A stretch of DNA of 64,000 bases from positions 806,001 to 870,000 of the forward strand of contig JAHLTZ010000001.1 of the NCBI GenBank assembly GCA_025786725.1. The letters run 5' to 3'. The position numbers and the translations under genes are program-made. Source of the stretch: Syncephalis fuscata S228. Its lineage: Eukaryota > Fungi > Zoopagomycota. This document shows, piece by piece, positions 1 through 64,000 of this stretch. Below the pieces are notes generated by a model. That model was not told the origin of the DNA. It was given only the letters and a program-made list of their open reading frames with translations, and searched no databases. Numbering within the stretch: position 1 is the stretch's first letter; every line of letters begins with the position of its first letter.

Positions 1-147
1 GCGATAATCCAAGCTTAGGATTACAACTGGCGGGAGGCATGCTCTTTATCGCTGCTTACTTAGCCATTCGATTACCTTTTGCTATTCATGTCAAAAAAGA
101 ATAAAACTATTAGATATCATTAAACGTTTATTTCAATGCTGTGCCTT

Positions 148-1833
148 CTAAATCTTTACAAGCCATTGATGAGTCAATTTTTGTCTGACGAGAATAATAG
201 CCATAGTGGCACCGCAAACAATCATGACGCCTGTATAAACAATTAGTGGCATATAGCCATGTTCGCTTTTAGTAGCATCAAGTATAGCACCGGCAATGGG
301 CGATCCAATCAAATTACTAACACCAGTTGATGCATAAATCATACCGGTAACCGTAGTGAGACCGTCCATACCTATAACAAAACATAATAAATCTATATAA
401 ATATTTGTCTGGTATAAGCACTGGTGGACACTTACCGAATGCTACAGTAATAACCACTGGTGTTAATGCAGCAAATCCGCCCATAAATAATCCATACAGT
501 AGTGAGAATATTACCAAGGGTGCCATGCCGGTCGAAGGTAACCAAACTACTAAACAAACTATACCAGCAAGCATGACACTGCCGACATACGTGTTGATTC
601 GACCCACGTAATCAGATGCTAATCCTAGTGTGATACGACCCACGGCTGATGCACCATTCATAATGCCTATTAGTACAGCGCCATCCGTTTTTGTAAGGTC
701 AGCCGATGTTGCATAGGCTAAATAGATATTTAGTATACTATTGTTATAAGCCATATCCACTTACAAGGAATATAGTAGAATGGTACTAGATATCCCAAAC
801 TACAAAACATGTTAGTAATCCATAACCCAAAAAATGCTGGATTCTTAATTCGTTCCCAGAACCATTGACGTGATCCAATAGCTGGCGCAGTCGTTTCTTT
901 TGTATTATCATTATTATCATTTACTATTGCTTGTTCACTGTTTACGTTAATAATATGTTCCGACTTTTCTTTAATACTATGACCGTTGGAACCTATTGAT
1001 GAAGTAATATCTGCTACAATGCCTTCATTCTTATTATCCATATTATCATTTTTACTATTAATTGTTTCTTTATATTCCTTTACTTCTACTTTTGCTTCTT
1101 CCATTGGAGGCTGTGGTCTGTGGCGGGCAGACGTATAAGCAGAATGGCAATCAACATAGCTACTAATATCCATGCAGCTAGACAGCGCAGTGTCCATGCA
1201 ACACCGATGGTATCAATAAGTTTACGTGTTATCGGTGCCATGGCCATACCGCCTAATCCAGAGCCTGAAACAGCAATACCTGTAGCAAATCCACGTCGCT
1301 TATCAAACCATCTTGGTGGCGTGGCTACAACTGGATAAAAGGCGAATGAAGTACCCAGACCAAACATCAAGCCTTGTGTTAGATAAAGATGCCAGATCTA
1401 TACAACGTATTCAAGTAGTCAGTAATTATTAGTATTAAGGAACATTGATTTACCTCGGTGGCCCATGATGCCAACAGTAGTCCCAAACACATCAACACGG
1501 TACCGATAAGCATAGCTATACGATAGCCTAACCAGTCGCCCAATCGTCCAGTTAATACGCCAAATAATCCAAGGGAAGCATAGGATACGGAGCCGACAAA
1601 TGTTATGCCAGTAGTTGTAGCTCGGCCACGGTACATCTCGGTATATTGCTGTTGGAACACGCCATAGGTATATTGCACACCATACATTGCAAATAGAGCG
1701 AGAAATGACGCAAATACCACGACCCAGCCGTATAGTTGTCACGGCTTATAAATAGGGATTTACGCGACACATGATCTGTCGACTGAGTAGCAACAGTAGC
1801 TTTATTAGTCTTCGTTAAAGGCGGCGAGGTCAT
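148..1833 (-). CDS. MFS monocarboxylate transporter (MCT/Mch family), multi-exon
   Basis: Exons give YGWVVVFASFL, GRLGDWLGYR, RWFDKRRGFATGIAVSGSGLGG, GRITLGLASDYVGRIN and LIGSPIAGAIL, typical MCT motifs. GT-AG introns. Two apparent 1-nt frameshifts (~1125 and ~1736). Confidence 0.9.
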
Positions 1834-2090
1834 AATGCAATAATACGCTAGCAATGCCAGCTAAACAGCTTGTTGGTAAATTATCAGATAAAAAGTAAAA
1901 TGTTGGGGTCAAAATAAATTAGTTTCAATCCCTTAAAATACTGAGTAATGTCATACAAATGGTTTACTTTATTGATAAGCATCGATTGGATTTATTTAAT
2001 ATAGTAATATTCGGTATTCATTAAAATTGATATGATTGATGTTATTTATTATATTGGATATTTTAATGCAATCAATGATATATATATATA

Positions 2091-3581
2091 TTAGCGTATA
2101 TCTTCAATATCGAGTGAAGTCGATGCCGCGTTGAGTGCTCGTAGTTGCCATGGCTCCAAGTGAGAACGGGCTGTAAATGATGTACGTGCTTTTTTAAACT
2201 TTTCTCCTTCATTATTAACTGCACACTCATATGCTGTCTATATGAATCAGTTAGGTTATTGATCCGTCATTAGTGTGACTATCATTAATCACTTACCTGT
2301 AAAAATTGCCCCTGATGTGATGACTCGAATGAAGGTAACATATCGATGGATTTGCATTATGCCCATCAAGACGGCCCCATGCACCGAGTGCCATCCAACA
2401 AAGACCGCCATTAAACAAGTGTTGTGGAATGAGCAGCTGATCCGAAGGTCGATGGCGCATTTCATCAAGTGCTGCGTCGAAAGCATGTACTGAATGTAAA
2501 TAGTGACCATATCGTGCAGCTGTTTCTGCTTCATGAATGCGTGTATAACAATGCCGTCTAATTTGATATTAATAAACCATTAGTTATTTGGCTAATTAGA
2601 CGCATTAATAACTTACCCGTCGCCTGCTCGTTCATAAAGATCGGCTGCACGTCGATAGAGCTGTGCTGCACGTAGACCAGTAGCACTAGGCCCGGTCTTT
2701 TGTTCTTCTTCTTCGCGAGAAATACGTCCTATTTCAGCTTCAGCCAGTTTACAAAGTAGACCAGCTGCACGCGATTCACCTGTAGTGCCACAAAGCATAA
2801 ATAACTCAATGGCACGCTCAAGACAAGCAATTGCTTTTCCATCTAAATTTAATTCGTACATATTCATAAATAAATAGCAAATACGTAATACATTTTCGAT
2901 ACATACCATGTCGACGTCCATTGGCGGCTTGTACATGGCATTTATATGCCTCTTCAAAACAAACAGCCGCTTCATACGCAGCCAAATCATCACCGCCACC
3001 AGTCTTAGACCCGAAGCTGATGCTGCAAATGCTTCGCCAGCAGTAATGTATGCTTTGGCTGCCTGTGAAACTGCCTCATTGTTAATTAATTATCATTACA
3101 AAGCTGGCCATCGATTCAAGTAGCCATGGATGCAACACTTACAATTGCGTTTACCTTTCGCGCTAGTTGCACTCTCCTTAAGTTCTTCTGCTTTATCTAA
3201 TGCATCTGAATTTGCCGCCGCACCAGCTGAACTGCCTGTTGACAACATGCTGCCTTTAACGCGTGTTTCATTGATAGGCCACCAACGTCCAAGCCAACCA
3301 AGGTAGACGGCTTCGGAGCCATTGGCATAGTGCACCGTTGCTATAGCGCATACTTGGTAGTTCTCGTAGACAATGTCGGGCATAGGGGTGGCTGCAGTGG
3401 CCAGTCGTCTCAAAAAGCGTCCGACATTCGCGGCTGTTGACGCTGTTGTTGTAGAAGCCGTGCCATCTGGAGAGCGATCTTTACCTATACTTGTGAGATG
3501 GTTGCGAAAGTGTTCAAATGTAGGCGTGGTCTGTTTGGAATAGTACAACAGTAGTCCCAGTAGGAACAGTAATGGAAACAT
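2091..3581 (-). CDS. alpha-SNAP-like TPR protein with N-terminal hydrophobic anchor and an extra N-terminal domain
   Basis: Starts MFPLLFLLGLLLYYS. Later exons give SNAP-like helices (FSQAAKAYITAGEAF, YEAAVCFEEAYKC, AIACLERAIELF, AAQLYRRAADLYE, LPSFESSHQGQFL, FTARSHLEPWQLRAL). Stop TAA at 2091-2093. Needs two 1-nt frame corrections (~2352, ~3011). Confidence 0.65.
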
Positions 3582-4028
3582 GGTGACGATGAAGTTGAGG
3601 AGTGGAGCGGAAGCAGTCCAATAGAAAGACGAGTCAGTAGTTTATATGGACAGCTGACAAGCAGCCATGCTTTGTGTCCAAGCCTATTATTGCTACTTCT
3701 ATCGCCAACGGTGCCATGACCATATGAGCACAATAATGCAATAGTCTATAAACTGCTTCAAAATTGAAGACATAACAATAGCGTGTAAATAAATAGATTT
3801 ACAGATAGATAGATGTTAGTATATTTATTAATGTTTATTATTGTAAATAGTGTTGGTATAAAGAATAGTAACTAATATTAATGATGGTGATTTTATAGTC
3901 AATAATAATGTAATAGTAATAATGTAATAATAATGGGAAAACTGACATTCACGATCATCAATGGTGTGGATCAGCAAGACGACTAATAGTTCCTCCTCTT
4001 CCACACACACCTATTTGGAATCGTCGCC

Positions 4029-4956
4029 ATGGTGGGTATATAACTATGAAGATGAATACACATCCACGCCGGTACTGCCTGCTTCATGCCATCTACTATG
4101 CTAGATGTATATACAAATAAATGGATGGATGGATGGATAGATGGATAGGAGAGTGAAAGGATGGATGGATGGATAAATTGTAGCAAAGACTCTGTAACCA
4201 ATCTAGTAGCAGCCAGTTTCATTGGTATAGAATACGTTTGTAGAGTAAAATAGACATGTTAGTAGGCATGAAGCAGTGCAGTTTATAGGCAATAGTGGAA
4301 TAGTAGAAGCGACTTTAAACACACACATATATTGAATCTATTTATTTATCAATCTATCTATTGTATTACAGGTCAACATCCCAAAGACCCGCAACACCTA
4401 CTGCAAGGGTAAGGAGTGCAAAAAGCACACCCCCCACAAGGTGACCCAGTACAAGGCGGGCAAGAGAGCCGATGGCGCTCTTGGTAAGTAATGGGCATAT
4501 ACATATATATATATGTATATATATGCGTGGATATATGCAATGGCAAATGGTCAACGTGTATAATAGTTTGCATAAATACAATACACATGCTGTCGACCAT
4601 TCATGCTACGCGATATAAGTGATTAAAACTAATCATCGGTTTGACTATTAATAGGTGAACGTCGTTATCGTCGCAAGCAAAGCGGTTTCGGTGGTCAAAC
4701 TAAGCCAGTTTTCCACAAGAAGGCCAAGACCACCAAGAAGGTCGTCCTCCGTCTTGAATGCACTGCATGCAAATACAAGCACCAGTTGACTTTGAAGCGT
4801 TGCAAGCACTTCGAACTTGGTGGTGACAAGAAGACCAAGGTGAGTAGCATCCAATATATGCTTAAATGGTGTAATTAGATGATAGCCATAACTAATATAT
4901 ATATGTATTTTATCTGCGTGTTACTACGCATATAGGGTGCCGCTCTTGTTTTCTAA
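4029..4956 (+). CDS. RPL42: 60S ribosomal protein eL42 (L44/L36a), 4 coding exons
   Basis: ATG 4029-4031 followed by a GTGGGT donor. Exons 4372-4483, 4655-4839 and 4936-4956 give [32 protein letters not shown]...[30 protein letters not shown]...[19 protein letters not shown]. Not in the ORF track. Confidence 0.97.
4120..4175. repeat. (GGAT)n imperfect microsatellite in eL42 intron 1
   Basis: atggatggatggatggatagatggatagga...ggatggatggatggata. Confidence 0.85.
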
Positions 4957-6200
4957 GCTGTCAACTATTCAGCTTTTGTGCGCACATTCCTTTCTATTTG
5001 CACGGTGTAGTCATGGCGTCACATGCGTACAGATAGTGATGACTGCGTGTTGAAATAAATTAGCTTCACCATAATACATTTATTATGCAAGCAACAAAAT
5101 TTAACTATGGCTATTATTACTTTGTTGTGTTGTAATTGTTATAGCAATATTATTAAGGGATTGTTAAAAATACACCAAATTAAGAAAATATACCACAATG
5201 TCTACCAAACTATTTAAATGAGCTATATTTACCAGTATCAAAAAACTGAGAATTGCCGCTGATGAGTTTAAACTTGTTGGTAATTGCAAATGATGCAACA
5301 TTGACCAAGTAATCAAAGGAGGAAAAAATAGGTAGTAGCTTAGTTAAACGTTTTAATATCAATTTAATAAAAAATTATTACTATTATTAAATGACTTCAA
5401 CTTTAACAATAGCTCAAATTAGCTTATTTATAGCAAAGATTGTAATTGTATAGATTCTGATATAAACTAAAATGAACTAAATTATAAAAAGGCATTATTA
5501 TTTAATTAATAGTGTTATGTATTTATAATAATGCTGAATAATAAAAGTTACAAAGCTAAAAATCCCTGATGGAAAAAGCGTTAATTACAATAAACGCAAC
5601 AAATCTTAATTTAAAGCTTTACTAATTTACGTAATTTAGTTAATTGTAGTAATATTAATAGTAATAAAAATTGTGTTTTATTTGTTAAAAAACTTTTAAC
5701 AATATACTCGTGATAAATGCAACTAAAAAATACAATACAACAATATGATATGTAAAAATTAGCACTAAAATGTTGAAATAGTGGTTAATGCTGGAATAAA
5801 CGTTTTTATTGAAAAATAAATAAAGACTACTAATGAAGCAGCTATCAAAAAAAGTGTTATTAAATAGTGTTTAGTCTACAATGAATGTAATTACAAAAGA
5901 CGAGGTACGATATAAACAAAGAATGATTTAATTAATAAATTATTAAATAATATATTAAATAAAATAAAAAACAGTCTATAAAATTTCTTTTATTATTATA
6001 GAAAATAATTAATAATAAAAAATAAAATAAAGAGTATTATTAATGCAATGTACCACTAAATACAATATAAATGTAAATAGCTCCAAGTTATTTTAATTAA
6101 TTAAAAGTTTAGCACAAAAATCAGTAATGTAAGGAAGTAAAAAATGGACATAGAGTTATTGTGAACACGTAATGGATTCGTAATAAAAACAGTTAACAAA

Positions 6201-7556
6201 TTACTTTCGAGTTTCGATGGAGTCTAGAGTGGGTGCTTCTAGAACGGTAGCTTGATTTTCAAGGCTATTTGTTGGTTTCATGATTTGGTCGTAGTTGTAC
6301 TCGCCCATTTGAGTGACATCTAAGCCAAGTGCTTCCTCTTCTTCGTCGACGCGTAACCGAAGAGCGGGTATTTTGTTCATAATAAACAAAATGATAAAAG
6401 TAATGCCAAATGCCCAGGAGGCACCGGCAGCACTAGCAGCCATTTGAATAGGCAATTGAATCCAATTTCCATTAATCCAGCCTCCTTCAATAACGGCACC
6501 GTCCAGCTGAGCAATGCTAGCGTCGGTAAAGATGCCTGTAAGCAGATTGCCAACCAGACCACCAACACCGTGTACACTAAATACGTCAAGTGCATCGTCG
6601 TATCCAAGGCGGTGTTTAAGGTCACCGGCAAAATGGCAAACACAACCGGCGATAATGCCAAATACTAGTGCAGCCCATGGCTGGACAAATCCCGATGCTG
6701 GTGTAATGGCTACAAGGCCAGCTACTGCACCACTGCAAAAGTGGAAACTACTTAGCTTGCGTTCATGACGGTAAGCAAGTAGCAGCCAGGTAAGACCGGC
6801 AGCTGCAGCGGCAACGTTTGTGACAATAGCTGCCATACCAGCACGGCCGTTTGCGGCGACAGCACTACCAGGATTAAATCCGAGCCAGCCAAACCATAGT
6901 AGAGCAGTACCAAGCATAACATTGGCGTAGTTGTGCGGCTTGAAATCCTCTTTGCCAAAGCCATGACGACGACCGACCACAAGAGCGTAGGCAAGTGCAG
7001 CAAATCCACTGCTCATGTGCACAGGAGTACCGCCAGCGTAGTCCAGGCTGCCCAGTGTGCGTAGCCAGCCATTAGGTGCCCAGGTCCAGTAGGCGATTGG
7101 ATTATAGACCACTGTAGACCAAATGAATAAAAATACAATGGCCGGCAAAATACGAGATCGTTCGGCAGCCGCGCCAAATGCCAAAGCCGGTGTGAGTGCG
7201 GCAAACATACTCTGGTAGGTGCAGTAGACGGTGCCGGACACAGTGGGCGCGTTAGGATGAGGTGTATCGCCAACATTCATAAGAAAAGCTTGTTTAAGAT
7301 TGCCGATAAAGACGCTGCCGTCCTTGGCCAGTGTAAGAGAGTAGCCCCAGATGAACCACTCGAGTCCGACGACAGCCAAGCTAAGCATGCTAAGGAAGAT
7401 TAAAGAAAGGGCGTTCTTGCTACGCGCCATACCGCTGTAGAAGTAGCCAACGCCGGGAATCATGATAAAAACCAAAGCGGTCGAAGTGAGTACCCAAGCT
7501 TGGTCGCCATTATTAAGCGGCATTGCTGCCGCTTCTTCGCGTCGAATTAAATGCAT
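6201..7556 (-). CDS. Ammonium transporter (Amt/Mep family), intronless
   Basis: 451-aa ORF with DYAGGTPVH, WFGWLGFNPGS, GLVAITPASG and DDALDVFSVHGVGG; both conserved pore histidines present. Confidence 0.97.
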   Translation of the reverse strand: MHLIRREEAAAMPLNNGDQAWVLTSTALVFIMIPGVGYFYSGMARSKNALSLIFLSMLSLAVVGLEWFIWGYSLTLAKDGSVFIGNLKQAFLMNVGDTPHPNAPTVSGTVYCTYQSMFAALTPALAFGAAAERSRILPAIVFLFIWSTVVYNPIAYWTWAPNGWLRTLGSLDYAGGTPVHMSSGFAALAYALVVGRRHGFGKEDFKPHNYANVMLGTALLWFGWLGFNPGSAVAANGRAGMAAIVTNVAAAAAGLTWLLLAYRHERKLSSFHFCSGAVAGLVAITPASGFVQPWAALVFGIIAGCVCHFAGDLKHRLGYDDALDVFSVHGVGGLVGNLLTGIFTDASIAQLDGAVIEGGWINGNWIQLPIQMAASAAGASWAFGITFIILFIMNKIPALRLRVDEEEEALGLDVTQMGEYNYDQIMKPTNSLENQATVLEAPTLDSIETRK

Positions 7557-7659
7557 GATAGAAAAGAAGAAAGAAAATTGAAATACAACGTAAAGTTACA
7601 ATATCGCCGTAATAATTTCAAATGATTTGCGTGCCAGGCGTAACGTCAGCGCGTAGATT

Positions 7660-8296
7660 GATAAGATTGAAAGCAAAAAAAGATAAAATAAACAATAAAC
7701 GTTGATAATCGGCTTAGTGAAAGCGTGGCTTGTTGTGTAATACTGGATTGGTTCGTTGACCATTGTTCTCCTATATATATAGACATTTGTCCAAATAGAC
7801 CTCGGAAGCAACTTGGCGATGACAATAGACGTGTCAGGGCGTTGGCGCGTACATAAGTTGCAATGCCGTATGATAGGTAATATACGGCGATTTGATAGCC
7901 AATAAATCTGGACTGCGCTATGGAGATGTTACGCCAAAAATGGAATGCTGTCTGTTTGACTGGGTGGTATTACCATAAACAAGAGCACATATTGCTTGCT
8001 CGTCTTTCAGTGGTAAGAGTGCGATAGAAAATATTCATATGCAACCACAGGCAGTGGATTCGGATAAGCGTGTGATTGGATGGATTAACACGCGCGGATT
8101 TCCAATAGAAAAGTCTTTGATGGCGAGCTGCTAAAGCTCTACGTATTTGGCATACGTGAGTCCGCTGAATAAAAGCGGAGCTGCACATATAAGCAATTGT
8201 TTATAGGTACAGCACATAGCCTATTGACACTCCTTTTAATTATAGAATATGCAGCTAGAATTGGCATTATCGACCTTGAGTGTTCCAGGAGATAAG
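7660..8296. promoter_or_regulatory. Cluster of GATA elements upstream of the Amt/Mep gene (putative nitrogen-regulation sites)
   Basis: GATAAG at 7660, 8063 and 8291, plus GATAAA 7682, GATAAT 7704 and GATAG at 7872, 7894 and 8023, all co-oriented. AreA/Gln3-type factors regulate Mep genes in other fungi. Confidence 0.5.
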
Positions 8297-9531
8297 AACA
8301 CAAAAAATATTTAGCTTCACGTGCACCCGTGTGGATACGAGAATTTAGAATGGTCGTACTGGAAAACTTCAAACATGGCTATTTTCTAACAAAAAAAGGC
8401 AAAAGTGTATCACATGTGTGCACTTGAAATAAGTGTTTTAAAAGCTGGAAAGCTGGCAATATTTAATTGGTGTTACTGAAACTATTAGGTATAATAGTTT
8501 ATATACAGCATTAATAGCTAAATACTATTGCGCAGTTATTTATGTATTTTATGCTAACAATCCATTGTATACCATTTATATAATATCAAGTTGTAACTAT
8601 ATTACTTTATTAGCTTAAATGTGCCGTATCATAGTTGTGAATCAATAATTGAGCAGTAGGTTGCGCTTAGGCAGAATATCAAGGCCTATCGAAAAATGCA
8701 CACATAAAATAATTGAATTCAATCCAACCCATGGAATAAAGGCTCCGCAATTATCATAAATAAATAAGCTAAAAAATTAAAAGTTTATAGTTACGCAGAA
8801 TGACATACAAAATAATTAAATTACTAAACAAGTATAGTTTTGAGCACATATTAAAACAAAAATATTATTAATATAAAAAAGTGAATGATCATACTATTAC
8901 AAATCTAGTTAAAGAAGTTGCAAATTAAATGGTCAAGTAGCACCTTATCCCGACATTACTTTGTATATACTAACAAAAAACAATGCAATGGTATTGCATT
9001 GTATGATGGCCAATGGATAAACACTATTTTTTAGCTGAAAGCTATAATTCCAAAAGTTTTGTTTATTAATAATACATGTTAGAATGTAGAGTATGCGTAT
9101 GGTGATTATATGATATCACTTATTATTTATTTTGTTGACGTGTGTTAGACGCAATGTTTTTTTAAAATTATTATTTAAATTAAAGTATAGCAGCATGAAT
9201 ACGGACAGCAATATTAATATGTTACTAAGTAAGAAGAAAGAGAAAGAAAAATGTAGTGATGTAGATTGTCAAATGTTCAATAAATATAAGCAAATTTATA
9301 ATACTGATGTTATTTGACACCAACACTACCCATTAGCATAGAACATATTTTTAGTATTAATCAGTATATCAAAAGCTTAAATACATATAATAAAACAATT
9401 AAAAGTAGTCCAATAATGGACTAAAGAATAAAAGTTAATCGACCCAAAAGCATCTTTATTATAAAATAATTAAAGTGAAGCAATAAAAATGTATTATTAT
9501 TTTTTGTCATTTTTTTAATAAGCACAACAGT

Positions 9532-10852
9532 ATGAATAGCTTTCGTCAGTCATTCACGTACCATAGGTCAATTAATTGGTTTCCTGGCCATATGGCCAAA
9601 GGACTACGTCAAATCAAAGAACGACTGCAGCGTGAGGTAGACCTTGTGGTCGAGGTGCGCGACGCAAGAATATCCTTCGAATAATAATAAAAAACATGCT
9701 ATTATACTAAAAGTATTCCTTAACTCTGTAGTACATTCCGCTCTCGTCAACGAATCGTCAGTTTGAGACGCTTGCCCGTCGAAAACAACGGCTCATTGTC
9801 TACAACAAGGCTGACCTGGCGGACCCAGCAGCTGAAAAGGTAGGTATTTTACAGTGAGTGGGTGTAAACGACGTTGTTTGAGCGAATAGCCAGGCACCAT
9901 AACCAACCATTCAATTGCTTGTTGTAGCCAATTACAGAAGCATACAAAAAGTATCTTCGCCAGCCAGTACTATTTACGGATGCTAATGGCAATCGTAATA
10001 TTGATAGGCTGCTTCAATGTGCTTCAGGTATGTCTTAGAGTATGTTCGCGGCAAACTGTCAAAGCAAACGCGCTAATTATAGAAAATAGATGTGGCGCAG
10101 AACAATGCAGGACGTTTATCGCGTACAACTGTGCTGGTTGTAGGCATGCCTAATGTCGGCAAATCATCTATAATTAATGCGCTGCGACGGCTTGGATTAG
10201 GCCGCGGTAAGTAATTTTGCACATGCTACTAACGTGCGATCATTGTGCTGATAAGAAAATAGGCAAGGCTGCCGCAACAGGAGCACAGCCCGGAGTAACA
10301 AGGGCCGTAGTTGGAACAATCAAAGTGTCTGACAACCCAGATATCTATCTCATCGATTCTCCAGGTAATTAGCAGAGTGCTTAGACAACGACACACGGCT
10401 AACGTCAACTACTAGGTGTGATGATCCCGCATATTCCAGATCCAATCACATCGCTTAAGGTTGCAATTACCGGTGGGATCCGTGACCACTTGGCAGACGA
10501 AGAGATTATGGTTGATTATCTACTGTTTAGACTAAACCGAATGGGCAACACCTCGTAAGAAAGACAGCACTGGCTGATCCATTTCTACATTTAAACTGAC
10601 GGTCACGGCCATACCTTTGCAATTAGCTATACTGACCTATTTGGCTTGGATCGACCTACTGATAACGTGCAAGAGCTACTAGCTTGCACAGTGGCACGGA
10701 TTGGTGCTGTTCGAAAGGGCGGTGAAGCAGACAGTGCTGCTGCAGCCATGTACATTCTACGCAAATATCGTGAGGGCCGTCTTGGCCGTTTTACATTGGA
10801 TGGATTTGACGAGGCAACTTTAAAAGAATATTTTCATTACAATGCCAAATAA
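9532..10852 (+). CDS. MTG1: Mitochondrial ribosome-associated circularly permuted GTPase (RbgA/YlqF family)
   Basis: INWFPGHMAKG, VVEVRDAR/IPLSS, YNKADL (G4), VGMPNVGKSS (G1), PGVTR (G2), LIDSPG (G3), YREGRLGRFTLD; multi-exon. Confidence 0.95.
9670..9734 (+). other. U12-type (minor spliceosome) AT-AC intron in MTG1
   Basis: 5' site ATATCCTT (9670-9677), branch point TTCCTTAAC (9716-9724), 3' end AC (9733-9734). Removal restores the conserved EVRDAR-IPLSS motif in frame. Confidence 0.95.
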
Positions 10853-11674
10853 AGCAATCCGTTTATAACTGTTGTACGCCAATTTAGTAGTATGTTAGCA
10901 CAAATGACAGCTTTATTATTGCACAGAGCGGATATCGACAGACTGAATCCCGGTGACCCTTCAAACACATGCCAGCACAACTATGTCATTGGTTGCACTG
11001 TCAGCTAACAAAAGAATTTCTCCTCTGACCCCGTATCATTAGCAATCAGAGCTATCGCTAACGAATGTAATTTCGAAGCAAAAGCAACAACTCGATATCA
11101 ACAGGTTTGGCTGTTTCATATGCGTGCACCCCTGTTATTGATAGTGAAATTGTTTACATCGTGCATCCACTTCTTTATGGCCTTAGCTTTTCGCCCACGT
11201 ATAGATACCAAGTGCAACTTCAAATGGCTGTCATCCATTAGCCGAGACAGAACTGGTTACTCGCCTTTCGTATGCTTCAATTCTACTTGCTTGTCCACGT
11301 GTTACATGCAAGAAGACTTGCCATTGGCTGCTTGGTGAACCTGCGTTTTTTCTTTTCCAATGTATTGCTGAGGACAAAGAGGCAACTGAGTTGCCGCATC
11401 GAGGTAAACGAATATCATATAAACCATGTCGTTTTTCAACGTCTTCAGTTCGGTGTTTACCTACCCCGCCACAACTTACTACAGCTACTTTACTATAGCC
11501 TTGTCGATCCGTTATTCCGTTCACTATTAGCGGCTTATTTTATCCTACGTAATTCTCCTATTAGGTATACTATATTATTATTTCCAACTTGTTGGTTATT
11601 ATTACACGCAATCGACTTGCGTAATTCTTGATTGATTCTCTCTATTCGACTACGAATACTATCATTAGTAAATT

Positions 11675-12502
11675 ATGAAGTTCTCCACAGTTGTTGCTGC
11701 CATTGCCACGTTGGCTATTGCCGCTCAATCGGCCGATGCCATGGATCCAAACAAGATTCTTTGTCTTGTAAACGAAGTCCGTGCTCGTAATGGTAAGCCA
11801 GCATTGAGACTTAATGTTGGCTTGAATCTTGGAGCTGCCGCCTACAGTAATGTCATGTCCACTATTCTACAAATTGGTCAACGTCCAAGCCACAATTTCG
11901 GCCCCGTAGGATTCCAGCAACGTCTTGACTCTATTCTTGCCCCTCTTGGTTTGAAGTTGGGATCTGAGAACACTTACAACGGTAAGGACACCGAAAAAGA
12001 AGTTGTTGACGGCTGGATCGCTTCCCCAACACATTACCAGAACATTCTCTCCGACGCTACCGATATGGGTGTTGCTTTGGCTACCAGAGGCTCACAAAAG
12101 TTCTGGACTCAAATCTTTGGTACTGATGGTAAGCAACACAGTTACCCAGTGTGCCCCGGAGCGAGCCCAACTCCAGCTCCAGTCCCGGCTTCTCTGCCTC
12201 CTCAGGTTCCAGCTCCTCAGGCTTCAGCTCCTCCAGCCCCAACCCCAGTTACCTACACTCCAGCTCCTCCAGCCCCAGCCCCAGTTACCTACACTCCTAC
12301 AGCTCCATCGACTCCAGCTCCAGCACCACGTAAATGCCACAAGAAAGTACACCATTGCAACGAAGGTGAAAGCAAGTGCGACAACGGCCAAATCTCACAC
12401 TGCCGTCGTGGTCGTTGGGAAGTAGCATTCTGCCCAGCGAGCCACTACTGCAAGGTTGACTCGCCCATCAAGGCTTGCTGTGCCAAAGTCCCAGGCTATT
12501 AA
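11675..12502 (+). CDS. Secreted CAP/SCP-domain protein with Pro/Ala-rich linker and C-terminal Cys-rich (CBM19-like) module
   Basis: Signal peptide; LVNEVRARNG, SEN, WIASPTHYQNIL and FWTQIFG CAP motifs; PAPAP linker; CNEGESKCDNGQISHCRRGRWEVAFCPASHYC. Intronless. Confidence 0.88.
   Translation: MKFSTVVAAIATLAIAAQSADAMDPNKILCLVNEVRARNGKPALRLNVGLNLGAAAYSNVMSTILQIGQRPSHNFGPVGFQQRLDSILAPLGLKLGSENTYNGKDTEKEVVDGWIASPTHYQNILSDATDMGVALATRGSQKFWTQIFGTDGKQHSYPVCPGASPTPAPVPASLPPQVPAPQASAPPAPTPVTYTPAPPAPAPVTYTPTAPSTPAPAPRKCHKKVHHCNEGESKCDNGQISHCRRGRWEVAFCPASHYCKVDSPIKACCAKVPGY
12225..12296 (+). repeat. 36-bp tandem duplication in the CAP protein linker
   Basis: cagctcctccagcccca(a/g)ccccagttacctacactc x2, one mismatch. 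Confidence 0.9.
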
Positions 12503-13009
12503 ATTCGATTTAATTTTAAATTAATCTGAATTTGTTTGCAACAAAGGCCGTTTGCGTATACCAAATGATTGTAATGGATGCATAGATGCTTGTTATTACA
12601 AGGCTTCAAAAAGTAAAGTAATTTTGCCACCTTAATATTAATTTATTGAATATAATGTTTATGATTAAGAGATGACGTTGCAATATGCCAAGTCATAATT
12701 TATTTGCTCGGTTGTTTTAATTAAAGAAAATCAAAAGCAAATGCTAAACAAAACATGAGTAATACAAGTACCATTTACTTAGCTATTTTATATAATAGAA
12801 TAAACGCGAGGAGGACAGCAGAGTAAAAACCAGTTATGTAACAGTTTTAGCCACAAAATAACATTATTACATAAGTAGTAGTGGCGATCAAATGTCTTTT
12901 TCTAACAACATTCGCGCCATTGAACTGCACATTCAATCTATTGAACATGGGGACAAGTGGTGAGTTTGATTTAATCGTCACATCATCACACTTATTGCTT
13001 TTTGGGGAC

Positions 13010-13840
13010 AAATGACTAATATTTAATAACGCCCAATCTATTGAACATGATAATGGGTGGTGAGTGACATCAGTCATCAAATACTCGTCATCATAGATTC
13101 GTTATCCAGTATGCATATATCCACCACTTATCTATATCATTCCCATTCTGTCCCACACTACTATGTATCATTCTACGATACACTAGACACATTTTATTTA
13201 TTATATACGGCAATATACTTTACTCATTCCACTCATTCCACTATACACACTATAATTTCAACATCATTTTATATGCTTTCTCATCATATATTCATCATTT
13301 TATATAATACTTTATACTCATATAGTCCTCCTCTATCCAAAACTATTTTTACATTTATTCTAGCTTTATTATTAATAAATGTCGACTAATTCCGCTCATT
13401 GATCGTGCATATATGCTCAATAACTTTAACATTGCTAATTTTGCTCAATATTGCATATTCATTATAATGTGTATCATTTCATTATATATTGGCTATACGC
13501 TATCTATAGCTGTTGTCGGTATGGCTCCAACTCTTTATGAATAAACATTGACATATTGCACTTAGTTGGTTCACTGAATTATATTGGTAGAACAAACAAT
13601 ATGGATATGAACGGATTATGTTTTATTAAATTTATTTATAAACAAACTAGTTTATGTTAATTAGCTATGGTTTTAATGTTAATCAAGCAAAATGACGGGT
13701 ATATATATGGTAATAACACATACTGTAATGATATATACATACTGGATAATAAATCTATGATGATGAGTATTTGATAATCGATGCCACTCACCACCCACCA
13801 TTATGTTCAATAGATTGGGTGTTATTAAAAATAACCATTT
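13010..13840. mobile_element. MITE-like / degenerate non-autonomous element with ~110-bp terminal inverted repeats
   Basis: 13010-13121 is the imperfect reverse complement of 13730-13840 (e.g. cccaatctattgaacat...gggtggtgagtg...atcaaatactc...tcatcatagatt...ttatccagtatg). AT-rich non-coding interior; no clear TSD seen. Confidence 0.6.
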
Positions 13841-15947
13841 AGCATCAGATTACAATATAATTAAACAGTTTAATCATTAGTATTTTCATTATTTGGTATC
13901 ATGCTCAATAAAATAAATATGTACTTTTCTTAATTGAATATTATCAATTGTAATAGTTTTGGCGCAAATAATTAAAATAGTTGACTAAATTAATTATTTT
14001 TAACAAATTATAATACCACCACAGCCATTATTTAAAACGCAGACAATTATTAAAAAGTATAATTTCTATATAACGATATCGGTGATATTGTATTTGAATG
14101 GGGTATGCGACCAGTGCCGCTTCTCCTTACCCCTTTCCAGCCAACGGCGATAGTTTACATGCTGGCTGATTAGTATTATTAAAGCAATGGTATCTCCTTT
14201 TCGGTCAGCTCTTCCCCTTGTCTGAATGATTAAAAGTGCGCTACTCGAAGAGCGCAGCTAATCAACTATTCCGCTTAGCAGCACCATGCACTACCCCTCG
14301 CCAGAGCCAGAGTAGGCATCAAAGCTATATCACAAGTGGGAACGACGCTCGGTCACCCCCATGGCTAAATTCAATACCAGCTAGTTGCTAGTAGCGCTGA
14401 CAACACTAGTACAGCTACTAGGCACAGCTATCTTCCAAGGCATTCCCCACTCCTTTTTACACCACCATGTGGTATATGGCTTCAGTAATTCAAGGATAAC
14501 GCACAGTACTGATAGGATTAGCAACACCTTGTAACATCCACCGATAATCGCTGTATAAATGTCCCATCATTTACCTGTAATGGTTGGTTTATTCAACTTA
14601 TGCTTTGATATTAGGACATCTTCAACGCCGCACTATTACATTCTTTAGTTTACTTGTGAAGATAAATTGTGTACTACCTTGCCATTGACACGCCGAAGTT
14701 TTCATACTGCCATTTGTACGTTTTGCTGCAGCTGACGCCACCAATCGACCATCCATTCTCTCTTTTTTCTGTGTGCGTGCGTCTGCGTGCGGATACCTTT
14801 CTACTACACTGTTTGCCTGTGCTGCTACATTCAAGCATTCGCAGTCACACTGTTACTACTGAAGTTTTATATGCCAAGACTAAAGTCTGAAAGCAGAAAA
14901 AACTAATCGTGTTATCTCAGCCACTGGTAAGTCAAAAATAGCAATAGCGTCGATAGTGTATTTTAGTAGATATAGATCTATAGATTTATATTGCCTTTTA
15001 TCTCATTATGGATATGCCAATCTATATGACACATGGTCATTGGATATTATTGTCATGTTTATTTTTATTTCGTAAATGGTCTTAACACTTTTTTACTTTA
15101 TCTCAATCGCAAATCTGCTTGCATGGTCGTTCAAATATTCCTGATATGTGCTGCATAGTCGTTGCTGTTTTCCTGTTTAATTTTACTCCTACCTCCTAAG
15201 AAAATGGTTGAGAATTACCATAATGGTACATTGCCATTGAAGCTGCATCTGCACTTGCTTCATCGCTGCGATTGGCCGTAAAGCAGTCGCCCATTTGAAT
15301 TTTGGATGGTCAGTGTAGCTTTTTTGACAGCCATAGCACGCCACTTGTTTTTGTCGGCATTGTTCGCGCCATATTGGTAAAGTGCCGAATAGCTGTGTTC
15401 TTGTTGGTTGAAATCAATCGTATTTGAGCTACCAAGAATAGCTTACCGATTTTAATCCGGTTATCTATAAACAGCATCGTTCTACGGCCACTTGCTTATT
15501 CGGATACATCTTGCTCCCCCCAGAACACAATGGCCTTTTCCATTAACGATAGTGACTGGTATCAACAGGCTAGCTTCCATTTCCATCATCAGAGTGATCA
15601 CGGACAAGCCTTCGTGTTCCCAACACCGATACACAGACCGTACAAACGTGCATGGGTTTACAGCGACTAAATTAGCTCCTCTGTGCATGCAAAACACTGT
15701 GCATCATAAAATTGCATTGCTGACAACCGTGACAGCACTACCATCACCGGCAATTGTGACCGCAGTTCATTTTTCCGATAGTATCACTACTACCGGCAAG
15801 TAAAAGTCTTGCTGCCAAGCCCTTTTATTTTTATTTTCTGTTTGACACAATCATGGATGGCGATTCGTCATGGTTGGCACCACACGTAGACGGCCATTTG
15901 TACATATTTTTACATGTGGGCACCAGGGTTGTAGCGCTATCTCTTGC

Positions 15948-16078
15948 TCGTATAGCGGATCCGTATTCACTTGGTGCCCATGGTCCAATTAACTCGCCTT
16001 GAATGCTATTATGGTGGATGTATTCAAGGCGAGCCAATTAGGCAATAGGTACTAAGTGAATACGGATCCGCTATACGA
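15948..16078. repeat. 131-nt hairpin (59-bp stem, 13-nt loop)
   Basis: Arms 15948-16006 and 16020-16078; outer 25 bp perfect; 50/59 Watson-Crick pairs. Confidence 0.9.
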
Positions 16079-17440
16079 ATAAATGTCATTGTGAGTGTAT
16101 AGCTGCTTGGAACCAATACGCGACGTTACACTTTTGGCTGGTGTCACCAGTAGTTCTTCGCCTTTCTTGGCCCCATGCTGTTGCTTCTATGTCTATTTCA
16201 CGTCACGCTCGAGACGATTGGCTTCATACTTTGCAGTATACGATGGCGCACGTCCCCATGGCATTGCTTCTAGCATAGCTATTTTGAGATGCATGTTACT
16301 GCACGAAGAAAAAGCATTTTATACACCTGTTACTATTGCTATTGCTGCTTCTGTTGCCCACCGATAGATGGTAGTGCCTCCCGCTCGTCTGAAACCATAT
16401 GGTGGCAACCTGCTTCTTATCAAACTAGTCGCTAGGATCTTGTCAGGCGATTAAAGCAGATTGTGTTGCACATGCTCATTGTTACAGTCTTTCATGTTTT
16501 TCCCAGCTACCAAAGCTTGAATATTTAAACTCCGCTCGCTTTATGTCAGAATAATGGGCACGTTAAATGCTTTAGAGTTGGTTAACAATGCTTTTATTGA
16601 GTATGAGTATGTACAGCTGTATAATAGCTGTAAAGCTGGTGATGTAGCATTAATGTCAGTGTATGTAATTGCTAAATTAGGCAACAGTTCGGGTCTCAAT
16701 AAGTTTATTGGATATTGTGATTGGATAGTCCACTGATATAAAAGAAGCGGACTAAAGGTGGTGTTATCGCTTCTTTCTAATAATTCCTCTTGACTGGCTC
16801 ACCTCACGACGCATCTTTTTCATTGCCAGCTCACAGTGCAGGTACCACCGTCCCAGGTCTTTCTTTGTTTATTTCATCCTTTTTTGACCTATCTGTCTCC
16901 TACACGAGGACGTTACAATTACTAGCCGCGTGACCTATATTTATTGTTGTGTTGCTTAGGTGGTCGTTCCCACACACAGTTTGCTATCTCACTGCCAGTA
17001 AAAAACACCATAGGCGTTTTTTACAGTTAAAAGCACTTCTTTGCCACTGTACCAGCCCATTTGGTACTGACTCATCGTTTTCTTATTCCGTCACGTCCAC
17101 ACGTCACCACACGATTGTTCTTGGCCCTTCTACTTGTTTCTACTCCGTGTACCTTTTGGCCATTTGTCTTATTGAGATCCTCCACAACACTTTTACTCAA
17201 TCCATTTAGCTTTCATAGAGTTTGACTGTCATACACCTGCTCTGTGAGTAACGAAGCTGATCTTTGCTTTTATGTGGCAAAGCAGCAGCTTAAACTGAAT
17301 CAAGTCTTTGCATATAGACCATATGCTAATATGTGCTTTATTTTTCTTTAGACATACGTTAACAGTCATTTCTTTCGACTATTACTACTGTTGCCGCCGC
17401 TGCTACCAACACCAATACCACTAAACACAAGCGTGATAAA

Positions 17441-19084
17441 ATGTGCGAGGATCCATTCGACTCGTTTGTTGACATGCAAATGATTGACGACACTATGAAC
17501 AGTCTTGCATGCACATCTGCATCCCAATCACCAACAATGTCTATATCCCACCTACCTGAAACTACGAACTTTTCGCTACATCATCAGTGGAATCATATGG
17601 CAGCCAGTGCTGCACCTACCATGTCTGCACCAGGTGGCGTAACATCAGGATCTGCTGCATCCGAATTGTTCAAGTATTATCTACAAGACCAGCTTTCGCT
17701 AATGGAGACCAATCCAGAGGCTGCCGCCGTAAATGCTGCCGCTGTAGCTGAAGTAGCCGCCGCTGCTGCCACCGCTGCTGCAGCAGCCGCTGCCGCCAAC
17801 CGAGTATCGTTATCAGCGGCTGCACAGCAGGCTAAAAACATCTTTGATCATTATCCCACGTCCACCGACGATCCAGCCCTTCTAACTCCGAAGACAGAGC
17901 CAGAATCACCGCTCCAAGGCTTCTCTACCTTGCCTGGTCTAATGCCGTCCGAAACTGATGCCTGGATGAATCAGCTTCTTAAGCCAACCACGCTATCGGC
18001 TGGCTCGGCTGTACAGCCATACCAAGTGCTATTAAATCCACTAAAAGCACAGGAAGTCGACCATCTACACGAAGAAGAGACTCGGCACTTTACCAAGCCA
18101 ACTCCTTCAACGTACGCCGGTCCACGTCGTCATACTCGTAAACACTCGCAGTCCAATCCTTATCCTACCTTTTCGACCGTTTCTGAGCTTAATACGTCAG
18201 TATATGCGAATAATAATAGTAATAATAATGCCCTAAATGCATCTACAAATACTATTGGCGATAAAAGCAGCTCGTCGTTACGATCTGGCAGCACTCGTAC
18301 GATGCCACGACGCAACAGCAAACTATACGATCGTGGCAGCGTTTCGCACAGTGATGAAGATATGGAAGACGAGGATATGGTTAACGAGCTTCTTTCTCTA
18401 CGCAATGGCGTAGTCCAGCATGGCCTTAATACACGTCGTGATCCATTGCCAGATGAAGATGAAATTCGTAAAATGACACCCAAAGAACGCCGTCAGTTGC
18501 GAAACAAGATTTCAGCTCGCAACTTTCGACTTCGCAGAAAAGAATATATTGGTACGCTAGAGGCTGAGGTAAAAGAGGTACGCAACGAGCTTAACGACTG
18601 CCGTACACGTTGCAACGACGCCGAAATTGAAAACCGTGCGCTTAAAAAGGAACTGAACTCAATTCGCGACCAATTGGAAATGGCATTGGCAGCTGCCACT
18701 GCAGCTAACTTGCCGGATCTTAATATGACTACATCGTCAACCTTTGAACGCACATTGCTAGCTCATAGCACTCTGTGCACGCCATTGTCACCGGCCACTA
18801 GCTGTGCTTCCACTGCAACATCGTCGGATCATATTATGATGTCACCCTCTGCTTCGCCGTCAACGCCGTGCTGCAACTCATTTAGTCTATTAACTCAAAA
18901 ACGACAAATACATCGCAATCCTACGAGCACACCTTTACTTACACGCAACAACTCTCCAGCACCGGTGGCCAATTCTCAACGGCTAACGCTAAATACCGAT
19001 GATATCCACCAAAACTGCTCGACAGCCAATGGCACTGCTGTATCTCATGTCAACTGGAACAAAAGCCGGCTTATTGTTCACTAA
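17441..19084 (+). CDS. bZIP transcription factor
   Basis: KERRQLRNKISARNFRLRRKEYIGTLEAEV basic region plus leucine zipper; poly-Ala and Ser/Thr-rich regions; likely 5' UTR intron 17245-17351. Confidence 0.92.
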   Translation: MCEDPFDSFVDMQMIDDTMNSLACTSASQSPTMSISHLPETTNFSLHHQWNHMAASAAPTMSAPGGVTSGSAASELFKYYLQDQLSLMETNPEAAAVNAAAVAEVAAAAATAAAAAAAANRVSLSAAAQQAKNIFDHYPTSTDDPALLTPKTEPESPLQGFSTLPGLMPSETDAWMNQLLKPTTLSAGSAVQPYQVLLNPLKAQEVDHLHEEETRHFTKPTPSTYAGPRRHTRKHSQSNPYPTFSTVSELNTSVYANNNSNNNALNASTNTIGDKSSSSLRSGSTRTMPRRNSKLYDRGSVSHSDEDMEDEDMVNELLSLRNGVVQHGLNTRRDPLPDEDEIRKMTPKERRQLRNKISARNFRLRRKEYIGTLEAEVKEVRNELNDCRTRCNDAEIENRALKKELNSIRDQLEMALAAATAANLPDLNMTTSSTFERTLLAHSTLCTPLSPATSCASTATSSDHIMMSPSASPSTPCCNSFSLLTQKRQIHRNPTSTPLLTRNNSPAPVANSQRLTLNTDDIHQNCSTANGTAVSHVNWNKSRLIVH

Positions 19085-19962
19085 AGTCATGGTCAATACA
19101 ACACGCGACTGGCTTTGTTTTCACAAGTTACGCAATAATCATTTTGGCCATTCAGATTTGCACCAGCTCTTAGTGTAAATCTATTAGATCCGTGCTATAA
19201 TGATGTTTATTGCAATCGTTTTATTGACATTGAGGCCATTTGACAATGCTATAGTTGTCGCGTATCTATTGCATTAATCCCATTTCAGCTTTCATATGAA
19301 CTTAAATCATGGGACCTTTGGCCTTTTCCTCTATTTGTATAGCTTGCTTTCTCACTCACGCTCGTATTTCATTGATTTTTTGCGCGCTCCTTATCAATGA
19401 GTTCAATTTATATGCCACACATGCTAGTCGATTGCTCTATCGACATTATTTATGCTGGTAATTATATTGAATTTAATGATGATGGTAGCCGTCGCCCGTC
19501 CTTCTATTATTCAACCTTTTTGCTTGGTCGGTGTCAGCAGCTGACATGATCTATTTTTGTCAACGGTGACCTGTTCTTCTTCGCTTTTTTTGCGATTGGT
19601 ATCCGTCATAGTTGAGTTTTTTATCCGTTCCATTTTTGCGCGCACTGTTGGTTATTTTCAAAAATAACACTGGGCGCATTTTGCATTTCTAATGCACGGT
19701 CTTTTCGTCAGTTTGGCCGCGCAATGGCAGGTTCTTTCACGAGAACGACAACTAAAAATCAATAAAAGATTTTAAGTGAATTACTTTAAATATCATAACC
19801 AAAATATTGGTTTTTAATAATGTTAATACTGTTATAAATGCTGCTAATAATATTTTTATTACTATTAATTCAATAAAAATGTGTTATAATTTATCCATTT
19901 TGACCATTGTTGCCACTAAATCAAGTAGACTTTTCTACTTTTATTTATTTATAAATAGGACA

Positions 19963-21553
19963 ATGACGCGTCATCCAGTTTTCTTTACGCCTAGCGAAAC
20001 GCCAGACTCGTCGGGTGCGCAACATGATTTTACGCCTGCAGCAGTGTCGACGCCTTCTCCGCTCATTACAATAGACAGCGACTTAAAGCGTGTTCTTGAT
20101 CAATTTCGAGCGCCGGTCCGCTTTGCTTTTGCTTATGGCAGCGGTGTGTTTCGCCAACGAGGTTACAACTACTTTGAAAAAGGCGGCCCAAACACTAAAA
20201 CTAGTAGTGTGGGCGATGTAAGTTGTTTGTGGCGCGTTATTCTATTGAATATGGCCACCTTAACTAACTGCTTATTATGTATTGTTGAAACCGAAATAGC
20301 CACCACTTGTCGACCTTATCTTTGCCGTAAGCCATCCTGCACACTGGCATAGCGTTAACCTACAACAACATCCTGAGCATTACGGCGGCATTGTTGCGTC
20401 GTTAGGTAGTAGTGCAGTTACATCGCTGCAGGAAAATTTTGGTGCCGGTATCTGGTTTAATCCATTTGTTACGGTCGAAGGCATAGTAAGTTGTCGTATT
20501 ACTTTATTATTTAATGTAAAATAAACTTATTTTATTTAATTAATTAATAGCGAATTAAATATGGTGTTATATCAGTCGATACACTTTGTCAAGATCTTTT
20601 GGAATGGGAGACACTTTATCTGGCTGGCCGAATGCAAAAACCAGTACGTAGTTACTAAACTATCGTTTTAATATCAAATATTTTCTTACGCAATCAACAG
20701 CTACGTATTATTAAAGATGATTATCGTGTACGCTTGGCAAATCGAGTTAATCGACTTCATGCAATGCGTGCTGCTTTGCTATTGCTACCCAATCAATTTA
20801 CGACCGAAGAGCTTTTTATGACTGTAGCTGGATTATCGTTTACAGGTAAGTTGTTAGCTGATTATATTAGTCACTAGTATATTATTTACCACTTGCATGG
20901 CTCTCACATAATCTAGGCGATTTTCGGATGCAGATGGGTGGTGAACATCCCGATAAAGTGGCCAATATTGTACGTGCACAAATAGAGTATTTTAGAAAGT
21001 TGTATGCGCCAATTATCCAGCGACTTGACGATCATATAGTAACGAAAGGTGAAGATCGCTTTGAAGTAAGTTTATTAAATAAAGTAGCAAGTATGGAGCC
21101 AACAAGTACAATTAATACTGGCTATAATAGCAAAATGACAATCCTGAGGCGCGAGCCCAGCTTATTCGCCAGCTACCTGAACGTTTCTATCAGCGCATGC
21201 TGCTCGAGCATAAACACTGGCTGGTCAATGAAAATCGCCGCCGTGACTACGTGGCAGGCAAGTACCTAATAAAATGCCACCTAATTGTATTTAATATATG
21301 ATGCCACAGATGAACCTAAACTAAGCCAAGCTATAGCTCAATCGCCTGCACTATCAGTTTATGTACGCCAAGGTAAATTGTATATAGCATTGTTAATCGA
21401 GTGCATTTTAATCAATAGTGTCTACTAGGCATTCATAAAACTGTTCGTTGGCCAGCCATTAGCCAGTCATTGAAAGGAGTAGTAACTGCTGGTATTGTAC
21501 CATCTATTCGCTATGGCTTAGCCAAATTACGCAAGGGCGTACTTCGTCGTTAA
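19963..21553 (+). CDS. TAM41: Mitochondrial phosphatidate cytidylyltransferase
   Basis: FAFAYGSGVFRQ, VDLIFAV, WHSVNLQQHPEHY, IKYGVIS, WETLYLAGRMQKP, GLSFTGDFRM, GGEHPDKVANIV, QSLKGVVTAG. Start codon uncertain (an upstream exon is possible). Confidence 0.93.
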
Positions 21554-22767
21554 TCGCTGTCGTGTTTTTGTTTAATATTTATACAGAATACCTATGATAG
21601 TCAGTATCTGGTGATAATAAATATCTGAATTATTGTTTAGAATGATATTGCGTGTAATAATATTAATTTATCTAAATGGACAAGTATTGCTAATAAACAG
21701 GTTATGTTTTTGATATAGTCATTAAATAAGATATGATACAATTGAATACTAGTGCAGCTGGCTTAATACTATATTATCTTATTCCATATTAACACTAATA
21801 TTCAATCGTAAACCATGCATTAAATATCTCTCTTCTTGTAATATATTCTATGCCGTATTAATGTAGCATAAATACTTTAAATATATTTATGGTATTTATA
21901 GATCAGCATATGGTGCAACAATAATGACGTTTAAGTAAAAATGTTTTAATTTGTAAACTGATTGAGTTTTATTTTGAGCCTTTTGAAATTTGTCCCAATT
22001 GAAAAACTATAAATAAATTAAAATATTGCTGAAAGAGTTGTTTAAGTGGTGGAATAAAACAAAGAATAAAAAGCAATGGCATAAAAGCAAAATATAATTA
22101 TATAACAATGTCATCAGTAAAACAATGAGTGTAAAAGAAGAATAGATAGCAAACAGTAAAGACAAGTATATTCATGGAACAATGTCATCAGTATAATAAG
22201 AAGGATGGATATCAATGCATAAACAAATGTCATTATCATAGAACACGATACTATAATTGACAACTAAAATTTTAAACATTAAATTCAGTTATAAGCAACA
22301 ACTTTTGTTGAATGTTAAATGAAATACATGTAAACATATATATTGTTACAAGGTAGAATATAAAATAAATAGAACAGCTAGTCAATTGGTGATAAATACA
22401 GTGGTTGAAGATGATAAAAAACGAGCAGCTAGAATGTGTATAAAAGTTAATTATTTTATTTGTTATGTAAAGTCAATGTTAATTGTATAGTATAGTTATA
22501 AAGGTAGGAAGGGAAGAAACATTAAATGAAGTATCAGAGATGTTTGCGTCTGATAGTCAGCTGAATGTTTACAAGGCTATTGATTTACATTGTTAGTATA
22601 ATATTTACATTGTTCAGTAGATAATCACCTATTAACCAAGTGATGCAGTTGCGGTAAAGGTGATCATAACGTGATCTATACACACCCAAATCAACACTGT
22701 CGTAACAACATCAACTCAACTCACTAGTTGTTCCCTTCGTTTTTTTCCACGCTGGTCATTAGTCAAC

Positions 22768-24313
22768 ATGCATTCAAGATTGCTAAAAACAGCAGGCCAA
22801 CGAGCTTACTGGGCCATAAGAGAACTCGATAGACCAAGAAGCTGTCTAACTGTACTGCGTCGGTGTTATGGACACGAAAGTGCATCTATACGTACACCAC
22901 CACCACCACCAACAACAACAACAACGACAACATCAACAGCGGAACGACTACGTATTAAAACTAAAATAGCAGCCATCGACGAGACGCGACCGTATGCTGC
23001 ACCGGAATTAAAAGACTTACACCAACGGCAACATACCTATCTACGTATTTCACTTACAGAGCGGTGTAATTTGCGCTGTACATACTGTATGCCTGCTGAA
23101 GGTGTACCCCTGACTTCTTCCGAGAAGTTGCTAACACCAGACGAGCTACAACGGCTGGCACGTCTGTTTGTCAGTGCAGGCGTTACTAAGATTCGCTTGA
23201 CGGGCGGTGAACCCACTGTACGCAAAGATATTATTGAAATAGTTGGTAAGTAGCTGTGTGCGCGTGATAAAGCACTTTTTATGAATGGTTAATAACAATT
23301 TATTAGAGGGATTGAATCAGCTACGTCCTCTGGGGCTTCAATCGATTGGTATGACAAGTAATGGTATTGCTCTTAAACGAAAACTGCCAGCATTGGTGGC
23401 CAACGGCTTGAATGTATTGAATGTTAGTCTTGATACACTTGATCCATTTAAATTTGAAATTATGACACGAAGACGAGGTATATGCAGCTATTGCACTAAC
23501 AGGGACATATAAATTAACCGGTTTATCAAACTGTATTTATCTAGGTATGGAACGTGTGCTTGAAAGCGTCGACGAAGCTATCAAAGTAGGCGTACCCAGA
23601 GTGAAAATGAACTGCGTTGTAGTAAGAGGAATCAATGACGCAGAAGTATTAGACTTTGTTGAATTGACTAAAAGCCAACCAATTGATATGCGATTTATTG
23701 AATATATGCCATTTGGAGGCAAGTAGATACAATAGTATAGGAAGAATAGATGATAACCGAGTATTTAATATTGTATCCATCTGTTGTTGATTATACACAT
23801 TTATAGGCAATCGATGGGAACAAAAGAAGCTGGTACCGTATCAGGAATTACTTGATATAATCCAGGAGAGACATGGATCGGTAGAGAAGCTAACCGATGA
23901 TCCTAATGATACGTCAAAGGTAAGATACTGTTTGAAATGATAAGAAAGCAAACTAATGGATCCTATTAGGCATTTCGTATTCCTGGCTATACTGGCCAAA
24001 TAGGATTTATCACTTCAATGTCCGATCATTTCTGTGGTACTTGTAATCGATTGCGTATTACAGCCGATGGTAACCTTAAGGTAGGTGATTATTAACATAA
24101 AGAAACAAGCAAAATACTGATACAATCATATTGTAGGTCTGCCTGTTTGGTAATGAAGAAGTCAGTCTAAGAGATAAAATGCGTCAAGGTGAATCGGACG
24201 AGCAGTTACTAGCATCTATCGGCGTAGGTGTGAAGCGTAAACGTGCACAACATGCTGGCATGGCCACGTTGGCCAAATCGGATAATCGTCCAATGATATT
24301 GATCGGTGGGTAG
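22768..24313 (+). CDS. MOCS1: GTP 3',8-cyclase (MoaA / MOCS1A / Cnx2), radical SAM
   Basis: [19 protein letters not shown] (CxxxCxxC), [36 protein letters not shown]; ends NRPMILIGG* (TAG 24311-24313). N-terminus looks like a mitochondrial presequence. Confidence 0.96.
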
Positions 24314-24386
24314 TTGCCATCTGAACAGGTGAGCATAGAATGGCTTGTAAGTGGCAGGGATTAATTAATAAAGACTGTATGATTAG

Positions 24387-25123
24387 ATGGACAACATTAC
24401 TACAATAGTAACTCTTTATCATCAAGAACAAATATACAACAATCTTACTTGCCATCCACTGCACTATTTACTTCATTGTCATATAAAAAACTATTCGTAT
24501 CCCAGCAATTATTACCTGCACTACACTCTGTTCCATCTTATGCACCCACAACTACTCTTCGTTCATTTTCCACTACAGCATCCACTATGATGGCTGATGA
24601 TCAAGCAGAATCGAATGTCGATAAAGATGCATGGCCACAACAACATCTAACGCATATTGATCCTAATTCTGGCCGTGCGGCAATGGTCGATGTATCCGAC
24701 AAGCTAATTACTAAACGAACAGCACGTGCTAGTGCACGGGTTCATTTAGGAGCAACGGCATATCGTCTAGTCGCAGATAATACGAAAAATGCCAAGGGTG
24801 ATGTATTAGCGGTAGCGCAATTAGCAGGTATTCAAGCCGCTAAACGCACCGCCGATCTCATCCCACTTTGCCATCCTCTTCAACTATCGCATGTCAGTGT
24901 AGACCTAGCACTGGACCACGAGTGCCGACAAGTCAATATTATGGCCTCGGTAACATGTACGGGCAAAACAGGAGTAGAGATGGAGGCATTGACGGCGGCA
25001 TCAGTGGCGGCTCTTACGGTATTCGATATGTGCAAGGCAGCCGATAAAGCCATTCTAATCGATTCTATCCGAGTTATTGAAAAGAAAGGCGGTAAAAGTG
25101 GTCACTATCAAGCAACTGTCTAG
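24387..25123 (+). CDS. MOCS1: cPMP synthase (MoaC / MOCS1B / Cnx3), second cistron or fusion exon of MOCS1
   Basis: LTHID, MVDVSDK, KGDVLAVAQLAGIQAAKRT, LIPLCHP, TGVEMEALTAASVAALTVFDMCKA, KKGGKSG. Frame is open from the acceptor at 24386. Confidence 0.95.
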
Positions 25124-25265
25124 CAGTAGTAACATAATAAATAACAGATTAATGAATAATTGTAATATAATATTTATTTAGATTGTTACTTTTATTGATA
25201 AATGCAGTTTATTTATATGCCTATTTATAGTTTAATAAATAGTAATATAATCCATTGATTTACTA

Positions 25266-26320
25266 TTAGATTACAGAGGAGGCATAACCAGGAGCAAAGA
25301 ATTGAGCTCCATTTTCCAATAGACGATAGTGCAATAGTCTAGGATGGAATTTGGTCGATCGATCTGTCTCTACGCTCGCTGCACCTCTCATTAAGGTTAT
25401 TTGGCCATGTACATCGCGAGACACGCCACTTTCTAGTCCTTGAACAGCTAGTATGGTATGTGGCAGACGTGCAATAAGTTTCATGCACAGATCGTGTTCT
25501 GCATCTGCTTCAAAGGTAAGATCGTCATGTGCCAAAATAACCAAGTTAATTTGATGCTAATATAATAATAATAAGTACATAATTAAATAATTAAATAAAT
25601 ACAAGTGTTAATTAATATTGTGTCGAATAACTTACGGTATCACATAGACGACGCAGTATACGTGCAAATCCCACTACTATTTGTACTGGACATCCAGCAA
25701 ATAAAAGTGCCGTTAGATCATCGACAACCACTACAGTACGTGTGGTTAGTGTCGTTGTATCGTTACCATTTCCTGCACAGATGGTTTCACGCAATGAATC
25801 TACCACTGCCTGTAGCGATGCCTCCCAGTCAATCGTAGATGGATTGTCGTTAGATTGGGCCATCCAAGCAAAAGAGCGGGTAGGTGCAGTAGGTACTTTT
25901 GACAGTGCAGTGTCTGGACGAGATGTACTTGTATCATTGGCATTGATTGGCACTGTAAAGCGACTCAATAAATCCATAAAATAAAGCTGTCCTTTAGACT
26001 TGGCTGCTACTACATTAATGCCCTATATATTATATCGCGCGTATCCTTCTTAGCCTAGATTACTTTATTCTATACAGCGTAATTACCAATTTTTTACCGA
26101 TCGCTGCATAATGAGAAAATATCTGTCCCGTGCCCATGAATACCACCTGTGGACGCGATGCAGCTACAGTACTCGTAGAAGCACGTAGAAAAGCGGCTAC
26201 ATAGTGATGTAACAAGAAGTTGCCATCGGCTTCTAAACTATCGGTAATGAGGTGACATTCACCAACAGGTGGCAGCTCGTTATCACCGTATAATAAAGTC
26301 GATAGTGTGGTATATACCAT
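25266..26320 (-). CDS. ELP6: Elongator complex subunit 6-like (RecA-like fold)
   Basis: LITDSLEADGNFLLHHY, HYAAIGKKL, FMDLL, VVVVDDLTALL, LAVQGLESGVSRDVHGQI, LHYRLLENGAQFFAPG; 3 exons. Confidence 0.85.
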
Positions 26321-26604
26321 GGTAGAAGTGTAGAAAGATAAAATTTAATCAATTCATATTTTATTTATTTATTAATTAATTAATTAATGGTTCTAACTAC
26401 AACATTAACTATAACAAAGTAGTATTTACTAGTGTATATACAGTGTCTCTGAAATCTGATTTGATATAGATTCGGATTACTAGTCATTTTGCTCAAATCA
26501 TTACAAAAGTAGTAGACATTAAGGAGGGGAAAGTAAAGTAAAGTGGACGGCAACTTTTGGTTTTCTTCTTTTTACTGCTTGTTTATTAATACATTTCTAC
26601 CCAT

Positions 26605-27410
26605 ATGGATACACCTGTAGACGGCGGAGGAAGCGGATTTCGCGGACGTGGACGAGGTATGCCGCGAGGCCGTGGATTCACTCGCGGTTCATTTGGTCGA
26701 GGTGGAGGTGGTAGTGGTGGTAGCGGCAGTGCCGGTGGCGGTGGACCTGCTAGCTTTAATCCTGTTTATCCTAGTGGCGCTAATAGGTAATACAGTAAGC
26801 AGTTTATTGTTTGCAAGCTAATATGAACATCCATGACTAGTGTTGCTGGTGTTGGTAGCAGTGGAGGTGGACCAGGAGCATTTCCATCTCCTGGACGTCG
26901 ACCAGTCAATAATCCAGCCAGTATGGGCGGCCATGCCAGTCTTACTAGCATTACCGGGTAAATAACTATAGCTATAGCTATAGCTATATATACATAATGC
27001 TTTATCCATTATGTAGATATACTAACGACTTGATAAACTATTAATAGTATTGATATGGGAATGACAGCTAATATGCCATTTGCACCACCTGTACAAAGTA
27101 GCAGTAGCAGTGGACATCGATCAAGTAGTGCTAATGTATTTGAAGTAGGTATTTTTATTAATATTGTTTATTAAATACTATTACTGGATTAGTGGCCATG
27201 ACTAACACAAATATCTATACCTCACTTTCACGATAGACAACGCCAAGTCGATGGGAGTTGGAACAGCGCGCTAAAGTAACTGTATCGCATGCACATATCG
27301 CTTCACCGGGCACGTATTATCCTCGTGTCTCTCGTCATAACAATCCTATCATTCCTGGACTGCCACGTCCTAAAGAAGTCGTAAATGTAGTAAATCTTGG
27401 TGATGCATAG
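26605..27410 (+). CDS. SOSS-C / INIP-like protein with RGG/Gly-rich N-terminus
   Basis: Four small exons. The last (27237-27410) reads ...VSHAHIASPGTYYPRVSRHNNPIIPGLPR, aligning without gaps to the INIP C-terminal motif HAHAHSSGYFITQDSAFGNLILPVLPR as I recall it. Confidence 0.65.
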
Positions 27411-28036
27411 TCTTACATGAACCTATAATACAGACATTATCGCGTGTTTTCATCTCTATGACTCAGTATGTGTAGGCTATTACCGTATTGTCATTGGTGT
27501 ATGTATGTAAATGGATGTACACGTCAACAGTTGCCAAATGGACTAGCATAAACGTCACTCGGCTACATGTACCAATTGTAAACGGCACTTCTATTCGTTC
27601 CTTCACCCACCAATTTTCAATGATGCAAATATTGGTCCACTGCTGATACCCGCATAACACTTGTACCTTTCTTTCATTCTTTCACCTTCACTTCGTGTGT
27701 TTCATACTGCCGCTATTACTACCACGCTGTGCTTTCTTATTCATATCTACTATCCTTAGTAATAGTAATAGCTTTATTATTGCAACTGTTTGTTTATTGC
27801 GTCTATGCAGCAAACAGCCAGTTGAAGAAGAAGCGACGACTGTTTATTGTTTATAACTGTTGCTGCTGTTGCATACCATCTCTTTTGTGGCTGTTTGATT
27901 GTTTAGAGTGTTTGTAGCAATCAGATTAGCTGCATTGACCTGAGTGTGTATAGTATACGTATTGTATACATTGCTTGGCTTGCAAGTACGCAAACTAGCG
28001 AGAAAGAGTAGAATATATAGTAGACTAGTTTTACTT

Positions 28037-29885
28037 ATGGAGTTTCCACACAAATTGCGTCGGCTTTCACGTCCGGAACCTTTGCCGGAAAGTACAGCTG
28101 ATTTGCAGCAATTAGTACAACAGCAATCGGCTGAAATTCAGCGACTTAACAATCGATTGGCACTGTTTTTACGTTCGCAAGCGGCAGCAACATCTACTAC
28201 AAACAGTGCAGGTAGTGCAGTTGCTGGGGCTGATGCCGCGACCCACGCCTCTATTGTAAGTGAATTTATGATAAAAAATAGAATGGCTACCAAGATAGCA
28301 CATGGCTTGACTAATACATGCAATACTCTCTTTATGTTTGCCCCATTAGCCGCAAGGTAAACGGGAAATCCTTGAGGATGTTGAGCGTGATACCAAATCG
28401 CTGAATCAATCACTTGCCTCGGATTTGGGTCAGGTGAGTGCTATTTAATAAACGAGTTGATGGCACTAGCTAAATAGTTGACGTTTATTGCGATGGGGTA
28501 GGCTCGTCGTACAAAGTTGGCACTTGAACAGGGTGATCCTGTATTAAAGGACGATTTGCGTTCATTGATACCCAGTTCGTCAGATGATCCTATTGTACTG
28601 AAACAGGCGCTAGAGGAGGCTGTTAGTGTGGGACAGACACAGCAGGACTGGATTAAGAAATTGCGCTTTGAGTTAGAGATGGAAAACGGACAGATTAATA
28701 TACTGCGTCATGAAAACCAGCGTCTGCGTCAACTTACAGTGGATTTGCAAGCATCGGCCGAGCAGGAGGAAGAATATATATCGAACACGTTGTTAAAGCG
28801 TATTTCGGCACTTAAGAAAGAGAAGGGAGAGTTGCTGCAGCAAGTGGAACAAGAGGAAGAATATCTTACAAATACATTACAGCGCAAATTAGAAAAAGTA
28901 AGCTAATTAGCATCAGCGTGTATAAATAGTATATTTAGTTTACACGTATAATGTGTATTTAGTTACAACAAGAAAAGATTGATTTGGAAAATGCACTGGA
29001 ACGTGAACAGGAGTTTGTTGTTAATAAATTACAGAAGCAATTGGACGGGCTAAGGATGCAGCAGTCATCGGGGCGTGATTCCACCTCGGGCAGTGCCAGT
29101 GCTACCAATATGAGTTCGCCGATTGGGTCTCCTACCATGTAAGTCATAACAGTTTATTCCATATACGCTGCTAAACAAACGTATTAATGATAGGCGTCAT
29201 CATCGACGTCCATCCCACTCGGAGTACTTGAGTTCGCAGCAAACGGTTACAGAATTGTTGAAGGCCGAAGTCAATGGTGCACGCATAAAAATATCTGAAT
29301 TGGAAAAGGATTGTAAGTAATATTTATGGCAATAGCATTAACTAACAGTATTACCAGTAATTACATTACATAATCAAACGGGTGCTTATCGCAAGGAGCT
29401 TATTGAATTACGTCGAAGGACTGGATTACCCGTGGAAGATCTAGTGGCCGATGAAAGGTTAGATTGTTTATAGATTAGTCGAAATAAAGGCTTATATGTG
29501 TATGATTTTTGTTACTATTTTAGACTAAATACTGTACGCCATCCTATTATTTCTAGACAGGTAGGTGAATTTATTAATTCGATATGTATGCTATTAACAC
29601 AGTATTAATACAGAGATCCACCTCCAGTGTCAGTGGTAATCGATCGGAACCTACACCGATGGATACACCACGCGCTCGATCTGGTTCCAGTACGAGTGGC
29701 AGCAGTATTCATAACGAGCCACGATTTTCACAAAGTGTACCCGATCTGGGTCAGCCTACGCTTCGAGCAAATGGTAAGTCATGAATGATGCCACTACATA
29801 GAAATAAGAAAACGAACACGCTTTATTATTAGCCTCGCCGTCATCTATTAGTAAACGACGAAGTATAGGCTATGATGCGCGTTAA
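28037..29885 (+). CDS. CCDC6-like coiled-coil protein (DUF2046)
   Basis: QASAEQEEEYISNTLLKRISALKKEK...EQEEEYLTNTLQRKL...EKIDLENALEREQEFVVNKL matches the CCDC6/H4 core; multi-exon; stop TAA 29883-29885. Confidence 0.85.
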
Positions 29886-30898
29886 TTATCGAGTATAACT
29901 TGGACGGGATAGCGCTTACGCACGGAATTAAAGCAATGGATACGTCGTCCTTGCTATCAGACGCAGCGAATATGTTTTAAACTAATGATAAAAATAATGG
30001 TTGCGTCCTACTTACTTTAACCGCTTGAATGAAATCATGTTTGGAGATTCGTGCTTCAGTTAATTCGCCTCGAGCCAGTAGTTCGGCGCGAAATGTACCC
30101 GGCAATAAATCTAAGAGTTATAGAATTGTTATAATTATTTCATAGTGTTATTACCGCTATGTATACCTTGATGTATAGCGGTGGGTGTCAACCATCGTAT
30201 TTGACCATCCGGTAATAGATCCTCAACGGCAATATTAGCAATGGTTGTTTCAGTAATGTCACCGCTATTATTCCATAATATAACGTCAAAAGGAGAGTTT
30301 TGATCATTGGGATTGACGCCTAATGATGTGACCAGCTATTTACAAATACGACAACTATTACAATAGTATAATTACCATGCCGTTGACGTGCTTCGTTATA
30401 TATATCTCGATTAGTTGTTTTATGAGAGAGAAATGATGTATCTTGAGTATTGATTGGTTGGCTATCCAGTACAACTATAGGTAAAGGTGCTACATTACGT
30501 ATTAATGACACATTAGTTGTTTTTATACGTGATTGTAGCTACCATCATTATCATCATCATTGTGTTGAGTAGCAGTAAATGGCGATACTTCAATTGATAC
30601 GTGACCATCTCTACTCCATAGTAAACGAATCTATAAATATTAATTGTTATTAAGATAGCAGACGCATAATATATCTTTATTACTCGAGCAGTTTGTGCGT
30701 TTGCCTGTTCTTTTATCGTTTCATCTAGCTGTTGGCGTAGCTTGTCGATATTAGTTTAATAGTAAAATGGGCTGGATATCTACTATTAAAATAGTCGATA
30801 GAATCATATAATCGCTGTAAGTGTTGATCCAATAGTAAAATACCATGTTCTGGTTCATAGAGCATGGTTTCCAATAAGGAAAAGTTGTACTCTTTCAT
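29882..30898 (-). CDS. Class IV PLP aminotransferase / aminodeoxychorismate lyase (Abz2-like)
   Basis: LLETMLY, HLQRL, IRLLW, FLSHKTTNRDIY, DVILWNNSGDITETTIANIA, GLLPGTFRAELL, CFNSVR. One apparent 1-nt frameshift at ~30756. Confidence 0.85.
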
Positions 30899-31319
30899 GG
30901 TGGATTGATAAATGATAAATAAAGGAGAAAGAAGTAAAGTGTTTAATTTATAATTATTGATTGATAGAATCTATGGTATTCTAGCTATAAAAGTCATATA
31001 TCAGCGCAATAATTATCTGTTTTCTACTTTAGTTTATGCATCGATAAATATACACGTCAAACTAGTCAAGTTGCTTACTGGTAGTGTCTTTGCACCTTGA
31101 ATGAGCCGAATTCACCGCTATGTTAGCATATTTATGGAATAGAATTGCTTACAGCGTTTATGCAACCATAGTTTAAATAAAAGAATGACACAAATTCCGT
31201 AGGCAGCAAGTATAAAAGTTTAAAGTTCAATTGTTTACGATTTATACTGTAGTTAGAGATGTGACAGTAGTAAAACTACGTGATTATTGGTAATTTTTTT
31301 CATTTCGTCTTTTTTTACA

Positions 31320-34300
31320 ATGAATTTTAAAAACACATTCATACAAGCTAGAAAGGAATGCCAACCACCTAATGTAAGAATAACATAGTAAATTATTATA
31401 GGGCATAGTAATGAGCAATATTATACATATACATGTGTATATAACACTTTAGTTATGTGGTATTGACTTGGATGCAGATACGCGTCTTTGGTATTTACCA
31501 TCAGAGGTCAAACATCCATTCCGCGATATCATCGGTGAGGCGTCCTTTTATTTACTAGAATGCAATGTTGGGCCGGTCAGTATGAATATAATGGGCACTA
31601 TAGTTGATGTTGATACTGTATCAATAGAGTAAAATAGCCCTTTTACCCGTTGAATGTTTATTGATTGATACACCATCAACAGCAGCAATAGTAACACCAG
31701 AATGCATAGCTAATGATGACAGTAAAAAGTCTAATGCAGGTTATTAATACTAAACATAACAAATTTTATTCTAATTAGTTTGGACAATAGAATACACAAC
31801 AGTGGCTATGGCCAAATAATATGAATTCATTCTGCCCACTTAAATATCAACATGCCCGGTAAGAGTGGTGCAGTTTATCTACACTATTTAGTATTAAATA
31901 CCAATAGACGCTATTTATCGTGTATTTCAGAAGCAGGTGTATTAAAGGAGACAGAAGAAATAAGCGCGCTATTTGTCTATTGTACAACAGCAGACATGAC
32001 TGATAGGATGTTATTGGGTATACATCATATTGAAAATAAAGGTTAGTCAGTAGTTTTATATTTCTGCGTATTTTTAATAGTTTAATAAACAAATGACAAT
32101 TTATTTATATAGGATTTGAGCGTAAAATAGATCAAATTACACGACAAGGTAATAATAGCAAATATAATTATGGAAATATGGTCATTTATTTTAACGTGTA
32201 GGACAAATGACCAGTAAAGAAGCATTAAAATCAATAGTGACCCTGATGGATAGTGAAAAACAGTCAGTAGGTAGAATGATAATAAATACAATAGCGTAAT
32301 TATATGTCAATATAGTTGATGTTTTCTGGTACTTTTGATATTGTGCCTCCCACCTCGGTAAATAATAACAATAATAACAATACCACCATTTCTACTAGTG
32401 CAACTAATGAGCTATCTATTGGTAATAATATAGCACTCTAGTAGTTATATCACACTGAAAGCCACTTGGCCCAATACATACAAAAATATTGTTGATACAT
32501 ATAAACATATTGAAGATACTACTGACACTGACGATGGCAATACTACACATTCTAAACATTGGCTATGGCCTAGTTATACCCAATGTGAATTACTAGTGCT
32601 AGTAAGAAGTAAATAGCCATATGTAACTAATAGCTAATCAAACCATTAGACAATACAAATGGCGTCTTGTTCAGTCGATTCCGAGGAGAATGATGTACTT
32701 TCAGTGCTATCTAATCAATTAAATCGATGCATTGAATGGTGTACATCGATAAAAGCAAACGCTGGGATGTGGCAGTGTTCCACTAATTCATCTGACACAG
32801 TGCCGTTCACGCAACGTGTTGAGCAATTTTTATTGTCCTATGCTCGTCGCGATTCATCTGCCATCGCCGATATCATCTATCAATCGTGTAACTTTTCTAC
32901 ACCTATTACAAATGCATCAATCAAATTACGGGAACTCGACTTTACAGAGCAGTTATGGCAACTATGTCAAATGGCCAATGACCAAGAAGAAATAGCCGAT
33001 GCTATTTATGCCGTCTTAGAAGAAGTAAGATCTGGTCGAGTCCAACCGACGGTAAGCTTTTACATAATATCGACATTGTTATTAATACTAGTACTAACTT
33101 TATTATAATAGATTCATCATTATAATCGTACAACATTGGCCAACCTGATACGTGATGCACGTCGCCTAAATACTATGGTTGATGCCGTTAAGCGAAGACA
33201 GCAGCTTGAGACTATTACCCTTGAAGCAGAACAATGTGTATCATCTCCGTTAAGCTGTATCACTGCCGTGGGTTTAGTTAAATTGCAACAGGATTATATT
33301 TATTATTTATCCGGAGCTGGTAAGTTACCTATCGTTTAATTACTTGACATGTGTACCAAAGGAGCTATTCACAAGCCTTTACTCACACGTAAAATAGACG
33401 GCGAATTAGTTAGTCCATCAAGTTTAGTAAGTGTATCGATAGTATTTTATTAGTGCAGCCTCTATTTTACATTAACATCATAATATCTCATTCTATATTT
33501 TATGCACTGATCTGCAATGTATAGGAATCACTATTTGGCCCATCGTTGTTATCTAACAGCCAAGCTCTTTTGACCCGACTTCAAGTAGCGCATCGTATCA
33601 TGGCGTTAGTTGAAATGCTCCGTATGCATTTACCATTGCTGTCGCGCGATACACTACGCCTACTGATACATGGTCTGTTCACACGTGTAGCGCATGAAAT
33701 GGCCTGCATTGGGCGTAAAGGTACATCCAGGAACGACGATAAGTCTGCAGCACCGATAGCCATTCCCGTCATTGATTGGACCACAGTTACACTATGCTGT
33801 CGGCTGGCCATTCCCCGTCTATCAAGTACGGCTAAAGCATTGATTCGCCGTTTATCAGCCATTGGGTAAGCGCTAATAGAGGACAACAGGTGGTGCATGT
33901 GTGTGGTGAGTGAATGAATGCATGCATGTAATGCCGATAAAAGACACTTTGGACTCTTTGCCAATGAATTAACGTTTAAACTCCGTGTATAGATGTCCAC
34001 CCACGCGGTACGCATTCAACCGGTTACATTGGATGAATATATTCAATTACCGCCACGTTTATCAAATAGTGGAGAAGCAGTGGCAGCAGCTACCGCACCA
34101 ATAACAACCCATGATATACTGCTGTTATTGAATAGTCAACAGCATTACCTGTCAGACACATTATTACCATCTATACCAGATGTCATGTCGTCAAGTGACA
34201 CCATGGCTACTTTAACTATACAGCAACAACAACAACAGCCACATCAGGCCTGCTCGCCGTCACTAAATGACAGTACCACAGTCGTCTCATATCCAGCCTC

Positions 34301-34379
34301 GTCTAGGAACGACAAAGACAATGCATCCCCATCAACTTTGTCACATAGCGTAATACTTGTCACTCAGACAATCCTTTAA
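31320..34379 (+). CDS. Zwilch-like kinetochore protein (RZZ complex)
   Basis: RELDFTEQLW...VLEEVRSGRVQPTIHHYNRTTLANLIR and PLSCITAVGLVKLQQDYIYYL resemble the Zwilch conserved core; many small exons, 5' exon structure approximate. Confidence 0.75.
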
Positions 34380-36402
34380 TTCACAATGAATTTCATGATT
34401 ATGCACTGCACCATGGTCATTATGATGGTACAATATGACGAGGAGAACGAAGCAGGTAGAAATGCCGACACCTTGAATAAATTTAATGGGGCATTCAAAT
34501 AATTAATTACTGTCGGAGTGCAGTGTAAATGCAGAATGTCAATAAAACATGTCCGATCACACAGAAAGGCAATGGGGAAAGTGATTAAGTGGATGGCATG
34601 GAAGGAAGAAAGGAATACCGACAGTATAATAATGCTCAGTAATTCATTTGTAAATTTGGATAGTCAATAAACGAGAATGATGAATAGAAAGAATCTAAAC
34701 TTACTTGACCACGTGCAATATAGCACGCACATCCATCTAGTCTTTTTCTTAGTGGCAGTTTGGACCTGCGCCGTCCCCGTTTTTTCATGCCTTTCTGCAT
34801 AAATATCATATCCACACACGCACACACATACAACTACAAGTATACAGATGCATATCTATCTATATACACACCGGTATTCTCTAGGGCTTATTACGGTGAT
34901 CAGTTTTATTATTACTGTTATTACTGCTATTTCTACATTAGGCCTACTTATTATTAGCCACCATCATTGGTATTGCTATTGCTGCCACAGCGGTTACTAA
35001 AATAGGTCTACCTCGCCCAATCTTTTCTTCTCTCTTTCCCTCTCCTATCTCACTGCCACCGTGCTTCTTTCAATTTCGCTACACAACCGCCCTATTTTTA
35101 TCCTTTTGTTCTTGCGCTTTTACTTAAAAGTCGTAACGGACAATATAAGGGATTCTATATTACAAGTGTTTGATTATCAACTGAGCTATTAATACAGTTG
35201 CTGTCATCGTAAGCGGGCTTACCTCCTAGTGTTGTCGTCGTGTCGTGCTAACTAGTTGGCTTACTTCGCTCGTTCGTCTTAAAACACTATTTTCTTGCTA
35301 CCTTTATTCCTTGCATTGCCGCCTAGTACGTTTTACGTTCATCGTCATCGTTACTTGTGTGAGTGGTGTACGTTGTGTGCCTATAGCATACACGTCCTTT
35401 TTTCTTCTACTTCTTCGCCTATTAGTTTTCTAATACAATTTTCACCACTTTTATTACAACTACTACTCTACTACTCTACTATTACTCTACTATTGTTGAT
35501 TATTGCAGTGGTGACGGCTACTCCCACAACAATATCAATTGACAAACTATTGCAGCGTAAACAAGTTCTATGCACCATCTCTAAACGTGCATCGTAATCA
35601 TTCCCGTCAACCAGCCTTTATTCTATATTTGACTAGGTAAGTGAACAAACGAGCATGTACGATGCTACAAATGTGTCCGTGTCATTCAGTGTATCAAATG
35701 GTCGATTTCTTTACTATATAACCTGTTTCTGTTCGGATTGTTTTATCAATGTCAGTATCAATACGTATAAACAATGCTACGCATCAAATCTAAATCGTAG
35801 TACTGTTTGTGCATATTTAAATTAGTATTGTTAAAACAATACTGACGAAAACAGGTTATGATGGCAAAGAAAAAAGACCACTTTTGGCGTGTAACAAAAT
35901 TCAGGTGTAGCACGGATGAATGCTACTAAAGCTTGTCATTATTGTTTCTTGTATTATTCTACGTTCTACTTGTAGTGGAAGTGTTTGTGTACTTGTCTAT
36001 CGATTTGTACAAGTATTTAGATATATATAGAATGCTCAATCTTTTTTGATAATGCTTTTCCTTTCTATAATGGTCAGCTAAGCCCCGTTTCGTTGTCTCC
36101 TGTTTCAACCTGATTTGCTTCCAACTGTTGCCATTTTTACAAAAGTTCAAGGAAGAGTTTGTTACATTCTCTAACAATATGGGTACGGCGTGTGTATACC
36201 ACCCTTTCTTACCTCTTTCTTCTCGTCTATTTATCTAAATAACGGTTATTACATTTGCTCTTGGTCCTTTTTTTCCTTACTCGCTGTTGGCTATTTTTGA
36301 CCTACATTATACCATATTATCTGTGTAGTCTACAGTAATTACACGTATCGGCTACTACTTTTACTACACTACTACACTACTACTTTTAACTTTTACTCTT
36401 TT

Positions 36403-36434
<32 letters not shown>
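36403..36434. repeat. (TAC)n microsatellite just outside the left inverted-repeat arm
   Basis: tactactactactac... perfect run, with degenerate copies from ~36352. Confidence 0.9.
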
Positions 36435-36506
36435 TTGGTACAAGCTTTTATGTACAATAGTGGTACTTATTCTAGTTCTTCTTACATATCAGCGCCATTT
36501 TAGTGC

Positions 36507-39284
36507 ATTATTTCCAAACTTGTAGTGCAGTCGACCTTTCTGTCTGCAGCACGTATACTTTGTTTTCTTTCTTCTTATTTGCGTGTACGTACGGTGTAGT
36601 ATACGATACCAGTTCAATTGCTTCTCGGTTCCTGCTTCTTATTGCACGGCATATCTAGTCAAAAGGAGCTGGTTCTCTGTTCTTTATTTTCAATTTACCT
36701 TTTTGATATCCACTAGTAAGCATTGGACAGTAGTCTGTAAGTACTGGGCTATAGCGATAATGACCAATCCATCCGTGTACTCTATTGGATGTTGTACAAA
36801 TGTGACTTAGCACATTATATTATAATGCTAGTATAGCGCTATCCATATCCATATCCATATTATTGCTATTATGATGATGATGTAATGTAATGCGGCGGTG
36901 TTTAAAGATGACGTGGCAGGAGTGCGTAATTATTAATTCAAATCGAAGGAGTGTTGTTGAAAGGAGACAATTCTGTGTAAACAAAGAATACGGCAGTTGT
37001 TGCTGTGATGATATGGTTCCCCAGACAACATCGATTGATGACGCAACAGTAGTGCGATGTCGATAACGTTGCTAGTTACGTTGACATGGCGTGCTAGTCA
37101 ATGGAATCAATGTAATAGCGATAATGAGTGAATGAGAGCAGATTGATTGATTAATTGAACACTTGACCACAACTTTTGACATTTAGACATTTACTAATCG
37201 ATGTTATGCGTATTTTATAGACAAATCAGTATGACACGCCTTAGTAGTACACTTGCCTTTGTTGGCATCGCCTGCTTACTGGCTACTACGGCGATGGCTA
37301 GACCTGATGCTCCAACGTATAAGCAACCCATCACGACTTCAATGGGTACACCGGAAGTTTGTAGATTTCCATTCTTTTATGATAATAAGTGGTTTTATAC
37401 CTGCATTGCTACGGATATTGAGCCTGGTAATCCTGGTAAGCCATGGTGCGTGCTTAAGGACGAATATGTGCCAGCCAAGCCTGCAAACAACTGGCTTTAC
37501 TGCGACATGAGCAAGTTCCAATCTGCTGGTATTTTATCCGATGGCCACCGATACTCCTGTCTTCCGCAAACGCTACCTAATATAACATACACTGGCTGCA
37601 TTGGTGACACTGAAAAGGGGCCTTCTAGCTGCAAGACTGATAATGACGGTACTGTGGTTACTGGCTCTTGCCTTACTATAAGGTCTCAATTAGATCTCGG
37701 TGGTGACAATACTGCTAAAACCGGACTTGCCATCTCGGTCGGTGCCAACGACGCAAATTCCGATGATGATTCTACCAAAAAAGGCAGCAATAATGTTGTT
37801 ATTAGCTTGGCTGCAGTGCTCAGCGTCGCCGGCGTAGGCTTATTGGCTGGTCTATTCATTTATCGTCGCCGCCAATCGCGTCAAAATCTATCATGGCGCC
37901 AACAAAATAAAGATGAAGGTCAAATGGAATCGAGCGCAGCTGGCCCCGGATTTGCTGCCATGGCTGCCGTTGGTGCTACCGGCTATCGTGAATCAGCATC
38001 AAGCAGTAATATCTTTTCGCCAGTCAGTCCAGGCGAGCGTATGTACCCAGTTATCAGCACATATACACCTACATTAGGCGACGAGTTAGAGATCCAACCA
38101 GGTGATAAGGTCAGCATTCTTATTGAATATGACGATGGATGGTGCCAGGGTGTCAATCATACACGCGGTGGTCTTAAAGGTGTATTCCCACGTCACTGTG
38201 TTGATATGACTGCCGGTATGCCAGTAGATGATGCAGACAAGACGGTCAATTCAAGTACAGCCACCATCGCCGTATAAATCATCCATTTCGCTTTTAATTA
38301 TCGTACTTTTCTCTCTCTCTTGATTCTTTACGCTCACTCCACTTCCACTGCCAACACAATACACCACATTACACCTACGATATATATATATATACATACA
38401 TATATAATCACATTAACAATAGCCTCCACACCTACATCAGCCACCACCATATTAAACCTTGTTGACAGCCTACCAAATGGCACCGCAATAATGATGATGG
38501 CTACTATTATTATTACAGCTATTATTATTACTATTAACTGTCATCGGTTAACGTAATAATAGTAATGTTGCCGGTATGGCTAACAACAATAAACGATACA
38601 ATGACGCATACGATCCCGTTGCGCTGTTGACCAGCACACAGGACTGTATGCAATCAATGGCGTACGTGTGCGTATAGATGTACGTGTTGATGCTTTGTAT
38701 ATGTGTACGCAAATCTATATATTATATATCCATAGGTGTAATCGTGTTGTAGTGTTATACTTTTATTATTATTATAATCTTGATTTACACTTGTTACTGA
38801 TTAGTATTATATTGCTAACATTAACATTGCCATCACACCACCAACGCCACTACTACTACCACTACCACAACGATAACTAGCACAATCCATACTCCAATTT
38901 CTGTCACAGCCCATCTGTTCTTTTGGTTAAATGCTTGGTTTATTATTTATCCATAATTCCGTTTATTAATTGAGCCATTTGTGATATGCCCTAATTCACA
39001 AAGGTGCTACATGTTTACGCGTTCATTGTTGATTAAATAACGATGATTTACATATAATATTGAGTATATGGTAGATGAATAGCCATATTAAATACATGTG
39101 TTTATGTGTGTGTTTATGTTTGCGTGCGTGTTTATAATATGTATAATAATCATTGTAACAGCTTATACAATTAAATTAAGATGGATCCAATTTAAAAAAG
39201 CTTCTATGTGATGACAATGGCTATATAATAGTTAAATAATGGCAATAAAATGTTAAGTTAGAAATTAGTAATTTATATTGTAAT
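36507..39284 (+). repeat. Left arm of large inverted duplication
   Basis: 36507-37308 is the reverse complement of 42862-43663 (3 transitions seen). 38056-39284 is the reverse complement of 40860-42090 (scattered substitutions, 2-bp CT-repeat indel). 37309-38055 is diverged. Confidence 0.97.
37231..38277 (+). CDS. Type I membrane receptor-like protein A: signal peptide, FN2-like and Cys-rich ectodomain, TM, SH3
   Basis: ATG 37231 after a 5' UTR intron (36737-37220). CRFPFFY..WFYTC..KPWC..WLYC FN2 pattern; TM ending IYRRRQ; SH3 YTPTLGDELEIQPGDKVSILIEYDDGWCQG..GVFP. Confidence 0.88.
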   Translation: MTRLSSTLAFVGIACLLATTAMARPDAPTYKQPITTSMGTPEVCRFPFFYDNKWFYTCIATDIEPGNPGKPWCVLKDEYVPAKPANNWLYCDMSKFQSAGILSDGHRYSCLPQTLPNITYTGCIGDTEKGPSSCKTDNDGTVVTGSCLTIRSQLDLGGDNTAKTGLAISVGANDANSDDDSTKKGSNNVVISLAAVLSVAGVGLLAGLFIYRRRQSRQNLSWRQQNKDEGQMESSAAGPGFAAMAAVGATGYRESASSSNIFSPVSPGERMYPVISTYTPTLGDELEIQPGDKVSILIEYDDGWCQGVNHTRGGLKGVFPRHCVDMTAGMPVDDADKTVNSSTATIAV

Positions 39285-40779
39285 GTACTTGCTTGCTGTT
39301 TGGACTTTACAAGTAAACAGTATCTAACAGATTTAGATTGCGATTCACCATCCCGCGCAATATAGATACGCGCATGAGGTGTATAAGACCAAGTAGCACC
39401 CAGAGCTGGTTTAGACAAGGCATTTGACTGAGGTGGCTGGATAGCTAAAAGAGCTGTAGAATCTAAAGCGATTCCGTCGTCATCTTCAATAGGTTGACGC
39501 ACCGCACTATTTAATATCTATAGATGCATGATTAAATTTAAATTGCTAATAAAACCATTCAACTTACCAAGACTATACTGGAATGTTTGTGAGCTATATC
39601 GGAAAGGACATAAGCCAGTTCTGACATAAGAACATGTCCTAAACACAGTTATAGCATATAAAAGTGACTATTACAGTTATATACCTTGACGTGCTTGGTT
39701 GGATAGTAAAGGTGCCAATACAGCCGATACCGAATCAAGAACAATCAGCAATGGAGACTTTTACGGGAATAGTAGTAAGTAATTAACTCATCAAGTATTA
39801 AGGTTGTTATTCAATATTTATAATTGCTATACTTACTTGAGAGTTACTAAAGCCGCCCAACTGTTCAAGAGCATTAAATACATCATAAATAGTATTGCAG
39901 GAAAATACGCGAACATATTTTAACACCGACATACAATCTATATGATTCCAGTTTTAGTAAATTATATATCAATTTAACATTTAGATACCTTCACGGTTAG
40001 ACCATTGATTACAAAGAAGTGTATATAGCTTATGGGCGGAAAATGAGCCACACGTGTCTATATAGGCAATGAATGGAGTGGTACCATTAGCACTTTGATC
40101 CTGGTTATTATCATTATCATTGTTATCAGTTTGATTAAGCATTAATGAATGTAATAACATAAGACATTGCACAACTGTACTAAAGGCAATCTAGACTCAT
40201 AATCAGTTAATGTCACCTGTTACAGTTATACTATTTAAATATTTACTTGGGTTTTTCCCGCTCCTGCTGGCCCAAATAATTCGGTAATTTGACCTGGCAG
40301 TAGACCTCCATTCAATAATCGATCTATACTAATAGTAGTGATCCTTAAGTATGCTATTAAGCGGTTGCAGATTTAAACTATATATTTACCTAGTGTAGCC
40401 AGTGGATAATCGAGTGCCTGACGGTAGTATTCCAGCTGGAAAAAATGATGTAGCTGATGTAATAAGCGAGCTAGCAGTATCGAGAGAAATATTAAAACTG
40501 TTTATTACTCGACTATACAACTGTTCAACTAGCTGTGCCTTTTCATTATTAAACCAATTCAACCAGATTTAAACTTACCGAATGTGATAGATTTGTTTTT
40601 TGACAAAGCGTTTGTTTGTCAGTAGTAAGTACGTCTTGAGCTGAAAGTAATCGTATATAGTTAAAGCAATGACTACTATTGACGTACTATATGTTATTAT
40701 TACCCGTGTAAATACTGGCATTAGACAATATGTCTAGTACTTCTGCTGGTATTCCGTCAATGTTTGAAAGGCGCGTCAT
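39176..40779 (-). CDS. RAD51 paralog, RAD51D-like
   Basis: Ten exons join in frame. LSTGYTSIDRLLNGGLLPGQITELFGPAGAGKTQ (Walker A), AYIDTCGSF, LIVLDSVSAVLAPLL (Walker B), KPALGATWSYTP. Last intron is GC-AG (39292-39221) and the last exon is PLSSHRSFFKLDPS*. Confidence 0.88.
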
Positions 40780-40859
40780 GAAGTTGTTATGGTATACAGA
40801 TGTATTGACGAAAATAAACAAGCTGGCTGGAATAGTAACCAGACTGTTAAAAACGTTTA

Positions 40860-43663
40860 ATTACAATATAAATTACTAATTTCTAACTTAATATTTTATT
40901 ACCATTATTTAACTATTATATAGCCATTGTCATCACATAGAAGCTTTTTTAAATTGGATCCATCTTAATTTAATTGTATAAGCTGTTACAATGATTATTA
41001 TACATATTATAAACACGCACGCAAACATAAACACACACATAAACACATGTATTTAATATGGCTATTCATCTACCATATACTCAATATTATATGTAAATCA
41101 TCGTTATTTAATCAACAATGAACGCGTAAACATGTAGCACCTTTGTGAATTAGGGCATATCACAAATGGCTCAATTAATAAACGGAATTATGGATAAATA
41201 ATAAACCAAGCATTTAACCAAAAGAACAGATGGGCTGTGACAGAAATTGGAGTATGGATTGTGCTAGTTATCGTTGTGGTAGTGGTAGTAGTAGTGGCGT
41301 TGGTGGTGTGATGGCAATGTTAATGTTAGCAATATAATACTAATCAGTAACAAGTGTAAATCAAGATTATAATAATAATAAAAGTATAACACTACAACAC
41401 GATTACACCTATGGATATATAATATATAGATTTGCGTACACATATACAAAGCATCAACACGTACATCTATACGCACACGTACGCCATTGATTGCATACAG
41501 TCCTGTGTGCTGGTCAACAGCGCAACGGGATCGTATGCGTCATTGTATCGTTTATTGTTGTTAGCCATACCGGCAACATTACTATTATTACGTTAACCGA
41601 TGACAGTTAATAGTAATAATAATAGCTGTAATAATAATAGTAGCCATCATCATTATTGCGGTGCCATTTGGTAGGCTGTCAACAAGGTTTAATATGGTGG
41701 TGGCTGATGTAGGTGTGGAGGCTATTGTTAATGTGATTATATATGTATGTATATATATATATATCGTAGGTGTAATGTGGTGTATTGTGTTGGCAGTGGA
41801 AGTGGAGTGAGCGTAAAGAATCAAGAGAGAGAGAGAAAAGTACGATAATTAAAAGCGAAATGGACGATTTATACGGCGATGGTGGCTGTACTTGAATCGA
41901 CCGTCTTGTCTGTATCATATATTGGTACACCAGCAGTCATATCAACACAATGACGTGGGAATACACCTTTAAGACCACCGCGTGTATGATTGACACCCTG
42001 GCACCACCCATCGTCATATTCAATAAGAATGCCGACCTTATCACCTGGTTGGATCTCTAACTCGTCGCCTAATGTAGGTGTATATGTGCTAACTACAGGA
42101 TATAGGCATTCTGTAGGACTAAGTGGTGAAAGTATTTGACTGTTTTCTTCAGAACCGTAATAACTTGATGTATCGTTATTGATTCTAGAGGTACTTGCAG
42201 CAGTCATAGGAACAGTAAGTTCAGTACCAATAGTACTTGGATCAATTCGTTGCATACTCCTGTCTTCGTACTGCATCGACATACTTTGTCGTGATTGCCG
42301 ACGACGATATACAAATAAACCAGCAAGTAGAGCAATGGCACCTACAAAAAATGTAATACCTAGAACGCCACCAAGACCAATGCTGCTTTTATTGGGTGAG
42401 TCGGTGTTTTCGGTTACAAGAGCCGCTTTGGAAACAGAATCGACGCTTTCCAAGTTTTGTTTTACACTTAAACATGCTCGGTAATCTTGTTTACCACCAA
42501 CGTCAACGAGACATTGAAATATGCCGTTTTTAGTATCAGCACTACATCCCATATATGTCTCATTTTTGACTTTTTGAGGAAGACAGTCTTTACGTACGCC
42601 ATCAACTATAGCACCAGGCGCATGGAATGTTTTCATATCACAGTAGGCCCATTCGGGAGATTTGGCGTTCTGAGAGACATATCCTTTTTTAAGCATGCAC
42701 CATGGTTTGTCGTCCGTGCTACCAAGAGAAATACAAGTTGACCAATACTTTTTACGACTGAAAAATGGTAGCTCGCACGATGTTGGCGTGCCCATAGCAA
42801 CCGTGATGTTTTTACTATCCTGTGGATTGTTTGTAGTATCCTGTGGGTTATCTTGTGAGTTATCAGGTCTAGCCATCGCCGTAGTAGCCAGTAAGCAGGC
42901 GATGCCAACAAAGGCAAGTGTACTACTAAGGCGTGTCATACTGATTTGTCTATAAAATACGCATAACATCGATTAGTAAATGTCTAAATGTCAAAAGTTG
43001 TGGTCAAGTGTTCAATTAATCAATCAATCTGCTCTCATTCACTCATTATCGCTATTACATTGATTCCATTGACTAGCACGCCATGTCAACGTAACTAGCA
43101 ACGTTATCGACATCGCACTACTGTTGCGTCATCAATCGATGTTGTCTGGGGAACCATATCATCACAGCAACAACTGCCGTATTCTTTGTTTACACAGAAT
43201 TGTCTCCTTTCAACAACACTCCTTCGATTTGAATTAATAATTACGCACTCCTGCCACGTCATCTTTAAACACCGCCACATTACATTACATCATCATCATA
43301 ATAGCAATAATATGGATATGGATATGGATAGCGCTATACTAGCATTATAATATAATGTGCTAAGCCACATTTGTACAACATCCAATAGAGTACACGGATG
43401 GATTGGTCATTATCGCTATAGCCCAGTACTTACAGACTACTGTCCAATGCTTACTAGTGGATATCAAAAAGGTAAATTGAAAATAAAGAACAGAGAACCA
43501 GCTCCTTTTGACTAGATATGCCGTGCAATAAGAAGCAGGAATCGAGAAGCAATTGAACTGGTATCGTATACTACACCGTACGTACACGCAAATAAGAAGA
43601 AAGAAAACAAAGTATACGTGCTGCAGACAGAAAGGTCGACTGCACTACAAGTTTGGAAATAAT
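40860..43663 (-). repeat. Right arm of large inverted duplication
   Basis: Reverse-complement match to 36507-39284 except the internal variable segment 42091-42861. Confidence 0.97.
41869..42939 (-). CDS. Type I membrane receptor-like protein B: signal peptide, FN2-like and Cys-rich ectodomain, TM, SH3
   Basis: Signal peptide identical and SH3 near-identical to copy A. Ectodomain CELPFF..YWSTC..KPWC..WAYC with all 8 Cys conserved but otherwise diverged. Confidence 0.88.
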   Translation of the reverse strand: MTRLSSTLAFVGIACLLATTAMARPDNSQDNPQDTTNNPQDSKNITVAMGTPTSCELPFFSRKKYWSTCISLGSTDDKPWCMLKKGYVSQNAKSPEWAYCDMKTFHAPGAIVDGVRKDCLPQKVKNETYMGCSADTKNGIFQCLVDVGGKQDYRACLSVKQNLESVDSVSKAALVTENTDSPNKSSIGLGGVLGITFFVGAIALLAGLFVYRRRQSRQSMSMQYEDRSMQRIDPSTIGTELTVPMTAASTSRINNDTSSYYGSEENSQILSPLSPTECLYPVVSTYTPTLGDELEIQPGDKVGILIEYDDGWCQGVNHTRGGLKGVFPRHCVDMTAGVPIYDTDKTVDSSTATIAV

Positions 43664-44494
43664 ATACTGCAGTAAAGCTTTGCGTTGCGTTCAAATGAAT
43701 AAAAGTAAACGCTATTGAATAAAAGAAAGTCAATAGCAATTGCTAATAGGTGCAATAACTATAGACTATGAAGATATGAAGTTAAATGCAAGTCGGAATG
43801 GCCAACAACAAAGGAAAGAAGACCAAAGGCTTCAAAGACTAAGACTAGCGACAGCTATTCAGATAGACAATTAAGTAAAGTGTGAGTGAGTGTGAAAGAG
43901 TGAGTTAGGAAAGAGAAGCGAGTAGAAGCGTGCAGGATAGCAAAGGATAGCGTGTTAAAACCTGATGCGCATGCCACTTACCATGCAATCCACATGAATT
44001 CACAATAATAATTAAGAACAGGTTAAGAGAAAAAGGCACAAGGTTAAACAACAATGCCTGCTTTCTGTGAAAGGCGCGACAAGGCAAAACTGTCCTACAC
44101 ATGTGCATCTAGAATACATGCAATTTACTTTTATACTATTCATAGTTGCACATCTTACAGTGCCGAGCAGCAATTAAGGGAGTCGAGTATCATCAATGCA
44201 GCCACTATTCCTACCACCACCAACACTATTATTTTATTATTGCTGCTGCTAGTGCTGTAACATCTATGGTGTTACAAATAGCAATGAACAAGTTTATTTC
44301 AATCTAATTCTGCATAATTTCATGGTACTAAGAGTATTGGCACATATGGACTGGCAGAACGCATGTACTATGTCGTGCTAGTTTGTGCCATGTATCAATA
44401 ACCGGTAATGTAAAGTAATGTGTGGTATTAGATAGACAATGAATGAAAACAAATATAAACTCTTTTCTATTACATATGCGACTAGAAACCAATA

Positions 44495-45897
44495 TTAAGA
44501 AGAAGTAAATCGTTGGAATTCATCACACATCGGCAAAGGAGCCCGTTCTGCACGACGAACAGCCTCCTCGTCATAGCCAATGCCGAACCAGCCTTTGGCC
44601 CGTTGAATCTCCTGTTGCCGTCCATGGCGTTCCTGGCGACAACGTCGTTCCAAATGATAGGCGTAGTCGTTCTCGATTGTTTGCTCATAGCGGGCCAATC
44701 GCTGCTTATTGCCACCCACATACGAGTTAAGATCGCGGGCATTCACATAGTATGGCACGTGACGGGGTGTCGTATGTTGCTGTGAATGATGATTGTAAGT
44801 GCGACTGAATGAATAGGTCGGCTCAGAAGGCCCAGAGAAGATGTTACTTGAAAAGGTAATAAATAAAAGGAGTAGCAGTGGTAGTAATTGAACTAAATAA
44901 CCAAAACCTGTCGTATTCTCTTCTCGAGCTGCTCTACGCTGTTGTTGTTGTTGTTGTTGAGCTGCTCGACCACCACTATTAAATCGTTGAAATCTTACAC
45001 CATTGCCCATAAATGATGCTGATGAAAAGCCTGTATTTATATTAATTAATTAATAAATTACATATACATATTATAATCGATATCAATAATCTATTTACCT
45101 TCATTAAATCCACCATTGAAAAACATATTAAATAATTGTTCAGGCGTAATTTCTGATTCAAAATTAAATGCAGCACCGCCACCACCATGATGAAATCCAG
45201 GACTGCTACCACCACCTCGAGATTCTGGATCAGCACCATATCGATCATAATGCTCTCGTTTATCTTGATCACTTAATATTGTAAATGCTTTACTAACCAC
45301 TAAATAAATAAATAAATATCTATTTAATTAATAATTGATATTAATCAACAACTTACACTTGAATGCTTCATCTGCACCAGGTGCATTATTTTTATCTGGA
45401 TGCAATTGAAGCGCCAACTACACTGATGTTAATTTCAAGCTATTTATTTCTGCTAGACTAATTACCTTGCGATATGCTTTTTTAACATGTACTTCAGTGG
45501 CAACCTTTTCAAGTTCTAAAATACCATAGAAATCACTTTTTGAACATGATAACACACGCTTTACCGCTATTGTATTCTCTTCCGTATAACTGGCAGACGT
45601 TTTTGATGAAGAGGGCCCACTGTCAGTTGATGCAGTGCGTGCACCACTACCACTGCCGGTACTTGTTGCAGTACGTTGTCGCAATTCAGGCTGTGCATTT
45701 GTACTGCGAGCTGATGAATCGGCCGTACTAGCTGTTTCGGCCAGTACAAGCTTTTCTATCAGCGATTCAGCCTCACTCGTTGGGTAGAGATTATTTGATT
45801 TACGTGCAAATCTCAATGCCCCTGCTACATCACCTTCATCGCGTTTCCGCCGCGCTATACCAATGCAACGAGACGCTTCGTCTTTATTCATCTCCAT
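44495..45897 (-). CDS. ER-membrane J-domain protein (DNAJB12/14, Hlj1-like) with DUF1977
   Basis: MEMNKDEASRCI, DFYGILEL, KKAYRK/LALQLHPDKNNAPGADEAFK, ITPEQLFNMFF, TM segment, YSFSRT..PYYVN..IENDY. Confidence 0.93.
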
Positions 45898-46177
45898 TGT
45901 GAATCGTGTGTTCGTTTAATAAACGATCAAGAAAGTCAAAAGCAATGAGTACCAAGAAAATGCTTAAATAGTCGTCAAATTAGAATAGGTAGATAGTAGA
46001 TAGATCCAGAGTCGTTATAGTTTGCCAACACCAACTCGGAATAATAGGCGGTAAAGAGACGAAAATAACCGTACACAACAGTTTGAAACGGTGTCTGGTC
46101 GGCCTAGAAACACCACAACAGACAAATAAAAGGCAGTGGCGGATAAAGGCGTGGATAGTCGCTAAAAGAAGCCTGTA

Positions 46178-46325
46178 GAATACAATTCTGTGTGTGTGTA
46201 TTATTTACTGGCCTTGGTCATCCTCCTATTCACACCACACATTATAGAGAGAGAGAGAGTATTATGAGTGAGTGAGTGGATAACCAAGGCCAGTAAATAA
46301 AACACACACACACATAATTGTATTC
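46178..46325. repeat. ~148-nt hairpin with microsatellite-containing arms
   Basis: gaatacaattct(gt)n attatttactggccttggtcatcc (46178-46223) pairs with ggataaccaaggccagtaaataaa(ac)n ataattgtattc (46278-46325). Confidence 0.88.
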
Positions 46326-47746
46326 AATTATTCTACACCATTCTCTCCCCTAGACAATAATCATTTATACGGTCAAACAAACCATAACACCATCCAGCCT
46401 TTGTTAACAGTATAAACTTTTTCATATTAATAAACTGGTCTTTAAATCATTAGATGCCATCAGCTGAGCTGGCCACCTGATTTACACTTTTAGCGTTGCA
46501 TCTAACACAGCACAGCGCTTAGCAATACACATCACGAGCAGCAACCATATCGTGCAGATAATCACCACTAACGCTTTTTTATTCTACAGTTTGTTCGGCA
46601 AAATGGTTATTGGTACTGATTTGTATTGGCTGAAAGTACGAGAATAGGCCCTAAATGCTTGTTTTGAATGGAGTTTATGCTAGCATGCGCAGTTACAGGC
46701 ACATGACTCGTTAAACTGGGCTTGAACAATGCCCAGGATTTCAGTAGTTCATTGTTCTCTCTCCCTCCCCTCCTATACATCCATATCGTCATTTCTATGG
46801 TATGCTATAGTATTTATTGCTGCTGTAATCATCATGTCGCATTGTTTGATGGAGTGGGGGGTCTATTGTTACAGAGTGAAAGAGCAGGACTGCTGTCGCC
46901 ATTTCGAATTATAAATAAACTGCATGCTGGTTGGTGTTGTGTATGACTCGGCCATAGATAGACATACACCGACATACACACACCGGTATGCAATGGTCGG
47001 CGGAGATTGGAGGTAAATACGAGTGCCCCAAATTTAGTAGTGTCTATGTGTGATATCCAAGGCCCAATGTACACGCGTTGTTGTAATAGTCGATAGGGAC
47101 AAACATGTGAGCTTGAACAACGGTCCAGTCACTGGCGTACAGCGAGTTGGCACAACTATTGTCATTTCTTTTCTTTACAAAATTTCGAGATTTTTGTATT
47201 TGAGCAGATATTTGGTGTATTTGTCTGATAAGTATTAGACAATTATTTGCGTTGAGGCAACAAGTAAGTAATGGTTATAGTGTTTTATAGTGCTGTATAG
47301 TTATTAGTAAAAGTCGGAGTAAAAGTAAAGAATACTTGGCAAATGTTTATAAAGTATTTCTAAAGTTGTAATTCTATTTGAACAGCAAATATAGTGCAAT
47401 CTCTAGAGTTTAGCTTTATATAAATAGTAAAAGATAATAATACATTTATTATATGACTAATAATATTAACATAACTAATATGGCTGCCATTGCTATTGCT
47501 ATAATTACTATTGAGATATGAGCGTCTACTAACACATCGCAAATAACTTGTAGAGTCTGCCAAGCATAAAAGTGTAACAAGGTAAGCAGCAAAGGTGGTG
47601 AATGTAAAAATAACTAATCCAACATATGTCTGATTTACTATTACAGTCGATCTACTATTTAATTAATGATAAAGCGTCGCTTGTACGCCAGTTATTTACC
47701 ACTCGACGTTTAATCTTATAACGGTACCATTTCTATCTCTACTGCC

Positions 47747-49194
47747 ATGAGCGATACACTTGAACCACAGGCCGATAAGTTTACGAATGGGCTCGGTGCC
47801 TACCGAACACCCGCAAGTAGTCGAGACCCAGTACACCCGCCTTTGAATCATCCTGCCACGCCCTCATCTACTGGTAAGTTATAATGGGCGCCATATGATT
47901 GGTGAATGGTCATTTTATTAATCTATTTATATATCCTATATTCGTATTTACGTATTTTATAGCCACGTCACCTGTATCCAATGCTGCGGGTAGATCGATT
48001 GATAAAATGGATGTCTCCCTTCGAGATATATTAGAACGATATACACATAATGACGAGATACTATGTCTTGTTCTTACGGCAAAAATCGAAGAAGACAAGG
48101 TAAATACATCTGGTGTAGTTGTTCTAGTCGTTAATAGTCCAATCATTGTAGCGACATGCAGCTCAAGCCAATGCAAAGGCTGAACAAGCAAAATTAGATT
48201 GCCGACGGGCCGAATTAGAATTGTTACAACGACAAAAGTCACCGAGTAAGTAATTATAAACTATAATAGTTATGGTAGCTATAATAATTTGTAACAACTA
48301 TTAGGTGGCGGTAATAACACTTTACCTATTTCACGTATGGCTCGAGCTTCGAGTGATTATTATTTATTACGATCAAACTCAAGTTTATCACATTCAGATG
48401 GTAAACGGCCATCATTGGCTGAGCATAGAAATACTTTATCTTCAAGCTATTTAAATTCACATATAGCTCATAATGGATCCGACAACGATGCTGCCTATAG
48501 TCGTAGTCATAATGCTTCCTCTCCATCCTCTTCCGCTGCTTCTTTACCAGCCACGACTGCTGCTGCTGCTGCTGCCACCACGACTGCCACTTCAAGTTAT
48601 ATGATACCTTCATTTACCGACTGTTTAGCCTTTTCGCCTGCTGATATGACGCATATGCCACCGCTACCGTTACCTAATGCTGATAAAATGGAACATCGAT
48701 CAACAAGCTTAACAGAGGCATCCGCAAGAGCAATATCCAATAACGGCGGTGGTAATGGTATAGGCTCGCATAACCTTAGTCGTAGTCGTTCAGCTTATTC
48801 AAATGCTAGCAAGTATGCTACACCCTATATGAATGGACATAGTAGTCATAACCATAATAGCAGCAACAGTAACAGCAATAACAATATCGAAAAGCATAGT
48901 ATGGACGATAGTGAGATCTGTCTAACACCAACGACGCTTAAGCGACGTCAGCACGAAGAAGCTATGCGTACAGTACGTGAACGTGTTCTATCAAAGCGTC
49001 GCGCTATGAGTATGCATGATAGACCTGCACCCAAAATGCGTGCCAGCCATGATGTATTAAGGACACATCATCCACGGGACAGATCTCCACCAAATCATCA
49101 ATTAGCCAATCATTCATTTGTATCCATGGATAACCGCAATTTAACATTGCCACCACTTTCAACTACACAACATGCACTACACCGTGCCACATAG
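47747..49194 (+). CDS. Hypothetical low-complexity protein with short conserved-looking helical motif
   Basis: Spliced exons. LRDILERYTHNDEILCLVLTAKIEEDK/RHAAQ..AEQAKL helix; C-terminal basic helix KRRQHEEAMRTVRERVLSKRR; Ser/His/Asn-rich. Confidence 0.7.
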
Positions 49195-49539
49195 TCATTA
49201 TTATTATTAAGATAATGACTATAATGACTGTTACGATTATACTGCACATTCCTTATTAAGAAATGTTATCTTTTTTATTCATTTGTTTCGTTTTTCCGTT
49301 TTCTCAACGGGCAGTATTTAGTATGACTGCTGTACTATTCCTATTGGTATATTGTTATGTTTACAATAAACTTTTTACATCTTTTAGTAATATTAATACT
49401 GCTGATATTAATATGGATGCGCATATTTAGTCATTTATTGCGCTTCCTTAATAGGTAGTTAAAATGCCTATTATAGCTGTATAATTATATAGATTGCTGT
49501 ATTATACTAATGATTATAGCAAATACACGATTGTTTATA

Positions 49540-50532
49540 CTAATTGAGACTAGCATAATATCTTTCATTATATGGATCATTAATGGTTACATTAGAGGCA
49601 GCCAGTAATATAGGCGTTTCTAATTCCATATTTCTAGATTGGAGTAGTGCTTGTAGATCGTTGGTTCTACCGGCGGAATCTGGCCATGTATTATCGGGAT
49701 AGCAGCATAGCATAGCTCGACGCGTATGTAGAAAGTCTGTCAAGTAGGCGCGTTCAGATCTTTGACCACGCTGCCCGGTAAGATTAATGATTCTTTGGAT
49801 ATTAATATCCGGCTCTGTAAGATGCCAACCATGTTGCACGATTGTATCGTAAAATATAGTGATACCCAGCGCTGATTGAATATTAAGACGGTGGGCAAAT
49901 CGAAGGGCTGGTTCAAAGTACATTTCACGCGCTAGTTTTAGTTGAGCATTGCGAAAGACCGCATCGTTCTGCGCTGTTCTACGCCAGGCATTAGGAAAGC
50001 CATTTAGTTTATTGACACTGCTACGCTGTGTATCACATGGATCGAGCGAGGCAAGACGTCGTAGTTCAGGTATGTAAGAGGCAAATGGATTATTGTCGTC
50101 AAGTCGTTGTCGATTGTATCGTTCAATGACCATTAGTGCATCGCCGGTGGCAGTGGTAAATCCAACCACACCGGCCGTAAAGCCGCGTTTATCATTAAGA
50201 TTCTCTATATAGTCATAATGAGGTCGGTCATCGCCATTCTCAAATGCACTTGTTATACGTCGAGCCACCATGGCTGTGTATTCGCTTGCATCGGCCATTG
50301 GCCAGTGGTCAGTATCGGGGAACTCGCCAACGACCGATTCTGAGTATGAGTTTGCACAGCTATTTGAGCTTTTCTTTAAACGTGAAAACTTAAACGCCGA
50401 ACATAAATCATTATCAGGTAGATAATTCCCCGAGCAGTAACGCCATGCGCCATCAACCATACAACAACAAGCTGTAATGATCAATACAATACTTAATAAA
50501 TGATAATACACCGCGAACAACATTGTATTCAA
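49540..50532 (-). CDS. Secreted GH46 chitosanase, intronless
   Basis: Signal peptide; ITSAFEN (catalytic Glu), YDYIENLNDKRGFTAGVVGFTTATGD (catalytic Asp), YFEPA, FYDTIVQHG, ERAYLTDFLHTR. Confidence 0.92.
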   Translation of the reverse strand: MNTMLFAVYYHLLSIVLIITACCCMVDGAWRYCSGNYLPDNDLCSAFKFSRLKKSSNSCANSYSESVVGEFPDTDHWPMADASEYTAMVARRITSAFENGDDRPHYDYIENLNDKRGFTAGVVGFTTATGDALMVIERYNRQRLDDNNPFASYIPELRRLASLDPCDTQRSSVNKLNGFPNAWRRTAQNDAVFRNAQLKLAREMYFEPALRFAHRLNIQSALGITIFYDTIVQHGWHLTEPDINIQRIINLTGQRGQRSERAYLTDFLHTRRAMLCCYPDNTWPDSAGRTNDLQALLQSRNMELETPILLAASNVTINDPYNERYYASLN

Positions 50533-50796
50533 CTAGTTAGTGAGTATGCGAGTACTTGTTCTATTCGTAAGCAAAACTGTCTTTATTTAAAGCTCAAGTA
50601 TGAATCAACGCTTGCTTGTGTTCCACCTGACTATGTCAGTGGTCCGATCCATCATAATCGATTTATAACTGGCACAAATGTGTATTATATACACAAAAAG
50701 ATAACACATAAGTAATTAGTTTTAATTTGACCACTAATACATTATTGTTATTATCAACTACCATTATTATTACATTTTGTTTGTTATTATCAATTG

Positions 50797-51921
50797 TTAT
50801 TGTACATCTGTGTTACGTGAATATCCAGGTGTGCCAACATGTTCACTATGCATCTCATCATCTAATTCCTCATCGGCCTTGCCATCAACACCGTCGTCGT
50901 TCATTTCACTATCTTCGATAAGACGTGTTTCTGTCTTGTTGTTCTTGTCTAATCCCAGACTTTTAACCATAGGCTGAACCATCTAATACCATTATCATAT
51001 AAGTATTTATTAGTATTAGCACTATTATAATTATTTACCTTGGCAAATGCTTCAAATTGGTCATCAACCTGGCGTAATTCTTCACCACGCTTTTTATTTT
51101 CATATAGAAATTCTTGTCTCTGCTTTAATAGTTCATTTTCTTGTTCTTTCAATCTAATCAATATTACTAATCAGTTCCTATACTAACATATAATCATATA
51201 ATCATATAATAACAATACCTTTCTCGTTCTTGTAATTCAAACTGTAATCGATTCAACATTAATGTATGGGCATCAACACTGGTTGTGCAAAGTTCTTCAG
51301 ATGCCTTTTCCATAAATTCTTCTTGTGTATACATATCTACTTCAGTATATAGATATCTATTTAACAAATATAATTATATGTATTTGTTGTTGTTGTTATT
51401 ATTATTATTATTATTACTATCAAACATAGTCTTTTCTTTGTAGCTTACTCTCTTTCGCGACATTTGCGAATCTCTTCACGTAAATGTGTCTGTTCGTATA
51501 GCAAGTTTTGTAAATCTAAATGCTGCTTTTCAAGATTGTCTCGAAATGTTGTGGCATAAGCTTTGGCATCTCGTCCATTAAAATAGGCTGTGCGATTGAA
51601 TTGCTTCAATTTAGCTACCATGCCGAGACCAAGTGAAATCGTACGTTCACGATCAACTCTCTAATAGTTCAATGTTACATACACGTCCATGGATCGTTAG
51701 ATTCTTGTTTCTATGCCGCAAGCCATAACTATCCCCTTCACTACTAGCAATCGTTAACTTGCCTGATGAGTGTTGGTACCACTAAGTTCCGCCGTGTATG
51801 CACCATCAACTAGACCTTTAAGTTTATGGCATGCATCAATAATACGATCAAGATGAGCTTGTGCTGCATCTAGATTAGCACCAGGTATTTCCTGAACCAT
51901 TGCTGTAGATTCCGATGCCAT
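50797..51921 (-). CDS. THO complex subunit 5-like (FmiP/Thoc5), short form
   Basis: LKQFNR, HLDLQNLLYEQTHLREEIRKC, HTLMLNRLQFELQERERL; multi-exon. Confidence 0.8.
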
Positions 51922-52319
51922 ATTATACTGATGTAGTGTAAAAGTCGCGGTCAATAAATAAAAAGGCAACGAGGAAGAAGCGTTAAGATGAATCTATATT
52001 TAAAATAAACTGTCGTTTTCTAAATCATGATAGTTTTGACAACATGACGTCGTTTAAAAATCACGTACTATTTCTAGTGTTGTAGTTATTGGTTCGGTAA
52101 AAGGGGGCAGTCCAATAATGAGTATATTAATTATAAAGGGGAAATACTACTTGACCATAGCTAGGATGGGACATGGTTAAGCTGTACAAAGTTGTAGAGA
52201 ATATCGCCACTTTGTCGTAGTTTATTAGCCATTTCATTATTATTTACAAAGCATTGTTATTATTATTATCGATAACTGGTCCGGTTAAATGTTACGCACG
52301 CCTTACACGGCAACTATTC

Positions 52320-54686
52320 ATGGCAATGCAAACAAACGATAATATAATTGATCAATCAGAGGAACGTGTTACCATTTATCCACTACATCCACGACCCGGT
52401 GCTATTAGAGAAATTAGTCGAAGTTCAAAGCTATTTGCTTTAATGAAAGAGGATGGTCTTTCGGATGTCGTTGTTACGCGTGGCACATTGAATGGATTGC
52501 GTGGTCGATATCTCACCTCACTAGCCAATATGCCCAGGGCCAATGAGGAGAGAACAGCAGCGTCAACATGGCCAGTTGAAGCGGTAGAGATGTTATCGAA
52601 TACACTGCGTGAACAACAACAACACGAATCAACACGACCCGTCCATCGATCATGGCGTCGTTCCATAAGAAGATCCTGCTTCCATTGGCGTAAGTGACTA
52701 CGAATATATTTAGTATTACAAGTGGGCGGTTAATTAATAGTTTGTGTAATTAGGCCAGCGTATTTTATTCGGTAGTTTAGCGTTAATTGTTCAAGCTGCA
52801 TTATTCTATTTTGCGTGGACTGATACCACATTTCGTAGACGATATCATGGTGCACTTGAATTCTATGGCCCTACCTCGCTTATACTCGCCCGTTCTGCTG
52901 CCAGTGTTATTAATGTACAAATGGGCATATTGTTATTTACGTTGTGTCGTATTACAATCACGTATTTACGTAAAATTATTCCAAATCGAATTATTCCACT
53001 TGATAATATTCATGTAGCACACCGTGTTCTTGCCTGGTCGATTATGGCTATGACACTAGTTCATATCATCGGTCACTATTGGAGTATATACAATGTCCGT
53101 CGGTTAATCGCCACCACACATAGAGACAATCATCGTGGTCATAATGGCTATAATAGTCATAATAATAGCAATGACGACACATTGATGCAAATTCTATTAC
53201 ATCCAGCTAGTTTAACTGGACATGCTATGCTTATTATCATCCTATTAATGGCCTTTACGTCATTTGGTAAGCCATACTATTTCATACTACAGTTCACAAA
53301 TGCTAATCTAACTGTAATGAAGCGTATGTAAGAAAGCGCAATTATGAAATGTTTTCCTATACACATCAATTATACATGGCATTTATACCACTGCTTTTAT
53401 TACATGGCGCATTTTGTTTTCTTAAAAGCGACCAGAAACCTGAATGCTCAACAATGGGCGGTACATTTTGGCATTATGGTCTACCCGGACTTGTTTGGTA
53501 TATTGGTGAACGTATTTACATTGCCGTTTATCATAGCCGTTCTACAACCATCCTTGGTGTCTATGAACATCCATCACAAGTGATTGAAATACATGTGGCA
53601 CGACCGCCTAATTTCCATTATGGTACTGGTCAATGGGCCTATCTCTCTGTAGCTGAGGCAAGTCCATGGCAGAAACATCCATTTACGATTACATCGGCGC
53701 CGGAGGAAAAGGACCATATTTGTTTTCATATTCGGGTTGTTGGCGACTGGACACAACGATTGGCTGCTCAATTGAACTGCTCACTCGATATAACAAGTCC
53801 ATTCTCGGCACTTTTACGATCCCAGGCCACCAGTACAAATAACAGTAGTGCTGTTAGTAATAATGGTATTAGCAATACAGCATTAATGCCACCCATTCAA
53901 ATCGATGGCCCTTATGGTGCCGTATGTGATCATGTACTCGATTACAAAGTGGCAGTGCTTGTGGCTGGTGGTATTGGTGTAACACCATTTGTCTCGACAC
54001 TTAAAAGTATTTGGTAATAATCAACATGTATAATATAGCAATACTAATTCAATTGTAGGCTTCAATGGACAAATGCCTCCCATGAAATGAAATTGAAAAA
54101 AGTGTATTTTATTTGGATTTGCCGTGATTTCAAGGTAAAACTAGTCATTATTATTATTATTATTATTCATTAGTATTGACATTGATGATAGGCATTTGAA
54201 TGGTTTTACGACTTGTTGGCCACTTTAGAAGATGGCCGTATAAGCTCGCTATTATCAATGCGTATCTATGTTACTGGACAGTTAGATTTAGAGCAGATTT
54301 GGAATGTGGCTATGCGAGCCGGTCATAATGAAGATGCTCTAACCGGCTGGCACATGCCCACCTTCTATGGTCGACCTAATTTCAATGTTCTATTTCATGA
54401 CCTTACCGAATCACATCCTCAGACAGATATTGGTCTATTTTGTTGTGGCCCTCACTCACTTACTGCCACACTACGCCGTCACTGCCAACGCTACACATTG
54501 GCCAAAGGATCAGGCACGCGATTTTATTTTCACAAAGGTAAAAGAAATGAAAATGAATTGATTTTGGATACACACACTTTTGTGCGTTAAACAATAACTA
54601 CTAACACTGTTGTTATTGTTATTGCTGTTGTTATTACTACTGCTTCATTGTATGATTTCTATATGTCTCTAGAACATTTCAACTAG
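52320..54686 (+). CDS. NADPH oxidase (gp91phox-type, no EF-hands, N-terminal extension)
   Basis: ARSAA, CRITIT, heme His in AHR..HIIGH and YTHQL..LHG, HPFTITSAPE, GDWT, IDGPYG, GGIGVTPF, YFIWICRD, GRPNF, FCCGP; ends FHKEHFN*. Confidence 0.93.
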
Positions 54687-54700
54687 TCTCGTTCGTTCCA

Positions 54701-55724
54701 TTAATGGTTAATGTGCTTTAACGCATCTGAAAATTCGTGGGCAATACGTTGCATTGCACGGTTATTGGCTATTATTAATATGTAAGTAGGTTATTAACAA
54801 TACAATAATAGTATATTGATACTTACCTATAATAGGCAGAATTGTTTGTAGTAGTTCGTGCTTCTTTAATCCCTAAAATAAATGTTAATAATAAATATTA
54901 CAATTCTATTTTATTAATTACACAAATGGTTGGTTCCCAGGATGAATCTGTTTTAGCTGTTGTTGTCTTGGATGTATCATTCATAGTCGTTGTGGTAATC
55001 GTGAAATCCACAGCCATTCTATTATAGTCAATTAATTAACCAATTATAATATAATATAATATAATATAATATAATATAATAACTTACGGATAAGAGGGTC
55101 CTAATAAATCTCTGCATAATTCTTCTGTCTTATCAATTAAACTATCATTGGTCAATCGACGTACGTATTTCAATAACCAACGTTGATATTCTTCGGGTGA
55201 TGCAAGTAATTCAGCACTCGTTAATTGAGACTATTTAGCAATCAACATTAATATACTTATGCACTTTTATCAATATATCTATTTACCTCTAAATGATCAA
55301 TTGATAGTAATGCTTGTTGTTGTTGTTCCGATCGTAATTGATCACTACGTTGAACACGTCCATGATCAGTACAAGTACGTTCAGCGATAATCTGAGCCAC
55401 AGTTAATGGACCTCCGCCATGTACATCAGGATTCAATGCAGTGGCCACTGGTGCAAAATACTCTGATGCTGCATACCACGCATCAACAATACGTGACCAT
55501 GTCTTCATATTTTGATCATAGGCAAATGCACAGCCATTTGATGTACATAATACAGGTGTGCCATTAGCATGCACACAAGCATCAGTAATAGTAACACCAT
55601 TACTGAGTGTATCAGATGAATTAGCTGTTGTAGCTGATTCTTTGTATAAAATGGCGGCAATGGATTCATTCGACAAAATAGCCAGACGTTCTTTAATATC
55701 CCTGTAACAACATTAGATATCTAC

Positions 55725-55759
<35 letters not shown>

Positions 55760-58700
55760 GATTTATACTTACCAGATAGATAATTGGCCAACTGATGTTA
55801 AACATAGTAAATATCGACCATTACAATCAAGAAACGATGCCGGCGCATTTAAACAAAGACATGGAAATAGTCTATTAATTATAAATGTTATCAATATGTA
55901 TATATGTATAATATAATATATATGACACTTTTGATAACTTACCGCCGTCCATTGGGCGAGAATACATGAATAGTGCCATCTTCACAAGCCGCAGCACTAA
56001 ATATAGAACTGGCCACCAATAGAAGAGTAGAACTGGATAGTAATTGTTTCCATAGTATTTTACCTTGACGTGAACATATAATATGAGATGCACCTATAAC
56101 AATAACAACCGTCAATTATCCATTATTTATTAATTCATAAACCTACCACTTTGATTGGGTATTGAATTATGACACTCAAATACTAAAGACTGGTCACTGA
56201 CCCGACTACGAGAGAATACTGAATGAACCTTGGGTATGCTTAGACGAATAGATGATACCGCCAATTCAGGTGCCAAGAATGTGGCCCGTGTCTAATAAGT
56301 ATAATTAATATGTCATTATTAACAATAGTGACTACTTACCTCAATAGAATGGGTTGAGGTCATTTTACTTGGACCTTGATTTGCCGCATCACGGACATCT
56401 GATACCGATCGTTTCCGCCCCACTACAACCGTCTCTAATCCACTTAATGGCATAGCCCGTGAAGGAGGAGCAAGCTCCATGGCATGGTCCATAGCCATTG
56501 AATGTATAGATGATGTATTCTATTGATATATCGTTATTAATAACTATTAAATACTAAACAGTGTAGTATTACCCGGAATCCTGGTGTAGGCGGTGTAGGT
56601 GTAGGCGGTGCTGATGGAAATGAATGCATCGGTGCAGTATGTGATGCTGTTGTTGTTAGTCTATTGAATACATTTATTATAATAACTATATCAACAATAT
56701 ATTAATAATAGTTACCCTCTAATGAACTGTGGCTGGATACGTCGTCTACCATCTGCAGTAATAGTTACTCGTTGTGGCTGTGTTGGCGCAGTAGTAGTAT
56801 CTTGTCCACTATGCGTGGATACCATGGTTGTTATAGTATCTACTGCTTTACTCTGTAATGGTGGCACTGATCCACTACTAACTGATTCTTTATCATTTAT
56901 TGTGGATCTGCCCATAAGCATAGCAAGTCGATTAGATGACTGTGTGGCTTGAGTAACTGCATGTTCTTGTTCCATTTCTAATTGTTCTGGTGTTTCGGCT
57001 AATTGAATTGATTTCACTTGTAATCCAAGACTTGAGAAATGTGCCTCCTAATTAAATAATAATAATAATAATAATAATAATACATTCAATCAGTCAGTCA
57101 TATATATCTATATATATATATAATAGTTGTTACTTGTTCATGATTGGTAAGCGGTTCTCCTAATTCTTGTTCATTCATTTGAATAACAGCAACTGTTCCA
57201 TCTAATGAACAAGCATAGACTACACAGCCATCTTTCGACCTATTCATTATAACATATCAAATAGTCGGTTATCTAGTTGTTATTCATTTAAATCATCCTA
57301 TTACCAGGCAATATCCAAAACACCTTGTGTGAATATGTCATGCGCTACTAATAAAGATCTTGATCGAGCAGTTAACCAAAATGATACTGAATGATCTTGA
57401 CTGCCTACAGCACAAAGTGCACCAATTTGACCTGATTGCTGTACTAATGAATCATCATCTTTAGATACTGGTAGACGGAAGAGTCGTGGATTAAATCGCT
57501 ATTATAATGAGTATTAAATAATTAGTAACTAATCAGATCCATTAGTATTTACATACTACTACTTCAACTGCTGCATCATGTCCAATAAAATGAACATCAT
57601 TCTTCCAAGTATCTCTATGAATGACCGCAGCTGATGCAACCCCTTTGTTAGAAGCATTGGCCGTCACTAATTGGACACCATCTGGTGACCAGCTGTATGT
57701 CAATATTATACAATTAGTTATGGGACCATTATCTATCATATACTCCGTACCTTGGTCGACAAAAGAATGTTGTCGATGTCGATTTTGTATACGGTGCAGT
57801 AATTGTCTTTTCTATTTGCCAGTCATGAACACGCCATACAATTGCTGACTTGTCATCCGACTTGTATTATTGTAAATATAATGCCGATATTGTATATATT
57901 ATGATTACTATACATATACTTACTTGTGTGGCCAAGTATTTACCCATAGGATCCCATGCTATTCCCTTAACAAATCCTTGATGTTGTTCAAGTTTCTTAA
58001 TCATTTCTGTATGAATATAATGCTACTGATTAATATCAAGTGACTAAGTAATTGAAATGACAATATGAATAGTTACCAAATGTCTGTCCATTCCATATAA
58101 TCACCTTACTATCAAGGCCACATGATGCAAGATATTGATTATCTGGAGACCAGGCTAGATCAGCCACATCTACCAAATAATACAACAGGGTTATTACTAG
58201 CTAATTGATTGGATACAATAAACAATTTAATACCTGATTCATGGCCAACAAGTCGTTTAATTGCCTTCCAATTTTCAAGGTTCTGTGCTCCATCTAAACT
58301 ACCAAATACCCCTGCCCATACTATCAGGAGACCTATATATATATAAAGTATTGTTATGCTGTTCTTATCTAACATGATAGCAGTAGTAGCCCTAGTAATA
58401 GTTACTATTACCGCTAATGAATGCAACTTACGTGTCAAGCATCCAAATAACAATGATTTTATCATCTGACCCGGTGGCTAAATACTGGCCATTTTTACTA
58501 GACCATTTAACACATAATACAGCACCTAAAGTGCATTTATCATGTTAATAAATACATACAATATATTCTGTATTAACAAGTAGATTACCGTCATGAAGTG
58601 CTAACGTGCAAAGAAGTGCACCAGGTGGTTCTGGTACACGGCTATGCTTAAGTATTACTTCAGTGCTCCATATTTTCACTTTGGTATCTAAAGCGGTAAT

Positions 58701-58932
58701 ATGTTAACAAAGCGTAATCGCCAGTATTATAAAAAGCAGCCTACCAAGACCACCAGTAACAAGACGAGACCCGTCTGGATGAACGTCTAACGAAAATATA
58801 TTTACTTTACGTTGACGTTCATCTATTAACCGTGATTATAGAGTGCATATAGCGAGGTTATTCTAAAGATTGCGTTCAAATAAGAACCAACTTACCAAGA
58901 TGGCCAATCCACGCCGGCTTTGATATATGCAT
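54701..58932 (-). CDS. HIR1: Histone chaperone HIRA/Hir1 (WD40, B-domain and Hira domain)
   Basis: MHISKPAWIGH, IFSLDVHPDGSRLVTGG, ENWKAIKRLVGH, FVKGIAWDPMGKYLATQ, SWSPDG, TADGRRRIQP (B-domain), EEYQRWLLKYVRRL; many exons. Confidence 0.95.
55725..55759. repeat. (ATCT)n microsatellite in a HIRA intron
   Basis: atctatctatct... perfect run. Confidence 0.9.
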
Positions 58933-59782
58933 TCTACCACTATAACACTAGTAGTAAGAGTACGAGTACTAATAATATTGGATCGGTAAAGTAATTTGAA
59001 AAGATAAAAAGAATCCGGTTATGTTATGCCAAGGATAACAAACAAACAAACAAACAAACAAACGCAATGACAACAACAAATACACGTCGTCGTCTAATGT
59101 GGCCAATTGAAAAGTATTCAGTATAAATCGGAGATTGATCACGTCAGGTATTAAATAATAGTTTGTATTAATAAAAAACTATAACTATTTTAAACTTTTA
59201 AACTTTCATTAATAACAAAGCACCAACTACGTATATATAAAGTCTAATATTGTAAATGATTACGTATTTTTACTTACTGACTTTAATGTGCAATAATATT
59301 TATACTTTAATGACTTTGCTATGTAATACTATTACAACTTTATAACATGACCCCTCATTGTGTGAATATGCATTGTTAGACTATTTATATAATAAAACAA
59401 TTTTGAAACATCGTTGTACATTGAGAGTTGGAGATAAATACTATTCATGCATTAGTTTCAATAAATTAGTTAAGCTATATTGCAGCAACAAAGAAAATGT
59501 TGCTAAACGTGCAGCAATATGCATGTCCGAACAGTTGCTGCTGCTGTTACTTATTGTTACTGTCACCTTTGCCAATTCCAAGTCATTGTGCGCCCAGTCG
59601 GGCATGTTCTGTTTCAGGCCCCCATTTACCATTTGCCATTACATTTGCCATTGACCATTGATCCTCGTGTTCAATACCATCGATTTTGTTGTTAAATTTA
59701 CGTTAACTTTTCTATTTCGCTGCACTTGATTTTCTATACTATTTTTTGTGCTCTACTATTTTATTCATATTGGTGAACCAGT

Positions 59783-62700
59783 ATGACTGAACCAGCAACA
59801 GCTATCGTTCCTGTTAAGAAAATACATCCAGCAGTCGAGGCCATAGCAGTGATATACAACAACAACAACAGCCAGTAGCACCATTATCGCCATCCACTTC
59901 TTCTAGTGCTGCTCCAACAAGCAACGATGGTATAGCGTTGTTTTTATCAACGTTAACACTTGTTAACCAACAAAAGAATACTGCTACTATAACACCGCCC
60001 AGTGCAATATCACCGCAATCAAGTCGTCCACTGCCCACACCACCAGTCAGAAAACATCAGCACCTGTATCCCCTATTACCCCGGGTGATGGCTCATTTGA
60101 TCCACTAAATCAATTATCACGACCATCTTCTTCGTATTATCCAACAAGTGCCACATCTATTGATGGTCTATCGCCTTCTGTACTGCCATCAAGTATAGCC
60201 ACTAGTGATACCACACCTACATCTGCCTTTCATCGCCAGATACAAGTACATCACCAATATTGGCAAATGCCGTGCCATTCATAGATGGTTTAGCCAATCC
60301 AATGGCTATGTCATCAACTACGGAGACTGGTCCACTATTAACTGATCCAACACAGTATCCTTCGCCTCCATTGACCAACATGGTCGCACCTACTAATACT
60401 GCCGGTATTGTATTCCATAATGGTCAATATCTCCAGATGGTACAAACACCCAATGGACCACAATATGTTGTAGTGGCACCATTTATGAATAATTCAGCCA
60501 TGCCATCAACAGCTATAGTAGATACTACCGTAGACACTACTATTAATACAACCATAACAAATGATCAAACAAAAGAGGTAATTAATCTATTCAATTTATT
60601 ATAGTAACTAATTATTATTAGACAACCACTCATATAAATGAGGTTGTGTCCATTAAAGATGATGCTGTAATTAATACAGTATCTACTACTGTAGATATCC
60701 ATACAGTTACACCTGTTATAACTAGTAGTGAAATACCAGTATCAGCCGATACAGCCGATAATACATGCATCGTTGATATTCAAGCTACTACTAGTACTAG
60801 TACTATTATTGATAATACTGCCGATTCTATTACTGCTTCTAATGAAGCAGATATTGTTGCTATTGCTGCCGCCACTGATGCTCTTATTAATGCTGCGGCT
60901 CAAAAATCGGCCTCACTTAGTGCTGCTACTCAAGCACCCACTGTTAACACTAGCGTTGCTACTAGTCAACCAGCTGTACCTCAACAACAGCCACCTACTG
61001 TTATTAATAATACATCTACTAATGTCACTCAGATGCCTATACCAATTAGTCATGCTACAACGATACCAATGACAGGCCATCCAGCCGCTCCAATGTATAT
61101 CAACAATCCTGCCATGGCTATACCTGGCACAACAACACAGCCTATGATGTTATCTCATGCCAGCACTATGCCGATGTCCTATGTCGCATCTAATGGTCTT
61201 ATTATGAAGCCTGGTAAAAATATCAATATGAGCAATAATACATTCATGGGTGGACTATTTTCAAATAAAAAGTCACCAACCGCACCTGTGATGGGGACAC
61301 AAATAATCAATGGACAAGTAGTTGGTGTTCCAATGATGAATGGTCAAATGGCCGGCACTCAAATGGTTAATGGTCCATTAGTTGGCCCTCAAATAATTAA
61401 TGGACAACTAGTTAATAGACAAATAGTTGGTGGGCAAGTAATTAGTGTACCAATTTTTGGTGCTCAAATGGTCAGTGGTCAAGTAATTGGTAAACAAGTA
61501 GCTGGTGGACAAATAATTGGCACACCAGTTACTGGCGCCCAAATGGCCAGCGGTCAAATGGTCGGTGCACAAGTAGTTGGTGGACAGGTAGTTGGCACAC
61601 CAGTTACTGGCGCCCAAATGGTCAGCGGTCAAATGGTCACTACACAAATGGTTAGCACTACAGCAACTGCCGGTATGGTACAAGATCAAACAGCACTTAT
61701 GCCTATTACTGGTAAACGGCGTGCATTACTTATCGGTATCGATTACCGCAATACACAAATGCAACGATTAGGTAATCACTTTATTATTATTAAGTGTGAT
61801 TAGTATTAACAATGATATCTTTAATAGGTAGTGGTGCGGCAGTAGGTGAATTTTATAAGTTCCTGACTGGCCATTGCAATTATAAGCCATCAGAAGTGCT
61901 TGTACTTACTGATGCACAGCCAAATCCTAAAATGCATCCAAATCGAGCGGTTATTATTAAAGCTATTGAATGGTTAACCAAGAATGCAGCACCTGGCGAT
62001 TCATTCTTATTTTATTATTCAGGTCGCAGTGCTATGGTAAGTGTTTAGTAATGATTTATTTGCTTTATTAAACAATATTCAGATTCAAGATATGACAGGC
62101 GAGGAATTAAATGGTGTTTGTAATTCTCTTACACCTATGGATCATCTAGTGACTGGCCAATTAGTAAATGCGGTAATTGTTTTATTATTGATTAATTTAT
62201 TCACTTTGCTAATTGATAACTGTGTAGGATATCAATACGATTTTGGTTAAGCGTATTCCAGTTGGTGCTCGACTACTGGTACTTAATGATATAGTGACAC
62301 CGGGCTCGCTTTGTGGCCTACCTACTGTTTATAAAGGGGATGGCAGTAAGCGTGGTGTGGTTAGTGATACGGCTGGTTTGGGTGCAATAGCCGCCACTGC
62401 TGGTCTTAAGCTTCTTTTTGGTCTGGATGCCGGTGCTATGAATTCAGCTGGTAGGGGGGCTGCAAAAGCCGCTAAAGTAGCATATAGTAGGAATAAGCGT
62501 CAATCTAATCGAGGAACACCGGCATTGGTTGTGGCTATTGGAAGGTAACGATAAACAGTAGACACAGTATCAATAGTACTAACTAATAATACCAATAATA
62601 ATGGTAGAAAACCACCTAAAACGGCATCGAACGCTGCGGCTCAAGTGCCACCACCGCCACCTGGTACCGTGGCCCGTTTATTCATGGAGCTTTACCAATG

Positions 62701-62827
62701 TAATCCGGTTCTTTCATACGAACAATTACGTGTCGGTATGATTCAGCAATTTATGACTCGTTATGGACATCGACCGGAATTCTCGTCAGGTAGTGATCTT
62801 TTGTGGAGGGGACAGATTGTTATTTAA
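59783..62827 (+). CDS. Metacaspase-like protein, catalytically degenerate, with long low-complexity/repeat N-terminus
   Basis: TGKRRALLIGIDY, VLTDAQ..PNRAVIIKAIEWL..AAPGDSFLFYYSGRS, LTPMDH..G, LVKRIPVGARLLVLNDIVTPG, SYEQL, PEFSS. The 5' region has frame breaks, so the start is uncertain. Confidence 0.8.
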
Positions 62828-63013
62828 TAACAAACCAGTATAAATAAAATTGATATTAATTATTACAATTCAAATTCGCTTAATTCACTTATTAGTTATT
62901 ATGTAATAAAATACTTAATTAACTAGTTCAAATTATGACCATAGATTTTGTATGGTAAAGCATCTAGTAATTAACATTATACTAATACGATGCATCCGGT
63001 TATATTTATTGCA

Positions 63014-64000
63014 TTAATAATTCTTATAGCCCACTAGGTTGATACGCTCAACCTTGGCCATAACCTGGGCTTCTTGATCGGACAAGTAGCGGTCCATCAA
63101 TTCTAGGTGGGCTTTTTCTTTTACACCGAGTATACGTACGGCAAGTAATCCGGCATTGGTGCTATTATTAATAGCTACTGTGGCTACTGGAATACCTCGC
63201 TATAAGTATTCATTATTAGTACTCATGTATATTATTATGTTATTATCGTATGCTTACAGGCATCTGAACAATAGAGTAGAGCGAATCAACACCATCAAGA
63301 CAGCTGCCTTTTACCGGTACACCAATGACTGGCAATGAAGTCTGAGCGGCCACCATGCCTGGTAGGTGTGCTGCTCCGCCAGCACCGGCTATAATGCATC
63401 GTAGCCCACGTTCGACTGCTGTACGTGCATACTCGGTAAGACGGCCTGGTGTACGATGGGCACTAACAATTGTCAGTTCAAATGGCACATCGAATTGTTC
63501 AAGTATTTCTGCAGCCGCTCTCATTACTGGCAAATCCGAGTCACTTCCCATAATAATGCCCACAACCGGCTGGCCACATGATGTAGGCGACGAGAACAGC
63601 GGTGTATTTAATTGTAGCATAGTCATGGCTGTCTCGGCGGATGCCTCTTCTGCGTCGGGTTCAGCTGCATCGAGTTCGCTAAGAATAGGTGCCATAGACG
63701 ATAGGATGCTGACCAAGCTGGAGCCTACTACAGTAATATGGCCCATCTTACGACCAGGTCTTAGTTCTGGTTTGCCGTAAAGATGAACAGTGGCGCCTGG
63801 TACATTTAGGGCAGCTTGTGTCGCACCAGTCATACCATTACTGCCTAGTAGATTAACCATAATGGCGGCGGGTACCTTTAAATCAGTACCGCCTAGTGGC
63901 AATCCAACAACGGCTCGTAAATGATTTTCAAACTGAGACGACTGGCATGCTTCAATAGTGTAATGGCCTGAATTGTGTGGTCTTGGAGCAATCTCATTAA
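63014..64000 (-). CDS. ADE2: Phosphoribosylaminoimidazole carboxylase (PurK-PurE fusion), 3' part
   Basis: [82 protein letters not shown]; runs off the window end. Confidence 0.97.

Follow-up and report, generated by a model that had tools for sequence, protein, structure and literature searches.

In plastid genomes and in the yeast 2-micron plasmid, a unique segment lying between large identical inverted repeats occurs in both orientations at no functional cost; both genomes are multicopy (organelle and plasmid, respectively), and the 2-micron plasmid uses a dedicated recombinase. In the flip/flop region of Saccharomyces chromosome XIV, an inverted pair of paralogs is homogenised within strains and species, with boundaries that are the same across the genus; there, NAHR leads to conversion, an occasional crossover re-inverts the enclosed DNA, and the orientation is tied to no phenotype (Salzberg et al. 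2022, PMC9731477). Palindromes on primate and mouse sex chromosomes are conserved between species, retain arms that are >99% identical due to arm-to-arm conversion, and undergo rare spacer inversions by crossover (PMC8327919, PMC3723533, PMC8600007). In the mating-type flip-flop of Ogataea and Komagataella, centromere or telomere chromatin imposes silencing at one of the two positions, so that only one cassette is expressed, and starvation induces the inversion (PMC5720833, PMC6692504).

The locus discussed here is situated in a 64-kb window of the Syncephalis fuscata S228 genome, the window being the whole stretch of DNA that was analysed. It is a nested palindrome spanning positions 36502-43668, arranged in the order outer repeat, cassette A, inner repeat, 1575-nt spacer, inner repeat, cassette B, outer repeat. 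The reading that we consider probable is that of an old, conserved nested palindrome which is subject to concerted evolution and passive inversion, and in which two old receptor isoforms have been kept.

The outer inverted repeat pairs 36502-37308 (plus strand) with 42862-43668 (minus strand) over 807 nt, with 5 mismatches (99% identity). Its left arm comprises leader exon 1 (to 36736), a 484-nt intron, the splice acceptor, the ATG of gene A at 37231 and the signal peptide through ARPD; the right arm comprises leader exon 1, the intron (placed at 42950-43433 by symmetry), the ATG at 42939 and the signal peptide of gene B. The inner inverted repeat measures ~1.23 kb overall (38056-39284, plus strand, and 40860-42090, minus strand) and has a core of 978 nt that is 100% identical between 38307-39284 and 40860-41837, from which the arms carry on at 90% identity as far as 38001 and 42145. 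In the left inner arm lie the SH3 and tail coding sequence and the 3' UTR of gene A; a central gene, read from the minus strand, contributes its final coding exon (39220-39176) and its 3' UTR to this arm. In the right inner arm, the SH3 and tail coding sequence and the 3' UTR of gene B are accompanied by upstream sequence of the central gene. Between the inner arms lies the spacer (39285-40859). The outer and inner arms are the only inverted repeats of at least 150 nt in the 64-kb window.

In a sliding comparison of the arms, identity drops at 37308/37309 from 1.00 to ~0.55 and is back at 1.00 by ~38056, and the flanking sequences beyond the two outer arms bear no relation to each other. Hence, the architecture proposed in the original prediction, i.e., a palindrome with near-identical inner repeats, a break right after the signal peptide and unrelated DNA outside the outer repeats, is borne out, down to its count of three differences within 36507-37308, which are located at 36628, 36805 and 36893. 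Neighbours of the locus are a Zwilch-like gene on the left, a DnaJ/DUF1977 gene on the right, and GH46 genes. Homogenised palindromes are not general in this genome, since its AIF/AMID convergent gene pair is just 66% identical.

The same assembly contains a further contig, C56, that is colinear with window positions 36919-58744 at ~98.7-98.9% identity (~1.2% divergence) and is apparently allelic to the window contig, C1. Comparison of these two haplotigs reveals that the constant flanks are actively homogenised within each chromosome, as had been predicted: 10 SNPs and 2 indels of the inner repeat are specific to one haplotype yet present in both of its arms, compared with a single arm-specific site, and the count of differing sites in the non-coding inner arms is 0-3 within a haplotype versus 8-11 between haplotypes. 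Conversion extends further into the SH3 tail of gene B on C56 than on C1.

C56 carries the same palindrome, with its spacer, as assembled, inverted relative to C1 exactly at the repeat edges; read in reverse orientation, it aligns with 16 mismatches over 1575 nt, 0 gaps and exact junctions, although the assembler may have set the orientation arbitrarily in one or the other contig if the 1.2-kb repeat was not bridged by reads. Because the inversion coincides with the repeat edges, we conclude that the repeats recombine with crossover. The inversion actually seen is located at the inner repeats, flipping the central Rad51-like gene and not the cassettes. In both haplotigs, cassette B is found beside the right (DnaJ-side) flank; the left end of C56 is missing, with the contig beginning inside the outer repeat, and a second copy of the left flank was sought in this assembly and not found.

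It is unlikely, in our estimation, that the palindrome is static, with conversion proceeding without crossover and the spacer orientation of C56 being an assembly artefact from an unresolved repeat. A perfect 978-nt repeat defeats short reads, a point stressed for Saccharomyces (PMC9731477), and the start of C56 inside the outer repeat, with no second left flank assembled, indicates that the assembler struggled here. However, C1 is a gap-free contig of 1.0 Mb, which suggests long reads, and the C56 spacer is a distinct allele, with its 16 SNPs and clean junctions. Furthermore, the occurrence of haplotype-specific variants in both arms implies a phasing of reads from arm to arm; if multi-mapped reads had been placed at random during polishing, the four copies would be blurred instead of sorted by haplotype.

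The central gene, which the crossover reading places in either orientation, probably encodes a Rad51-family ATPase and occupies 39176-40820 on the minus strand, with its ATG at 40782, ten exons and nine introns, as modelled from RNA joints, exon frames and intron ends. Eight CT..AC joints in RNA contigs support its introns, together with a joint to the arm. Its last intron (39221-39292, GC..AG) crosses the boundary between spacer and repeat, according to the RNA joint from 39293 to the arm and to the translation, and its transcript has a 5' end near 40820, marked by an adapter, ~40 nt from the right arm. The last coding exon and the upstream DNA of the gene, thus, sit in the inner repeat arms. 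Since the gene takes both from whichever identical arm adjoins, inversion of the spacer should cost nothing. With exons searched singly, the Walker A exon matched PF08423 with an E-value of 4e-4 and a score of 20.1 bits, below the cut-off of 22; the syntenic gene of S. plumigaleata has PF08423 in its precomputed annotation. Both the spliced central gene and the second contig with its inverted spacer are additions to the original prediction, in which they were absent.

The two genes flanking the centre encode putative receptors. Gene A (37231-38277, plus strand) codes for 348 amino acids comprising a signal peptide, an FN2-like Cys-rich ectodomain, a disordered stalk, a transmembrane segment (TM, about residues 200-217), a linker and a C-terminal SH3 domain; gene B (41869-42939, minus strand; 356 amino acids) has the same architecture. 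Cassette A (37309-38055, plus strand; 747 nt) covers the mature ectodomain, TM and cytoplasmic linker of the A type, which is common to S. plumigaleata and a metagenomic contig described below; cassette B (42091-42861, minus strand; 771 nt) covers the B-type ectodomain, TM and linker. Both ectodomains score above the cut-off of 22.2 bits for Pfam fn2 (PF00040), A with 29.5 and B with 24.9 bits, and SH3_9 on gene A scores 36 bits, likewise above cut-off. The cysteines are invariant across 19 homologues. In fold searches of the PDB with AlphaFold models, only FN2 proteins matched the ectodomain, at low Z values of 2.1-2.3, and PDB sequence and fold searches taken together returned generic SH3 and FN2 matches only. 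A protein atlas search with the receptor yielded solely sub-threshold, unnamed clusters, and a literature search retrieved no report of the combination of FN2-like ectodomain, TM and SH3 in fungi.

The proteins encoded by A and B are 50% identical overall; their signal peptides agree completely (100%) and the SH3 domain and tail reach 92-99%, whereas the variable part drops to 36.7%. Silent divergence follows the same pattern: the signal peptide has a dS of 0, the variable part one of ~2-2.6 (saturated) and the SH3 domain one of 0.04-0.07, in keeping with the predicted deep divergence of the cassettes (~40% amino acid identity over the ectodomain, with silent sites diverged as well). All allelic SNPs within the cassettes (8/8) are synonymous; hence, both cassettes are under purifying selection. 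The cassettes remain distinct in both haplotypes, each of which has both. In donor-cassette conversion of the VSG, pilin or HO/MAT type, silent donors would feed one expression site; here, in contrast, A and B are both complete genes with start codon, signal peptide and SH3 domain, and both are transcribed.

In S. plumigaleata, the corresponding locus displays the same tiers, with protein-level boundaries at the end of the signal peptide and at the start of the SH3 domain, synteny of both flanks, and B on the DnaJ side, as in both haplotigs here. Signal peptide and SH3 domain are 100% identical between the two S. plumigaleata copies and 68-84% identical between the species. In a tree of the variable region, the B clade has a support of 100/98 and the A clade of 87/90, and a grouping of the window's A with its own B is rejected (AU p=0.0011). 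As judged from these sequences, the A and B types are older than the split of the two Syncephalis species and are common to both. Piptocephalis has a single copy and no repeat.

In L012, a metagenomic contig from another organism, the gene next to DnaJ is of the A type, as opposed to the B type found there in S. plumigaleata and in this genome. Provided that its assembly is correct, such an arrangement would agree with a functional swap. It is the only sign of a cassette swap and constitutes weak evidence: L012 is a short-read contig threading two long repeats, and an independent assembly of its sample breaks near these repeats, so that its path may be arbitrary. Exact-protein look-ups of its neighbours retrieved only short Logan contigs, a metagenome scan for further loci gave three contigs of at most 1.6 kb, with no linkage, and no additional B-type proteins came up when the B-type variable region was used as a protein query. 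Trustworthy structure comes from two haplotypes and one other species, by which a fixed outer orientation is poorly sampled.

Transcription was assessed on Logan short-read contigs; two runs contain this DNA, both in the form of such contigs, by which the repeats are not spanned. The contigs break at 37308, so that the linkage of leader to cassette cannot be read from them. The predicted 484-nt leader intron (36737-37220, GT..AG) is confirmed by a spliced RNA contig, and each cassette has an identical proximal leader exon inside the outer repeat. In addition, each unique flank adds a leader exon of its own to the shared acceptor, which means that the flanks differ in transcriptional input. On the left (Zwilch side), the 3' end of such an exon lies at 35607-35636 (plus strand), with a GTAAGT donor at 35637 that is spliced to the shared acceptor at 37221; here, the loose end of an RNA contig at 37218 was placed uniquely at 35607-33, the donor was read from the sequence, and the exon is given to gene A by position only. 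On the right (DnaJ side), an exon of ~255 nt at 43982-44237 (minus strand), with a GTAAGT donor next to it, is spliced to the shared acceptor and is given to gene B by position only; it derives from a 255-letter loose end at 37220, the last 30 letters of which are unique at 43983-44012 (minus strand), its upstream extent being inferred from length alone. This exon is located 258-513 nt past the stop codon of the DnaJ/DUF1977 gene and may represent read-through from that gene. The outer repeat reaches just 235 nt upstream of the exon 1 donor, and the start of exon 1 is at most 100 nt away from the edge of this repeat or lies past it, so that the promoter of exon 1 may likewise be specific to the flank.

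This arrangement bears on the functional flip-flop suggested in the original prediction, a swap of A and B between two promoters by crossover in the outer repeats. Spelled out for this locus, crossing over at the outer repeats, alone or combined with inner events, would move A and B between Zwilch-side and DnaJ-side promoters and leaders and so change which receptor answers to which regulatory input, e.g., on different hosts. We regard such a function as quite unlikely. What holds of the proposal is that two cassettes lie between inverted repeats that do cross over, as evident from the C1 and C56 spacers, and that a separate leader exon runs from each flank to a shared acceptor; the architecture has, moreover, been conserved from before the species split, and L012 differs from the other loci in the position of the A type. 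The swap itself is not supported: the inversion seen is an inner one, B adjoins DnaJ in both haplotigs and in S. plumigaleata, and L012 may reflect an arbitrary assembly path. Both cassettes are under purifying selection and are covered by RNA contigs of the same run (A at 37279-37739, B at 42061-42444), i.e., they are transcribed in one RNA sample, although this is bulk RNA in which cells are pooled, and each has the same repeat-internal leader exon; due to the contig break at 37308, no flank leader is tied to a cassette. Inspection of the locus revealed neither a silencing context nor a site-specific recombinase or nuclease site. Nor does the locus have the makeup of a site-specific invertase system such as invertons, shufflons or FLP, given that its neighbours are Zwilch-like, DnaJ/DUF1977 and GH46 genes, its central gene probably encodes a Rad51-family ATPase, and its repeats are ~1 kb long and not short sites. 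Programmed switching of cassettes or promoters is, at present, unsupported.

A four-isomer nuclear locus, in which outer and inner recombination together would shuffle the two ancient cassettes between the promoters and leaders of the two flanks and also turn a recombination gene around, without a dedicated recombinase, is a long shot. If true, the pairing of sensor and regulatory input would vary heritably and reversibly in a coenocytic mycoparasite, and the locus would constitute the receptor counterpart of the yeast mating-type flip-flop. That the palindrome itself is an artefact, i.e., a chimera that arose from two haplotypes or during whole-genome amplification, as considered in the original prediction, can be set aside with near certainty despite several relatives having been sequenced from amplified single cells (PMC6784888), because two contigs of this assembly carry the structure, as does S. 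plumigaleata in an assembly made independently, the arms hold different, intact and anciently diverged cassettes, both of which are found in RNA, and each haplotype has A and B.

According to our preferred reading of a conserved palindrome with concerted evolution and passive inversion, the receptor gene would have been duplicated in inverted orientation on either side of the Rad51-like gene within the Syncephalis lineage. Homologous recombination between the arms copies one onto the other, keeping leader, intron, signal peptide, SH3 domain, 3' UTR and intergenic DNA near-identical. The cassettes may be kept apart by selection against chimeras and by being too diverged to recombine, so that conversion tracts would end at two codon positions that the species have in common. 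Where conversion is resolved as a crossover, the DNA between the arms would invert. As for function, the architecture suggests that A and B are co-expressed sensors that differ in extracellular and juxtamembrane specificity and share one common SH3 output.

Among the known systems, plastid and 2-micron isomers differ from the present case, in which the locus lies on a nuclear chromosome and no recombinase was seen. As to the sex-chromosome palindromes, arms of tens to hundreds of kb with identical gene copies stand against arms of ~0.8 and 1.2 kb here, and against paired genes with a diverged core. With the mating-type flip-flop of Ogataea and Komagataella, the locus shares two alternative cassettes between inverted repeats, the positions of which would be exchanged by inversion through homologous recombination; in contrast to it, both cassettes are transcribed here, no silencing context is known and no outer-repeat inversion was observed.

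Resemblance extends further to the flip/flop region of Saccharomyces chromosome XIV, with which the locus has in common long, near-identical inverted repeats, arms that are more alike within a haplotype than between haplotypes or species, enclosed DNA that occurs in both orientations (by assembly), and boundaries that are conserved between species. The Saccharomyces region encloses 24 kb with 15 genes, whereas here a single 1.6-kb gene is enclosed, for which the arms supply the last exon and the upstream DNA. Furthermore, the repeat is split into two tiers by an ancient cassette that escapes homogenisation, the locus belongs to a zoopagomycete, and orientation is known for two haplotypes only. 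Within one individual, the locus displays the whole cycle that is usually inferred across strains, with haplotype-private variants in both arms, conversion tracts that differ in their ends, and an inverted spacer as the crossover product. The escape from homogenisation takes place at the level of domains, the SH3 domain and signal peptide evolving in concert and the ligand-facing and juxtamembrane core staying as two conserved types since before the species split. For the Zoopagomycota, this points to an undescribed receptor family (FN2-like ectodomain, TM, SH3), the duplication of which is specific to a genus of obligate mycoparasites.

The two receptor genes lie in a palindrome of two tiers, composed of outer arms (36502-37308 and 42862-43668; inverted, 807 nt, 99% identical) and inner arms (38307-39284 and 40860-41837; inverted, 978 nt, 100% identical, with an extension at 90% to 38001 and 42145), which are the only large inverted repeats in the 64-kb window. 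Sliding comparison of arm against arm yields an identity of 1.00 to 37308, of ~0.5-0.6 over 37309-38055, and of 0.96-1.00 to 39284; beyond the outer arms, the left flank is unrelated to the right. Repeat search and sliding identity confirm the inverted duplication with near-identical flanks and diverged cassettes of the original prediction, including its exact count of three differences in the outer repeat 36507-37308 (36628, 36805, 36893), and that the palindrome is real is virtually certain.

Both genes are intact and convergent, with the ORF of A at 37231-38277 (plus strand) and that of B at 42939-41869 (minus strand). Their overall identity of 50% is composed of 100% in the signal peptide (dS, NG86, of 0), 36.7% in the variable part (dS ~2-2.6, saturated), and 92-99% in the SH3 domain plus tail (dS 0.04-0.07). 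The Pfam families fn2 (29.5 bits in A, 24.9 in B; cut-off 22.2) and SH3_9 (36 and 36.9 bits; cut-off 30) are matched by both. In the AlphaFold model of A, a confident ectodomain (~30-155) is connected by a disordered stalk to a TM helix (200-217), from which a disordered linker leads to the SH3 domain, the fold matches of which are generic. Modelled alone (pLDDT 86.6, pTM 0.78), the ectodomain retrieved 3 of 48,161 PDB representatives at Z >= 2, all of them FN2-module proteins, namely fibronectin 1-2FnII, PDC-109 and an endocytic receptor. Because these Z scores are just 2.1-2.3 each, the ectodomain is termed FN2-like, probably tandem, and no more. Homologues are found in Syncephalis, Piptocephalis and Basidiobolus, and across Mucoromycota there are proteins matching chiefly via the C-terminal SH3 region. 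The closest relative with a name is Syncephalis plumigaleata, which assigns the window to a Syncephalis-like zoopagomycete. A literature search returned nothing on such a receptor architecture (FN2-like ectodomain, TM, SH3) in fungi.

The assembly (29.4 Mb, 371 contigs) contains a second copy of both A and B on contig C56 (21.8 kb), which matches window 36919-58744 colinearly with an identity of 98.7-98.9% and which we interpret as an allelic haplotig. In run X1, RNA contigs bear the alleles of both C56 and C1, the contig of the window (38190, 38193, 40481 and others); hence, both haplotypes are transcribed in the sequenced material. This is compatible with a diploid or heterokaryotic organism, and non-haploidy has been reported in three of four Zoopagomycota examined (PMC6784888).

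When the left (L1, L2) and right (R1, R2) inner arms of C1 and C56 are aligned, 10 SNPs and 2 indels follow the pattern L1=R1, L2=R2 with the haplotypes differing, and just a single site is specific to one arm; within a haplotype, 3 and 0 sites distinguish the non-coding inner arms, versus 8-11 between haplotypes. Variants sorted by haplotype in both arms imply arm-to-arm copying since the ~1% haplotype divergence. We regard this pattern as real rather than as a product of polishing, since random multi-mapping would blur all four copies, and arm-to-arm conversion is hardly in doubt. On C1, the tail of B retains a private block (38218-38248 equivalents) with five amino-acid differences, the corresponding block on C56 reads A-like, and the conversion end points are not equal on the two contigs. 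Elsewhere in this genome, convergent Pyr_redox_2 (AIF/AMID-like) paralogues 10 kb apart (G000:C13:549861-560645) form an inverted duplication that, unlike the receptor palindrome, lacks homogenised arms; being just 66% identical over ~1.1 kb, this pair indicates that homogenisation is not general for inverted duplicates here. A (TAC)n microsatellite (36340-36440) borders the outer repeat on the left, and (TC)n and (AT)n runs shortly 3' of the A stop codon (38300-38400) bear haplotype-specific indels; these simple repeats may mark, or influence, conversion-tract ends.

Aligned in the same orientation, the spacers of C1 and C56 differ by 320 mismatches plus 182 gap events; in reverse orientation, 16 mismatches and not a single gap remain over the 1575 nt, and the junctions of this inversion coincide exactly with the repeat ends. 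On the right side, B adjoins the same flank on both contigs; C56 starts within the left outer repeat, and none of the other contigs of the assembly has the left flank. The inversion is probably real and not an assembly choice. It occurred at the inner repeat and did not move the cassettes.

The spacer houses a central gene, for which eight CT..AC joints of X1 RNA contigs within 39518-40703 represent minus-strand GT..AG introns; an RNA contig ends with adapter sequence at 40820, and exon-by-exon reading places the ATG at 40782. Its Walker A exon (GPAGAGKTQ) has a sub-threshold match to Pfam Rad51 (E 4e-4) when exons are searched singly, and the syntenic S. plumigaleata gene bears PF08423. Given that an RNA contig runs from 39293 into the repeat, omitting a GC..AG intron (39221-39292) that spans the spacer/repeat boundary, the last coding exon (39220-39176, minus strand; 14 codons plus stop) lies inside the inner repeat. 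With the transcript 5' end ~40 nt from the opposite arm, identical sequence is present on either side of the gene, and turning it round should, therefore, change nothing.

The locus of S. plumigaleata (L011) has the same tiers, i.e., outer repeat (8398-10074 and 16017-17680), cassettes, inner repeat (10803-12087 and 13995-15269) and a spacer of 1907 nt containing a Rad51-family gene, and its repeat boundaries likewise coincide with the end of the signal peptide and the start of SH3. The flanks are syntenic, with DnaJ/DUF1977 adjoining the B-type and a Zwilch gene the A-type copy; in the window, an ORF at 32659-33108 (plus strand) matches Zwilch (PF09817) weakly (E 0.0014, below cut-off) in a fitting position. 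The two S. plumigaleata copies agree fully (100%) in signal peptide and SH3; across the two species, the identity of these parts is 68-84%. A tree of the variable part unites the B types of both species with a support of 100/98 and their A types with 87/90, and a topology constrained to group the window's A with its B is worse by 30.8 log-likelihood units (AU p=0.0011). The two types are, with high confidence, ancient. Both cassettes are under purifying selection, as the allelic SNPs in them (C1 versus C56) are synonymous in 8/8 cases; these are old, conserved segments rather than hypervariable ones. Piptocephalis has a single receptor copy and no repeat, which places the origin of the palindrome within the Syncephalis lineage. 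The S. plumigaleata A-type copy (L011:15007-16090, minus strand), annotated as two fragments in the public assembly, is interrupted by two deletions of 1 nt adjoining A-runs in comparison with the intact A-type gene of the metagenomic contig L012, and is either a pseudogene or affected by homopolymer assembly errors. An intronless 330-aa ORF of the window (49540-50532, minus strand) matches glycoside hydrolase family 46 (chitosanase; E 8e-45); GH46 genes near the receptor family also occur in S. plumigaleata (L011:1017-1430) and Piptocephalis (L021:13477-14756), constituting conserved microsynteny in mycoparasites of Mucorales, the walls of which are rich in chitosan.

Concerning expression, a spliced RNA contig bears out the predicted 484-nt leader intron (36737-37220), and RNA contigs over cassette A (37279-37739) and cassette B (42061-42444) demonstrate transcription of both genes in one bulk sample, with contig depth giving no ranking between them. 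In two more RNA contigs, sequence from beyond the palindrome is joined to the shared acceptor, namely a left-flank leader (35607-35636) and a right-flank leader (~255 nt, ending at 43982), each followed by GTAAGT; each position, thus, has its own distal leader plus the repeat-internal one. The right-flank leader, located shortly past the DnaJ stop codon, may be read-through, and the leaders are not attributable to cassettes because the RNA contigs break at 37308.

The proposal of a receptor switch stands in part: the flanks are homogenised and a repeat-mediated inversion is seen in the spacer of C1 versus C56, but regulated switching is not supported. The sole hint of a cassette swap, to which we attach little weight, is L012, in which the DnaJ-side flank is followed by outer repeat, a cassette of A type (with an identity of 77% to the A type of S. 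plumigaleata versus 32% to its B type), inner repeat, and a spacer oriented as in S. plumigaleata. When the same sample was assembled independently from short reads, the sequence broke within the locus, with a spacer piece starting approximately at the inner repeat end; hence, the path of L012 through two repeats of at least 1 kb is perhaps arbitrary. Both cassettes are expressed, the neighbour of DnaJ is B in each of the three trustworthy haplotypes, and neither a silencing context nor a site-specific recombinase was found at the locus. Functional switching of cassettes or promoters is, accordingly, quite improbable.

The nearest published case is the flip/flop region of Saccharomyces chromosome XIV, an inverted paralogue pair that is homogenised within species, has boundaries conserved genus-wide, and is repeatedly re-inverted via NAHR crossovers with no known phenotype; its authors warn that short reads are unable to resolve such repeats (PMC9731477). 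Sex-chromosome palindromes behave similarly. In comparison with these known cases, the receptor palindrome is distinguished by a two-tier repeat, the tiers of which are parted by an ancient, conversion-escaping cassette, by a central gene that has an exon and upstream DNA in common with the arms, and by its heterozygous state within a single assembly.
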